NCBI RefSeq assembly: GCF_009914755.1
Contig: NC_060948.1
DNA from: the human T2T-CHM13v2.0 reference genome, Homo sapiens
Direction: 5' to 3' (one strand)
Length of the DNA stretch: 64,000 bases
Numbering within the stretch: the stretch's first letter is position 1; every line of letters starts with the position of its first letter. Under the pieces are notes generated by a model that was given only the letters and a program-made list of their open reading frames with translations, did not search any database and was not told the origin of the DNA. Shown here piece after piece: positions 1-64,000 of this stretch. The position numbers and the translations under genes were made by a program.

Positions 1-1855
<1,855 letters not shown>

Positions 1856-1858
<3 letters not shown>

Positions 1859-2013
1859 TACAAAAATTAGTCAAGCATGGTGGTGTGTGTGGAGTCCCAG
1901 CTATTCAGGAGGCTGAGGCAGGAGAATTCCTTCATCCCAGGAGGCACTGGCTGCGGTAAGGTGAGACTGCACCCCAGCCTGGGTGACAGAGCAAGACTCT
2001 GTCTCAAAAAAAG
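1856..2013 (+). mobile_element. Alu right arm (left arm absent; abuts the L1 tail)
   Basis: 'aaaatacaaaaattag...cccagctattcaggaggctgaggcaggagaat...agcctgggtgacagagcaagactctgtctcaaaa'. Confidence 0.9.
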
Positions 2014-2038
2014 ATAAAAACTTTGGAAATATGACTGG

Positions 2039-2545
2039 TGTTGATGGAAACAGAGTATGAGTGAGGCTGATATGGGGAAACAGGAGGATTTATTTAGGTG
2101 CACCAGCTCAGTGAGCTTATATCCAAAAAGGCTGAGTATTGAATAAAGACTGAGCAGGGTTTTTATGAGCAAACTTACAGAAGCAGACCTAAAGCAACTA
2201 ATTATACAATGAACAGTTATGTAATTTACAGCATAATTGTTGACTTGCATAACTTCTTGCCTTGCATAGCTGGGTTTTGCAGCTAGGTTGAAAGAGAAAC
2301 AGGAACATACAGATTTTACGAAATACAAGCATTGGTAAACATAGTCATAATTAATGCTTCAGAGAAGGAGAGACAGTAAAGTAATTTGCTTTCCTTTTGA
2401 ACTTTGCTTCAGTGTAGGGTATTTGTGACCCATTCCCTTGGCCTCAACTTTTTAGACAGTGTTATTTTATAACTGTCTTGGAGTGAGATAGCTACACAGA
2501 GAAAAACATGTTTTCTTTTCATTTGAACCCTTGTCTTGCCAAATT
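2039..2545 (-). repeat. 3' LTR of the class I ERV (end approximate)
   Basis: Direct repeat of 7166-7540; begins TG on the + strand. Confidence 0.75.
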
Positions 2546-5500
2546 TTTCTGTTTTTTTAAAAAATCATTTTATAGGATAAATTTAATCGAAGGCAGTATC
2601 ATTTTATTCTTTATGGGAAAGCATGTTTTCTTCTTTTGGCACAGGTTGACATTTAGTTAGAGCTATTAACTGAGTAGCAGTGGGCCTGGCTATGTTGTTT
2701 TGGGGCTATGTAGTATGAGTAGAGGGTGGGCATCATTTTTTGGGTGCTTTTTTATATCAAGGTTATGTGGGGAAAGTGTTAGCTTTCCTGTTTCTTTTGG
2801 CTTTTGACTTCCCTGCCTTTTGGTGTTCCAGATAATGCACTATTGCCACTTTTTCTGGAGCATATACAGCTGCTAAGAGCTGTAGGATTTTTTCTGTCCA
2901 CTTTATTTATTTGCCTCCAGTTGTTAAGAAATTTTCTTTTTATATATAGTTCTATGAACATGTAGTGTGGTAAAAGCATATTTAGAATGTGTTTAAATAT
3001 TGACCTTTTTTTCTTTTGCAGCAAAAGGGCTCTTGTTCGGTCTATTAATTTTGCCTTTTGGTCTCATGTTCCAGTAGGCAAAGATTGAGCTTCTATCATT
3101 GAGTTTAATGTTACCACTGCATACTCGGCTTGTTGGATTTTTTTCTAGCTCAAAACTCTTTCAGTTGTGAAGTATTCAACATCTGGGTTTTTGAGGGATT
3201 GATCTGTAAGATCTCCTGGTTCAGCAAATACGTGATCCACTGTTTAGACACAGTTATGGAGGGGAGCATCAAATTTGACTGGGAGCAGGGTGGTTGGGCT
3301 TAAGTTGTTTGCTGTATTTTAAGTAATGTAAGGGTTTTCATATAGAAGTCCTTGGTACTGCGTTATTCTCAGATTTGACAACTAATGATGGCTTATTTGT
3401 TCATCAAAGTTTTGACTGAGTGTGGCACATGGACTGTTAGCTGCTGTCTCAAAGTAAGTGTGTTATCCTCTTGCATTAGCAAGGCAGTGGTGGCTAATGC
3501 CTTAAGGCAAGGAGGCCATCCTAGTGCCACAGAGTCTAATTGTTTAGATTAGTATTTGACTGGACAATGCTATAATTTTATAATTTCAGTTAAGAACCAC
3601 ATAGCCATTTCTTTTCATTTATGCAGGTACAGAAAGAAAGGCTAAGTTACATTTGGCAGACCAAAGGCTGGGACTTGAGTTAAGGGTTTTTTTGATTTTT
3701 TTAAATGATATTTGCTGTTTAGTTTGCCAGAGGAGGGTTTCGTTTTTACCCCTTTTGTAATATTATATAATGGCTTAGCCATCAGTGAAAAATTTATGAT
3801 TTAGATATGGTGGAATTTTTCTTCTTTTAAGAATTTTTTAATGTAATGCCTAGTGGTTTGTGTCAGGAGTGTACAAACGGCCTGTTTCTGCTTATGGCCA
3901 AGCTGGCATTCCACATGGCTTACTATGAAACCTACATATTTGACATTTTTAAGAATAATTGGTCCTTTTTTAAAAGATAATTTTAGCCTGTTTTTCATAG
4001 GAGATGGAGGAGGTCTTGAGTTTTTTGATAACAGTCCTCCTGGGTTGGGGCTGCTAGAGGAAGGTCATCCACATACTGCAACAAGGCACAGTTAACATTT
4101 GGCAGGTTGTAGGCTTCAAGGTCAGTGCTTCCCTAAAGACTGTAGGAGAGTCTTTGAACTTGCGGGAGCCTGGCCCAGGTGAGTTGAACAACTTATTTGT
4201 TTTATTGAAATGCAAATATAGGGTGACTAACTGGGGCTAAGCAGATATAAAAGAATACATTCTTTAAATTTAGGACTGCAAATCAGGTAGCACTTGCTGG
4301 AATGAGATTTATTAAAATACACATGTTCCAAAAGTGGAGTGTTTTAGAGCAATTGACATCGAACTAAGACTTCATGTTGGTAAGGCCAGTTTAAATATTT
4401 ACAGATACCTGGAATAGCTTCTCAGGGGACTGGGTACTGATGAACCCAAGTCGGAGTTTCTTTTGGTTTTAACATGACTACCACCTGTGCATGATGTACA
4501 GCTAATCCAAGTGGGTTGCCTTTAACCCATACTCCAGAAATGTTATTAACTAAGTGAAATAATTTTTTTTTATCCCACCTGCAATTCTAATTTGCTGCTT
4601 GCACTTTCTTTGTATAAAGTTTCCATTCCTTAGCCTGCAGGATGATAAGGGTTAGCACCATGCTTTTTTGGAGAGTCAGAAAAAAAGTTGTTGTTTTTTT
4701 TTTTTTTGCAGCTGAAATGTAATTGGTGCTTTCAGTTTTTGGAGTAATTTTTTTTTTTCTTAACAAGGGAACTGGACAATTCAGGAGGTATAGGAATTTA
4801 TGTTGAACTTCCCATCCTTTGATGACACACCTCCTTACCAGAACAGCTTTTTTCTCTGAGATTCCTGTGGCTTTTATAATAGTTTTATAGCTTCAGATAG
4901 TGGCCCTATGGGTTGAGTCAGTACTGAATGTGTAGCCCTGGTGTTTACATAAAGTCCATCAGCTGGCCTTCAACTTTTAATGTGACCATGGGCCAATGGA
5001 GTTGTAATAAGAAAAAGCCTGGTCTGTCCTAGTACCCATATCCTTTAGTGCCAGCCAGCCTGTTTAGATTCGTATTTGGTTTTCCCACAGTGAGGCAGCC
5101 CTTAGCTGGACTCTTTTATACCACAGTCTTGATTATACTTTTTATTACCTTCTGGACATTTATTCTTTCAGTATTTTTCTTTTCCATCACACACATTGTT
5201 TTCTCTCTAGCCTCGGCTGGCTTTTAAATTTTTGACTAAATTGACATCTTTCACATGCACGTGCACATCCACATTCTTGTATATTGCTAGTCATTTTTTT
5301 AATGAGAGCTGCTGCTAAGAGATTGGCCTTTTTTAAACCTCTGATTTGCTTTTTTTTTTTTTCTTTGCTTCCTGGTGATGGTTAACCTACATTTTGGTGG
5401 CCATTTCTGTAAGCTGGGTTGTATTCGTGCCTGCAAAACCATGTACTTTTTGCAGCTGGTGCATTGGCTTCTAGCCCTTGATGGGATGCCTGAGTTATCC

Positions 5501-7142
5501 TCTGGCACTCCTCCATGTTAAACAATGTTAAGATAAGTTATCTTCAATTTAGCCAGGTTGGATTGTGTGTTAGAAAGGTGGACTGTGTTAGATTTATGAG
5601 AGCTTGGGGCTTTTCCTTGTAGGAGTTAGTGTGTTGATTTACATTTAGGAGATTAGTGGTTGAAAAGGGCTGATAGAGGAAGGTTTGCTGCCCCCCACAC
5701 CAGGATGTGGCACTGGTCATTATAACAGATGAGTCCTTGCATTTCCCTGAGAGGTATTTACATAGCTTGACCATGATCAGATTTGAGGCAGCCTGGTTCA
5801 CTATCCTGAATTCCATCACTGGCCTCTCAAGGCTCCAATTCTTCCCTCTGGGGTGAAACCTGGGGTGTACTGGCAATGGAACCTAGCTCCTGGGGGGCTG
5901 TTTGCCTCAGCAAAGGGAGGTAGGCTATGAAAAATGGAGGAGAATTTTTTTTTCCTTTTGTAGTTTTTTAAAACTGGGTTTCCTTTCTGTCCTTGGGACT
6001 TTCCTTTTAACTCAGTGTTTGCTGGTGAAGCTGCTTCTATTTTCACTTTTGGCTCGGCCTGCGCTACAAGTGTTTTGCAATAAGCTGTGAAGCAGGGCTG
6101 GATTCATGTTGTTCTTGTTTGTATTATATTTAATTATGAGTTAATATAAGAAAATTGGTCTGGGTACCCTGGCTATACTCAGACCCCTGTCATTACCTCA
6201 AACTCATGACCAATTCTTTCTATGTGTATAGTTTTTTGGGTCACCTATTTAATACCAAAAGGGGGCCATTTTAGTTTACAGAGAGCTTTTTACCTTTGCA
6301 GGGTTAGCTTAATTTTATAGTTTCCTGTAAACCCTTTCTTAAAGTTTTTTTTAGCATATATTTGAATGATGTATGTTGTGACAACTCTCTTCCCATTTCT
6401 TTTCAGTTATGATGCAGTGTACTCGTGCTCACTTTTTACCTTTGTTTCCAGCCAGTTAGACCATCTCCTATTATGGGGGTTTTTAGATACTACTTAGCTT
6501 TGGAGAGTTTCTTAAGCCCAACACAATTGCTGAAGTTGTGGGGTAGCTTCTTTTAGCCATATGTGGATCACCACTAGTCTTGATCAGCCCCACACTTGGC
6601 TTGGAACACATTCTTCACTAAGAGACTTGTGGTTCCTCACTTTATGGCCGATTAGCCTAGTTAGGCCTCACCACTCACACATCATCCTTCTACCAGTTCT
6701 CATGTTCCTGGTTGGGGTGGCGAGTCACTTTCACCACCTCCAGTTTCCTTCTGAGCTGATTTAGTGAGCCACTGTCACATGCTGTGTTGGTTGAGGTGTA
6801 AGTTTCTTCTGAATTGGTGAACCACTCTTGCGGCCTGCAGCACCTCTGGGTTGGATTACCGGTTATAACCTAGGAGGTGATTAGGCTCCCTTTTGGTCCT
6901 TGTGGGATGTGTCCTGCCTTGGGTCCCAATACCTTACTGTGGTTTCTGAAGTGAGCTGTTCCTGGAATCGTCCTATAACCCATTAGGTACCATTGCACTG
7001 CTTGGTAGGGGCACGAGGTCACAAAATGGCTGATCTCCCCTCCAGGCTGAAGTTCTCCCAGTGGTGCTCCTTGGGTCACAGGACTCCTGAGACCCAGGGC
7101 TTAAGCCCCAGGGGCAAAGGAGACAGGAAACCTGTCATCTCC

Positions 7143-7161
7143 ACTCCTGGCTGACTGGCCA
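7143..7161 (-). promoter_or_regulatory. Retroviral primer-binding site, tRNA-Arg(ACG) type
   Basis: + strand 'actcctggctgactggcca' versus the tRNA-Arg-ACG 3' end ACTCCTGGCTGGCTCGCCA (2 mismatches); lies a few bases from the LTR boundary. Confidence 0.8.
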
Positions 7162-7165
7162 ATAA

Positions 7166-7540
7166 TGCTGTGGGAAGCAGAGGACCACAGAGATTCATAT
7201 GGGGAAATAGGAGGATGTATTTAGGTGCCCTGGCTCAGCAGACTTATATCCAAAAATGCTGAGCATTGAACAAAGACTGAGGGGGATATTTGTAAGCCAA
7301 ATTACAAAAGCAGAACTACAGAAGCTAATTTGACAATGACAGGTTACATAATTTATAGCATAACTGTTGAGTTAGCATAACTTTAGCCTTGCATAGCTTG
7401 TAGCCTTGTAGCTGCATTGAAAAGACAAAAAAAAAACAGTAAGCTTCAAATCTTACTAAATACAAGCATTGGGAAACATAGTCATAATTAATGTTTCAGA
7501 GAAGAAGAGACGTTATAGATATTTATTTTTCTTTTCTTTT
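7166..7540 (-). repeat. 5' LTR of the class I ERV (similarity to the other LTR stops near 7540)
   Basis: Direct repeat of 2039-2410, adjacent to the PBS. Confidence 0.75.
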
Positions 7541-7760
7541 CAGTGCAGACACTGAAGCTTGAGCCTGGAATTGTGGAGCCAGTTCTCTCTGCTGTGGGGC
7601 CCATGTATGGGTAGAAGTCTCCTCATGACTCAAATCACAGCCTTGGTAACCCACTAGTCCAGTTCCTAAAAACACCCACTCCTTAGTGTTTCAAGAATCA
7701 TGCTCTAGAGTCCACTGCCACATTTGAATTTATTGCAATGTTATGGAAATGAGAATTTTA

Positions 7761-8092
<332 letters not shown>

Positions 8093-8524
8093 GTATCTGT
8101 TTATATTTCAATGCCAAAATATTTTAAATGACTTTTTAATGATGTGTATAATTTTTCCAAGTTTAGAAATAACCTCCATTTGTTTGCTTTCACATATTTT
8201 GTACATTTGTTTTTATCTTAATAAACTGAGTCTATTGACAGAACTATGAAGATGCTTATTTATACCATATCTCATGTTCTACATGTCCAGTTTAGCAAAT
8301 ATGCATTATCCACTTATTTGCTAAAAGCCATCCTTTTTTCTCTTCATAATTTAGATGATTCTCAAATATCACACATCATTTTGCAATCTGATTCTAACTT
8401 CTATACTGCCAAATGGTCTGCAAAATTAACCTAAAAAAAAAAAAAAACGAACAAAATAAGTGAAGGCTGACAGAGTAAGTAACGTGATTCAGCTGAAGCT
8501 AATCAATCAGAAAGTTGTACTTAC

Positions 8525-11500
8525 CGAAACTTTTGGTCTGGAGGGTTGGAGAGGCTGTGCCTTGACTCAGTGGGTGACTGCTGGGGCATTCTGTCAGAAC
8601 AAGGACTGGGGAACCCACATGTAATCTGTCCAGACCTAAGGTTCAGAAGGAACCAAGGCAAGAATATTACCAGGTGCATGAAGATACCAAGCGGTTTCTA
8701 AAGAGCTCTATTAGTTCAAAAATAAATTGTTATCCTTGCAAATAGCAAATTATGATGCATAAGATCCACAAAACTAATGATTCAAACACCTAAGTTAATT
8801 GCACTGGCAATAATAAAATGCATGAAAGTAACAGGCAGCAAAGGAAAGACAGCTCTTAGTATCTAAACACCTCTGTGTGTAAAGGAGACACTAGACCTTG
8901 CCAGTCTGTCCTGCTGACTCTCACAGCAACCCTCTATCATGGGTGGAGAGATGGAGGGTAGCTACCCAACTCCAGAGCAGCACACAACGCTTTGTCCAGG
9001 TGGCTAACCTTCCAGATACATTTCACTTTAAGGTTCCTTTTTGCTTTCGGAAAAGGGGTAGAGAAGACTTGTCTGGAGGAAATGCCACTGTGTAGCCTCA
9101 ACACTGCACTGCCCATGAGTGCTTCCAGGTGCCATTCCTTTAATCTTTAAGTTTTTTCACTTGAGGCTGCTCAGAGACAACTCTGTCCTCTGCAAATATA
9201 TGGCTTTCTAGAGAACTGGAAGTAATGTTTTTGAAAGCTTTCAGCAAGTGCAGAGATGGTGAGCTCTTTGCTGGTAGTGGGCTTTTGGTATGATGTTAAC
9301 GACTCTCAGATAGCAACTTCTGAAAGCCTTTTCCAAGGGTCTGTCCTCTTACTTAAGCTCTTTGCCTCTTGCTTAAGCTCTTTGACCCTTGCTTAGTATT
9401 AACTACAAACTCAAGGTCAGAATTGGAAGGACTACCCTCCACAGCTCCATTTGGAAAATTTGGGATCCTTGATGTTACCATACCTCTTTTCTGTTTAAGA
9501 GAATCGTTCAAGAAATCCTGATGTATAGCACCATTGCAAGGCACCATATTGCCACTTATTAATCCACTGACAGAATGATGGATCAGATGCTGCTTTGGAT
9601 TACAGTACACTTTATTCTCTAGGGCTGCAGAGTACAAAATGCTAATTTCAAAAGTGAGTGGACACAGAAGAGAAGAAAATTCATGTAATTGAGAATATTA
9701 CTGTTTTGAAAAGTTGAAGAGAGCAATAATAAGGACAAACTTCCACATTAAACAGTTTCTGATGCCATGGTAGTGATAACCACTAATATTTATTGAGGGC
9801 TTATTGTACCAGCTACAGCTTCATGTGTCTTTTGTAACACGGTACAACTTCAGAATCCATTATGCACAATTTCCACATCCCCACAGCTCTGAAAATTGAA
9901 AATTTATTCATAACTTAGGGGCATAGCCTAGCCAGACATGAACTCATTTGGTTAAATACTATGACCTGAAATGACGTGAACCCATTTATTATCTTTATTT
10001 GCCCCGGCATGAATATTCATACAGTTGACTGGAAAATAACTAATGCATTTCACTACAGCAGGTCCTACAGAATTCACATGCTGTGGATTTCGTGTGCTGT
10101 GAAATCCACAGCATACGGCATGAGTTTCAGACAAAAAGTAAGAACCTGCATTCACAAAAACACTGTGGTCAAGGAATTCTCACAGCTTCCGTTTTATAGA
10201 TGGGAGACTAAAGCTTATTGACCCTGGGTCACACCGTTAGCAGGTTCAAGAGCTACTGCACTTTCCTAAGGCAAAGCCAGTGCCTGTGTCTCACTGTCCT
10301 GAAATGCCTTCCAATGAAGCTGTGAGAAAGAAGCTTGCCCTCCTCATTGCATGCAAGTGCAAAAGTTCTATTCCCATTCAACTATTTTTATTAACATGAG
10401 ACTATGGTTTCAGCTGTGAGAAGTTTCACAAACAGAACTGAAAGGAAAATGAGACCAGAAAGGAGAAGAAATGTGTAAAGAGTTAAAAATAAGTCAAGTG
10501 CTGGTAGAAGAGAGCAAGGAACTTATGAGGAAAAAGTGCAAAGGGGAACGAGGAAGGGTCAGAACAAGTTTGAGAAACCAGTTAACTGGTAACACAAACA
10601 CACTTTCTTTGAGCTTGAAAGCAACTGAAGAAGAAAGCATCTAAGCTTCAATATCCTTATTATGAAGTAGGAAGGGGCACAGATGTATCCACAGTGAACA
10701 CACAATAATAAAATCATACCAATCATACCAATCACCACTTATTGAGTGTTTTCTTATGTCCCAGGCACTGCGTTGTAACCCATCTCCTTTCATCACTTTC
10801 ATCATGGCTCAATAGGCATTATTTTCCCCATTAAAAATGAGGAAACTGAGGCCCAATGAAGTTAAGGTAACATGTCCAAGATTAAACAACTAACTTCAAA
10901 ACAGGGATCCAAAAGAACAGTTGTCTGATTCTGAGAGCAATGTTCTCTTTGCTAAACCGCCTTGCTCCTCCCGTGTGTGCATATATCTATCAAGGAATCC
11001 ATAAAATTACTGAACTGCTGTTAACATTGAGGTAACAAATAGAAAAGAAATTTCTAAGATAAACCTGGAGACTTCTATGTCACCACCACGCCTTTCCCAT
11101 TTGAGACACAAGGCTCTCCCAAGCCATGAGGCACCTATGAAACAAGTGACTTTTGCTGATGATCCAGATGGTATTACCAAAGTGGATAGGGAGTTTTACT
11201 TCTAAGATGACACATGTTTCTGTGGCTTTTCCTCTAACATAACAATTACTTAATATTCAATAAATTAGGGTCATTACATTTTCACAAGCATCAGAAGCTT
11301 TACACACAGAAAAATATTCATAGATTTAAAATGTCTCTAACCTGTCTGAGTTTGCTTCAGTTGCAATACAAAATCGGTCACCTGAATACTTAACTTTTTA
11401 CGGAAGTTTGTAATCTAGTATCTGGGCCTTCAGCCACCCAGAATGCTCATTCTGAAAAGATTCAGAATCAGAAAAGAAATTATTGCAAAACAAATCACGG

Positions 11501-12113
11501 CTTGCTTCACAAGGAGACGTTTTCTTATCCTGTTTGTACTCTTTTAATTGAGAATATTTATGCCAGTAAACAACAGGGTCCCTATTTTAAAAATGACAAA
11601 CAGAACACAAACTAGGTGGGTTTAACAGATTTCACCATCTTTTTCAGTCATATCAAAACATTCTAGGGCATGTGGGCAGAAGACACGGTGAATGTTTGTA
11701 ATCCTTAGGGTGAGAATCCAGAGATAACAGTGGAAAAAATCTGGCACTCTGAAAATTTTACATTTAGGTGTGTTTGCTTTCTTCTCCATGTTATTGCTAT
11801 TATGAATATAAGATCATATTATCACTAGAGAATTTTCTCAGATGACAAAGAGAAACTTTACTATATGGGGGAGTAATGTTTGATATTAAAATAAATCTGA
11901 TTTGCACAGGTGTGACTTGGGCCAAGTTTACATACTGAAGAAGTGTATTTGTATCAAAGTGGAACTGGCAAGGAGCAAGACTCACTGCATCTTGCAGTTG
12001 TACTGCAGAGCTGGCCTGTGATTTTTGAACTCCTCATGCTCAGCTATGATAGCATTTCCTGCTTTCTGCAGTTCTTTCTGAAATACCACAATTTCATGAG
12101 CCAGTGGAGCCAG
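8525..12113 (-). pseudogene. OFD1P: Unprocessed OFD1 pseudogene fragment (OFD1P-Y family), four consecutive exons: ~12113-11986, 11451-11342, 9624-9009, 8635-8525
   Basis: [32 protein letters not shown]...[16 protein letters not shown] matches OFD1 ([32 protein letters not shown]...EGSSPDSDLEFVANTK). Flanking exons encode FQKELQKAGNAIIAEHEEF, LKAQILDYK...LQLKQTQT and SPCSDRMPQQSPTESRHSLS. Most GT/AG boundaries are intact; frameshifts are present (e.g. after NTK). Confidence 0.92.
10730..10965 (+). mobile_element. MIR SINE remnant
   Basis: Core 'ccccatt...atgaggaaactgaggccca...gaagttaag..aacatgtccaagatt'. Confidence 0.7.
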
Positions 12114-13851
12114 ATATAAGAAGGCCAAAAGAAATCCTAGTCATTATCTACCTTAAGTTTTCTTATTTCATTTAACAGAAACATTTAAACAGCTTTTACA
12201 TTGTTGTTTCTTTTCTTGGTACTCATGCAATAAATATAATATTAATTCTATTTAATGATCTCAGAGTAGTCCTAACACTCAAATTTCAGAACAAAAGTAT
12301 TTAGTGCATTTTATTGCAAACGTTATTACTCTTGGAGTCCTACTCCAAGTAAAAGAACTCTTTCAAATCCTCAGATTAACCTAAATAGCTGTTTCTCTCC
12401 TATACCATGAACAGAAGGAGCTCTCTGTCTGGTCTACCTGTTGATGACATCCCCAACATCCAAAATAATCTGTGCATCTGTCAGCAGCAGTTGGGATCCA
12501 GGCAGAAAGCAGATGGCTCCTACAGACAAAGTCATCTAAGAGTCCTTTAATAAAGGGTGACTTATGCAGCATGCCCACAAATGTTGGGGAAGTTCCCTTA
12601 CATAGTAACAGGGCCACTCTATTAGCACTGACTACTCTAAGGAAAGTTAAAGGCTCTAGGTATTACCTCCCTCTGCTGGCAATCTGGAAGGCCATAGAGA
12701 GGTAAAAACTACATTTATTTTGTATGTATCCTGAGAAAGAGGAAATAGCAGTAGAGGAAATTGAGGTAGGGAAGTGATAAACTCTCTGCCAAAATGTTGC
12801 TCCTTATTTTTTTTTCTGTCTCTCTTGATTAACTTACTTTTTCATTATTGCCAAAAGAAGAGTAAGGTAGGCAGAGGTTAGAATCAAACAATTCAAATCT
12901 AAAGAAGGGAGAAAACAATATTAAAGAATATGGAGGCACATTTTTTAATGAACGAAGATTCCTGGCATATCTATTTTTGTCAATTAACAAAACATTCCCA
13001 GTTGAAAATAAGGCTTATTGCACAAACTACAGACAGATGAGCTTTCAGTCAATCCCAGGTAAGATCTGAAGAATGAAATATTTGTGAGCACTTAAAAAAG
13101 GTGAATAACACAAAAGAAATAATTTCACCCAATGCAAATAAAGTCAGACTACCATACTTTCTTTGTTGAGCATAGAGCTGGTAAAAGCTGCAGGTGTAGA
13201 ACTCAGTTCTGGACATATGGAACTCAGTTACTGGACATAAACAAACAAAACTATCAGAACTGAAGGATTGAAATTAACTGCAAAATGTATGATCTGTTCA
13301 AGTATTGGTGGCCTCTCAAAATTTTCTGTCTGGTCTTACTGTAAGCTGGTGATAGCATCTCAGTCTCTTTTTCATCTTAATATTTAATATGTCAAAAGCA
13401 AAACCCTAGTGTTTTTTCCTCTTAATTTGTATTTTCTAATTATAGGTGATATCACCTTTATAAAGAAGAACTCTACTTGGCAATAAACATTAGAATATTG
13501 TGATTATATATATATATATATATATATCACGGTTACTGTGTATACATATATACTATATATGCATATATATAGTAATTTTTTTACTCTCATAATTCTGAGT
13601 TTCAAAAATAAACATGCATACTTAAAATTCAAAAGCTTCAACCCAGTGCTTCAGCACTACTTCTCTTCCTCTTAGCAAATCCATGGCTTTTACTTAAAGT
13701 TGCCTTTGGCCATAAATTTCTTTTATGTCAATCTACATAGAAAATTATTAATTTTTCGCAAGAAAACTGATGAAAGCCAAACTGATGTAAATGAATATAC
13801 TGTTTTCTAAATTCCACAAAGCAACAATTTCACCTTCAAGAGACTCCAACT

Positions 13852-14148
13852 TGGCTGGTTACTGTGGCTCACAACTGTTATCTTAGCACTTTGGGAGGCC
13901 AATGTGGTAGGATCACCTGAGGTCAGGAGTTCAAGGCCAGCCTGTGTAGCATTGTAAAACCACATCTCTAACAAAATGCAAAAATTAGCCAGGCATCATG
14001 GCGGGAACCTGTAGTTTCTGCTACTCAGGAGGCTGAGGCAAGGGAATCACCTGAACCTGGGAGACAAAGGTGGTTGTGGTGACCTGATAATTACCATGGA
14101 ACTCCAGCCATGGTGACAGAGTGAGACTCCATCTAAAAAAAAAAAAAA
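13852..14148 (+). mobile_element. Alu (diverged)
   Basis: Dimeric Alu with poly-A tail. Confidence 0.9.
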
Positions 14149-14344
14149 ATTCCAGACTTGAGTTTGAATTTTTTCAACCTATTGGAAAGCAAAGTTTCAA
14201 ACTTATACAACTAGATATTCTAGCTGCATACAAATTGACTCTCCTAATTACTATTTACCTGTATTTTCATATGTTCCTAACATCCCTTATGTAATATATG
14301 CTACTTAGTGCTTTAAAATCCCCAGTCCTTTATCTAAAAAAGAT

Positions 14345-14630
14345 TTTTTGACAGGTTCCTGCCCTATTGCCTAGGCTGTAGTGCACTGGCGTGGTCTTGA
14401 CCCACTACAACCTCTGCCTCCTGGCCTCAAGGGATCCTCCTACCTCAGCCCCCCGAGTAGCTGGGACTACAAGCACACACCACCAAGTCCGGCTAATTTT
14501 TTGTGTTTTTTATAGAGATGGGCTTTGTCAAGCTGCGCAGACTGCTCTTGAACCTCTGGGTTCAAATGACATGCCCACCTCAGCCTCTCAAAATGCTGGG
14601 ACTGCAGGCATAAGCCACCACACCTGGTCC
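14345..14630 (-). mobile_element. Alu (AluJ-like)
   Basis: Antisense Alu motifs 'cctcagcc...gagtagctgggactaca' and 'ctcagcctctcaaaatgctgggactgcaggcat'. Confidence 0.88.
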
Positions 14631-16540
14631 CGTTAACTAAAAATTGATGAGTTCTTCAGGAAGAACCATTGAACAAAATGTGCATTCAGCAATAAAACTG
14701 CAAAAGAATATAATCCCACAGTTTTTAGTGATGGTGCTCTCTGTATGTTTCAGTTCATGGGTCATTCTGACTCAGAGTTAGCAAGCTCTTATGAACTCCT
14801 AAATGAATGGGCCATCCTTCCATTTATGTTTTCACAGAGCAAGAATTTACTACTTAACACATATCAAGCAGCATACTGGGAACAAGTTATACAAATGTAG
14901 ACAGATATAGTCACTGTCTCTAAAGACCTCACAATTTAATCAGGGAGAAATAATCACAATAAGGTATAACTTCATAACTGAGGTAAATAAAGACTGCATG
15001 CAGGAACGAGACCTAAATCATTTGCTCAGTGGGAGTCAGGGAAGATATCACCAGGGTGACAGTCCAGCTGTGTCTTGAAAGACAGTATGGTTTTATCAGG
15101 AAGAGAAAAGGATTGACATTCCAGGTGAGGAAATACAGCCATGGCGGTTTGTGTGAGGATGACAATCTTCCTCAAAGCCTTCAGAAACTCACAGTTAAAT
15201 AAACAGGAATCTAGCCAGTCCCGTATCTTGCAGATGAAGTTATTAGTCTAAACACAATCCAAACATCTCAAAAAACTGTGCTTCCAACACTCATTTTTAT
15301 AGCTGGAGCAAGCCCAATTCCTATCAATGCTATATAAAATTGTAAAGGGTGTGCACTTAACATTAAACAAGTAGGTCTCATTGAGAAGCCCCAAGCAAGA
15401 CTTAATGCTAGGGTAAAGCCTTGCTACTTTTAACATCTGGCAGCAGCAGTTCACGATGTAGGCCAAAAATACTGCTGTAAATCCAGTGTGGTCTAAGACA
15501 TACACTTAGAAACAGAATATGATTTCTTAAAAAATAGATTCAATCCCACTTGCTGAAATAGACTCCCTGCCACTCCTCATCCTCACTTTCTCTTGTCCAG
15601 TTACTTCCCAGATGACCAGATCAAATGGCCACATGGATGACCTTTGCAGCCCTGGTGACTCCTTCACCCCAGGGACCTTGAACTTTGTTCATTTCCATGA
15701 CTCCATCCAATGGCAGCACAGTGCATTTGCTTTCCAGTATCCACCTGAAACCTAATCCTGCAATTCTGTACTCTTGGACAATTGTTATAATTCCACCTGC
15801 CAGTCTCTCCAGATCTAGTCCTTGATCCCTGAGACCGCTAATCCACCCTCCCTTTCCCCCTGGGTTAGCTGCCACTTGCCCCTCCTCTGCTTCCCTTCAC
15901 TATGCAAGATAAGCCCAGAATCTTCAGTTAAATAGGCTGCCATTCTCACATCAAATAAGGTAGGCTCTGCAAACCTCCAATCCTTAAACATCTTCATCTT
16001 TCCACCCTCACTGAAAGGTGAAGAAGAGATGGATGCTTAGAATTCCTCCACGGACCTACCAAAAGTAAAAATAAAAATAAAAAATAAACTCCCCTCCAAG
16101 CACATGGTTTGGGCTTACTTAATTTCAGGCTCCCCCAACTACAGCTGGGCCCTCAATACAGGTGATCAGTCCTCTGTGCCTTAAAGAGCTGTTCTTCCGT
16201 TACACACTTGAGCTGCTCTGTACCTCTGAGCTGCTCCTAAAACCCATGATCTAACCCTCTAATCTGCCTGAGAAGATGGAGCTTATTTAGAGTGTGCTTC
16301 TCATTATCCCAACTTGACTGTTTACCTCTGACATTCTTCCTTTTCTACTTGTCCCAGAGGAAGCAAATGTGTTTACGTTTCAAGGCCCATTCTCCTTTTT
16401 CTTTGCAATGTTGACCCCAGTTCCTATTGCTCTTCTGGGGCCTTGTTACCTCAATTGTATCATCTCATTCCTGGATCTTGAGCCAACCTACTAATAGCTG
16501 CAGGAAATAGGTACACAGTAAAATATTTGTAAATACCACC

Positions 16541-16979
16541 TGTTGGGAACAGTCCCCCAAAATCTGGCCATAAACTGGCCCCAAACTGGCCATAAATAAA
16601 ATCTCTGCAGCACTGTGACATGTTCATGATGGCCATAACACCCACACTGGAAGGTTGTGGGTTTACCAGAATGAGGGCAAAAAACACCTGGCCCGCCCTT
16701 GGTGGAAAACTGCTTAATGGCATTCTTAAACCACAAACAATAGCATGAGCAATCTGTGCCTTAAGGACATGCCCCTGCTGCAGATAAATAGCCAAACCCA
16801 TCCCTTTATTTTGGCTCATCCCTTCATTTCCCATAAGGGATACTTTCAATTAATCGAATATCTATAGAAACAATTCTAATGACTGGCTTGCTGTTAGTAA
16901 ATAAGTGGGCAAATCTCTGTTCAGGGCCGTCAGCTCTGAAGGCTGTGAGACCCCTGATTTCCCACTTTACACTTCTATA

Positions 16980-17022
<43 letters not shown>

Positions 17023-17078
17023 TTTAATTCCTCTAGCACTGCTGGGTTAGGGTTTCCCCAGCTGAGCTGGTCTCGGCA
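16541..17078 (+). mobile_element. MER9-type LTR (5' LTR of HERV-K HML-3), containing a (TG)n microsatellite at ~16982-17020
   Basis: Starts 'tgttgggaacagtcccccaaaatctggccataaactggcccc' and ends 'gagctggtctcggca'. Confidence 0.88.
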
Positions 17079-18412
17079 AGGGGCACCCATACGCAAGGGG
17101 TTGAATCCAGGTCAAAGGATCACTGGAGTGATGGTTGGAGAATGTGGAACCAGCTGGAGGACACCCAAGTACTCTTAAAGCAATCCCCTTGGTGAGTAAG
17201 AAGGGGAGTTCAGAAGCATCAGGGTAACAATGGGACAAGTGCGGGCTGTGGTTAGTTCCACCTTGGAACTTTTTCACACTGATGATGGGGAGGAAGGAGA
17301 GTATAACGAAGTAACACAGGAGGTTTCAGAGCAGGTTTATTTGCCAACTAAAGCTAAAGCGGCAAAGGAGGGAGAGGTTCATCCCTACCCTTCTGCACCC
17401 CCTCATTATTATACTGAAGAAAAAGGCCCTCCAGATCTTTCTTTTCCAGAGGACCCTGGGTGAAAACTTTTTGCCCCAGTGAGTGTTCAAGCAGCGCCTT
17501 GAGTGCTCTCAGTTCTATACAGGCAGTAATTCAGCAAGCTAGAAGAGAGGGTGATTTAGAGGCTTGGCAGTACTCTGTTAGAATACAACCCCCAGATCAG
17601 CAGGGAAATATTTGAGGCTTTTCCTTTTAAATTACTCAAGAATTTAAACAAGCTATTCATACTAAAAAAGAATGTAGAAAAAATCAGTGAGTCAGGCTGC
17701 CAGATAGCAGGAAAAAGTAACTGCTGAGTCTGAAATGTGTCCAAAATGTAAAAAAGGAAAACATTGAGCTAGTCAGTGTCACTCTAAGTTTGATAAAGAT
17801 GGGAACCCAATTTCAGGAAATGCCATGAGGTGCCAGCCCATCCCGGCCCCCACTCCAGACTGGGGCATTTCCAGCTCAGGCCATTCCTTCACCTCTGTAC
17901 AATATCTGTCCCCTGCCACAGCCAGTAGTGTGGCAGTAGATTTATGCTGCACAAAAGCTGTGAGCCTTCCGCCTGGGGAACACCCACATAAGGTCCCAAC
18001 AGGAGTCTGTGGACCCTTGCCAGTGGGAACAATAGGATCACTTTTAGGAAGGTCTAGTTTAAGTTTAAAAGAGGTACAAATACATACAGGAGTCATTGAT
18101 TCAGACTACAATGGGGAAATTCAAATTGTTATATCTACTTCTGTTCGCTGGAAAGCAGAGCCAGGAGAGTGTATAGCACAGCTCCTGATTGTGCTGTATT
18201 TGGGAATGGGAAAAAGTGAAATTAAATGAAGAGGAGGATTTGGAAGCACAAATAAACAAGGCAAAGCAGCTTATTGGGTAAATCAAATTACTGATAATTG
18301 TTCTACCTGTGAAATAAGTATTCAGGAAAATAAATTTAAAGGTTTGGTAGTTACAGGAGCAGATATTTCAAACATTTCTCTTCAGCACTGGCCGTCTGCA
18401 TGGCCAATTCAT
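17079..18412 (+). mobile_element. HERV-K(HML-3) internal remnant: deleted gag, dUTPase and start of protease; no 3' LTR
   Basis: gag start MGQVRAVV at 17230; zinc knuckle CPKCKKGKH*ASQC (~17737-17780); dUTPase motifs GRSSL, GVIDSDYNGEI, IAQLL, RGGFGST; protease motif degraded to GLVVTGAD. Confidence 0.88.
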
Positions 18413-18897
18413 TGTACATGAAACTGACTAATGAATGGACTCTTTTTAAAAGAACACAATAAGCATGTATTTTCTATTTCTCCGTTACTTTTTTTAAAAT
18501 TGGAAATTAATGTGGGATTTTATTCATATCCTTCTATTTTTCTTTTCCTTTAGCTAATATTAATTTTTTGTCTCCTAGATGACAGGCAGTCATATATTGT
18601 AGGTATCACAATGAACAAAAGACAGTGAGACAATTTGTAAGCTTTAATGAAGCTTATAGTCTTTATCAGTCAGGGTCTTAGCAAATAACAGATGGCATAC
18701 TGAAAAGTTACTACTACTCCTAGGCCTAAAGGGTCAAGGGGAGGAAATCCTTTCTGGAACCCACAGTGAAAGTTCTATCTGTATGAAAGTTTTGACCACA
18801 GGAGCTATTAACAGATAGACAAATCAGCCCAGACAACTTGCAGCCTATAAGGGAAGGAAACAAAGGAATTAGTACTTCATTCTCTCCTTCCACCCTC

Positions 18898-19146
18898 AGA
18901 TATCTTGCCAGTAGTTTCCTTTGGCCAAATCTAGTTGGAATCCAGAGGGTAAAGAAACCCAAGCAGGCCAGCTTCATGGAAAACACTACAATATGGAACG
19001 AGATAGAGAATCAATCTATAGCAGATATCTAGCCAGTATTTTCCTTTGGCCAAATCTAGTTGGAAGCCAGAGGGTAAAGAAGCCCAAGCAAGCCAGATTT
19101 ATGGAAAATAGTACAACATGGAAACAGATAGAGAATCAATCTGTAG
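18898..19146. repeat. Diverged tandem duplication, 125-bp period, two copies
   Basis: 'agatatct.gccagta.tttcctttggccaaatctagttggaa.ccagagggtaaagaa.cccaagca...gatagagaatcaatct.tagc' at 18898 and 19023. Confidence 0.9.
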
Positions 19147-22100
19147 CAAAAACTAAAGAATAAGCAGCACACAATATATGGAAACTGGCATTTAAGTAGG
19201 TAAGTATTATACAGAGTGATAAGTGCTATGTTAGAGGAAGTTCTGCATAGCATTACAACTTTTAGAAGGGGCATCCCTGATTTGCTACTCTGCAGTACCT
19301 CTTGGACAGGTGTTGTCCACCAATTCTGCTCTAGTCAGATCAATTCATATTCAGTAATTTTAAAAAGCATTTTATTATGCAAATTTTTGAATTCCATATG
19401 AAAGTAAAGAGAACAGTAATTAGTTGCGATGTATCCATCACGTACAGTCAACAACCATCATTACTTTGGAATATTGAGGCTTCTATCGCCCAACTACTCT
19501 TTTTAATTTTGTTTGAGAGGGGTTTATAAAATATTACAGCATTATGTTATTTTACCAGAAAATACTTAAATACACATCTCTGACAATAATATTTTAAATA
19601 GATTTTACATATCACCATGTCACTGGCATACTTAATAACATTAACCTATTATGCTAAGAAAATTAATTAAATTCTTTAACACCATCTAATATCATCTATA
19701 CTCAAAAATCCCTCAGATCATGCAATTGATTGAGAGAGAAACCGGACTGTTTGTCCTATAGACCATCCCACATTCTGAATATCACAGATTGGTTCCTTAT
19801 GACTTCATTTAATATACTCCTCTTTTTCTGGTATTTCCCTTAAAATTGTGTGTAGCCCCAGAGCCTTAATTGTATTTTGTTCCAATTTTAGGCAATAATA
19901 TTTAGTGAGTGGTGGTGTATACTTTCCATTACACTGCCTTGGAGGCATATAATGTCTGATTGTCCTACTTCCAGTAATGGAAACTGTCACTGTGGGTTCA
20001 GATGATGTCAACCTGACCCTTCCATCATCAAATTTCTCACCAACACTTCAACTAAGGTTTTTAGAATTAATTGATTATTGTTGTCAAGGTACATTATGCT
20101 TTTAGGGGATGCAAAATGGAGATTTTCTTCTTCTATCATTCCTTTTGAATCTATCAATTCAACAAAGAATAACTTTCTCTCCATAATTATTAGCTTATCT
20201 TAAAATGCCCTTCATCTGGAAAGTGACGATGAATGCTTTAAAATTTCCCCTTCATCTGTTTTCAGAAAAATGGGTTGATGTCTTAGCAACTTCCAATGAT
20301 ATCTAATAAGTTTTTATCATTCTGAATTTATTTACTTTTATACTTGTGATGTGTTTTTGACGATTGAAGTTATTATTGCTCAAATTATGTCTTTTTCTGT
20401 CCAGTGGGAGTTCACTAAGTTAACATGTATGTTAATATTTTGCTTAACTTGAAATTGAGATGCCTCTTTGAATTATACTCACTCCCAACATCTCTCCCTT
20501 TTAAAATACTATATGTTGCTACAAGACTTTGTTGGAATATCACATGAATACACTTGAATCCTCTAATCACTAGCCACATATTGGATAGTGTTCAATATTC
20601 ATTCTAACTTTTCAAGATATCACCAATTAACTCCAATTCAATTCTATGTCAGACATGTCACTTAACTGAAATTTGAGGTTCTATCACTCTTCATACCTAT
20701 GAATTCTGTTTATACTCATTGTTATGGAATTTGGAGTTCTCCACGATTTGTCCTTAAACTTATTTCTCATTACTACTTTACCCTACCTCATTGCTGCCCT
20801 ATTTGTCTTTTTCAGCTTCTGAAAGGCAGATCCTTATTGAATACTTCCTGCAAGTCTAGGTTCGTGGAAGTTTCTGAGTGAATTTGGGAAAGGGTAAAGG
20901 GAGTTGAAATCAAAACAGTAAGAGATGTATTCAAATTTTTTTGCTAATTCCCCTAACTCCCTTTGCTATGGCTCTAGGCTCACCAAAAGAATACTGTCGG
21001 TTATGGGTCTTTCTAGGTAGATCTTACTTTCAAAAAGAGACTGCTCTCACCAAAGTAATATATTGCCTATTTCTCTTTCAGTTATGTTTTTTTTTCATTA
21101 TAAATAAGTTCCTGGCCTTTTCATTACAGGTAGCTTTCCATGCTGTATCTTTTACATAAAGTCCATAGAAAAAAAGATGCCTCATCTACAGTGCCTACAG
21201 TTATTATCATAGTCCTGTTTTTCACTGCAAACTAATTATTTGTATTTCTGATCAGTCTTGTGAGCCAGCACAATGTGAATCTACCCACTCTCTGAGTGCT
21301 GATAACTTAGATAACTGAGTCAAAAAGGCTGCAGAGATCTGAGGCCTTGGCATCATGATAATGAATATACCCGTGTGAGATAGTCAACAGCCTTTCCCCT
21401 GGTGGCACAAGTCTTTGTGTTAGCCTTATCCTCATCTATCTTATTTGAACTTCTGCAGGCACAACTCACAAGGCATCACAGATTAGATTATGCTTTGATC
21501 CAATTATTTTATTTTATACATGAGAAAACTGAAGCCCTAAGAGGAAAGGACTTTTCTGAGATTACAAAGTCATGAAAAAGCCACGATTTATTCCAAGTCT
21601 CCTGATACTCAGTTGAGCATTCTTTGCCTTGCCTGATGCGTCTAGATGGATGAAAAAGCATTTTCTTATTATCATTTGGATTTCATAAATATTCATGGAT
21701 TATAAAAGTCTAGTGATGCCTGAGACCTTAGAGACCGTATAACCTATTGTATCTCAACAGGGATCAATGGACTAGATATATTAGAACGATCCCTGGAAAT
21801 TTTCATTCTATAGGACTGGGATGAGGATAAAAAACTGTGCTTTTTATACAAATAAAAACTTCCCAGGTGATTCTGCACAGTAAGACTTGGAAAACCCTCC
21901 TATTTTATAATTGCTTACTTTTGCTGATGAATTAACAGGCCTAGGAAAGAGAAGAAATCTTTTCTTTACACATAATTTCTTGCTTAGGGTCTCGATCATA
22001 CCACAGTTGACTTTTGAGCAGTTATTTACAACTCCAGCACTATGTACTAAAAAAGATTGAAGCGGTTCAGTTTGGAAGATCTACATTAGGGAAACAACAC

Positions 22101-25100
22101 CTAGAGTAAATCCTGGAGCAGATTGTGAAGTCAGTCCCAAATGTCATTTGGGCACAAGTGTTTTTTGCTTCTATTGCTGAAATGCACATAACTTATGCCA
22201 TGGGACATATTCAAAGAGGCAGAAAGCTACAATTAGAAGGTGGCAATAACACACATTGCCATCAATGAATTTAGAGAAAAAATAATTGAACTTGTCATTA
22301 AAGTCAAAGCTGGATGCATTTTGGAAGGGTAATCAATTTCTGAAGGGCCCCAGTGCAAACTATTCACATCGTTGGAGGTTGTTCTCAGCTACATGCTACA
22401 ATTAGGCAAGTAGGTTGTACTTTAATACAAATGGGTAGTTCTTGTTCTGTGATATAAACCCATTTTCGAGACTTCTATGCCTATATCAATTGTATATGCC
22501 AATACCTCCTCAGATGTGTATCTGTACATTATTTTTCTTAATGATATTGAACACTTTCATATGTGAGGCAAAACCATAAAGCATTTTATTGTCAGATAAG
22601 GGAGTAAGACAACTTGTATAGGTTTGAATTAAAAGATAAGTTTACTTAGTAGCATTGGTTCAGAGGCAAGAATTATCACATTCAATTTGTGGAAGATAAT
22701 GAGAAAGATTGATGGCATACGAGGTGGGCCTTGGAGAATGGGGTGGGTGGAGACAGATGAGAGAGATGAGGGGAGAGGGAAGGAGGGAGGGAGAGAGAGA
22801 GAGGGAGAGAGAAAAGCAAGAAAGGAGAGAGAAAGAATGAACAAAAGCATTCATTCCAGGCTTCCAGGCTCAGAGAATTGTATGAATAACGCTACAGGTG
22901 AATGAGAGTACAAAATAGATCAGGCTAACCCAGAGACTTATCCTTAGCAGACATTATTTGAAAGGACAGTTCACCCTCTAAGTTTCCTTAAGAAGTTTTC
23001 ACTGGAAAGCTCCTGTCTTCCGCTTTCATAGTTTGGTGGTAAACAGAGAGGTGTAGTTGAACATCACCTGTAGACCAAATAGGGTATTAACAGAAAACTA
23101 GAACTCTGACAATGATGCTATAATTATGCGGAAGGAGGGTCAGTAGTGTTAAGGAAAAGGGAGTAAAGGATTTAGAAACCGAAGGGTAAATTTTCAGCCT
23201 CTTCCTTGCTACAAATTAAGCATATCACCTTGGGTTTTTACTCAATGTCTTTTGCACCTTGCTTTCTTTCTTTATAAAAATAGGATGAAAACGCCTCTTC
23301 TTTCTAGGTCTGTGGATTGCTGTGAGGATCAAATAAGATAAATGCAAATTTTGGTGTTATTATTAGAAGTAATAATGGTAAAATGGAGTATTTCATATCA
23401 TTTAAAGATTTTTTATATATGCTAAGATATTTTTTCATACTTTTTCAAAATATCAATTCTGTAGTGCCATAAATAATTGTATTAAATGAATCGCTGGTAC
23501 AAAGATCACATTCTGGTTCATAAGTCCTGTCTGGATGACTTAGAAATATTTAACTGTTAATATGAATATGGAAATCCAGCAGACTGAATCATTAAGGAGG
23601 AAAAAGGACCCGTTTTATGCATCAGACAGATTTCAGTAGCTTATATTGTCTACCTACAGGAGCTGGACACAATGATTCTTGCATATTTTGGATTCAAATG
23701 CATTTTTATTATTATTTTACCCCTGAAGCTAGGTTTGGAAAGACAACATTTGTTACTTAAGACAACTTAGAAAAAAAAAAAACTATTTCTATGTTATCAC
23801 ATTGAAAGGGTTGTTATGAGACCATCACATTATTTTATTTGCCAAATATGAATATGTTTCCTCAGTAATGTACTTTTGATTGTTATTGTTTTTAGAGAAA
23901 GAAGATACTGTTCTCAATAAAATAAAGAACATGCTCAAATAACGAACTAATAAAGGGATAAAAATAGTCAATTAACATTGAGACGCTTGTTCACTGTCAC
24001 TAGTAATCAAATAAATACAATGCAAATAAATCATTGAGTTATTATTTCAAACTATCGAATTTGCAAACATTTAAAAGAAAAAGAGCTGGCAAATTCATAA
24101 CCTCCTTTAAAAAGGGAATACTTAAATGAATTATAGTAGAGTGATTCAAGTACATTATAAAGAATAGATGGCAGTGAGGAAATAATCATAATAAATACAT
24201 AAAAATCTGATGTATAATTGGTGATCTGCAAGAAAATGTGGGGAAAAGGTAGTAGCATTTACTTCTGAATGGTTGTACAATTTTTAGAGTTTTAAAAACT
24301 CCATTTCTGAATTTTCTGCAATAATTATTACTGTTATTATCAGTAAAAATGAGAAAACAAAAATATGTGTGTGTGCACTCATACATGAATGCACACCTAC
24401 TTCTAGAGTTGTTTGGTTCTTAGTTACAGTAAAACTATAATCTACCACAAAATGACAGCAGCATGCTTTACTGAGCTGCAGTTGTGCATATGGCCTGTTT
24501 ATTCTTTTTTTTTTTTTTTTTTGGTCAACCTGTACTTCTTGTTTGGCTTTCTGTATTATAGATATTTGATATTATAAATATAAATATTATAGATGTTTGC
24601 AAGTTACATGTTTCTAATTGCCCAGCTACAAATATCAGTGGTGGTATATGCACTATCTACTACACTCATTCGGGACATAAATTTATATAACAGAAAGGCT
24701 ACTGTTTTTGTAATTTAAATACACAGGGCTATTTTATTCTATGGGAGCAAGCAGAATTTAATTTAAACTGGCGTTTTTTCTGTAGACCTGGGAGTAGAAT
24801 TTTTTTTTTTTCTTGAGATGGAGTCTTGCTCTTAATTTTACCCAGGGATGCACTATTTTATTATTTTATAGTGAATAATATCTGACAAGCATGCATTATA
24901 TTGCTACCTGCTGAGTCATGAATACATGAATACTACCAAGTAAATAGCTCAAATTTATAAATTTTAAAGCAATTTTTATTTTTGAATTGATCTTGTGTTT
25001 TTGATAGAATATACCTAAAAGGCTTAAAGTGCATGTAACTGAGCAATTTTCTTTTATGTAATGATGCAAAGTATATGAATAGTAAGTAATCTGACTCAGC

Positions 25101-26226
25101 AAAGAGACAAGAGTTCATACCCAAGAGATTCGTGCTTTGAGGTTTGGAAATAGCTCTTGTTATGTATTTTTGATCTTGGGTGGGCTATTAGCTATAAGTC
25201 TTGGTGTCTTCATCCATAAAATGGTATTAATAGCACCTGCCTTTTCTGCTTTTCAGGTGTAGAGACTTGAAAAGTAAATAATAATACGTGGAAGTTCTCT
25301 ACCGCCTTCTGTGCCCAGCTTGACCACATATTCAGGTTTTTGATAATTAGCACAATTAAAGTGAACCAAGGGGGAACAAGTTGCTGATTTAATTTGGGGT
25401 TACATTGCCTTCACCCTGTGTCATAGGCTTACTTAGTCCAAGCATTCCTTAAGTATGCGTGTCTATTTAAGAGATTAGCTGAGGGTGGCTGATATTCAAT
25501 CTCAATTTATCTCAGCTTTGGGAAAACCATCCCTGCGTGTACCCTATCTGTGCTTGTGAGTCCACAGTGGGATTTTGTATAAAGAACAGCATGTTTATAT
25601 TTACAAGATTGAAACTGTAGGTGAAGTTCATAAACATCTGAAATAATTCTTTTTTCCTGAAATATTTCCTGCTCTTCTGGCATTCTTCTTTGTAATATTC
25701 AGTTTCACATATACTTTCCTAGTTACATTGCAAACTCCATGGGGTCAAAGTGTGTGCTAGTTTTGCATACTACTGAGTCTGTTGTGTCCATTACAGTGCT
25801 TGACACATAGCAGATGCTCAATAATTAAAACAGCAATTATACACACACACATATATAAATATATATATATTTATATAAAATATATAAAAACAATGGACTG
25901 ACAGACTCATTAAGTCCCACCACCCACCTCCTATTTCCTAGCATAGTGTCAGGTACTTATTAGGTGAACAACAGATAGTGACTGTATCTTATTTATATTA
26001 TTTAGGATGGGCCTCTAGGAGTTCAGTAACTTATTGTTTTAGAGTAAATCAAAATATTAATCCTTACATGACACTTAAATGCATGAATACAGTATTGTGC
26101 TTAAGTAGGATACTGTCCTCAATAATTTAAAAATACATGCACCCATTTTTTTTCCATGCATTGAAAATGACTAGTCCAGAGATGAATATGAAGGCAGTGA
26201 TAAAAGTCTGGGAGCAATATCGTCTA

Positions 26227-26286
26227 ACTTAGGGCTTGAGGCTCATTTGGATTCCCACTTAGGGCTTGAGGCTCATTTGGATTCCC
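26227..26286. repeat. Perfect 30-bp tandem duplication
   Basis: 'acttagggcttgaggctcatttggattccc' twice. Confidence 0.95.
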
Positions 26287-27149
26287 TAATTATGCTGATC
26301 TAGATCTTCAGGCTTGTAGTTCTCCCTGAGGGTCTTGGTTATTTTTCCTAATAGACTCACCAGTCTCGTTAATCAAACAAGTCCTCAACACTAAATATAA
26401 ATCTCATCATAAAATCAAAGTTGCATTTATCCTAGTAAAAGTCTAAAGCTACTTCTACTAATTAGTAAGTTTGGGGAATAATTTGCCTAGACACCAGCAA
26501 TGTGCTGGGCCTACATTTGGGCTACAGTGTATTTACTTACCATAATTAGTGATTTTTTAAAAAAGGTAATTTTACCACTTGGAGTAAAAGAACATCAAAA
26601 ATAAATGCTATAATTCAGTGAAGTTTGTAAAAAAAAAAGGGTCTATGTCTATATATCCATCCATACATATGTATGGTATTCATGACACCTTCTAAATTAG
26701 TGCAGCAATACATTATATTTTATCTCTGATTTAACTGTTCTTATAAAACAGCAAGATTATAAAAATTCCCACTTAACCAACATTAAAAGCAGCATTAAAA
26801 TCTACAGTACTTAAAGAACATATTATCAATAACTTCCATGATATGTGCTTACAAATTTTTTCCAAATATTAGATGATTGATACTTCATTTTCTAATAGCT
26901 TTCAGACCTGACAATCTGGATGGTAAACTGTAATTCAATATCTCCAAACTTACATTTGGCCAGATTATCATCTTGTGTATGTGTGTGTATGAAGGGGTGT
27001 GTGTATGAAGGGGTGTGTGTGTGTGTGTTTGTAGCAGAGAGAAAGATAGAGAAATAAAAAATAAATAAATAAAACAAACCTGGTAAAAGAAAAATTATGC
27101 TTTGGAAGATACGGCTTATTTCCCTCTTGGTATAGTCTCTTCATAATAT

Positions 27150-27960
27150 TATTTTTTTTAATTTTTTTTTGTGGGGACATAGTAAGTGTGTATATTTATG
27201 GGGTACATGCGATGTTTTGATGCAGGCATACAATCTGGAATAAGCCAATCATGAAGAATGGGGTATCCATTCCTTCAACACCCATCACTTGAACTACAAA
27301 CAATACAATTACACTCTGTAATTATTTTAAAATGTATAATTAAGTTATTATTGATTACAGTCATCTTGGTGTGCTATCAAATTGTAGGTCACAATCATTG
27401 TTTCTATGTTTTTTTAAAACCATTAACTATCCCCATCTCCCTACCAGGCCCCCATTACCCTTCCCAGCTTCTGGTAACCATCCTTCTACTTTTTATGTCC
27501 ATGAGTTCAATTATTTTTATTTCTTGTCCCACAAATAAGTGAGAACGTGCAATGTTTGTCTTTCTGTGCCTGGCTTATTTCACTTAACATAATGATCTCC
27601 GTTCCACCATGCTGTTGGAAATCACTGGATCTCATTCTTTTTGTACGGCTGAATAATACTCCATTGTGTATGTGTACCACATTTTCTTTTGTTTTTATTT
27701 TATTATACTTTAAGTTTTAGGGTACATGTGCACATTGTGCACATTAGTTACATATGTATACATGTGCCATGCTGGTGCGCTGCACCCACTAACTCGTCAT
27801 CTAGCATTAGGTATATCTCCCAATGCTATCCCTCCCCCATTTTCTTTATCGCTTTATCTGCTGATGGACATTTAGGTTGCTTCCAAATCTTTTATTTTTT
27901 CCAAAAATCTGAAATTTGAGCTACCATATGATCCAGCAATCTCACTGCTGGCTATATACC
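27150..27960 (-). mobile_element. Old L1 (L1MA-like) 3' fragment
   Basis: 'tatatttatggggtacatg', 'gtctttctgtgcctggcttatttcacttaacataatg', 'ctgatggacatttaggttgcttccaaatc'. Confidence 0.8.
27690..27837 (-). mobile_element. Short 5'-truncated young L1 (L1PA2-like) nested in the older L1
   Basis: 'ttattatactttaagttttagggtacatgtgcac...gctggtgcgctgcacccactaactcgtcatctagcattagg', flanked by the direct repeat 'cattttcttt' (27680-27689 and 27838-27847). Confidence 0.88.
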
Positions 27961-28697
27961 AATATCAGAGTAAGCCACAAAAGTCATGTCCTCTACATCA
28001 TTAATATAATTTAGAGGTGGACAATAAAAAAGAAAATTAATGGAGAAATAAAAGCAGAAATTTATAAAACATGTATAAACAAATGAGTCCATATTACTCA
28101 ACTTTATATGGGTAAAAATGGAAGTAAAGTCACAATATCAGGCATTGAAATTATTCTGTATTCTGTTACTTGGTGTAAGGTGATTTGCCACAATCCAAGA
28201 GTCTATGAAGTAAGTTTGTATGAGATAGGATGGAAGGAAAGGAGAATTTGAACTATCTCAGGGATATTTTTTAATGATTGAAAGCTATGCTATAAAATCT
28301 CTTAGGAAAAACATGCTATCAATTGCCTGATGGAGTAATGCATATCTCATATCCTTCTCATCTCTATTCCTTCAGATCACAGTAGCTTTGGCAGCAATAT
28401 CGAGATGTTGTCAGTTAAGCTTCTAGATCCCTCCATCTGCCACCATCAACATAGTCACATGACTAGAAATAATAATTTATGTATCTAGAATCAGCCACAA
28501 GTAGACTGCTGAGTACTTACTACATAAAGGCAAAGCTAGCATTTTTGGGTTGGGGGGGCAGGTGTAGAAACACGTTAACAGTTCTGTAAATACACATAAA
28601 GATATGCATTTTCCTTAATCACAAATAAATAAACCAGAAGAATTTTCAGTGATTTAAAAAAATTAAGAAATAGGGAACTTATTTAAAAAGCCTTTGA

Positions 28698-28965
28698 AGC
28701 CACAGTGGCTCTTGCCTGTTATCTCAGTATTTTGGGAAACTGAGACAGGGCCTCACTTGAGGCCAGGAATTCCAGAGGAGGCTGGCAAATAGAGTGAGAT
28801 GCTGTCTCTAGAAAAAATAAATAAAATTTAAAAATTAGCTGCTTGTTTTGCAGTGTGCCTACAGCCCTAGCTACTTGGGAGGCTGAGGTGAAAGAATTGT
28901 TTGAACCAGGGAGTTTGATGTTGCTGTAACTTATGATCTTGTCACTTCACCCCAGCCTGTCCAGA
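28698..28965 (+). mobile_element. Alu (AluJ-like), lacking its 3' end and A-tail
   Basis: Dimeric Alu that stops at 'cccagcctgtccagag' and runs directly into the PWTQ-repeat region. Confidence 0.85.
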
Positions 28966-31900
28966 GGATTATCTAATCATACTGTGGACTATTGCCAAAT
29001 CTGCAGCAGTGAAACTCTGGACACATTCTGTGTCTGGTAAAGTCACACTTTGGAACCAAGAAGAATTTCCAGCCTTACTTCCCTTGACAGAGCCTATCGC
29101 TAAGACAGTCACAACATAGATCCAGGATAGAATTCCAACAATAAATCCCTGAGCAAAAACTATAGCTGAAACTGCCATACCATGGATCCTCGATGAAATG
29201 CCACCAACAAATCCCTGGAAAAAATACAGCCTGAATATTTAGCAGTAAATACCTGGCACTATCTGAATTTAACCCAGTCTCATTGTGGATCTTGGCTTAT
29301 TTGTCAGTAGGAAACTACTCTACACAGTTCCATACTGAAACAATAACACTGTGAACCCACGTTGAGTCTCCAGCAATACTTTCCTGGAAACAGTTGGGAA
29401 CTGATATAATCACATTAGGGACCCATGCTGAATCACTAGTGATGAATTCATGGATATATTCTTCTATATGTGATACGGTCACAACACCTATCCAGGCTGA
29501 ATCAGTTATTAAATCACTGGACATACTCTGAAACTGATATACTCACAACATGGATTCTGGCTGAAACTCTAGGATTAAGTCCCTGGGCACGTGATATGTT
29601 CCTACCATGGACCCAGGCTGAAAGTCCAGCAGTATCTTGGATTCAACCATGGATTCTGGGTAGAATGCCAGCAATGAATCCCTGGAGAGAGGCTACAGCT
29701 GACATTGTCCTACCCTGGAACCAGGCTGAATTTATGTAGAAGGAAATGCCTGGACACCGTCTGAAACTTATACAATCACAAAGAGGATCCTGAGTGATTC
29801 TCCAGCACTAAATTCATGGACATGGGCAATAGCTGATGCAGACCAGCTGTGGACCAAACCTGAATTTCCAGCAGTAAATCCCTGGACAAAGTCTGTAGTT
29901 GATAGTACTATACCATGGATACAGGATGAGTCTCCAGCAATAAATCCATGGACACAGTACGTATCTTATATGATCAAACCATGAGCCCAAAATGACTCTT
30001 CAGCAGTAAATCTCTGTACACTACCTGAATCTGATACCATTATCCTGTGGACACAAGCTGAGTCTCCAACAGTAAATCCGTTCACAGAGGCTGGAACTTC
30101 CACAGTCACACCATGGGCCCAGGCTGTATCTCCAGCAGTAATTCCACGGACACAGCCTATACTTTCCACAGTCGTACCTTGGACCCAGGTTGAATGTCCA
30201 TCAGTAAATACCTGGAGAACGTCCATAGCTGATGCCATCACACTGTGGATAGGGGCTGAATTAACCGCAGGATATCAATGGATACTGCCTTGGGCTGCTA
30301 CTGTCACACTGTGGTCACAGTCTGAATCTCCAGCAGGAAATCTTTGGACACAGTCTGTGTATGACACAGACACACCATGGCCTCAGGCTGAATCTCCAGC
30401 AGTAGTTTGCTGGACAGAACATGTAGCTGATACACACCGTGGACTCAGTTTGAATTTTTAACAGTAAAGCCTTGGATCCAATCTGTATCTGATACGCTCA
30501 TACCATGGACCCAGGCTGAGTCTTCAGCACTAAAGCATTTGACACAGGCAATAGCTTATACAATCAAGCTGTGGAACCAAGTCAAATCACCTGCCATAAA
30601 TCTCTGGAAACAATATGAAACGAATATGTTCACATGGTGTACTGAGGTTGAATCTCCAAAAGTAAAGGAGGGGACACATCCTATACCTGCTACAGTTATA
30701 CCACTGAACCAAGCTGAATCTGTAGGAGTAAATCCCTCCACAAAGCTTGAAACAGAAATACTCATACTGTGGACCCAGGCTCATTCTAAAATCAACAATC
30801 TCTGTACATATACTCTACTTGATAGAGTGAAACCATTGGCTAAGGATGTTTGTGTAGCAGTAAACCCATGGAGACAGTCTAAAACTGAAATAGTCACATC
30901 ATGGGCCCAGGATCTGTTGCCAGCAATAAATCCCTTAACAGTGGCTGTACCTGGTATAGTCACACTGCAGTACATGGCTGTATCTCTAGTAATAATTCCC
31001 AGGAGAGAGGCTCTAGCTGATACAGTCATAATATGGACACAGACAAAATCACCAGCAATCAGTTTCTGGTTGTAACCTCTGCCTGGCACAGTCAAACTAT
31101 GGACCCAAGCAAAATATACACCCGTTATCACTTGGAACCAGGCTGAATTTCCAGCTAGAAATCCCATGATACAATCTTAGCCTCCAATTGTAAAGATCTG
31201 AACAGAGTCTGAATCTCTAGCCCCAAGTCCTCTGTTATAGGTGGAGACTGATACAGTCATACCATGGACCCAGACTGAATCTTTGGCAGTAAATCCCTGG
31301 ACAAAGCCTGTTGCTGATACACTCACACTGTGTACACAGCCTGTAACTCCATCATTAATCGTTTTTTCACAAACTTTTCATGATACACTGAAAGCATGGG
31401 CTCAAACTGAATGCTTACCAGTAAATACCTGGACAGAGGCTGTAGCTTCCAAAATTATACCCTGGACCCAGGCTGAATTTCCAGCAGTAAATCCTTAGAC
31501 AGAGCCTTTTGCTCATACGGTAACAATTTTGGCACAGGCTGTATCTTCAACAGTAAAGATCTGGCCACAGCCTTCATTTAATACAACCAACTTATGTATT
31601 TAATACAACCAATCTGAATCTGCAGCATTAATTACATGGATACAGCCTGCATCTGATACATACATAGGATTGATCCAATCTGAATCTTCACCAGTGAATT
31701 CCTGGAGACTGCCTATATCTAATATATTATCATTGTGGACCAAGCCTGTATCTCTAGCAGTCAATCTGTGAATAGAGGCAATAGCTTCCATAGTCATACC
31801 TTGGACCAAAGCTTTACTTTTAGAAACAAAACCCTGGACACATCCTGTATCTGATATACTTATGCTGTGGACCCAGGTTGAATCTTCTGCAGCGATTACC

Positions 31901-32295
31901 TCCACACAGGCAGTATCTGACACAATTATACTGTGGCTGCATGCTGCAGGCCTCCAGTAGGAATTACCTGGATACAGACTGATCTGATCTTCTTATATCT
32001 TCTTATATCATGAAACAATGATGAATCTCAACAGAAAATTCAGGGGCATGGGCTGTAGTTTCCACCGTGTTACCATGCAACCAGTTATCCCTTCAGCAGG
32101 AAAAACCTGGACATCTACCTGTGTCAGAATCAATCACCCCGCAGACCCAGTCTGAGTCTCCAGTAATGAACACATGGACAGAGGCTGCAGCTTCCACACT
32201 CTCAAAGTGGACTCATGATGATTTTCCAGATGCAAATGCTTATACACAGAGCGAAATGGGCACATACTGGACAATGGGTAAAACTGAAGCTAAGA

Positions 32296-32671
<376 letters not shown>

Positions 32672-33974
32672 TCAACCTGATACTCATGACCTGTGATTCA
32701 TGAAGAAAATCAAGCATCTATTTTATGGACACATCATGAAATTGAAAATATCAATGAATGGACGTTGTCTGAATTTGGAACACTTATATCTTGGACAGTG
32801 CTTGTACCACAAGCAGCAGAACCATGGCCCCAGCCTGAAGCTCTGCTTAGCACACCTTTGTTTAAAACTGGATCAGAAGAAAATGAAACCTTGGGCTCAA
32901 CCAGAATTTCAAACACTGAGCACATTTACTCCATTTGGACCTGGTAAACTAGAATCCTGGGCCAAACATAATACTACTACATTGAAAACAAGGATCTAAT
33001 CCGAAACTGATGTCTTCTACCCGTGCACCCAATCTGAAGTAGGTACAATGAGATCCCAGACCATTTCTGAAGAAGATACAGTAAAACTATGGAACTGGAC
33101 TGAAGCAGGCACAATCCACCCCTGGACTCAACCTAAAACTAATACAATCAGACTTTTGACTCATGTGAATTTCAAGCAGTCAGACCCTGGACCCTGTCCT
33201 TGTCTGATACACTGTTGTATCAGGCTGAAATGCAAGCTGCAAAATGCTTGACCATGCCTGACATTAATACTGTGAGTTCTTGGTTTCAGACTCAAAACAA
33301 TGTAAGAATAAATGTTACTCAACCTCATTCTCGAGCAGGTACTACCTGGATGCAGCCAGAATGGCAAATAATCCACCCATGGAACCAATCTGAAAAGAAT
33401 GCAGTCAGACCCTGGACCCAGTCTGAAGGTGATGTTCTGCAACCTTGGATCTATGCTGAAAGCAATACAGTCAGACTCTGGGCCCATTCTGAAACTGATA
33501 AAATAAAACAATATACTGAGCCTGAATCTCAAGCAATTAGGATGTGGCCTGAAGAGGATATGTTCGCACTTTGGTCCCCAACACAAAACGATGCAGTTTG
33601 GCCATGGACCCAAGTGGAATCACAAATGACCCACTCCTGGACCCAGAATCAACTTAGTATAAATTACCCTTGGACTCAGCATGTACCTGCTGCAATCAGA
33701 CCATGGACTTACTCTGAAATTCAACCCTGCACCCACCCTGAAGCCAATACAGTGATAAGATACTGGTTCCAGACTCAAATGAGTTCATTAAATCCTGGGA
33801 CCAACCTGAAACTGAAGTATTCCAAATTTGGACTGTAAGCCAAGTAATAAAACCCCAAAACTTCATTGAAATTGATACAGTCACATCTTGCTTACAGACT
33901 CAGTGTGATACAATTAGACCCTAGGTTCATCCTGAAAGTCAGCCACTCTCTCCTTGGCCCCACACTGAAGCTGG

Positions 33975-34438
33975 TGTCAGGCCTCTGAGCCCAAGCTAAG
34001 CCATCATATCCCTTGTGACCTGCACGTGTACATCCAGATGGCCTGTAGCAACTGAAGATCTACAAAAGAAGTGAAAATAGCCTTAACTGATGACATTCCA
34101 CCATTGTGAGTTGTTTCTGCCCCACTCTAACTGATCAATGTAATTTGTAATCTCCCCCACCCTTAAGAAGGTTCTTTATAATCTCCCTCACCCTTAAGAA
34201 GGTTCTTTGTTATTCTCCCCACCCTTGAGAATGTACTTTGTGAGATCCACCCCCTGTCCCCAAAACATTGCTCTTAACTCCACTGCCTATCCCAAAACAT
34301 ATAAGAACCAATGATAATCCCACCACCCTTTGCTGACTCTCTTTTTGGACTCAGCCTGCCTGCCACCAGCTGAAATAAACAGCCATGTTGCTCACACAAA
34401 GCCTGTTTGGGGGTCTCTTCACACGGACACGTGAGACA
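33975..34438 (+). mobile_element. Solo LTR7 (HERV-H) inserted in the giant exon
   Basis: Starts 'tgtcaggcctctgagcccaagctaagccatc', has the internal 'cccttaagaaggttcttt' repeats and AATAAA, and ends 'cacacggacacgtgagaca'. Flanks gctgg/gtttg look like a decayed 5-bp TSD. Confidence 0.93.
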
Positions 34439-36341
34439 GTTTGTATATTTCAGCCCTGGACTCAGCAAAGAGTTACTACAAATCGTTCGTGGACCCACCC
34501 TGAAACCCAAGCAGAGAGACTCTGGATCAAGCAGGAAACTGAAGATAGAGACAGATCTTCGTTTTACATTCAAATGAATAAAGGCAGACCATGGGTTTAT
34601 TTGAAATATCAAATAGTCGGCGCCTGGATCCAGCCTGAACTTGATGTAATTCACTCTTTTATCCAGTCTGAAACCTTCCTATTAAGATTCTGGCCCAAGG
34701 TTCTATCTCCAGTAGTCAAACCATGGATCTTGCTTAAAGGAAGAACACTCATATCTTGGATACTGCCTGTAACCCGAGCAGACACTGGATCCAGTCTGAA
34801 GTTCATCTTATTGAATCCTTCGGTGTTTTTAAAGCCGGCAAAGTGAGAACCTGGATCCAGCCTGAAACAGAAATACTAAGACCCAGAACCCTATAAAGCT
34901 GTTATAATTGATCATTTTCTCCTCCTGAAATTGAGCCGAACAGAGAAACACTATTAACGAGTCATTTTGGCTGCTTGTCCAAACGTGTACCCTTTTTGCC
35001 AGTAAAAACTGTTTATTCCCCAGATCGGTATTTTATAGCTTTGTCAACTGAGATAACTGCCACACAAAGCCAATATAAAATCAATTCTATCCAACCAAGC
35101 CAGTTTACAAGCATTTGGCTTCCTGGAAGAGTTGTTTACCAGCTCTATGGCAGGAAATTAAAAATTATCAAGACAAAAGAAAGCCCTCATGTCCCAAGTA
35201 CCTCTCTTATCTCTCTTTATGCTTTTTCTTTATTCATTCTTGTTCTCTTCCATCTGTATGTACACTGACCCCTTCTTGTTCAGTCTTTTCTTCTTGTACT
35301 TTCCTTTCATTCTGTATTTTCCCATCTTGCTCAGGTATTTCTCCTCTGGTCTCCTCTCCTATTCTGCTATCCATAGGCTCTTTTGCTAATCCTCCTCAGA
35401 ATATATTTCCCTCAGCATTTACTAAAGAGTCAATTCTTTCTCATTCTTTTTCATCCTTGCATACTGCTCCAGCCGCATTTTTAACAAAACAACCTCTCCT
35501 GATGCCTGGATCTCAGTCTGGACCCAAGCCTGAACAACAACCTCTTAGGTATTCAGAACTCAGTGTTTCCCTGGGTGAGTGTCAACTAGCTGTGATTTGG
35601 AAAGAAAGTTTCCAGGCTTTCTGGCTCTTCAGGACAGCTGTTATTTCCCATGAAACCACAGGCAGCTTTAGTCGAGTCAGATATTTGAGTTAATGTACTT
35701 GGTATGAAGACTCCTGTTGAACCCTAAAACCAGAGTTTGTAGCAACAGAGGTTATGTTCTCAGACCGTTGCAAAACCAAAATTTAGGTTATTGTGTGAAT
35801 CAGCAGAGATGTGTAAATATTGAGAGAATATTTTTTTTTTTTTTTTGCCAAACAGGATGTTTGAGCTATGTGTTATGAACACAATTCTATTCAGACAGCA
35901 GTATTTTAAAGATAGCCTTACTCCTTAGAAAGGTTTTATTATTTTCACTTGAGGTATATACATATATACACACACTATTGGATAATAGTATAACATCTTG
36001 GATACTAGTATCAGATATAAATAATAATATACTACATATATAAACTATATATACATATATTTATATATAGCATCTATATAGTATATATGTGTATATATAT
36101 AGTATATATGTAATAGTGTGTGTGTATATATATATACGCTTTATTGTTAGAAGGGGAAGTATGAAGATAACCTCTGTACTATATCTAAAATTGTGGGATG
36201 AATAATGTATATTTCTATGTATTTTCTCAGAATTGAAGATAATGAATTTCCAAGCATTTTTCTAAAAGTCTAAATTTAGATGTTAGAAAAGGAAGGGTAG
36301 TAACACTAATCACTCTATACCATGTGTGGGTTCCTCTGCAG

Positions 36342-36662
36342 AGTGTGGATTATGCCCTGGCATTATCCCTGTCTGTCCCAACTGCTGGGAGGCAGAAATT
36401 GGTGAATTCTGTTGGGTGATTTCTGCACAAATGTTTTTCTCCCATTTTTGTGCTGGCTCCATACTACATGAACAGTGGATCATTAGCACAGCTAGATGTG
36501 TCAATTTTATGTAAGTCTGAGCAATTCATTTCAAGATTATGATATCATTATAAAGCAAGTAAAACATTGAGACTGTTACTGAATATGTTTCTTTTCTATT
36601 TATTTATTTATTTTTGTTTGTGTGTGTGAGACAGAGATAGGGAAAGAGAGAGAGATAGAGAC

Positions 36663-36709
<47 letters not shown>

Positions 36710-38041
36710 GAGAGAGAGAGACTCTCCCTCTATTGTCCAGGCTAAAATGCAGTGGTGTGACTCACATTAGCCTCAAACTCCCAATATTAAGGGATGCTCC
36801 CACCTCAGCCATCTGAGTACCTGGGACCGCAGGCACACGCTACTGCATCTGGATAATTTTGTTGTTGTTGTTCTTGCTGTTGGTAAGGAAAAATTCTCAT
36901 CATGTTGACCAATTGGTCTCAAATGATCCTTGAAAATAGTTTCTAAAGTACTATTTGCAACTGAGTGCTTACCTGGACTTCATGTGATTCACGTGAACTC
37001 CAGGGTTTTTTCACACTGAAATGTGGAAATAATAAGATTTTTTCCTTGATTTTTTTTTCCCCCAAAAAAATGCAGAAGCCCTGGCTGTGGTCCGAGTGGG
37101 GCTTATTGACCTCCAGGATCCTGCCCAAGCTGAGATTGTAACCTTTGAGCATGCCATGCCCTATTTAGGTCCCAAGGGACCTCTAGGACCTGGGTTGATC
37201 TTCCTGAAGCAACCACTACATTTTCAACCCAGGTTCCTTCCTATACGCCTGGAGCAATGTCTGGAACAAGAGAAAATATACAACTATATGACTGTTGGCT
37301 ATGTAGTTGGTCCCTTATGAGGGGGTGACTAAAGAAGAAGACACTGGAATGAAAGAGAAGCATGTTTAGGAAGAGAATAGTATCCTCTCATGAATAATAA
37401 AAGATTTGTCTTTCCCTTCACCATACTTCTCCCTCTAATGTGGGCTAAAATTTGAAGACAAACACAAACACCTCTTCTCTGTTTTCTATCAGAAAGTCCT
37501 GGAATTGTGCAAAAACGGCACCTGAGCATCCTACAAGTCAGCACTTGTGCCCAATTTTGGCTCAAGCTGAATGAACTCACTTTCTGGGTGGAGGCCAAGA
37601 AAGCCATGTGGATGGCTGACTATCAGGTGACAAATTCATGGGGTATAAATATCAGGGAGAAAGAGGAATATCTTGAAAACCAAAAGTTACTTCTGGCCCT
37701 CCTTTAAAATATTGTTTGATATCTTGCCTCTTGTTTCTTGCAAGGTGACTTGGGAGCACCTTTCGTATGCCATCTACAGCAAGAGGACACTTGGGTGCAA
37801 GTGGGAATCTTGAGTCACTTTGAGGACCATTGCACAAAGCCCTAGGTCTTCAGCCAAGTGCACCCTTTCCTTTTCTGACTCCAGGGAGTGACACAGTCTA
37901 GCTATGCTCCCTGGTACAAGCAAGGGCCCATGACTACCTCTGCTTCTATGTCCCATTCAGTCTCTACCTCTACAAATGCTTCAGCTTTTACCTCCACCCC
38001 TGCTTCTCTTTGGCCACACTTCTCTCTGCCACAGCCTCAGA
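36342..38041 (+). pseudogene. Trypsin-like domain 1 (four exons) with in-frame stops
   Basis: CAGSILHEQWIISTARC; FLPIRL; GDLGAPFVC. In-frame TAG at 37843 and TGA at 37876; frameshift near 37275; acceptors near 37065 and 37743 read AA instead of AG. Confidence 0.85.
36600..36930 (-). mobile_element. Diverged Alu with (GA)n microsatellite (~36645-36720)
   Basis: 'gtccaggctaaaatgcagtggtg...ctcccacctcagcc' and a (GA)n run. Confidence 0.8.
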
Positions 38042-39495
38042 GTAAGGCTCAAAAACTTGGTAGAGGTAATAAAGGAAGAAGAGAATGGAATTAGAAAAGA
38101 AGAGAGGGAAGCAGAGAGGAAAGAAAGCTCTTCCTGTAAAATATATGAGTTTTTTATCTACCAAATCACAGAAATTATTTTTATCGTGGTTTACAAAGGT
38201 ATTTCACACTTGATCTATGATTCAATTTCCATTGTATCCCTGTATGATATAGATTACTGTATAATATAGGTCATGAAACATGATTACTATAGTTATGTTA
38301 ATTGCTTACTCTTATACTAGATAAGTAGAATGGATTGTTCAAGTTCTTATGGCAAAAGATGAATAGGACTAACATTAAGACACACTCTCCTAACACAAAG
38401 TCATTTCTACCACACAGTATCTTACATGTGTAATAGAATTATTTTGAATTGAATATATTTTAAGTTAAAGACATTATGATGTTTGGAAACAGCATAGCAG
38501 TTGGTAAGTAATGTGTTTTAGGTGCTGGTGTACTAGACTGTATTACATTGTGATTATCAGTTTCCTCCTTCCCTTGGCTATCAGAAAACCTATCACAATA
38601 TTAGCAATGGCTATTTCACATTACTGTACTTCCACTTATTTCCTTAGAAACTGAGGGATCTCTTTTGGTGTCATGTACTAAATGTGCACTTAACCACAGC
38701 TATATTATAGCTAACACCTATTGTCATAGCTACAGTGAATAACACATTAAAACACAAAGGAGGCCACAATTATTTGCTCACATTCTGCAAAGTCTGATTC
38801 AAAGACAACTACACTTAAGATCATAGTTATGCTTCTAATTTCATCTATATTTCCTCACCTCTTCTAGAGAGAGCCTATCTTCATCGTTTTTATATCTGTA
38901 ATATGTGCATTAACTGGCATTGCTTCAACTCAGTTTTCTGAGAAACTCTCAAATGTTTTTTAAAATATGAGCTATTTCCTTAACCCCAAACTTGAATGTT
39001 CTATTTAAACTGTCATTCTGATATCACACTAAGATTGTAAGTTCAGGAAGATAAGCTCCCTCCAATTTAGAGACAGGAGCCTTATCTCCAAATTTTTCCT
39101 TGTTTATCTAATATCTCCAAATCAAATAATTTTTTGTTGCCCATCTACTTTGATAACTTTTAAGTAGCTAAAATCATAGCTATGTAAAGGTTGCAATGGG
39201 GAGAAAGCTGGAATGACTCCCAGTACTTTGACTGAAGAAATTTAAGTTAGGACATAAAGAAACTGTGAACTTAGAAAAATAGTAAAAGGAAAACTTTTTT
39301 TTTTTTTTCAGAAAAATGTAAAAACAAAAACAAAGGAAAAACAGAAAAGAGGTAGAAGTTTGTGTTTGCTAGTCATATTTAACAATGCTGACCTGGTTAG
39401 CAGAAATAGGAGGGATCTAAATTTTTTTTTAAATGGTCTACATGTGGCAATTCTATTCAAATTAATTGTGTGAATTTTCCCCTTGGCTTTGGCAG

Positions 39496-42442
<2,947 letters not shown>

Positions 42443-43055
42443 CCTAGTGACTATAACTACTGATGCCACAGTCTGGTCACAGTATGATAAAACGCCAGAG
42501 CATCAACAAGGAAAATTTTGACTTAGCCTTCCAAAATCTATCTAAATATACCTTCAATAAATATGGCTTTTCTTCGTAATAACTGCTTTCTACTACTTCC
42601 TGAACTAATGCATGGCCTTGGATTGTTTTCATTCTTGAAAATGATTCAAAAGTTCATATTTAACATGAACGTGAATGCAGGATTTTATTTATCAGCAAAA
42701 AAAATTTTCAAAATGATGCGAAATACAAATGTGGAATTGTATTTGTGAATATTAGTCTTTCAAATTATATTTTTATCCCAACTAACTCACACAATGTTTT
42801 GTAACTATCTGCATATTCTCCTCAGGTGGGGGAAAAACAGTATCAGAGTTCTTGAAGAATTTATGAAAAAGAAAATGACAATACTATACAAGGTTTAACC
42901 TATTCACAATACTGTATTTAGTGAATGAAAACATTACTTTTAAAATCCTACTTAAGTATTGAGTAAATAAATAAAGCATATTATTTCAATAACTCTAAAA
43001 TACGTGTTCACGAAGACAATACAACAAGGGTTAAAATACATAAACAAACAAATGA

Positions 43056-43370
43056 GGCCGGGCATCATGGCTTGCACCTGTAAGCCCAGCATTTTAAGAG
43101 GCCAAGGCGGGCAGATCACTTGAGGTCAGGAGTTTGAGACCAGCATGGCAAATATGGTGAAACCTCATGTCAACTAAAAATACAAAAATCAGCTGGACAT
43201 GGTGGCATGCGCCTGTAATCACACCTCCTTGGGAAGGCTGAGGCAGCGGAATCGCTTGAAGCTGGGAGACTAAAGTTGAGGTGAGCTGAGATCATGACAC
43301 TTCCCTCCTGCCTGGGTTACAGAGCCAGACTCTGTCTCAACACACACACACACACATACACACACACACA
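43056..43370 (+). mobile_element. Alu (AluS-like) with (CA)n tail
   Basis: 'ggccgggcatcatggcttgcacctgtaa...gactctgtctcaacacacaca'. Confidence 0.9.
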
Positions 43371-44460
43371 AATCTAAAAAAATGGAAAAAAAAATCTGTA
43401 CTAGAAAAAGAGCTCACAGGCAAACTCACATATCTAACAGGAAAAAAATGTCCTTTAAACAAAGGTGGCACAAGAGGCAAATTTAAAAAAAACAAATGTA
43501 TCAGCTTGCATATAAAGTACAAATAATATACTGAAGAGAACCACAAGGGGAAAAAAATCAAAATTTATAAGTATGTACTCTAAAAGAAGCTGAAAGTCAC
43601 TTAAAAATTTTCTGGATTCTATGTCTCTATATTGCAAAAATGATCATAAAATTTGCAGGAGCAGAACAATCAAAATCTATCTTAAAACTCAGTAAGCACT
43701 TCAAGTCTCACATAAGAATTGTAACAGAAAATGGATGTGTCTGCAGTATTTCCACACAAATCTGAACAAACACTATTTCTTCATACTCTTTGTTTCACTA
43801 TTCTAAGAAAATAACCTCCATATTAATATTAGGTGATGCGACAAAGCAGGTCTTCATCATGATAAGCAACACTGGGTGTCCACACCAGTACCCAAGTGGG
43901 TCTTAATTCCCGGCCAGTTTCCCTCCCTGGGCACATACCAGAGGAGTCAGCCATTTTGCAGTCTCTTCACATTTCCTCCTCTGAGCCCAATGTGGTCCTC
44001 CAGATTCTCTGTGTAGTGGCCTCTTTTGTCTGGGTAGCAGGGAAGTGTGAGTGAAGACGGCAGAAAGGAGAAATCACGTCAGGGGAGCCTGGGTTCATCG
44101 TAACCGAAAATGATGGGCCTGGGAGAGCCATTCTGGGAGGACGCAGACCTAGACAGGCCTTGGGGGGACATCTGCATGGAGGGTGAGAGGGCCCTGGTTG
44201 AGCCCAAACTGAGCCCCAAGTGTTAGTCAGCCTCAGGGTGGGGAAGGGAGCCAACTAGAGATGTTGAGCAAGTTATCCCTTAAGACTTGCTTCTCACCCA
44301 CTGACCTTAGACACTTATGCCTCTCAGGTGACTTAAGGTGCCCTAATCCTGAAATGTGAGTGTTACAGTTCCCTGAAGTCCGTTTCTCCTTCAGCCCATG
44401 GATGGCCTGGGATTGCTCACTGCAGTCTCTTCCCTGAAGCTTGGGTTCTCCTAACCTGAC

Positions 44461-46050
44461 CTCCTCTCTGTTCCCTCTCTAATGGCCTCCCTCCCTCGGG
44501 AAGTACTGAAGGGGATTGAGCCACAGGCCCTGGCTGATGATCTGGGGGACTGAAGAAGGGGGTACAGGACAGGTCAGGTCATGGCTCAAAGCCAGTTCCC
44601 CAGAGGCCAAGGAATGACCAGCAAGGTTTTTCCCATGATGCCCCACCGTGGCACCCATCTCAGCAATCCTGCCGGGACCTGGGTAGCCAGGGGCAACCAA
44701 CCAGCTGAAGAAGGTCAGATGTAGGTGTACTGCCTGCAGCTGGAGGCTTGACCTTCATGATCCCACAACCACTGGACTGCAGTGGAATGAGACACCCTGT
44801 TTCTTGGAGGGATAGGAATCAGGAAGGTTCATGCCAGACATACCCTCCCACACACAACCTCCCCTACCTTGCTGGGAGGCACTCCTTACCAAGGATGCCA
44901 ACGCAGTACTCCTGAATGATCACTTCATTGTGGAAGTAAAGGCTGTTACAAAAGGAAACCTTCATCCTGATGCCAGTACCTGGGGTGGCTGAGTTCCTCC
45001 ATCTACCTGGTCAAGAAGGAGAAACAGGATGGACTCAAAGGACCATTTCATGTAGCTGGACTGAAGTGGCCTGCTAGCTGGAGTGAAGCATGTGTTTCCC
45101 CTTCTCAGCTGTCCTGCTTAGACACCCCTGGGCCCCAGGGGGACCGCAACCTCACCCAGGCACTGGACCACTCCCACAGATTCAGGCTCAGCAGCCTAAC
45201 CTGCAAATCCATCATGTAGCTCAGCAGGACTTCATCATTTGTGACCCTGGTCCATATCTGGGCCCAAGTCTTGAGCACCATGTGTTTCTGGGGTAAGCCT
45301 GCTGGACACAGGCACAGGGAATAGGGGTAGTTCCATGGCTGGCATGGGCATAGAGACTCCCCTTCCTCCAGGGACTTTCCCAGGGAAATGTGCCCTTCGA
45401 CTTTCTGCAGTGCATAAAGGGTCCTTTGCGCTCCTATTCTCTCTTGTGAGTGCTGTGCTTTGCTTCCTGTCCCTACTCTACGTGCTCTCAGGGCAACTGC
45501 AAGCAAGCTGCCCTCCTATCTGCAGAAGTCTGGCCTCTGCTCCCTTCATTGTTCCTCATCCCCTGACTCCTGGATGACCTCCAGTGCCTACCAGCTGGCT
45601 CCCCGCAACCCTGCTCCTGGGACCTAGGCGCCCACCCCCTGCTGCCAGCCATCCCGAATTAGCAGCTGCGAAGACATGGCTCTGGCCCGGAAACCGGGGA
45701 TGCCCTGTGGCTTGAGGCATTTACAAAGCCCAGCTGCAAATGATGGACCTCCAGCGAGTCCGTTGCGGGCCGGGGCATACTGGGGCCAGGGCCCGGCTCT
45801 GCCCAGTGGTCCTCCTGCTGCTGCTCCACGTCGGCCTCTTCCTTGGCCACCACTTCCACTTCTGTCGTGATGTCATTTACCAGGAGCACGCCTCTTCCCC
45901 CCAGGCCGCCCTCTCCCGCAGAGCCTCCAGACTTAACACGGTGCCCTCCTAGGGCTCCCACAGACCAAGGTCTGAGCCGCCCACCCCACGCCCCTGGCAC
46001 CCCTAGACTCTGGGGGCCGCTCCTCGAGAGGCCCGGGGGCCTCGCCTAGC
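44461..46050 (-). pseudogene. TSPY: Unprocessed TSPY pseudogene (exons ~46050-45678, ~45245-45201, 45006-44890, ~44802-44659, 44541-44461)
   Basis: VLLVNDITTEVEVVAKEE...AEPGPGP matches TSPY exon 1. NDEVLLSYMMDLQ, YFHNEVIIQEY, FFSW...RIAE and IISQGLWLNPLQY match the NAP/SET-domain exons. Frameshifts, an internal deletion and lost GT donors are present. Confidence 0.9.
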
Positions 46051-47000
46051 TGAGAATCACGGTCTCACACCTACGTGGACCCAGGATTCCTGGGGAGTCC
46101 CGCAGGGCCCACAGTCCGCCGCAGTCACCATGAGGTCCAGATTCCCTGCATGGTTAGCTGCATACAGGAGCCATAGGCAGAGGCCCTGGACTTCCAGAGC
46201 CCCGCTAGCAGGCACCGCGGCCGGTGGGTGCTGCACTCACAGCAGCCTCTGCGCCACCAAGGCAGTGAACACAGGTCATTGGATGGGCGACCACGGCAGC
46301 TTGTCTCTGGTGTGCCCAGGGCATAGGACAAGAGATCCTTTGGAATACCCCTGGGAGTGCAACATCCTAGGGAGGATGCATGGAACTTGGAGTCTGTATT
46401 TCCCTAGATCTGAAAGAGTCCTTGCGGGGTTTTGAATTCCGGTGCTGACGAATTCCACCCCAGGAAGGTGCCAGATGACTTTCCTCCCAGATGCCCCCTC
46501 GGCCCCACTCCCCGAAAACCACCGCCGCTGCCCTTGCCCCAGCAGGCAGGACTAGACCCTCTCTCTTGCCTCTGGATCTCCAATATTCAGTACCATCAGC
46601 CTAGCCTGCCTAATGAAGTGAGATGTTTCATGTGTTCCCTGTGAGTCAATGGCTTGCGGCACTCAGGATGCCAGTTAGGGTATAGGTCTTCCATGTCACA
46701 ATTCCAAAGGGCTCACAGTCTGCGTGTGCCTGAACCCACCACCACCTTGCACAAGCATCTTCTCAGAGGAGGACTACCGCGGGAGGATGGAGCTGCAGGC
46801 CACCCAGGGGAGGGGCTCCTCAGGAGACGCCTACCGCTCTTGCAATAATTGGCAGATGCCCACTGCCTTCCCAATGATTGGCTGGAGGTAGGCGTGATTT
46901 CCGGGCATGGCTTCCCACTCAGGCCAGCTGCAGCGGTCTTTCCTGCAGTTGGCCCTGTGGTGTCCCGAAGCCGGATGCATACGACCTGAGTGACGGGAGA
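45600..47000. promoter_or_regulatory. GC/CpG-rich region between the divergent TSPY and RBMY copies, with opposed CCAAT boxes at 46871-46881
   Basis: Markedly GC-rich relative to the flanks; 'ccaatgattgg' lies just upstream of the probable RBMY non-coding first exon (~46925-47033). Confidence 0.55.
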
Positions 47001-47799
47001 CCCTGAGGCTGTTTGTCCTCCTGAAAAGCACCTGTATTTTCTGTTTCTCTGGACAGGTTGGTCTCTCGGCAAGACTAGAAAGCAAAGGTTTGGGATTTTG
47101 TCTATAAAAGCGAATGGGCTTTCTATATGTGGGCTTGAATTAAGGGAGGAGACAGTGGGGAGAGAACTCCTTAGTGCTCTAAAGAAACTCATTTTTGTTA
47201 AACTCTTTGATTTTTCTTGAAGATTCTACCTTTAACTGTCGGACATATCTGACATGTGGGCAAGTTCTGGGAGATGGTGCTAAGGCGCCATTGTTTTCAT
47301 GGGCACTTTTTATTAAAGCAGTTTTTCTCTGTGAATGTCGTCATAATTCAAAATACAGGCAACATACTTAACCACTGCGATTAAAAACCCGTACTTTAGT
47401 CAGCACATGTCACATATGTGATTTGCTTGGCGGGAATTATCAAATTTTGACGTATTTTAGTGTATGTAGAAGTCTGGGGCCATAAATAACCTCGGTTTAA
47501 ATTTGCCTCTGTAAAGCCTGTAATTGTCTCCTTCCTTGTATGACAGTATTTGAAACATGTTTCATGTATCTGTGGCACCTAAGTAATTTAAACCGAATAA
47601 GTGGGTGTAATGGAGTTAAATGGAGTTGGATAGACTTAAACGAAAACAAAATAAATCTGCTTGTTATTCTACTATCTTCACACACTGACTTACTTTTGTA
47701 ATCCTAGCATTTTGGGAAGTGCAGGTAGGAGGATGGCTTGAGGTCAGGAGTTGGAGACCAGCCTGAATAACATAATGGGCTCCTTTACTCTATTGCCAT

Positions 47800-48170
47800 T
47801 TTCGCACCAGGGACCGGTTGGTGGAAGACAATGTTTCCTCAGACAAGTGTTGCCCAGCGGAAGAAGGCAGTGAGATGGACACGTTTAGGGGTACGGGCTG
47901 GCGGCAGGGCCCCGAGGGGCACGTGGTGGGGCGGGGCTTCTGGTGGAAGAGGTGTGAGAGGGGGCAGGTGGGGCAGTGGGGCTGTCACCGGGACAGGGTG
48001 GGGCAGGAGGGGTGGGAGGCGGCTAGGGAGGTTTCCGGATGAAACTGTGCCACCTCAGGTCATCCTCAGGCGTTACATTCTCCACAGACAGGTATTACAG
48101 GTTATCCTCAGGCATTACATTCAGGCCACAGACAGGTATGGCGTGAAGGCCAGTGTTTGGGGATCCTTGA
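47800..48170. mobile_element. MER1-like hAT DNA transposon remnant
   Basis: 'caccagggaccggttggtggaagacaat', 'ggatgaaactgtgccacctcag.tcatc', terminal 'ttggggatccttg'. Confidence 0.7.
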
Positions 48171-48273
48171 TCTATTATATATTTCAAATCACTAAAAGAT
48201 GCTAAAATACTTAAAATGATCTCCCCCTAGAACATTTTAATTAGCTTGATTTAATCTTTCATACAAATATCAC

Positions 48274-48552
48274 GCTGGGTGTGGCGGTTCACACTTGAAA
48301 TCCCATCACTTTGGTAGTCCCAGGCCAGTGGACTGCTTGAGCCCAGGAGTTGGAGACCAGTTTGGGCAATATAAGGAAAACCATGTCTATTTAAAAACAA
48401 ACAAACAAACAAAAAAAACACACACACACAAAAATTGCCCAGCCAGCTACTTGGGAAGCTGAAGCGTGGGAGGATCAGTTGAGTCTGGGTGGAGGAGGCT
48501 GTAGTGAGCAGTGCACTTTAGCAACAGGAGATATACATCTCAAGAAAAAAAA
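48274..48552 (+). mobile_element. Alu (AluJ-like)
   Basis: Diverged dimeric Alu. Confidence 0.8.
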
Positions 48553-48878
48553 ATACACAAAACATCACACCATACCTCATAAATATATAGTTTTCAAATA
48601 AAATTATTTAACTGGGAGCATCCTTCATATTGCAACTTAGGAAAATTACAGTAGCTTTTCTTATCTAATTTTTATAAATTAGATTTTGTCACCTACATAA
48701 TAAAATGCAGCATTTGTCCATGAAGTCAGTGCCCCTTTTGCTCTGTATGTTATGAATTTTACATATTTAAACTAAGAAATACTAAAAAGATGTTAGCCTC
48801 TGGAAGGGACTTTTACTTGAATTTCCAACACAGTATGTAATAAAATTTTATCTTTTTAGTTTGTCTATTTTTATCTAA

Positions 48879-49025
<147 letters not shown>

Positions 49026-50866
49026 TAAAGCCATGTGTTTTGTGTGTGTGCGTGTCTCTGTTTGTGTGTATTTTCGTATGTATATTTCAATATGTTATTT
49101 AAAATATGTAGGTTATGTATGTATTTTAAAGTATGTATTTTTCAAAGTTCATTGTATACATACATTAAAACGCCTTGTGATTTGTAAACTCTTATTTTGA
49201 AGTATCTATCTGATATTTGGAAAATTCTCATAGCAGCAGGTGAAGGGTAAGAATCACTTACTGCTTAGAAAGGAAAATGAGGAAAAGTAAATGTGTTATG
49301 GAGTTAGGGAACAAACTGGAATAAAATAGGCTGACTATAGGGGTGACTTAGTATTAAGAATCATAGTAGTGATGTGAAATGCAGTTATTTTTTGGTTTGA
49401 TGTAACTTTCAGATGGTTAGTACCTTGGTGAGTCCATTCTATAAATATAAAATGTTTTTATGTATCTTAGTTCTTTTGATAAAAGGTCGAACCAGTAAGT
49501 CCAGAGATTTTGTGGTCATTATTTTTGAGAATGCTGCAGATGCTAAGAATGCTGCCAGAGATATGAATGGAAAGGTAAGAGTCCCTTATTAATAATACAC
49601 TAATTCTGGTTTTCAGTTAACAGTATTTCTAGGTCTTTTTAGTATAACTAAAGTGTTGAAGATAGTAGAATGCCATATGGACTGAAATGCTTTAGCCATC
49701 GTCTTCTTTGTGCCATACACATGCAAGTGTATTTGGAAGGGTACTGCAATTAACATTACATAAATTAATATATGGTAACTTTTTTTCTATTTTTGTATTT
49801 CAATATGGGTGTAAATAGATTTTCAAAGGTTTCCAAGAGCATTAAAACCTAGAAGGAACCCTCCTCTAAATGAAAGGACTAAGTTAACATTTTTTAAATG
49901 CTATCAGTGGAATTACTTCCAATTCATGGAAATACTTCTATAGCATATACAAACTGTGGATAGACATCTAGACAGACTCACAGGAAGGAAAGATTCTCTC
50001 CCATTTTCTGCAAATATATTCTTGAGAAAGTACATTTAAATAAGACCTTCACATTTAAGGATGTGTTAAGTACTTGAAAATAGAAAACAATATCAGAACA
50101 TTGAAGTTGGACAACAGAAGAAGTAACTGGCATTTTTTGCCCCATCCTTGCTCTTTTCTCCTAAGGATGTTTTTTTTCCTGTCACCAGAGTGATTTATGT
50201 AACATGAATACCTAATTGCTCATTTTCCCAATGTGTTTGAGAACGTGTTTTGATCAAACCAATGGTCTCTTGTCCAATTGAGTCTTAAATCTAGGGATTG
50301 TGTGTTTACTAAAGCTTTAAAATTTTATGTAATTCTATTAACTATTGAATTCCTTTACATTCTAGTCAAGATCATTCCATTCTGGGCCCTTTAGAGCTTT
50401 TCTGCTTTCTAACATTATCCAAATCTGTTTTTCTGCTTTATAACATTATCCAAATCTGTTTTTAGCTCCTGTCACTCTTTATGGTACCCCTAAAATGATT
50501 TTTTGGACTTTTTGACAATTATTCTTTCCTATGTATGTCTCAGAAATAACAATTCATCCTTCAAAAACAACTTCAATTTTCTATTTTCTTCCTCGTTGCA
50601 AATCGTAGATATTTTATACTCACTGTACCATGTATTAATCTATTGATGGTTAAATTGTCTACAGTGCATATTTAAGGCTTCCTAGTTGCTTTTATTTTTG
50701 TTGCATCTAGTAGAGTTGCTGACACATAGCAGAAAGTACATTTTTATTCACTCTTATAAATTAGTATTTTAAGCTGTGGTAGAAACCCAGAGTAAATTTG
50801 TGGTAGTTGTGGAGATAATTTTTACTTACGTATAGTAATCTATGATAATTTCCTTTTCCCCCCTAG

Positions 50867-51208
<342 letters not shown>

Positions 51209-53249
51209 ATGCTATTTCTGAATTACTTCATCTCACATATTTTATTGTGTAAACATAAATATGAAGTTATATGCACATAAATGTTAAGACGGCCAACAAA
51301 GGAGGTTCTTAGAGTTATCAGGGGCAATTAACAGTTTAAGGAATTTTGACTGACTTTGAAACACTGGGAAGGAAGCAGCCATGCGCAAATCTGGGGAAAA
51401 TATTTTGGGCCCAGAAATAACAGCAGAAGTTTCAAGGTAGGAACAACTGGCAATTTGGCTGCAAGAGGTCTTGTAAGGGATTTAAGATCTTCCCCCAAAT
51501 AACAAAAAACATGTAATTTTAAAATAGAGTTATTTATTATCTGAACTGTTTTCAAAAATTACTTTGGCCTATAGAAAAGATCATACTGAAAAATGTTACT
51601 GTGAAATTAATTAGCACATTTAAGCATTTCTGAGAAACAACATGAAGTACTATATTAAGAGTCATTTTTTAGGGGCACGTCTAAGGCAAAATAAGAAATG
51701 AATAAGGCAAGAAACCTTAATGAGATCAAACAAGGATCACATTTACAGAAACGTTTCTAGAGTAAATATAAAATTATAAATCATATGGGGATATTTTACG
51801 TAAGTGTTAGCAGATCAAACAAGAAACAACTCATATGACTAATGTGACTAATCATTTTGAATAAGTAACCTCATTTTTTTAAATGACACAAGTTTCCTTG
51901 GGACACTGAAACTTTTAAATCAGTGATGCGAATACAAAGATGAAGTGGATGATATATTGTAAAAAAAAGACATGCCACATTCTTCCATAGAATGTGTGAT
52001 GGGTTAATCTTTTTTGTTTGAGGTGTTTTTTTTTTTTTAATAATTGAGGAGTTTTCAAGGAATTTGAATAATAGAATTTGTGTTTGATCCCTTAATGGAA
52101 GGCGTGTGTTCAGTAAATGTCTCAAATTTGGTATTGTGAAAGACGTGTTCATTTTAGGAGGAAAAAAATTTGCTTTGGGAGAAAATATCTAGAATTGAAC
52201 TATAGTTGATGTAGAAATGTTTGTAAAATGTGCTTAGGTTTAATCTTGCCAACGTTATTGATAGTACTCTTAATACTTTTAGTCTTTGGATGGAAAAGAA
52301 ATAAAAGTAGAACAAGCAAAGAAACCATCTTTTCCAAGTGGTGGTAGGCGGAGACCACCACCTTCTTCAAGAAACAGAAGCCCTTCAGGAAGTCTGAGAT
52401 CTGCAAGAGGAAGTAGTGGAGGAACAAGACCGTGGCTGCCCTCACATGAAGGACACTTGGGTAATGTTCTAAAATATAAAGATGGAACCATAGGACTGAA
52501 AGAAAATAAGTTTGAAGATATCAAAATTTCCCAATTTTATTTATTTTGGGAAATTTACTCATTGGTAAGAAGTAATTTTCTTATTGATAAGAAAATTAAC
52601 TTATTGATAAGAAGCAAAATTATTTCTAAGTACTAAAGGTGTATTATAAGAATGATTGCACTAATATCTAAAATTTGTTTTAAAATTGTAATAAGTTTGC
52701 ATTGAAATAACACAAATTTCAAACTGAATTGAGTTTATGAATGCTGATTGCCTGTACTCAACAGGTTTTCTGAAGAACTCATTTATATTAACTATACTTC
52801 ATAGAGTTTTCTACTTTGGGGCCCAGAACTTCATATCAGTTGTATTATCAAAATACAATGGAATATTTAAAACTTTCCAACAGGAAAAAAAGTAATTCAG
52901 TACTTAGGATTGATTTTCCAATATTTGTTTTTTTTTGTGTATACATGTGCAAACATGTATGCAAATCTATTGCTTTGTAATTTTCATATGGAGAGTTTGT
53001 ACATTGGCCTGCCATAAAGCATTTTCAATTTAAGAAACGTAGAACTTTAATTTCTAAAAAAAGTCTATGACTCTGGAAAGGACAAAACACCACTGCTTCA
53101 CAGATATGTATGTATCTTTCTTGCTGGAAGGTGAGTCACTGAAAATGGTATTTATGAGTGATTTACACAGTAGAAATGAGGGGTCAATTTCTACATAAAA
53201 AAGAAAAACAAACTATGTATTTAAAAATATATATATATATTGGATGGGG

Positions 53250-53550
53250 GTGGGCGAGGTGGGTCACGCCTGTCATCTCAGCACTTGGGGAGTATGGGGT
53301 GGGTGGACCAGGAGGTCAGGAGTTCCAGACCAGCCTGGCAACCATGGTGCAAACTGTCTGTCCTAAAAATACAAAAAATTAGCTTGGCATGGTGGCACAT
53401 ACTTCTAATCTTAGCTACTCGGGAGGCTGAGGCAGGAGAATCACTGGAACCTGGGAGGGAGAAGCTGCAGTGAGCTGACATAATGCCATTGTACTCCCAC
53501 CTGGGCAATAGGGCAAGAGTCCATCTCAATCAATCAATCAATCAATCAAC
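53250..53550 (+). mobile_element. Alu with (TCAA)n tail
   Basis: Dimeric Alu ending 'ccatctcaatcaatcaatcaatc'. Confidence 0.88.
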
Positions 53551-54957
53551 CTATTGGTTAACATATTATCTATTAACCAACCTTCAAAAATCGATCTTTA
53601 ATTTTGTGTTTTAATGACCAGATGTGTAATTAATTGGAGATGTGTTTTTAAAGTTGAAATTGCAGTGTTTGCTGCATTTTACGATGCATAGCTTCATGGT
53701 AATTTTGTCTCCACTGATCTTGAGGGTGAGATTCAATAATACTCTGCCATGTATGAGAATGTGCGTACTCTAACCTGTAACACCACCTAGTAATTGGCAT
53801 ATATCTACAGATTTGTAGATATATAAATATTTTTATATTATTTAATAAGCAATTCTTAAAGATTATTAAAATTTAGCATAGTCTAATCTGAAAATTAGTG
53901 TTTCACAAGGAAATTGTAAGAATTCTATACTATGTTAACAAATTTTAGAGATAATATATTTTCCTGATGTGTCACCTTTTGATATTGCAAATATTTGAGT
54001 TTCTTTGAATGGAATTTAGTTTATCTTTTTGATATGCTTTGAAAATTTTTCCTCATAATAGAATGATATAAACAGTCATTTATCATTTTTTAATATTTTT
54101 TCTTTATGTATATTATACTTAGATATTTTACTGATAGATTTCTGCTCCCTGTTCACTCCCCATTTTTCCCACATCTCTCTCTCACACCAATATATTATAA
54201 TTCTTGAGTTTCCTTCTAGATTTTCTAAACAGACTTTTATTGCTTGAATTGTACTAATTTCATATAGAAATGTTAATTTTATTAGTTTAGACAAATGTGA
54301 ATTTGTAACATTATAATATGTAGAAAAACAACAAAACTTAGCCATTCAAGAAACAGTGATGCTAGTTAACTAAAATGATTTTGTTTGAAATACAGATGAT
54401 GGTGGATACGCTCTTGATCTCAACACGAGTTCTTCTAGGGGAGCCATTCCAATTAAAAGAGGTCCATCTTCACGAAGTGGAGGTCCTCCTCCTAAAACAT
54501 CTGCTCCTTCTGCTATGGCAAGAAGCAATAGTTGGATGGGAGGCCAAGGTAAATGCTACCTGATAAAAGACCATATTTTTTGTATGACTAAAAATGAGCT
54601 ATTTTAACTGGATTCTTAAATTTAAGTTCATTGAACAAAACAGAAGTGACACATCATTGGGCATAATTACTGATCAATAGCTTTTATTATACTTTCTATC
54701 TCACTAGGTACACTCAGATTTATGTTGAAGAAATACTCGAGCTTCTCACTGCAGTTGAAAGAAGTGATTAGAGTGAGGCCAACATTCCTCTTAATCCTGT
54801 GTTTGCTAGATAATTCCCCTTAATTTTTCTAAAAGTCCCTAGCAGTATTCTTTGATGATAGGCTTCTTCTTCTAATGAATTCTTCCATTTCCTAGGTCCC
54901 CTGGTAGTGGTCCCCTGGCAAGCCAATTGAAAAATTGCTTGTTCAGTTTCTTTATTG

Positions 54958-55240
54958 GGTTGGAGTCTTGCTCTTACCAGGTCAGAGTGCATTGGTGAAA
55001 TGATGGCTTACTACAGCCTCAAAATCCTGGGCTCAAACAATTATCCTGTTTCAGCCTCCTGAGTTGCTGCAACTACAGGCATGCACCACCACACCTAGCT
55101 AATTTTTTTTTCCTGTATTTTTGTAGACAGAGGATGTCACTACATTGTCAAAACTGACATAAAAGCCAGCGGCTCAAGCAGTCCAGCTGTCTCTGCCTTC
55201 CACACTGACTCGCACTGTGAGCTGCTGAGCCTGACCATCC
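54958..55240 (-). mobile_element. Alu (AluJ-like)
   Basis: Diverged antisense Alu. Confidence 0.8.
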
Positions 55241-56699
55241 AGCTTCTGAGACCTCAATAATGTTTATGTGCAAGGCATTCTTACTGCTTCTATGAAGATT
55301 CAAAAGAACTACAAGAGCATTTAGCAGAAAAGGAGTCACTGGGCTTACCTATTATTTAAAAATAAAATCAAGTCTTGAAAGGTAGACATGAAGGAGTCCA
55401 ATATTCTTAAATTAAGTGGATATCATAGAAGTGCAGAGATGTGAAATATAAGGTCATGTAAATCAATAATTAAGATTTTACCGGGATGTTTAAACATTAA
55501 CACAAGATCCTTAGCGTAAGACTGGAAATTATTTGAGGAGAGAATTTAGAACTAAGCAACCTGAGGTGAGCGGTAGGATTGAATAGAAGTAATATTTTTG
55601 AGAAGGAGAATTGTTAAGATTGCAGACAGAACAGAAGAAAGCAAGACAGTAAATAAAAGTTCTTAGCAAAGAAGTTTAGGCAGAACAAATTAAAATTCTT
55701 ACTTAGTCCTCCACCCCAATATGGAGGAAATTGAAAACTGCTGTTTTCAATTTTACATTTCATATGTAGAGTATCGGTGAAATTAGATATTTATTGACTT
55801 CAGCATACATAAGCCAACACATTTCCATTGGAAAATTAGCCAGTGAACATATCATAGGTGAAAGACTGACCTCTAAGGAATAGCACATAAAGAGTATATT
55901 AAAGGAGAACATTTTCTATTTTGAAATAGCAACAATGTCGTAATGACCCCTTTAACAGGATTGCTTATTGCAGTAAAAGTAAATCTTGGCCATCATTAGA
56001 AAGTTTTCACTAGTATATTTCAATTTGTCAACATTTAAGGTAGAGCCAACCACTTAGAGATAAAGAAGACCTTTTATGTAAAAATTTAGCATCCAATCAT
56101 TCAAAGGTAGCATCATTTGTGTGTGTGAGGTGGATTGAACAACATAGGAAAATTTACCTTCTTCAGCTGAGAAGGGACAATGGATGTAAACTTAAAAATC
56201 TGTGAAGAGTTTGGTGCTTTTACATGTCTTCCCTGTATCATTGGTAGTCATCAGTAATTCATATGAAAGGAAAAACAATAACTAACTAGTTATTTACCAT
56301 TACAGATGAACTTTTACCTAAGAATTAATGTCTGTCTTCAGCTCTGTTAGAAGAACTGGCCTTGCAGTAGCCATGGGATTATCCAAAGCCATAAGAAATA
56401 TTCACAGTGTCATGACTTTCTAGTAATTTAGGGAATGAAAAATGGAGTCATAGTGGAGTCATAGAAGAAATAATTTTAAAAAGTTGTTTGAGAGAAGAGA
56501 AAATAGTATTTCGGATTTGCTGTTCTTTCCCTGTTTCATCATTTTAATATTAAAGGTCCCATATCACGTGGAAGAGAGAATTATGGAGGTCCTCCATGCA
56601 GAGAGCCAATCTCTTCCTGGAGAAATGACCGTATGTCACCAAGAGATGATGGTTATGCAATTAAGGAAAGGTAAAGAAAATATTTTTTAGAAGTTGATT

Positions 56700-57500
56700 T
56701 TTTTTGTTATGGTGATGAAATTCACATAATAAAATTAAATATTATAAGGTAAACAGGTGGCATTAAATACATCCTGTGTTGTGCAGCAGCTAACTCCATC
56801 AAGTTCCAAAACATTTTCATGACTACAAACTAAAACTCCAGCTACCAGTTAAGCAGTCCCTTTCATTTTCTTCCTTCCCTCAGCTACTGGCAAACATCAG
56901 TCTTTGCTCTGCCTCTGAACTTACATGTTGTGGGCATTTAATGTTAATGGGCTTATACACTACATGACTTTTTGTATCTGTCTCCTTTCCTTTTGTATCA
57001 TGTCCCGAAGTTTCATTTACATCATAGCACTTAAATCCTTCCACAAGCGGTTAACCCATTATTTTATTTGGGTTGTTTCTACCACAGTATTTCTATGCTC
57101 CAGTATTTGTTTGAGTACACTTATTCAATTCTGGGTGTATATATAAATGGAATTGCTTGGTTCTGTAATAATTATGTTTGTTTTCTTGAGGAAACACCAC
57201 ATGTCTCCATAGCAGCTGCATCATTTTCCCTTCCAACTAGCATTGTATCAAGGTTCCAATTTATCTTCACCCTCTCAAACACTTGCTATTTCCTGCTTTT
57301 TATTGCCATTCTAGTGTGTGTGGGAAGTATGGTATCTCACTTTGGATTTGAAATGCTTTTTCTGAATCACCGATTATGAGTATCTGTTCCATGTGCTTTT
57401 TGGGCATTTGCCTATTTTATTTGGAGAAATATCTGTTTAGATGTTTGGCCTTTTAATTTTGTTTAAGTTGTAAGTTAGTTATGTTTTGGATACTAGAAGT
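56700..57500 (-). mobile_element. Old L1 (L1M-like) 3' fragment in an RBMY intron
   Basis: 'gtgatgaaattcacataat', 'ttccaaaacattttcat', 'tggaattgcttgg', 'gtatggtatctcac', 'ttggagaaatatctgtt'. Confidence 0.7.
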
Positions 57501-59449
57501 TGAAAATTTAATATTTGTTGTTTAAACTTATGCCCACAGAAATCATCCACTTTCCCGAGAATCTAGGGATTATGCTCCACTGTCTAGAGACTATGCATAC
57601 CATGATTATGGTCATTCTAGTTGGGATGAACATTTCTCTAGAGGATATAGGTATTACAACATTTCCTGGACTTGTCAAATAGAATTCTTAAATGGTTCAT
57701 TCTGACATTAAGAATTTTTTTTTTCAATTTAGTGATTGTGATGGCTGTGGTGAGGTGATGTTAGAGATCATTCTGAACGTCCAAGTGGAAGTTCTTATAG
57801 AGATGCATTTCAGAGATAGGGTAAGGGTCCGGGATGGATTTGTAAATTATAGAATTGTGTTTAATAGACCAGATCGTTATTTTAATGAAATTCTAAGGAA
57901 AATTACGAGGGACAAATATAACATGTCTAAATATTGAGTATTCTTAACAGAAGAAAGCATAGGGAATGATATGAAGGTGAGAACTTCAGTTCACGTTCAG
58001 AAAATGTGACTCAACTTTTACTTTAGAATTAAATTTGTTAAGCTTCAAAATAACTTCTCTTACACTTCTTATTAATAAAACCTTCTGATTATTGCAGGCA
58101 TAATTAATATCCTGTCGACAAAGACAGAGGAAAGTAGATATTTCCAAATAGTACTTTAACTTAATCATGCTTTAGTGATAGCAGTAATAATGTTTAAATA
58201 TAGTCCAACATATTATTTTATCAACCCTGCAGGGTCCCCTGCAGGGACCTCTCATGGTGCACCATCTGCAGGAGTGCCTCTGTTGTCTTATGGTGGAAGC
58301 AGCCACCATGATTATAGCAATAAATGAGATAGATATGGCATAAGTCGGGAGAGTTACTCAAGGAGCTGTGGTGATTTTTATTCCCGTGATTGTGGGCACG
58401 TTGACAGAAAAGACCAAAGCAATCTACCTTCTCTGGATAGGGTACACCCTGCTCCTTGTGAAACATGTGGTAGCTCAAGATATTTGTCATCTACAGGAGA
58501 TGGTGGGGAAGGTGGATCTGACAAAAGAGGCTGAAGCAGATATGAAAGCAAGTATTCAAATAATAGTTATTGCATACTAAACCTTGTTTGCAAATCGAAA
58601 ATTGACCTGTTATTTCTGCATTGTTACCTGCGTCTTACTAAAAGAAACATGTATGTTTTGTGGAGAGAGGTAGATACTAACTTCCTCCATGAATTTTTTG
58701 AGGTATTCAAAGGAATTTTATTTCCAATAAATAAAGGGAATTTTATTTCCAAGTAATTTCATACTAGCTAATGCTATTTGAAAACTATCTGTTTAGATGT
58801 AATATCTACATTAAAATTTTCAGAATAAAATTTTACATGTAATGCAAAATGCCTAATGTTTTTGCTCAGCTGCACATGCTTAAAAGCAAATTCAATAAGA
58901 GAGTAAATTGCATTGTTTGTTGAACATTTTCCTTTATTTCTTTGAACATAAATAGATACAAAATTAGGCATATGTTATGTCTCCCTTGCAAGCTGCACAA
59001 GTTTTCTAAATAGGCTGTTTCTCTTTAAAAACTTACAAGCTTACAATGTTTGAGTAGTCTTCAGAAAGACTACAAGACTCTCTGCCTCACCATATGTTTA
59101 TCCTTTAGAGGAATAGTACAGGTCAAAGGAAATAATTAGATGTGGTTGATATTAAAATTTAAGACATCCAGAACATTCTACTTGAAGCATTCTGTGACTG
59201 AAGAGGGATAATGCTAATGAAAACTTTTTTTTACCTAAATGAAAAGTGAACCAGCTAAGTTTCTCAAGTGCATAGCATAATGAAATTAAATTTTCCTAGT
59301 TTAAATGGTGGAAAGTAAGTGTTTGGTCTTGGGAGGTAGTCATGTTATTTTTTTCTTAAAAGTTTTGACAATGGTTGTTGTAAGTCATGGTGTAGTAATA
59401 AGTTGTTACAAATAGGAATAATCTAGAGTGGTTGGAATTTTATCAGTTT

Positions 59450-59750
59450 TTTGTTTGTTTGTTTGTTTGTTTGTTTTGAGATGGGATGTAGCTTTGTCAC
59501 CCAAGCAGGGGTGCAGTGGCTCCATCTTGGCTTACTACAACCTCCACCTTCTGGGTCCAATCTATTGTCCTGCCTCAGCATCTTGAGTAACTGGTATTAG
59601 ATAAGTGTGCACTACAGCTGGCTAATTTTTTGTATTTTTAGTATAGACAGCGTTCCACCACACTTGCCAGCCTGTTCTTAAAATCCTGATCCACCCTCCT
59701 CAGACTGCCAAAGTTCTAGGATTACAGGCATGAGCCACCACTCTCAGCCT
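59450..59750 (-). mobile_element. Alu
   Basis: Antisense Alu with (TTTG)n tail. Confidence 0.85.
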
Positions 59751-60234
59751 ATCAGACTTAATTGGTTATATGAATGGAAGCACTTTCAACCTCATACTTT
59801 TGGGAAGTGAAGTGTATAAAACAAAACAGCAGCATAACATTTCAGACAGGGGATTGCTTAAAGGTTTAATAAATCATCAAATGGTAAAAATAAAAAGATT
59901 TGGACTTAAATAACTAAACCAATTAATTTTTCTGATTATACATTGTACAACCTAAAGAAATGAAATACATGAAGTTCCAGAAGTTTTACAATCCATAATT
60001 CTTACAATTAACAGACTAATCTGCAATGAGGAAATATTTTCTTGATAAAATTTTGACAACATCTTCAATTTCTATAGGTAAGGGTGCAAATAATTTTAAA
60101 GGGAGAAGTTACCAACTTGGATTTTCAAGTGAGTTATTTGTGTTATGAAGTTGTGTTTTCATTCACCTACAATGTAGGATTGTGAGGATGAAGTGAAAAA
60201 ATAAAACTCCCTAGTCTTATGTATCTTACTGCCC

Positions 60235-60520
60235 ATGTGTGACGGCTCAGGTTTTGAATTCCAGCACTTTGAGGCAAAGGCTTGCTGATCACTTTAGGTC
60301 GGGAGTTCCAGACCAGCCTGGCCAATACCATGAAACCCCATCTCTAGCAAAAATATGAAAATTTGCTGGGCATGGTGGTGCACACCTGTAGTATGTTACA
60401 GTTAATTGGGGGGCTCAGGCAGGAGAATTATTTGAACCTGGGAGCCTGAGGCTGCAGTGAGCCAATATTGCACCATGTACTCTAGCCTGGGTGACAGAGC
60501 GAGACTCCAAATCAAAAATA
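60235..60520 (+). mobile_element. Alu
   Basis: Diverged dimeric Alu. Confidence 0.85.
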
Positions 60521-60587
60521 ATTATATAAATCTACAAATATGTAAATAATAAATAAGGTATCCTTCATTTCAAGCATTTATTCTTTG

Positions 60588-60895
60588 TTTTTTCTTTTTT
60601 AGACACAGGGTCTCCCTCTGTTGTCCAGCCTGGACTGCAGTGGCACCGTCAAGGCTCACTGCAGCCTCGAACTCCTTGGGTTCAAATGCACAAGCCTTCC
60701 ATTTCAGCCTCCCAAGTAGCTGGAATTACAGACACACACCAACCACCGTGCCCAGCTTTTGTGTTTGTGTGTGTGTGGTAGGGACAATGCTTTGGATATA
60801 TTGTTCAGGCTGGTCTCAAACTCCCAGACCGAAATAATCCTCCTTCCCTGGCTTCCCAAAGTGTTGTGATTATAGCCGTGAGCCACTGAGTCTGG
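60588..60895 (-). mobile_element. Alu (AluJ-like)
   Basis: Antisense dimeric Alu. Confidence 0.85.
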
Positions 60896-60975
60896 CATAT
60901 CTTTTCTCATTATGAGCGACATTCCACCTCACTGAGTCTGGCGTATCTTTTCTTGGTATCAGCGACATTCCACCT
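60884..60975. repeat. 46-bp tandem duplication
   Basis: 'cactgagtctggc.tatcttttct...tat.agcgacattccacct' at 60884 and 60930. Confidence 0.9.
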
Positions 60976-61743
60976 TCGCTCTATTAATTATTTTGAGATG
61001 TACAATAAATCATTATTAAGTGTAGTCATCCTGTGCCACTGAACACTAGATATTATTCCTTCTAAGCAAGTATAATTTAACCCACCCCCATCCCCTCTTT
61101 GATCCCTCGCTTACCAGTTCACATTACTTGTATCAAAATATCACATGTATGCCAAAAATACCTACAACTTTTACGTACAAATTTTTTAAATAAGTAAAAA
61201 TTAATAAAAAAGGGTATCTCCAACAAAGTGATAAAATAGGAGGCTCTAATTTGTTCCTCCATCCACAAATGCAACAAATAAAGAGCCACACCCACATCAA
61301 TTCCCTATGAGATAAACTTACAAACAAGTTGGGATACTCTTGCATGTAGGGTTATGAAAATACTTACTTAAAAAAAGGTAAGAAAAACTGAATCATGATC
61401 TTTTTCTAGCGTTTATCTCTGACACATTGCCCTAGAATCAATAGGGAACTGTTATTTCACAGCTTCTCTCAGAGAACTGAAGTATTAATCCACATATGTA
61501 AAGCCCCAGCTGTTAACAGCTGCTTCTCAATGAAATGATTCCTCACTTGCCTATCTCTGGATTCTAACACAGACTGGCATTCATAACTCTCCTAGGACCT
61601 CCAAGATAAAAGAGGGATTTAAATAGACATTCAAGCACTTCTGAAACTGTTTCCTCCTGGCTTACTGGATGTCAAGCAGTCAAGAAAGCTCAGCTCCCAC
61701 TTTGTACCTCAAAGAACTTCTATTGTACATCTAACGTCTTGAC

Positions 61744-62010
61744 TTTTTTTTTTCTTTTGAGATGGAGTCTTGCTCTATTGCCCAGGCTGGAGTGCAATGG
61801 CACGATCTCGCCTCACTGCAACCTCTGCCTCCCAAGTAGCTGGGATTACAGGTGGCTGCCACCATGCCAGGCTAACTTTTGTATTTCTTAGTAGAGACAA
61901 GTTTTTGCCATGTTGGTCAGGCTGGTCTCAAACTCCTGACCTCAGGTGATCCACCCACCTTGGCCTCCCAAAATGCTGGGATTACAGGCGTGACCCACCA
62001 CATCCAGCCA
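61744..62010 (-). mobile_element. Alu (AluS-like, internal deletion)
   Basis: Antisense Alu missing the segment between the two 'ctgcctc' motifs. Confidence 0.9.
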
Positions 62011-62344
62011 TGTCTTGACTTTTATAGCTTCTGCCCAGGTATCTTGCTTCTAACCCTCCTGACTTTTGTATCTGTCAGGGTCCTCTGAGAGCAGGCACGT
62101 AGGCATTTCTCATCAGTCTTCATCATCACTCACTCTAGCAATATACTGAGCTTCTAAATTTTCCTTCCAAGAAGTCAAACTACCCAACTATTGCCCTGAC
62201 TTCTCAGGGTGATGACTAAGATTTTGAATACCATCTTGCCAATCTCGGGAAGCTAATGAATCCCAGCTTTTTGTAATCTCGAGATTCTAAAGAGGAAAAA
62301 GGATTGTTTTGTGAAAACTCAGCATGATTTTTAAACTTCCCTAT

Positions 62345-62780
62345 TCATATAGTTTGAACATTTGTCCCTCCAAGCCTCAGGTTGAAATGTGGTCCTCCAC
62401 ACTGTAAATGGCACCTAGTGTGAGCTGTTTGTTTGTGTCATGGGGATGGATGCCTCATAAATGGCTTGGTGCCCTCGCCATGGTTAATAAGTGAGTTTTC
62501 CGCTCTATTAGTTCCCACAATGCAGCTTACATCCAAATAGGTTGTTGAGAAGTGCCTGATTACCTTCTCCCCTTCTCTCTCTTGCTCTCTCCACATGTGA
62601 CATGGCTTATTTCCTTTTACCTTCTGTCATGAGTGGAAGCCTCCTGAGGTTCTCGTCAGATGCAGATGCTGGCACCACAGATCTTTTACAGCCTGCAGAA
62701 CCAGGAGCCAATGAAAGATCTTTTCTTTATAAATTTTCCAGTCTCATATTCTTTTATAGGAACACAAAGAGACTAAGACG
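62345..62780 (+). mobile_element. MaLR LTR (MST-like)
   Basis: 'atatagtttgaacatttgtccc...gttgaaatgtg', 'cagatgcagatgctggcacc', 'cagcctgcagaacc', ending 'gactaagac'. Confidence 0.8.
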
Positions 62781-62994
62781 TGTATCTCTGGCTGGTAACT
62801 TGCCTATATCAGTAAGCAGTGGAGATCAGCATTCACTATTTCTTGTGTTCCATACGGGACAAAGAGGTGGTTTTCAGAGGTCCCATGAGCTCTTCCTTAT
62901 ACCCAACCCTTGGATTGCTCTACCTTTCAGCTTCTCCATGGAAGCACCCAACCTTTTAAACTCCTCCCTTAGGAACAGTATTTTGTTGTTGTTT

Positions 62995-63316
62995 TCATTT
63001 TTATTTATTTGTTTGTTTATTGAGATTGAGTCTCACTGTGTCACCTAGGTCGGAGTGTAGTGACATGATCTCAGCTCACTTCAACCTCCACCTCCTGGGT
63101 TCAAGAGATACTCCTGCCTCAACCTTCTGAGTAGTAGCTGGGACAACAGGCACATGGCACCAGGCCTGGCTAATTTTTGTTTTGTTTTGTATGTTTAGTA
63201 GAGAGGGGATTTCACCTTGTTAGCCAGGATGGTCTTGACCTCCTGACCTCATGATATGCCTGCTTCGGCCTCCCAAAATGCTGGGGTTACAGGTCTGCGC
63301 TACTGTGCTCAGCCTG
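62995..63316 (-). mobile_element. Alu
   Basis: Antisense dimeric Alu. Confidence 0.88.
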
Positions 63317-64000
63317 GACCAGACTTTTAACTTGCCTGTTTCTAGGGTCTGATGCGACAGAACAGGCATTCTGTGACTCTACTAATTCCCACCCTCTCTG
63401 CAAAAAACCTCAACTCACAACTATCCTTAGATACGGACACCTGAGTGAATGATTCTATAGCTTGGGATTGGATCTCTGACACATTTTTTTGACTGTAGAA
63501 CTGAGAATAGCCACACAGATAGGATAAAAGAACAGTTTTAATTTGATGCTTTTTCTCCTCCCCAAGCCAGCACAATGTTGCATACAAAAAATTCCCCTGA
63601 ACTCAAGTTTCTTCACAGAGGAGAGCGTTGAAGATGTACATTCTGTCCTTTCTTTTCCATTTTGCAATTCGTCACATGAAGTTCTCTCTAGTCTTACCCT
63701 GTGGGAAACAGTGGGGGTATCGGACAATGGCGGTCAATTAGAAACAAAGTACATGGATGGGGCTCACAGTGACCATAACAGTAATCTTACTCATGGCTTT
63801 GCATTCCAGCCAGCAGAGTTGCACCATCAGAAAAACTAGGCAACAGCATCATTCTGCAGCAACCAAACATGGTTAATGGGTCTGCCAGGCTCAAATCACT
63901 GGCCAACTGCCAAATCCCACCCTGGTTTTCTCTGCAAAACTTCCAAGGCTGTGACAAAGAGGCAGCTTGGTGATTATCCACGGAAGGGTCATGTGACCCC

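What the first reader, a model, noticed from the sequence alone, without database searches (positions are those of the whole stretch)
28965..34900. Cryptic 33-bp/66-bp coding repeat with Trp every 11 residues over about 5 kb
Seen: the translation falls into 11-aa units, e.g. PWTQTESLAVN PWTKPVADTLT LCTQPVTPSLI VFSQTFHDTLK AWAQTECLPVN TWTEAVASKII PWTQAEFPAVN. Units alternate between an 'AESPAVN' type and a 'xxDTVI' type, giving a 22-aa higher-order period; after ~32700 the consensus drifts to 'PWTQSE..IR'. The DNA is too diverged to look like a satellite, yet the Trp periodicity persists. Inference: it once encoded a long solenoid or fibrous repeat domain (on the order of 150 units) under protein-level selection.
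Basis: partly seen in the sequence, partly recalled or inferred. Interest (0 to 1): 0.75.

Follow-up and report, generated by a model that had tools for sequence, protein, structure and literature searches.

The report
Decayed giant exon of PRSSLY pseudogene
This stretch is the broken remnant of the huge, repeat-filled exon of PRSSLY, a Y-linked testis protease-like gene that is intact in many mammals but dead in humans; it is real, but the locus is already described in print.

Summary
Window 28965-34900 has strong 33/66-bp periodicity (z 24-30, absent from controls), and one frame reads as 11-residue units with Trp at a fixed position. Tandem Repeats Finder reports no 33- or 66-bp array.

It is not a satellite. 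It is the giant upstream exon of an unannotated PRSSLY pseudogene spanning about 28376-42442 on the + strand. The parts, in order:
- a remnant exon of an N-terminal trypsin-like domain;
- the 5'-truncated Trp-repeat array, interrupted by an Alu and an LTR-like insertion;
- a non-repeat tail;
- eight exon blocks encoding two trypsin-like domains.

These are colinear with a bat protein and with a protein deposited as PRSSLY [Peromyscus eremicus].

The copy is dead: 13 frame changes and 14 stop-bearing units in the array, more stops downstream, and dN/dS near 1 between Y paralogues. Every significant human match is on the Y: four copies that are 99.9% identical, plus at least six older loci.

Prior print: Hughes et al. 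2022 describe human PRSSLY pseudogenes and the giant exon. Li et al. 2013 noted "an array of divergent repeats" in dog DYNG.

Possibly new: the unit (P-W-T-Q-x-E-x-D-T-V-R, 22-residue higher order) recurs in eutherian orders and was not found in 17 non-eutherian homologues. Structure prediction could not be run.

The parts
28376..28512 (+). Remnant exon of the N-terminal trypsin-like domain (d0) of PRSSLY, with one in-frame stop.
   Evidence: tblastn of P0002 residues 50-94: 62% identity, E 1.5e-13, one stop. Platypus d0 residues 169-200 E 8e-4 and Dromiciops d0 E 2e-3 hit the same place. A CAG acceptor and a GT donor flank it, read by eye.
28700..28962 (.). Alu-like element abutting the 5' break of the array. 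About 1.7-2.1 kb of array and the 5' non-repeat part of the giant exon, present in copies B, C, E and F, are missing here.
   Evidence: Sequence read by eye. Homology to the other Y copies starts at window 28971-28977, which lies 1.7-2.1 kb inside their arrays. The family name is not tested.
28965..32289 (+). Trp-repeat array, part 1: 66-bp (22-residue) higher-order units of the type PWTQAESPAVN / PWTQPVADTVT.
   Evidence: Lag 66 identity 0.498, z 31.7. Consensus; unit parse.
32290..32619 (.). Alu insertion inside the array.
   Evidence: Masked stretch in the hub's table. Poly-A 32577-32608. Sequence. The family name is recalled by eye, not tested.
32620..33975 (+). Trp-repeat array, part 2: 33-bp units of the type PWTQSE..(I/V)R. 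This zone is colinear with the bat orthologue.
   Evidence: Lag 33 identity 0.422, z 13.6. Rhinolophus P0049 residues 112-505 align to 32690-33790 at 37% identity over 411 aa, E 1e-70, against 24-26% for off-diagonal matches.
33976..34440 (.). LTR-like insertion (approximate ends) containing a 31-bp tandem repeat.
   Evidence: 31-bp x 3.2 repeat at 34144-34241. Masked 34187-34433 in the hub's table. Loss of periodicity. Observed only; the family is not determined.
34441..34900 (+). Trp-repeat array, part 3: the last units.
   Evidence: Lag 33 identity 0.411, z 7.6. Units. P0007 residues 165-275 align to 34427-34762.
34901..35662 (+). Non-repeat tail of the giant exon, ending ...AVISHETT. It has a frameshift near 35175-35217, and GC stands where the donor GT is expected.
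   Evidence: tblastn of P0007 residues 301-404 and 391-599: 56% and 48% identity. P0001 C-terminus. Sequence.
36342..36511 (+). Exon block: start of trypsin-like domain d1. Reads ...ISTARC, so the catalytic His is absent, as in the whole family.
   Evidence: P0007 residues 557-615, 69% identity. CAG acceptor and GTAAGT donor. Motif comparison.
37066..37325 (+). Exon block of d1 with a frameshift at about 37272.
   Evidence: P0007 residues 616-685 (76%) and 685-702 (89%) lie in different frames. GT donor at 37326.
37493..37608 (+). Exon block of d1. The 3' end is approximate; no clear donor was seen.
   Evidence: Part of the P0007 695-852 match. CAG acceptor at 37490-37492.
37745..38059 (+). 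Exon block: end of d1 (GDLGAP in place of GDSGGP) and the inter-domain segment. Two in-frame stops.
   Evidence: P0007 695-852 match; translation shows TKP*VF and FLF*LQ. GT donor at 38060.
39480..39623 (+). Exon block: start of trypsin-like domain d2 (LTAAHC).
   Evidence: P0007 residues 845-892, 81% identity. GTAAGT donor at 39624.
39988..40239 (+). Exon block of d2.
   Evidence: P0007 residues 893-976, 76% identity.
41499..41618 (+). Exon block of d2 with one in-frame stop.
   Evidence: P0007 residues 979-1015, 60% identity, QKC*AQV. TAG acceptor.
42170..42442 (+). Last exon block: end of d2, a hydrophobic C-terminal tail and the TAG stop.
   Evidence: P0007 residues 1020-1108, 64% identity. 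CAG acceptor and stop at 42440-42442.

Best explanation
The periodic stretch is the 5'-truncated, neutrally decaying giant exon of a PRSSLY pseudogene (protease, serine-like, Y-linked) lying at about 28376-42442 on the + strand.

In mammals with an intact gene this exon encodes a very long linker of 11-residue Trp-containing units, with a 22-residue higher order. The linker sits between an N-terminal trypsin-like domain and two further trypsin-like domains. The first of those two lacks the catalytic His and Ser in every family member examined.

In humans the gene is dead and does nothing as a protein. The 33/66-bp period survives only because the units have not yet drifted far from their consensus (consensus bases still present in about 74-80% of units). 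The copy was carried along when Y amplicons duplicated: four copies remain 99.86-99.99% identical, and at least six older loci are 9-17% diverged.

Shown here: periodicity, gene structure, colinearity with named PRSSLY, disruptions, Y-only distribution, and near-neutral divergence between paralogues.

Inferred: that the linker was extracellular. The platypus homologue starts with a signal-peptide-like segment and family members end in a hydrophobic tail, both read by eye. Also inferred: that copy identity is kept by Y-Y exchange or recent duplication.

Taken from print: testis- and spermatid-specific expression, and the mild or absent mouse knockout phenotype.
For: Relatives of the repeat.
- A profile of 13 window pieces (A1) found 47 proteins at E<=1e-3. 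Six long or medium vertebrate-like proteins carry the same repeat: P0001 E 1e-38 with 28 stretches, P0004 (3058 aa) with 33 stretches, and P0002, P0003, P0007, P0010.
- Their Trp autocorrelation at lag 11 is 8-10 times expectation.

Link to the protease.
- P0007 (Rousettus) continues from the repeat into a non-repeat tail and then Pfam Trypsin (E 1e-41) plus a second trypsin-like domain.
- The window is colinear with P0007 residues 301-1108 in the tail plus eight exon blocks at 48-89% identity, several with canonical splice signals.
- The P0007 protease part is 76% identical to 'TPA_inf: PRSSLY [Peromyscus eremicus]'.
- That named protein aligns colinearly to the window tail and seven downstream tblastn segments at 45-69% identity.

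Architecture.
- The d0 remnant lies upstream.
- The order d0 - array - tail - d1 - d2 is seen at DNA level in copies B, C, E and F.

Disruptions.
- 13 frame changes and 14 of 126 parsed units with stops, 9 of them at the Trp codon.
- One Alu and one LTR-like insertion.
- Stops and frameshifts in the protease exons.
- No stop-free stretch longer than 256 aa in any copy's array.

Distribution in the human genome.
- 43 of 43 DNA matches, 63 of 63 and 112 of 114 protein matches, and 56 of 56 P0007 matches lie on contig C24, which is chrY. The two exceptions have E 0.17 and 0.58.

Print.
- Hughes et al. 2022 (PMC9178871; Background, Results and Discussion read; supplement 3 table). [quoted passage not shown] Most of the ORF lies in one exon in many species. 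There is no X homologue in eutherians.
Against: None is direct. The caveats are:
- The RefSeq table supplied for the window lists no gene here, so the identification rests on homology.
- I did not see the paper's coordinates for its human loci. The human model sequence in its supplement 9 (snippet) looks by eye about 85% like window 28980-29160, so it is probably another copy.
- Most of the array matches orthologues only at the level of the repeat lattice (24-26% identity). Only the 3' zone shows a preferred diagonal.
- P0001 and P0004 carry no names.
- Neither the codon-position test nor dN/dS shows that the array was ever constrained as protein.
Confidence: 0.95

Rival explanations
1. A non-coding tandem repeat (an old minisatellite or satellite, or the internal repeat of a transposon) whose open frame is an accident of a period divisible by three.
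For: The codon-position test shows no excess third-position variability. Two minus-strand frames of the consensus are also open (derived by hand from the consensus; long minus-strand ORFs). There is no Pfam match.
Against: The same repeat sits in open frames of 900-3058 aa in other mammals. It is flanked, colinearly and on the same strand, by the non-repeat tail and the trypsin exons of PRSSLY. The 3' zone aligns on a diagonal with a bat protein at 37% identity over 411 aa. Tandem Repeats Finder reports no array.
Confidence: 0.02
2. The locus still encodes a human protein, either the whole PRSSLY or a shorter Trp-repeat peptide from one of the 150-230 aa open stretches.
For: Stop-free stretches of 158, 214 and 231 aa exist. 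Four near-identical copies are kept. Hughes et al. report low-level transcription. Short ORF-derived entries such as P0005 exist in protein collections.
Against: 13 frame changes, 14 stop-bearing units, two insertions and a truncated 5' end. dN/dS between paralogues is 0.78-1.17 in the array and 0.64-1.00 in the protease exons. Supplement 3 of the paper says 'no ORF in any transcript'. Copy identity is explained by the amplicon, which is identical well beyond this gene.
Confidence: 0.02
3. The transcribed pseudogene has a non-coding role, as a testis lncRNA or a regulatory or structural element of the amplicon. This does not exclude the best explanation.
For: Low-level transcription reported in print. 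Several splice signals are retained.
Against: Divergence between copies looks neutral. The paper's table lists TPM of 0.13-0.23 or less in the human tissues I saw (snippet). Nothing here tests function.
Confidence: 0.05

Closest known systems
PRSSLY (protease, serine-like, Y-linked; mouse, bull, pig, mouse lemur and others; Hughes et al. 2022, PMC9178871)
   Same: Trypsin-like exons colinear with a protein deposited as PRSSLY. A giant single upstream exon. Y-only location with no X or autosomal copy. The same d1 substitutions, TTARC-type and GDLGAP.
   Different: The human copies are pseudogenes, multi-copy (the paper found no evidence of multiple copies in the species it tested without finished assemblies; Methods passage), and this copy is 5'-truncated.
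Dog DYNG (Li et al. 2013, PMC3759724, passage seen). Hughes et al. 2022 state that PRSSLY was initially named DYNG in dog.
   Same: Described as a 3887-aa testis-specific Y protein with a domain of about 1300 residues 'composed of an array of divergent repeats'. This is the same kind of array as here.
   Different: It was then thought to be a de novo gene without relatives. The unit length and Trp periodicity are not in the text I saw. Supplemental Fig. 5 could not be opened. No dog protein containing the array was among my hits; P0051 is only the 609-aa protease part.
PRSS55 and multi-domain 'polyserase' proteases (TMPRSS9, PRSS36, PRSS53)
   Same: Several trypsin-like domains in one chain. 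The paper names PRSS55 as the closest paralogue. Polyserase-2 and 'TMPRSS9-like' proteins are weak hits.
   Different: They are 23-27% identical and have no Trp-repeat linker. Polyserase-2 from Lynx (P0086) shows no lag-11 Trp signal.
Non-eutherian PRSSLY homologues (wallaby X-linked PRSSLX, platypus, echidna, lizards, salamanders)
   Same: Three trypsin-like domains with a long linker between the first and second. The d0 exon remnant of the window aligns to them.
   Different: Their linkers do not match the Trp-unit profile (0 of 17 at E<=0.01). Some carry other repeats: 10-15 residue P/R/T-rich units in dasyurid marsupials and 9-residue S/T/P-rich units in geckos.
Classical 11/22-residue repeats of apolipoproteins, perilipins and synucleins (recalled from general knowledge, not tested)
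   Same: An 11-residue unit with a 22-residue higher order, often starting with Pro.
   Different: No sequence relationship was found (Pfam; solved-structure profile search). A Trp in nearly every unit and a Pro every 11 residues do not fit a long amphipathic helix. This is a resemblance of period only.

Membership tests
PRSSLY gene family | Trypsin-like domains orthologous to those of named PRSSLY proteins | tested here: met
   P0052 'TPA_inf: PRSSLY [Peromyscus eremicus]' aligns colinearly to the window tail plus seven downstream tblastn segments at 45-69% identity. P0007 aligns at 48-89%. Platypus 'Y-linked serine-like protease-like' aligns in six segments.
PRSSLY gene family | Most of the ORF lies in one very large exon upstream of the protease exons | tested here: met
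   Array plus tail run 28965-35662 without recognisable introns, followed by the protease exon blocks. Matches the description in PMC9178871, Results.
PRSSLY gene family | Y-linked in eutherians, with no X-linked or autosomal homologue | tested here: met
   All significant DNA and protein matches in the complete human genome lie on contig C24. The searches score only the best candidates, so weak copies elsewhere are not excluded.
PRSSLY gene family | Intact open reading frame (a functional member) | tested here: not met
   13 frame changes, 14 stop-bearing units and two insertions in the array. Stops and a frameshift in the protease exons. 5' truncation. It is therefore filed as a pseudogene of the family.
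PRSSLY gene family | Testis- or spermatid-specific expression | not testable with these tools
   No expression data are available here. The paper reports low-level transcription of the human pseudogenes.
PRSSLY gene family | Family-typical loss of catalytic His and Ser in domain d1 | tested here: met
   The window reads ISTARC and GDLGAP. All 7 family members checked have GDLGAP or GDVGSP in place of GDSGGP, and no AAHC occurs at d1 in any of them; a His-less T[TA]AxC motif at d1 was found in 6 of 7, while the motif scan found none at d1 in Peromyscus P0052. The alignment to plasma kallikrein shows His57 to Arg and Ser195 to Leu in P0007.
Non-coding satellite or minisatellite DNA | Head-to-tail units similar enough to be called as an array, and no coding orthologue | tested here: not met
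   No 33- or 66-bp array from Tandem Repeats Finder. Coding orthologues exist.
Any curated protein repeat family (Pfam) or solved fold | A significant match of the repeat to a curated model or a solved chain | tested here: not met
   No Pfam match above cut-off for window ORFs or for the repeat part of P0001-P0004 and P0010. Profile A1 against solved structures gave 0 hits at E<=1.

The most novel reading that the evidence does not exclude
The Trp-every-11 array may be an undescribed protein repeat family that arose in the eutherian ancestor. It would have formed inside the linker between the first and second trypsin-like domains of PRSSLY, around the time the gene became Y-limited and testis-specific.

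The same unit (P-W-T-Q-x-E-x-D/N-T-V/I-R/N/T) and the 22-residue higher order persist in primates, rodents, bats and ruminants even though Ka/Ks is about 1. That pattern would mean selection acts on the periodic Trp/Pro/Gln/Glu scaffold, as in a regular extracellular structure on spermatids, rather than on the residues between them.
Probability: 0.3. Interest if true: 0.5.

Novelty: already known. Interest (0 to 1): 0.3.

Why it matters
For the human genome this is housekeeping. A 14-kb multi-copy pseudogene described in print in 2022 is missing from the gene table supplied for this window. Labelling it explains an otherwise puzzling 'coding-looking' repeat in a Y amplicon and in at least ten other Y loci.

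For biology, the modest point of interest is the repeat itself. PRSSLY is the only gene known to have been kept on the eutherian Y but lost from the X, and most of its protein is this unexplained array. A defined unit, a profile that recognises it across orders, and its apparent absence outside eutherians give a concrete handle for asking what the giant exon does. None of this changes the verdict that the human copy is a relic.

Tried and rejected
Searches that found nothing useful:
- Tandem Repeats Finder: no 33/66-bp array.
- Pfam on six window ORFs: nothing above cut-off.
- Word-indexed protein search with the 231-aa ORF, 'longer' setting: no hit. This was a limit of that index, since the full HMMER search later found relatives.
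- Peptide-motif search of papers: one irrelevant hit.
- Profile against solved structures: 0 hits.
- ESM Atlas with P0002 residues 560-913: best scores 0.76, which is noise level, and no model.
- Paper search combining PRSSLY with repeat words at min_terms 2 returned 10,898 papers, and none of the 20 listed held PRSSLY. A stricter search, PRSSLY plus 'repeats', gave 6 papers. Judged from the listing only, none is about the gene's internal repeat.

- Alignment query of the own genome: not accepted. I used single proteins instead.
- The 14-kb DNA search of the genome was swamped by Alu candidates and did not list the identical copies. I fetched and compared them directly instead.
- Holmlund et al. 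2022 is not held.
- Supplements of Li et al. 2013 were closed.

Ideas dropped:
- A relic of the mucin-like exon of ADGRG4 next to RBMX (from memory). Dropped untested once PRSSLY was identified.
- Kinship with apolipoprotein-like 11/22-mer repeats. No sequence support.
- CpG decay (CCG to CCA or CTG) as the sole cause of the Pro/Leu alternation at unit position 1. Intact orthologues also show P/L/S at that position.

Full report
**1.

Over 28965-34900, base identity at lag 66 is 0.426 (z 29.7) and at lag 33 is 0.395 (z 24.3), with harmonics at 99 and 132. Three control stretches show nothing at these lags. In 500 shuffles the maxima were 0.273 and 0.271. Eight other windows of equal size stay at 0.26-0.29.

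The first part (28965-32280) is dominated by the 66-bp period (0.498). The part after the Alu is dominated by the 33-bp period (0.422). Tandem Repeats Finder reports no 33/66-bp array.

A 33-bp profile parses 126 units outside the two insertions, and 79 of 126 have Trp as the second residue. Of the spacings between consecutive units, 88 are exactly 33 bp. The 66-bp consensus reads PWTQAESPAVN PWTQPVADTVT. Units of the '...IR' type take over after about 33100. Without insertions the array is 5126 bp, about 155 unit slots.

**2. What it is**

Pfam, a word-indexed protein search and a literature motif search gave nothing.

A profile of 13 stop-free 44-residue pieces (A1) was run against 1.84 billion representative proteins. 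It found 47 hits at E<=1e-3.
- The best long hits (P0001 2357 aa, P0004 3058 aa, P0002 913 aa, and P0003, P0007, P0010) are built from the same unit.
- They show Trp-Trp spacing of 11, 22 and 33 at 8-10 times expectation.
- Two long bacterial hits (P0011, P0042) are false positives with other periods.

P0007 runs from the repeat into a non-repeat tail and then into two trypsin-like domains (Pfam Trypsin, E 1e-41). One source names it as an uncharacterised protein of Rousettus aegyptiacus. Its protease part is 76% identical to 'TPA_inf: PRSSLY [Peromyscus eremicus]' and 47-54% identical to marsupial and monotreme homologues, the two monotreme ones named 'Y-linked serine-like protease-like'.

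The window is colinear with P0007 residues 301-1108. The tail of the giant exon (34933-35662) is followed by eight exon blocks between 36342 and 42442, at 48-89% identity, several with canonical splice signals. The named Peromyscus PRSSLY aligns to the same blocks at 45-69% identity.

Upstream, 28376-28512 is a remnant of a further, N-terminal trypsin-like domain.

The finding is therefore the giant exon of a PRSSLY pseudogene spanning about 14 kb. The gene table supplied for the window does not list it.

**3. It is dead here**

- The array has 13 frame changes and 14 stop-bearing units, 9 of them TGG changed to a stop at the Trp position.
- It carries an Alu (32290-32619) and an LTR-like insertion (about 33976-34440).
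- The tail and the protease exons carry further frameshifts and stops.
- GC stands at the expected donor of the giant exon.
- Homology to the other Y copies begins only at 28971-28977, next to an Alu-like element. The first 1.7-2.1 kb of the array and the 5' non-repeat part of the exon are therefore missing in this copy.

**4. Copies**

Every significant match in the complete human genome is on the Y.

Four copies (22.79, 23.47 [this window], 25.30 and 26.92 Mb) are 99.86-99.99% identical over the whole 14.2 kb.

Older loci at about 5.97, 6.17, 7.35, 8.55, 10.24 and 22.32 Mb show the same order of parts, and all have stops. Inverted partners lie at 9.96 and 10.15 Mb. They differ from this copy by 8.7-16.5% in the protease region, and none has a stop-free array stretch above 256 aa. 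Fragments lie at 5.92, 7.94, 23.03 and 23.23 Mb.

**5. Was it under protein-level selection?**

Nothing in the human sequence says so.
- Among 37 units, consensus frequency is 0.736, 0.749 and 0.803 at codon positions 1, 2 and 3. The third position is not the most variable.
- Between paralogues, substitutions are spread evenly over codon positions. dN/dS is 1.05, 0.78 and 1.17 in the array and 0.64-1.00 in the protease exons.

This fits Hughes et al. 2022, who report Ka/Ks close to one in the upstream ORF even where the gene is intact. What does argue for some constraint in other species is that frames of 900-3058 codons stay open and the unit motif is the same everywhere. I could not test this at codon level because no orthologue DNA is available here.

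**6. What is in print**

- Hughes et al. 2022 (PMC9178871; Background, Results and Discussion read, term searches of the main text and supplements, supplement 3 read). They describe PRSSLY as ancestral, lost from the eutherian X, testis-specific, and carrying a massive single exon 'with no identifiable domains'. They state that human, chimpanzee and rhesus Y carry transcribed pseudogenes. The words 'tandem' and 'tryptophan' do not occur. In the main text, the 'repeat' hits I saw read 'repeated(ly)', and it has no hits in the supplements.
- Li et al. 2013 (PMC3759724, one passage). Dog DYNG, which Hughes et al. equate with PRSSLY, includes a domain of about 1300 residues 'composed of an array of divergent repeats'. 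Its Supplemental Fig. 5 could not be opened.
- Mouse knockouts are fertile. Hughes et al. saw a mild female-biased sex ratio. Subrini et al. 2025 (PMC7617377, passages) saw no effect, including on sex ratio.

Both the locus and the repeat nature of the exon are therefore already known.

**7. What may be new**

- The unit consensus (P-W-T-Q-[S/P/A]-E-x-[D/N]-T-[V/I]-[R/N/T]) is shared by the human relic and all homologues with the array. Sheep shows the same 22-residue higher order, PWTQAESPAVN TWRETVPFTxP.
- The human-derived profile hits 5 of 5 named eutherian homologues that include a long pre-protease region: sheep 5e-78, Rhinolophus 3e-84, Castor 6e-35, Rousettus 8e-31 and Peromyscus 2e-8.
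- It hits 0 of 3 short eutherian models that hold little more than the protease part (Thomomys, Canis, one unnamed).
- It hits 0 of 17 non-eutherian homologues: 5 marsupial, 2 monotreme, 8 squamate and 2 amphibian.
- Non-eutherian homologues have three trypsin-like domains with a long linker after the first. P0002's N-terminus and the window's upstream exon belong to that first domain. The array is thus an expanded inter-domain linker.
- Other lineages filled the same linker with different repeats.
- Domain d1 lacks the catalytic His and Ser throughout the family.

These points rest on predicted proteins of a limited length range and are leads, not settled facts.

**8. Not done**

**Verdict**

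This is a real, well-observed feature that is correctly read as a former coding repeat. It belongs to a published pseudogene, so interest is low to moderate.

Noticed in passing
window 32290-32619 and about 33976-34440: Two insertions split the array. One is an Alu with a 32-base poly-A. The other is an LTR-like element carrying a 31-bp x 3.2 tandem repeat at 34144-34241. Families were not determined.
   Followed up: partly
window 28700-28977: An Alu-like element sits exactly where homology to the other Y copies begins. This copy lacks the first 1.7-2.1 kb of the array, yet keeps an upstream d0 exon remnant (28376-28512) that I did not find in the fetched parts of the other copies.
   Followed up: partly
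window 48909-58543 (RBMY2BP) and G000:C24 8.565 Mb and other sites: RBMY-family sequence lies about 9 kb downstream of the PRSSLY pseudogene, both here and in the closest older copy (8.55 Mb). Other copies have RBMY-like sequence about 4-8 kb away, upstream and in opposite orientation. Small PRSSLY fragments lie near RBMY copies at 23.03 and 23.23 Mb. The two may have been amplified together.
   Followed up: partly
proteins P0056, P0057 (dasyurid marsupials) and P0065, P0069 (geckos): The same inter-domain linker carries unrelated repeats in other lineages: P/R/T-rich units with periods 10/20/30 and 15/25/40 in marsupials, and 9-residue S/T/P-rich units in geckos. The linker seems prone to independent repeat expansion.
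   Followed up: partly
window 36440-36511 and 37745-37790; proteins P0007, P0048, P0049, P0052, P0055, P0058, P0064: The first of the two downstream trypsin-like domains has no catalytic His or Ser in any family member checked (TTARC-type and GDLGAP). It is a pseudoprotease domain by descent, not by human decay. Domain d2 keeps TAAHC in the four named eutherian homologues checked. A Ser aligns to Ser195 only in the bat protein P0007, in a poorly conserved context.
   Followed up: partly
protein P0111 (3971 aa, unnamed): A very long homologue carries an RNase H Pfam domain together with the trypsin domains. This probably reflects a transposon caught in the gene model.
   Followed up: no
window 36628-36721: A (GA)n microsatellite of about 16 units lies in the intron after the first protease exon block.
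   Followed up: no
window 35663: The position where the giant exon's splice donor is expected reads GC, not GT, in this copy. No AG is seen before the block at 37066.
   Followed up: no

What the first reader, a model, noticed from the sequence alone, without database searches (positions are those of the whole stretch)
28965..42561. Hidden nine-exon relic gene: giant repeat exon joined to two trypsin-like domains (probable PRSSLY remnant)
Seen: scattered short ORFs assemble into one + strand gene with largely phase-compatible junctions (e.g. ...HETT G|AG TGT GGA = T-E-C-G; ...RN AT|G GAT = M-D), eight small protease exons, a stop at 42442 and AATAAA at 42556. Knowledge (recalled): PRSSLY is a testis-expressed, ancestral mammalian Y gene with a huge first exon and protease-like downstream exons, reported as lost or pseudogenised in apes. 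Inference: this is that gene's nearly complete fossil. The ORF track does not show it, and standard annotation may miss it.
Basis: partly seen in the sequence, partly recalled or inferred. Interest (0 to 1): 0.9.

Follow-up and report, generated by a model that had tools for sequence, protein, structure and literature searches.

The report
Dead PRSSLY gene copy on Y
This stretch of the human Y chromosome is a broken, front-truncated copy of PRSSLY, a testis gene still intact in many other mammals; its decay in primates was published in 2022, so the find is correct but not new.

Summary
Window 28968-42442 (+) carries nine colinear exon relics: a 6.7-kb exon built of 33/66-nt repeats, then eight small exons (1650 nt) encoding two trypsin-like domains. 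The stop (42440-42442) sits where the orthologues stop, and AATAAA is at 42556.

Intact mammalian proteins match exons 2-9 at about 72% identity. Two of them equal the sheep and camel PRSSLY cDNAs of Hughes et al. 2022 (PMC9178871). So the PRSSLY call is right.

It is a pseudogene:
- No frame of exon 1 is open.
- Exons 3 and 8 have frameshifts and exon 5 has two stops.
- Three acceptor sites are destroyed.
- The copy lacks at least 2.2 kb of exon 1 and all upstream exons.

It is not new. [quoted passage not shown]

What I add:
- The locus modelled there is a different copy (chrY 10.24 Mb, about 85% identical).
- The window copy is one of four 99.9%-identical copies.
- At least ten more diverged, intron-bearing copies exist.
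- The last two exons also sit in each of 45 units of the 20.3-kb Yp tandem array.
- The copies have diverged neutrally.

RefSeq lists nothing at this place. Interest is low to moderate.

The parts
28968..35661 (+). Relic of the giant PRSSLY exon (6694 nt): 33/66-nt (11/22-residue, W-T-Q-x-E-S...P-W) repeats, then a non-repetitive tail ending ...AVISHETT. It is cut at its 5' end behind an Alu. Donor dinucleotide is GC.
   Evidence: tblastn to P0006/P0012/P0007. Periodicity. 96-129 stops in each frame, longest open stretch 231 codons, and the best-matching frame changes at least 10 times. 5' homology edge.
32290..32619 (+). Alu insertion inside the giant exon, with a poly-A run at 32577-32608.
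   Evidence: Hub mask list; Alu-like translations; A32 run. The A-run length is one of the few differences among the four near-identical copies.
36342..36510 (+). Exon 2: start of trypsin-like domain 1 (ECGLCPG...HFCAGSIL...STARC). Open, AG/GT intact. Arg sits at the catalytic His position, as in the intact orthologues.
37065..37324 (+). Exon 3. The acceptor is destroyed (CA; other copies have CAG or CTG). There is a 1-bp deletion in the A-run 37273-37276 and a 1-bp insertion in the G-run 37321-37325. Read in the upstream frame, a TGA falls at 37318-37320.
37493..37626 (+). Exon 4: open, AG/GT intact. Conserved ...GEAGCK is changed to ...WMADYQ.
37744..38041 (+). Exon 5: end of domain 1 (GDLGAP, with Leu at the catalytic Ser position) plus linker. 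The acceptor AG is changed to AA, with a new AG 1 nt downstream. In-frame TAG at 37843-37845 (shared with the 8.55-Mb copy) and TGA at 37876-37878 (private). One 3-bp deletion.
39487..39622 (+). Exon 6: start of domain 2 (...SGSIVGSSWILTAAHCVRN). Open. The acceptor is GG (other copies CAG); the donor GTAAGT is intact.
39987..40234 (+). Exon 7: open, AG/GT intact. The catalytic Asp position is changed (orthologues ARNDLALLLL, window ARNILELLLL).
41499..41630 (+). Exon 8: a 2-bp deletion at about 41526/41527 shifts the frame. AG/GT intact.
42170..42442 (+). Exon 9: open. It ends in TAG at the same place as the orthologues' stop codon.
42556..42561 (+). AATAAA, 114 nt after the stop. A possible polyadenylation signal; its use was not tested.

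Best explanation
Window 28968-42561 (+) is an unprocessed (intron-bearing), duplicated, 5'-truncated pseudogene copy of PRSSLY. PRSSLY is the Y-linked 'protease, serine-like' gene that is intact and testis-specific in many eutherians.

The ancestral gene encoded upstream exons with a first trypsin-like segment, then a giant exon of 11/22-residue repeats, then eight exons for two more trypsin-like domains. The first of those two domains lacks the whole catalytic triad even in intact orthologues.

The window copy cannot make that protein:
- its front is missing;
- the giant exon is closed in every frame;
- exons 3 and 8 are frameshifted;
- exon 5 has two stops;
- three acceptor sites are gone.

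It sits in a large duplicated block, so it exists in four 99.9%-identical copies (chrY 22.78, 23.47, 25.30 and 26.92 Mb). At least ten older copies are 81-91% identical. All copies have drifted neutrally since they split.

Shown: the anatomy, the orthology, the lesions, the copy family and the neutral pattern of divergence.

Inferred: that the locus has no protein function, and that the gene was inactivated at about the time of, or before, the first duplication, in the ancestor of monkeys and apes.
For: - Orthology. 14 proteins at 65-74% identity to one exon. tblastn is colinear over nine exons. Sheep and camel hits equal the published PRSSLY cDNAs, by eye. The paper's human-model motif maps to a paralogous locus. 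80 of 80 listed genome matches of dog PRSSLY are on chrY.
- Architecture. Two Trypsin stretches in 5 of 5 orthologues. Three in 8 of 10 more distant representatives.
- Lesions..
- Truncation. The copy at 22.32 Mb carries repeat-exon homology 1.65 kb further upstream, and at L020:5525-5644 the tail of the N-terminal trypsin-like domain (E 2e-7). The window has no such match. 0 of 87 upstream + strand ORFs of the window (14091-28789) hit Trypsin.
- Copy family.. The four copies differ at 23 of 13,659 aligned columns.
- Neutrality. Exon identity is about equal to intron identity in 15 pairs. Differences are spread evenly over codon positions 1, 2 and 3, with no third-position excess in any of the 15 pairs. 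Each of the 7 other copies examined has at least one frame break inside an exon.
- Literature. [quoted passage not shown] Marmoset, rhesus and the great apes are also pseudogenes (Additional file 3 of PMC9178871).
Against: - Five of the eight protease exons (2, 4, 6, 7, 9) are still open in the window copy.
- Exon identity to the other copies is 0-3 points higher than intron identity for the window lineage. A short spell of constraint after the split cannot be ruled out.
- No disabling lesion in exons 2-9 is shared by all copies. The original inactivating event is therefore not identified. The GC donor of intron 1 (5 of 6 copies) is only a candidate and could be an ancestral GC-AG intron.
- Low-level transcription is reported for the human model (PMC9178871), so an RNA-level role is not excluded.
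- I had no genomic sequence of an intact orthologue. Intron positions were compared only with cDNA fragments seen by eye and with the human paralogues.
Confidence: 0.95

Rival explanations
1. A transcribed pseudogene with an RNA-level role (a long non-coding RNA or antisense regulator in testis), kept in four copies because the transcript matters.
For: PMC9178871 reports low-level transcription of the human pseudogene model: TPM 0.13-0.17 in testis and 0-0.23 in brain (Additional file 6). [quoted passage not shown] AATAAA is kept at 42556.
Against: The expression values are near zero and not testis-specific. They were measured on a model built from another copy. The window copy has lost its 5' part and whatever promoter lay there. 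Divergence among copies is neutral in exons and introns alike. The 99.9% identity of the four copies is what large Y amplicons show over their whole length, so it needs no selection on this locus (the downstream flank is also 100% identical).
Confidence: 0.08
2. A still-functional protein-coding gene that annotation missed, for example a short protein from exons 6-7 or exon 9, or a protein made by alternative splicing.
For: Exons 2, 4, 6, 7 and 9 are open. His of the second domain is kept (TAAHC).
Against: Reading is interrupted in exons 3, 5 and 8, and three acceptors are lost. Asp of the second domain is replaced. There is no excess of third-position change. The paper found no ORF in any human transcript.
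Confidence: 0.01
3. A relic of a different PRSS family member (autosomal or X-linked, such as PRSS55 or a polyserase) copied to the Y.
For: Automatic names of the best protein hits are 'serine protease 52-like', '53-like' and 'brain-specific serine protease 4-like'.
Against: Those names are automatic. The same proteins carry the giant repeat region and equal the published PRSSLY cDNAs. Identity is 65-74%, against 24-35% for most of the next tier of trypsin-like representatives. All 80 listed human matches of dog PRSSLY are on chrY. Introns are kept, so it is not a retrocopy.
Confidence: 0.01

Closest known systems
Human PRSSLY pseudogene as modelled by Hughes et al. 2022 (BMC Biol 20:133, PMC9178871; 'Human (model)', 5398 nt, Additional file 9)
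   Same: Same gene family and same build: repeat exon plus protease exons. Both are Y-linked and both are broken. The model's first 400 nt align, by eye, with window 28968 onward.
   Different: It is a different locus. The model's 28-nt motif occurs only at chrY 10,243,900 (-). That copy is 84-86% identical to the window and extends about 1 kb further 5'. [quoted passage not shown] I could see only the first 400 nt of each supplementary sequence and no figures.
Intact PRSSLY of other eutherians (sheep P0007 1823 aa, Rousettus bat P0006 1109 aa, Rhinolophus bat P0012 1513 aa, dog P0010 609 aa)
   Same: Repeat region with W every 11 residues, the tail ...WKESLQAFWLFKTAVISHETT, then ECGLRPG... 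and two Trypsin stretches. The stop is in the same position. About 72% identity over exons 2-9.
   Different: Those proteins are open reading frames. The window copy is truncated, frameshifted and has stops. Long cDNAs of deer, ferret, fox and giraffe start with a signal-like peptide and a further trypsin-like segment that the window lacks.
PRSS55 (named by Hughes et al. as the closest autosomal paralogue)
   Same: Trypsin-like S1 fold and testis expression, per the abstract of PMC9178871.
   Different: This was not compared here. No autosomal match appeared among the 80 listed. From recall, PRSS55 has one protease domain and no giant repeat exon.
Solved S1 proteases (coagulation factor XI 4na7_A, granzyme M 2zgc_A)
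   Same: Chymotrypsin-fold sequence signature over both domains of the orthologues (E 1.7e-22 and 3e-13).
   Different: These are distant. In domain 1, His, Asp and Ser are replaced by Arg, Gly and Leu in the alignment to factor XI. In domain 2, His and Asp are kept and the Ser alignment is uncertain.

Membership tests
PRSSLY (orthology group) | Best protein matches are PRSSLY orthologues, not other PRSS genes | tested here: met
   14 hits at 65-74% identity. Sheep P0007 and camel P0011 equal the cDNAs BK059507 and BK059510 of PMC9178871, by eye. Most of the next tier of trypsin-like representatives is at 24-35% identity.
PRSSLY (orthology group) | Giant, poorly conserved exon followed by four to nine exons for the trypsin-like region (about 1750 bp) | tested here: met
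   6694-nt repeat exon plus eight exons totalling 1650 nt. The paper's description is in section 5.
PRSSLY (orthology group) | Y linkage in eutherians, with no X or autosomal copy in human | tested here: met
   The window is on chrY (hub table). 80 of 80 listed matches of dog PRSSLY are on contig C24.
PRSSLY (orthology group) | Same intron positions as orthologues | tested here: inconclusive
   Junction phases agree with the protein alignments and with six human paralogues. By eye, the elephant and camel cDNA fragments begin at the first bases of my exons 2 and 3. No genomic sequence of an intact orthologue was available.
PRSSLY (orthology group) | Upstream exons with signal-like peptide and N-terminal trypsin-like segment (long cDNAs of deer, ferret, fox, giraffe) | tested here: not met
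   tblastn with N-terminal parts of P0018, P0020 and P0028 gave no match in the window other than cross-hits to exons 2 and 6. 0 of 87 upstream ORFs hit Trypsin. The tail of that segment is present in the 22.32-Mb copy (L020:5525-5644). The absence reflects truncation of this copy, not a different family.
PRSSLY (orthology group) | Open reading frame and testis-specific expression | tested here: not met
   ORF is broken. Expression is not testable here. The paper reports TPM of 0.23 or less for its human model. The locus is therefore a pseudogene member.
Catalytically active S1 (chymotrypsin-fold) serine protease | His-Asp-Ser triad | tested here: not met
   Domain 1 has Arg, Gly and Leu at the three positions in armadillo P0001 aligned to factor XI, and the window encodes the same STARC / GPLGPGLIFL / GDLGAP. 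In domain 2 the window keeps TAAHC but has Ile for Asp. The Ser position is uncertain.
Processed (retrotransposed) pseudogene | No introns, poly-A tail, single block | tested here: not met
   Eight introns are kept in the window and in 5 other full copies.

The most novel reading that the evidence does not exclude
PRSSLY relics form a large family on the human Y that has not been described.

- There are at least 14 intron-bearing copies: four near-identical ones in the Yq amplicons, and about ten older ones at 5.9-10.2 and 22.3 Mb.
- The last two exons are embedded in every one of 45 units of the 20.3-kb Yp tandem array. That array fits the published TSPY/DYZ5 array.
- The 3' end of PRSSLY is joined to the same downstream segment in all lineages checked, so this linkage predates the amplifications. 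The dead gene was carried along when that block multiplied.
- Neutral divergence of 10-16% without any shared lesion in exons 2-9 would place the loss of constraint close to the first duplication, in the ancestor of monkeys and apes.

The copy counts are observed. That none of this is in print rests on my searches only.
Probability: 0.55. Interest if true: 0.4.

Novelty: already known. Interest (0 to 1): 0.22.

Why it matters
The main point is settled in print. PRSSLY is the one ancestral sex-chromosome gene kept on the Y and lost from the X, and it decayed in monkeys and apes (PMC9178871).

Three practical points remain:
1. RefSeq on T2T-CHM13 has no entry for this locus, nor (by the hub table) for anything between OFD1P9Y and RBMY2BP. 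A pseudogene annotation is missing.
2. RNA-seq estimates for 'the' human PRSSLY pseudogene were made on one model, while at least 14 similar loci can attract reads.
3. The many copies, and the fragment in every unit of the Yp array, give dated neutral markers for the order of duplications on the primate Y.

Tried and rejected
- Tandem Repeats Finder saw no array in exon 1, because the units are too diverged. Autocorrelation did see the repeat.
- A 13.6-kb DNA search of the genome scored only 4 of 26,773 candidates and left out the identical copies. I fetched and aligned them instead.
- I tried to name the sequence downstream of the relic (window about 43.2-46.7 kb, - strand) as a TSPY relic.
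  - Pfam on 45 ORFs gave nothing.
  - A protein search with 45662-46045(-) gave nothing among 1197 candidates.
  - Pfam NAP against the whole genome listed no hit in the array or the window.
  - ORFs of a second array segment looked degenerate.
  - The TSPY label therefore rests on the array's unit size, span and copy number in print and on my recall of the TSPY N-terminus.
- A search for full-length orthologues through the first 40 residues of the dog protein found nothing. The library of representatives supplied N-terminal domains instead.
- The idea that the neighbouring OFD1 and RBMY2 pseudogenes reflect ancestral synteny was dropped. The paper places PRSSLX/Y in stratum 2. The different strata of OFD1 and RBMX are my recall.
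- Chance ORFs, a retrocopy and another PRSS gene were all rejected, as set out under the rival explanations.
Full report
**What is there.**
Stop-to-stop ORFs on the + strand between 28.9 and 35.7 kb show a recurring W-T-Q-x-E-S...P-W pattern. Downstream pieces look like trypsin. Pfam Trypsin is above its cut-off for 2 of 11 submitted pieces (36287-36514 and 39474-39626). The other 9 have no family above cut-off.

A protein search with the 98-residue piece 39967-40263 returned 14 mammalian proteins at 65-74% identity among 252 candidates. Those I fetched have a long N-terminal repeat region with W every 11 residues, then ...WKESLQAFWLFKTAVISHETT-ECGLRPG..., then two Trypsin stretches (5 of 5 tested). 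tblastn of the bat proteins P0006 and P0012 against the window is colinear from about 28.96 kb to 42.44 kb.

**Exon map.**

| Exon | Coordinates | Splice sites |
|---|---|---|
| 1 | 28968-35661 | donor GC |
| 2 | 36342-36510 | AG..GT |
| 3 | 37065-37324 | acceptor CA |
| 4 | 37493-37626 | AG..GT |
| 5 | 37744-38041 | acceptor AA |
| 6 | 39487-39622 | acceptor GG |
| 7 | 39987-40234 | AG..GT |
| 8 | 41499-41630 | AG..GT |
| 9 | 42170-42442 | ends in TAG |

AATAAA lies at 42556. Exons 2-9 total 1650 nt. Over exons 2-9, 407 of 562 aligned residues equal the bat protein.

Exon 1 is truly periodic. Base identity is 0.498 at lag 66 nt and 0.410 at lag 33 nt in 29000-32280, and 0.403 at lag 33 nt in 32700-34180. 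The mean is about 0.256 (sd 0.03-0.04), and two control stretches never exceed 0.32. Tandem Repeats Finder missed this repeat.

**Identity.**
Hughes et al. 2022 (PMC9178871; I read the outline, sections 5 and 7, passages, and Additional files 3 and 9 as far as they are shown) describe PRSSLY as follows:
- It is a Y-linked gene with a giant, poorly conserved exon.
- It has a trypsin-like region of about 1750 bp in four to nine exons.
- It is lost or pseudogenised in primates.

By eye, the visible start of their sheep cDNA (BK059507) translates into the first 76 residues of P0007. Their camel cDNA (BK059510) translates into the matching part of P0011. So the proteins that match the window are PRSSLY.

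A 28-nt motif from their 'Human (model)' occurs once in this genome, at chrY 10,243,900 (-). That place is one of the paralogues found with window sequence. All 80 listed matches of dog PRSSLY in the genome lie on chrY.

**Why it is dead.**
- *Exon 1.* It has 96-129 stops in each frame. Its longest open stretch is 231 codons. The frame that best matches orthologues changes at least ten times. An Alu sits at 32290-32619.
- *Exon 3.* Compared with orthologue proteins and six human paralogues, its acceptor is lost. It has a 1-bp deletion (A-run 37273-37276) and a 1-bp insertion (G-run 37321-37325).
- *Exon 5.* It has lost its acceptor AG. It carries TAG at 37843-37845 and TGA at 37876-37878.
- *Exon 6.* Its acceptor is lost.
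- *Exon 8.* It has a 2-bp deletion near 41526.
- *Exons 2, 4, 6, 7 and 9* are still open.

The copy is also cut at its 5' end. Homology starts at 28968, right behind a truncated Alu. The copy at 22.32 Mb carries repeat-exon homology 1.65 kb further upstream, and the published-model copy about 1 kb further.

The 22.32-Mb copy also keeps, at L020:5525-5644, the tail of an N-terminal trypsin-like domain (E 2e-7). That is 2.2 kb upstream of the point where the window copy begins. This domain belongs to the family:
- Long cDNAs of deer, ferret, fox and giraffe start with a signal-like peptide and such a segment (by eye).
- 8 of 10 more distant representatives have three Trypsin stretches.

The window has no trace of it. 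'Nearly complete' is therefore too generous, and the giant exon is not the first exon in those species.

**What the protein was.**
In the alignment of armadillo P0001 to coagulation factor XI, domain 1 has Arg, Gly and Leu at the His, Asp and Ser positions. The window encodes the same. So this domain was a pseudo-protease before the gene died.

Domain 2 of the orthologues keeps His and Asp. The Ser alignment to granzyme M is of low confidence. In the window, Asp is replaced by Ile.

The function of intact PRSSLY is unknown. The paper reports fertile knock-out mice with a slightly female-biased sex ratio (abstract).

**The copy family.**
Three other copies (chrY 22.78 Mb on the - strand, 25.30 Mb and 26.92 Mb) differ from the window at only 23 of 13,659 aligned columns. 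Fourteen of those lie in runs of A, a dinucleotide repeat or a single-base gap. Their number and orientation fit the four 'blue' amplicons with the inversions reported for T2T-Y. The amplicon name is my recall.

Older copies that still carry introns:

| Position on chrY (Mb) | Notes |
|---|---|
| 22.32 | retains the tail of the N-terminal domain |
| 8.55 | internally deleted |
| 7.35 | |
| 7.94 | exons 7-9 only |
| 9.95 and 6.18 | pair |
| 10.16 and 5.97 | pair |
| 10.24 and 5.92 | pair; 10.24 is the published model |

These are 81-91% identical to the window. Each of the 7 that I aligned has at least one frame break inside an exon. No disabling lesion in exons 2-9 is shared by all. The GC donor of intron 1 is shared by 5 of 6 copies.

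Exon and intron identities are about equal in 15 pairs. Differences are spread evenly over the three codon positions in all 15 pairs. So the copies have drifted neutrally since they split. In the tree, the window lineage sits on a long branch apart from the others.

The marmoset locus is also a pseudogene (Additional file 3). This fits an early loss in the ancestor of monkeys and apes; that timing is my inference.

The paper's Methods say PRSSLY is single-copy in species with good assemblies. I found no statement on human copy number in the text I could see. No paper in the library links PRSSLY with the Yp array. The term PRSSLY occurs in 23 papers, and PRSSLY together with TSPY in 6; by title, the 5 of these that were listed are mouse or rat studies. 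'PRSS' occurs 0 times in the T2T-Y preprint, and 'protease' 0 times in a TSPY review.

**Seen in passing.**
A 40-nt exon-9 motif (up to 3 mismatches) occurs 55 times, always on chrY, against 0 for the reversed control. Of these, 45 lie in a regular array from 8,958,802 to 9,851,322 with 20.3-kb spacing.

One unit holds a homologue of window 41191-42846 (exons 8-9, 80% identity), followed by homologues of window 43241-46730. The same downstream segment follows the relic in the other lineages checked.

The unit size, span and copy number fit the TSPY/DYZ5 array described in print. I could not confirm a TSPY gene relic in the window with any tool.

**Verdict.**
The object is an ordinary, already published kind of thing: a PRSSLY pseudogene. 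It is unannotated at this place. A copy family and a link to the Yp array that I did not find described give it some residual interest.

Noticed in passing
G000 chrY 8,958,802-9,851,322 (loci L017-L019 hold one unit): Every one of 45 units of a 20.3-kb tandem array on Yp carries a homologue of PRSSLY exons 8-9 (80% identical to window 41191-42846). The array fits the published TSPY/DYZ5 array in unit size, span and copy number. I found no paper that mentions this.
   Followed up: partly
window 43241-46730 (mostly read on the - strand): The sequence just downstream of the relic is homologous (70-82%) to the part of the Yp array unit that follows the PRSSLY fragment. It follows the relic in at least five other copy lineages too. 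The translation of 45662-46045(-) resembles what I recall of the TSPY N-terminus, but Pfam, a protein search and a NAP genome scan gave no support.
   Followed up: partly
L020:5525-5644 (chrY 22,317,524-22,317,643, +): The 22.32-Mb PRSSLY relic keeps the tail of the N-terminal trypsin-like domain at the start of its giant exon (55% identity to P0018 residues 205-244, E 2e-7). It is therefore more complete at the 5' end than either the window copy or the visible start of the published model.
   Followed up: partly
window 17768-18418 (+): A retroviral relic. ORFs hit dUTPase (E 3.7e-20), a gag zinc finger (E 1e-7) and a retroviral aspartyl protease (E 2.4e-7). It lies between the OFD1 pseudogene and the PRSSLY relic. 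I observed it only.
   Followed up: no
window 36630-36730 (+), intron 2 of the relic: A long GA/AG dinucleotide run, seen as RERERE / SLSLSL in the ORF translations. One GA unit differs among the four near-identical copies (columns 36669-36670).
   Followed up: no
window 34144-34241 (+): A 31-nt tandem repeat of 3.2 copies (85% matches) inside the giant exon, next to a masked repeat at 34187-34433.
   Followed up: no
chrY 23,027,139-23,027,378 (+) and 23,230,202-23,230,441 (-): Two isolated, inverted fragments matching only PRSSLY exon 3 (dog residues 151-230, 66% identity, one TGA each). They lie between the 22.78-Mb and 23.47-Mb copies.
   Followed up: no
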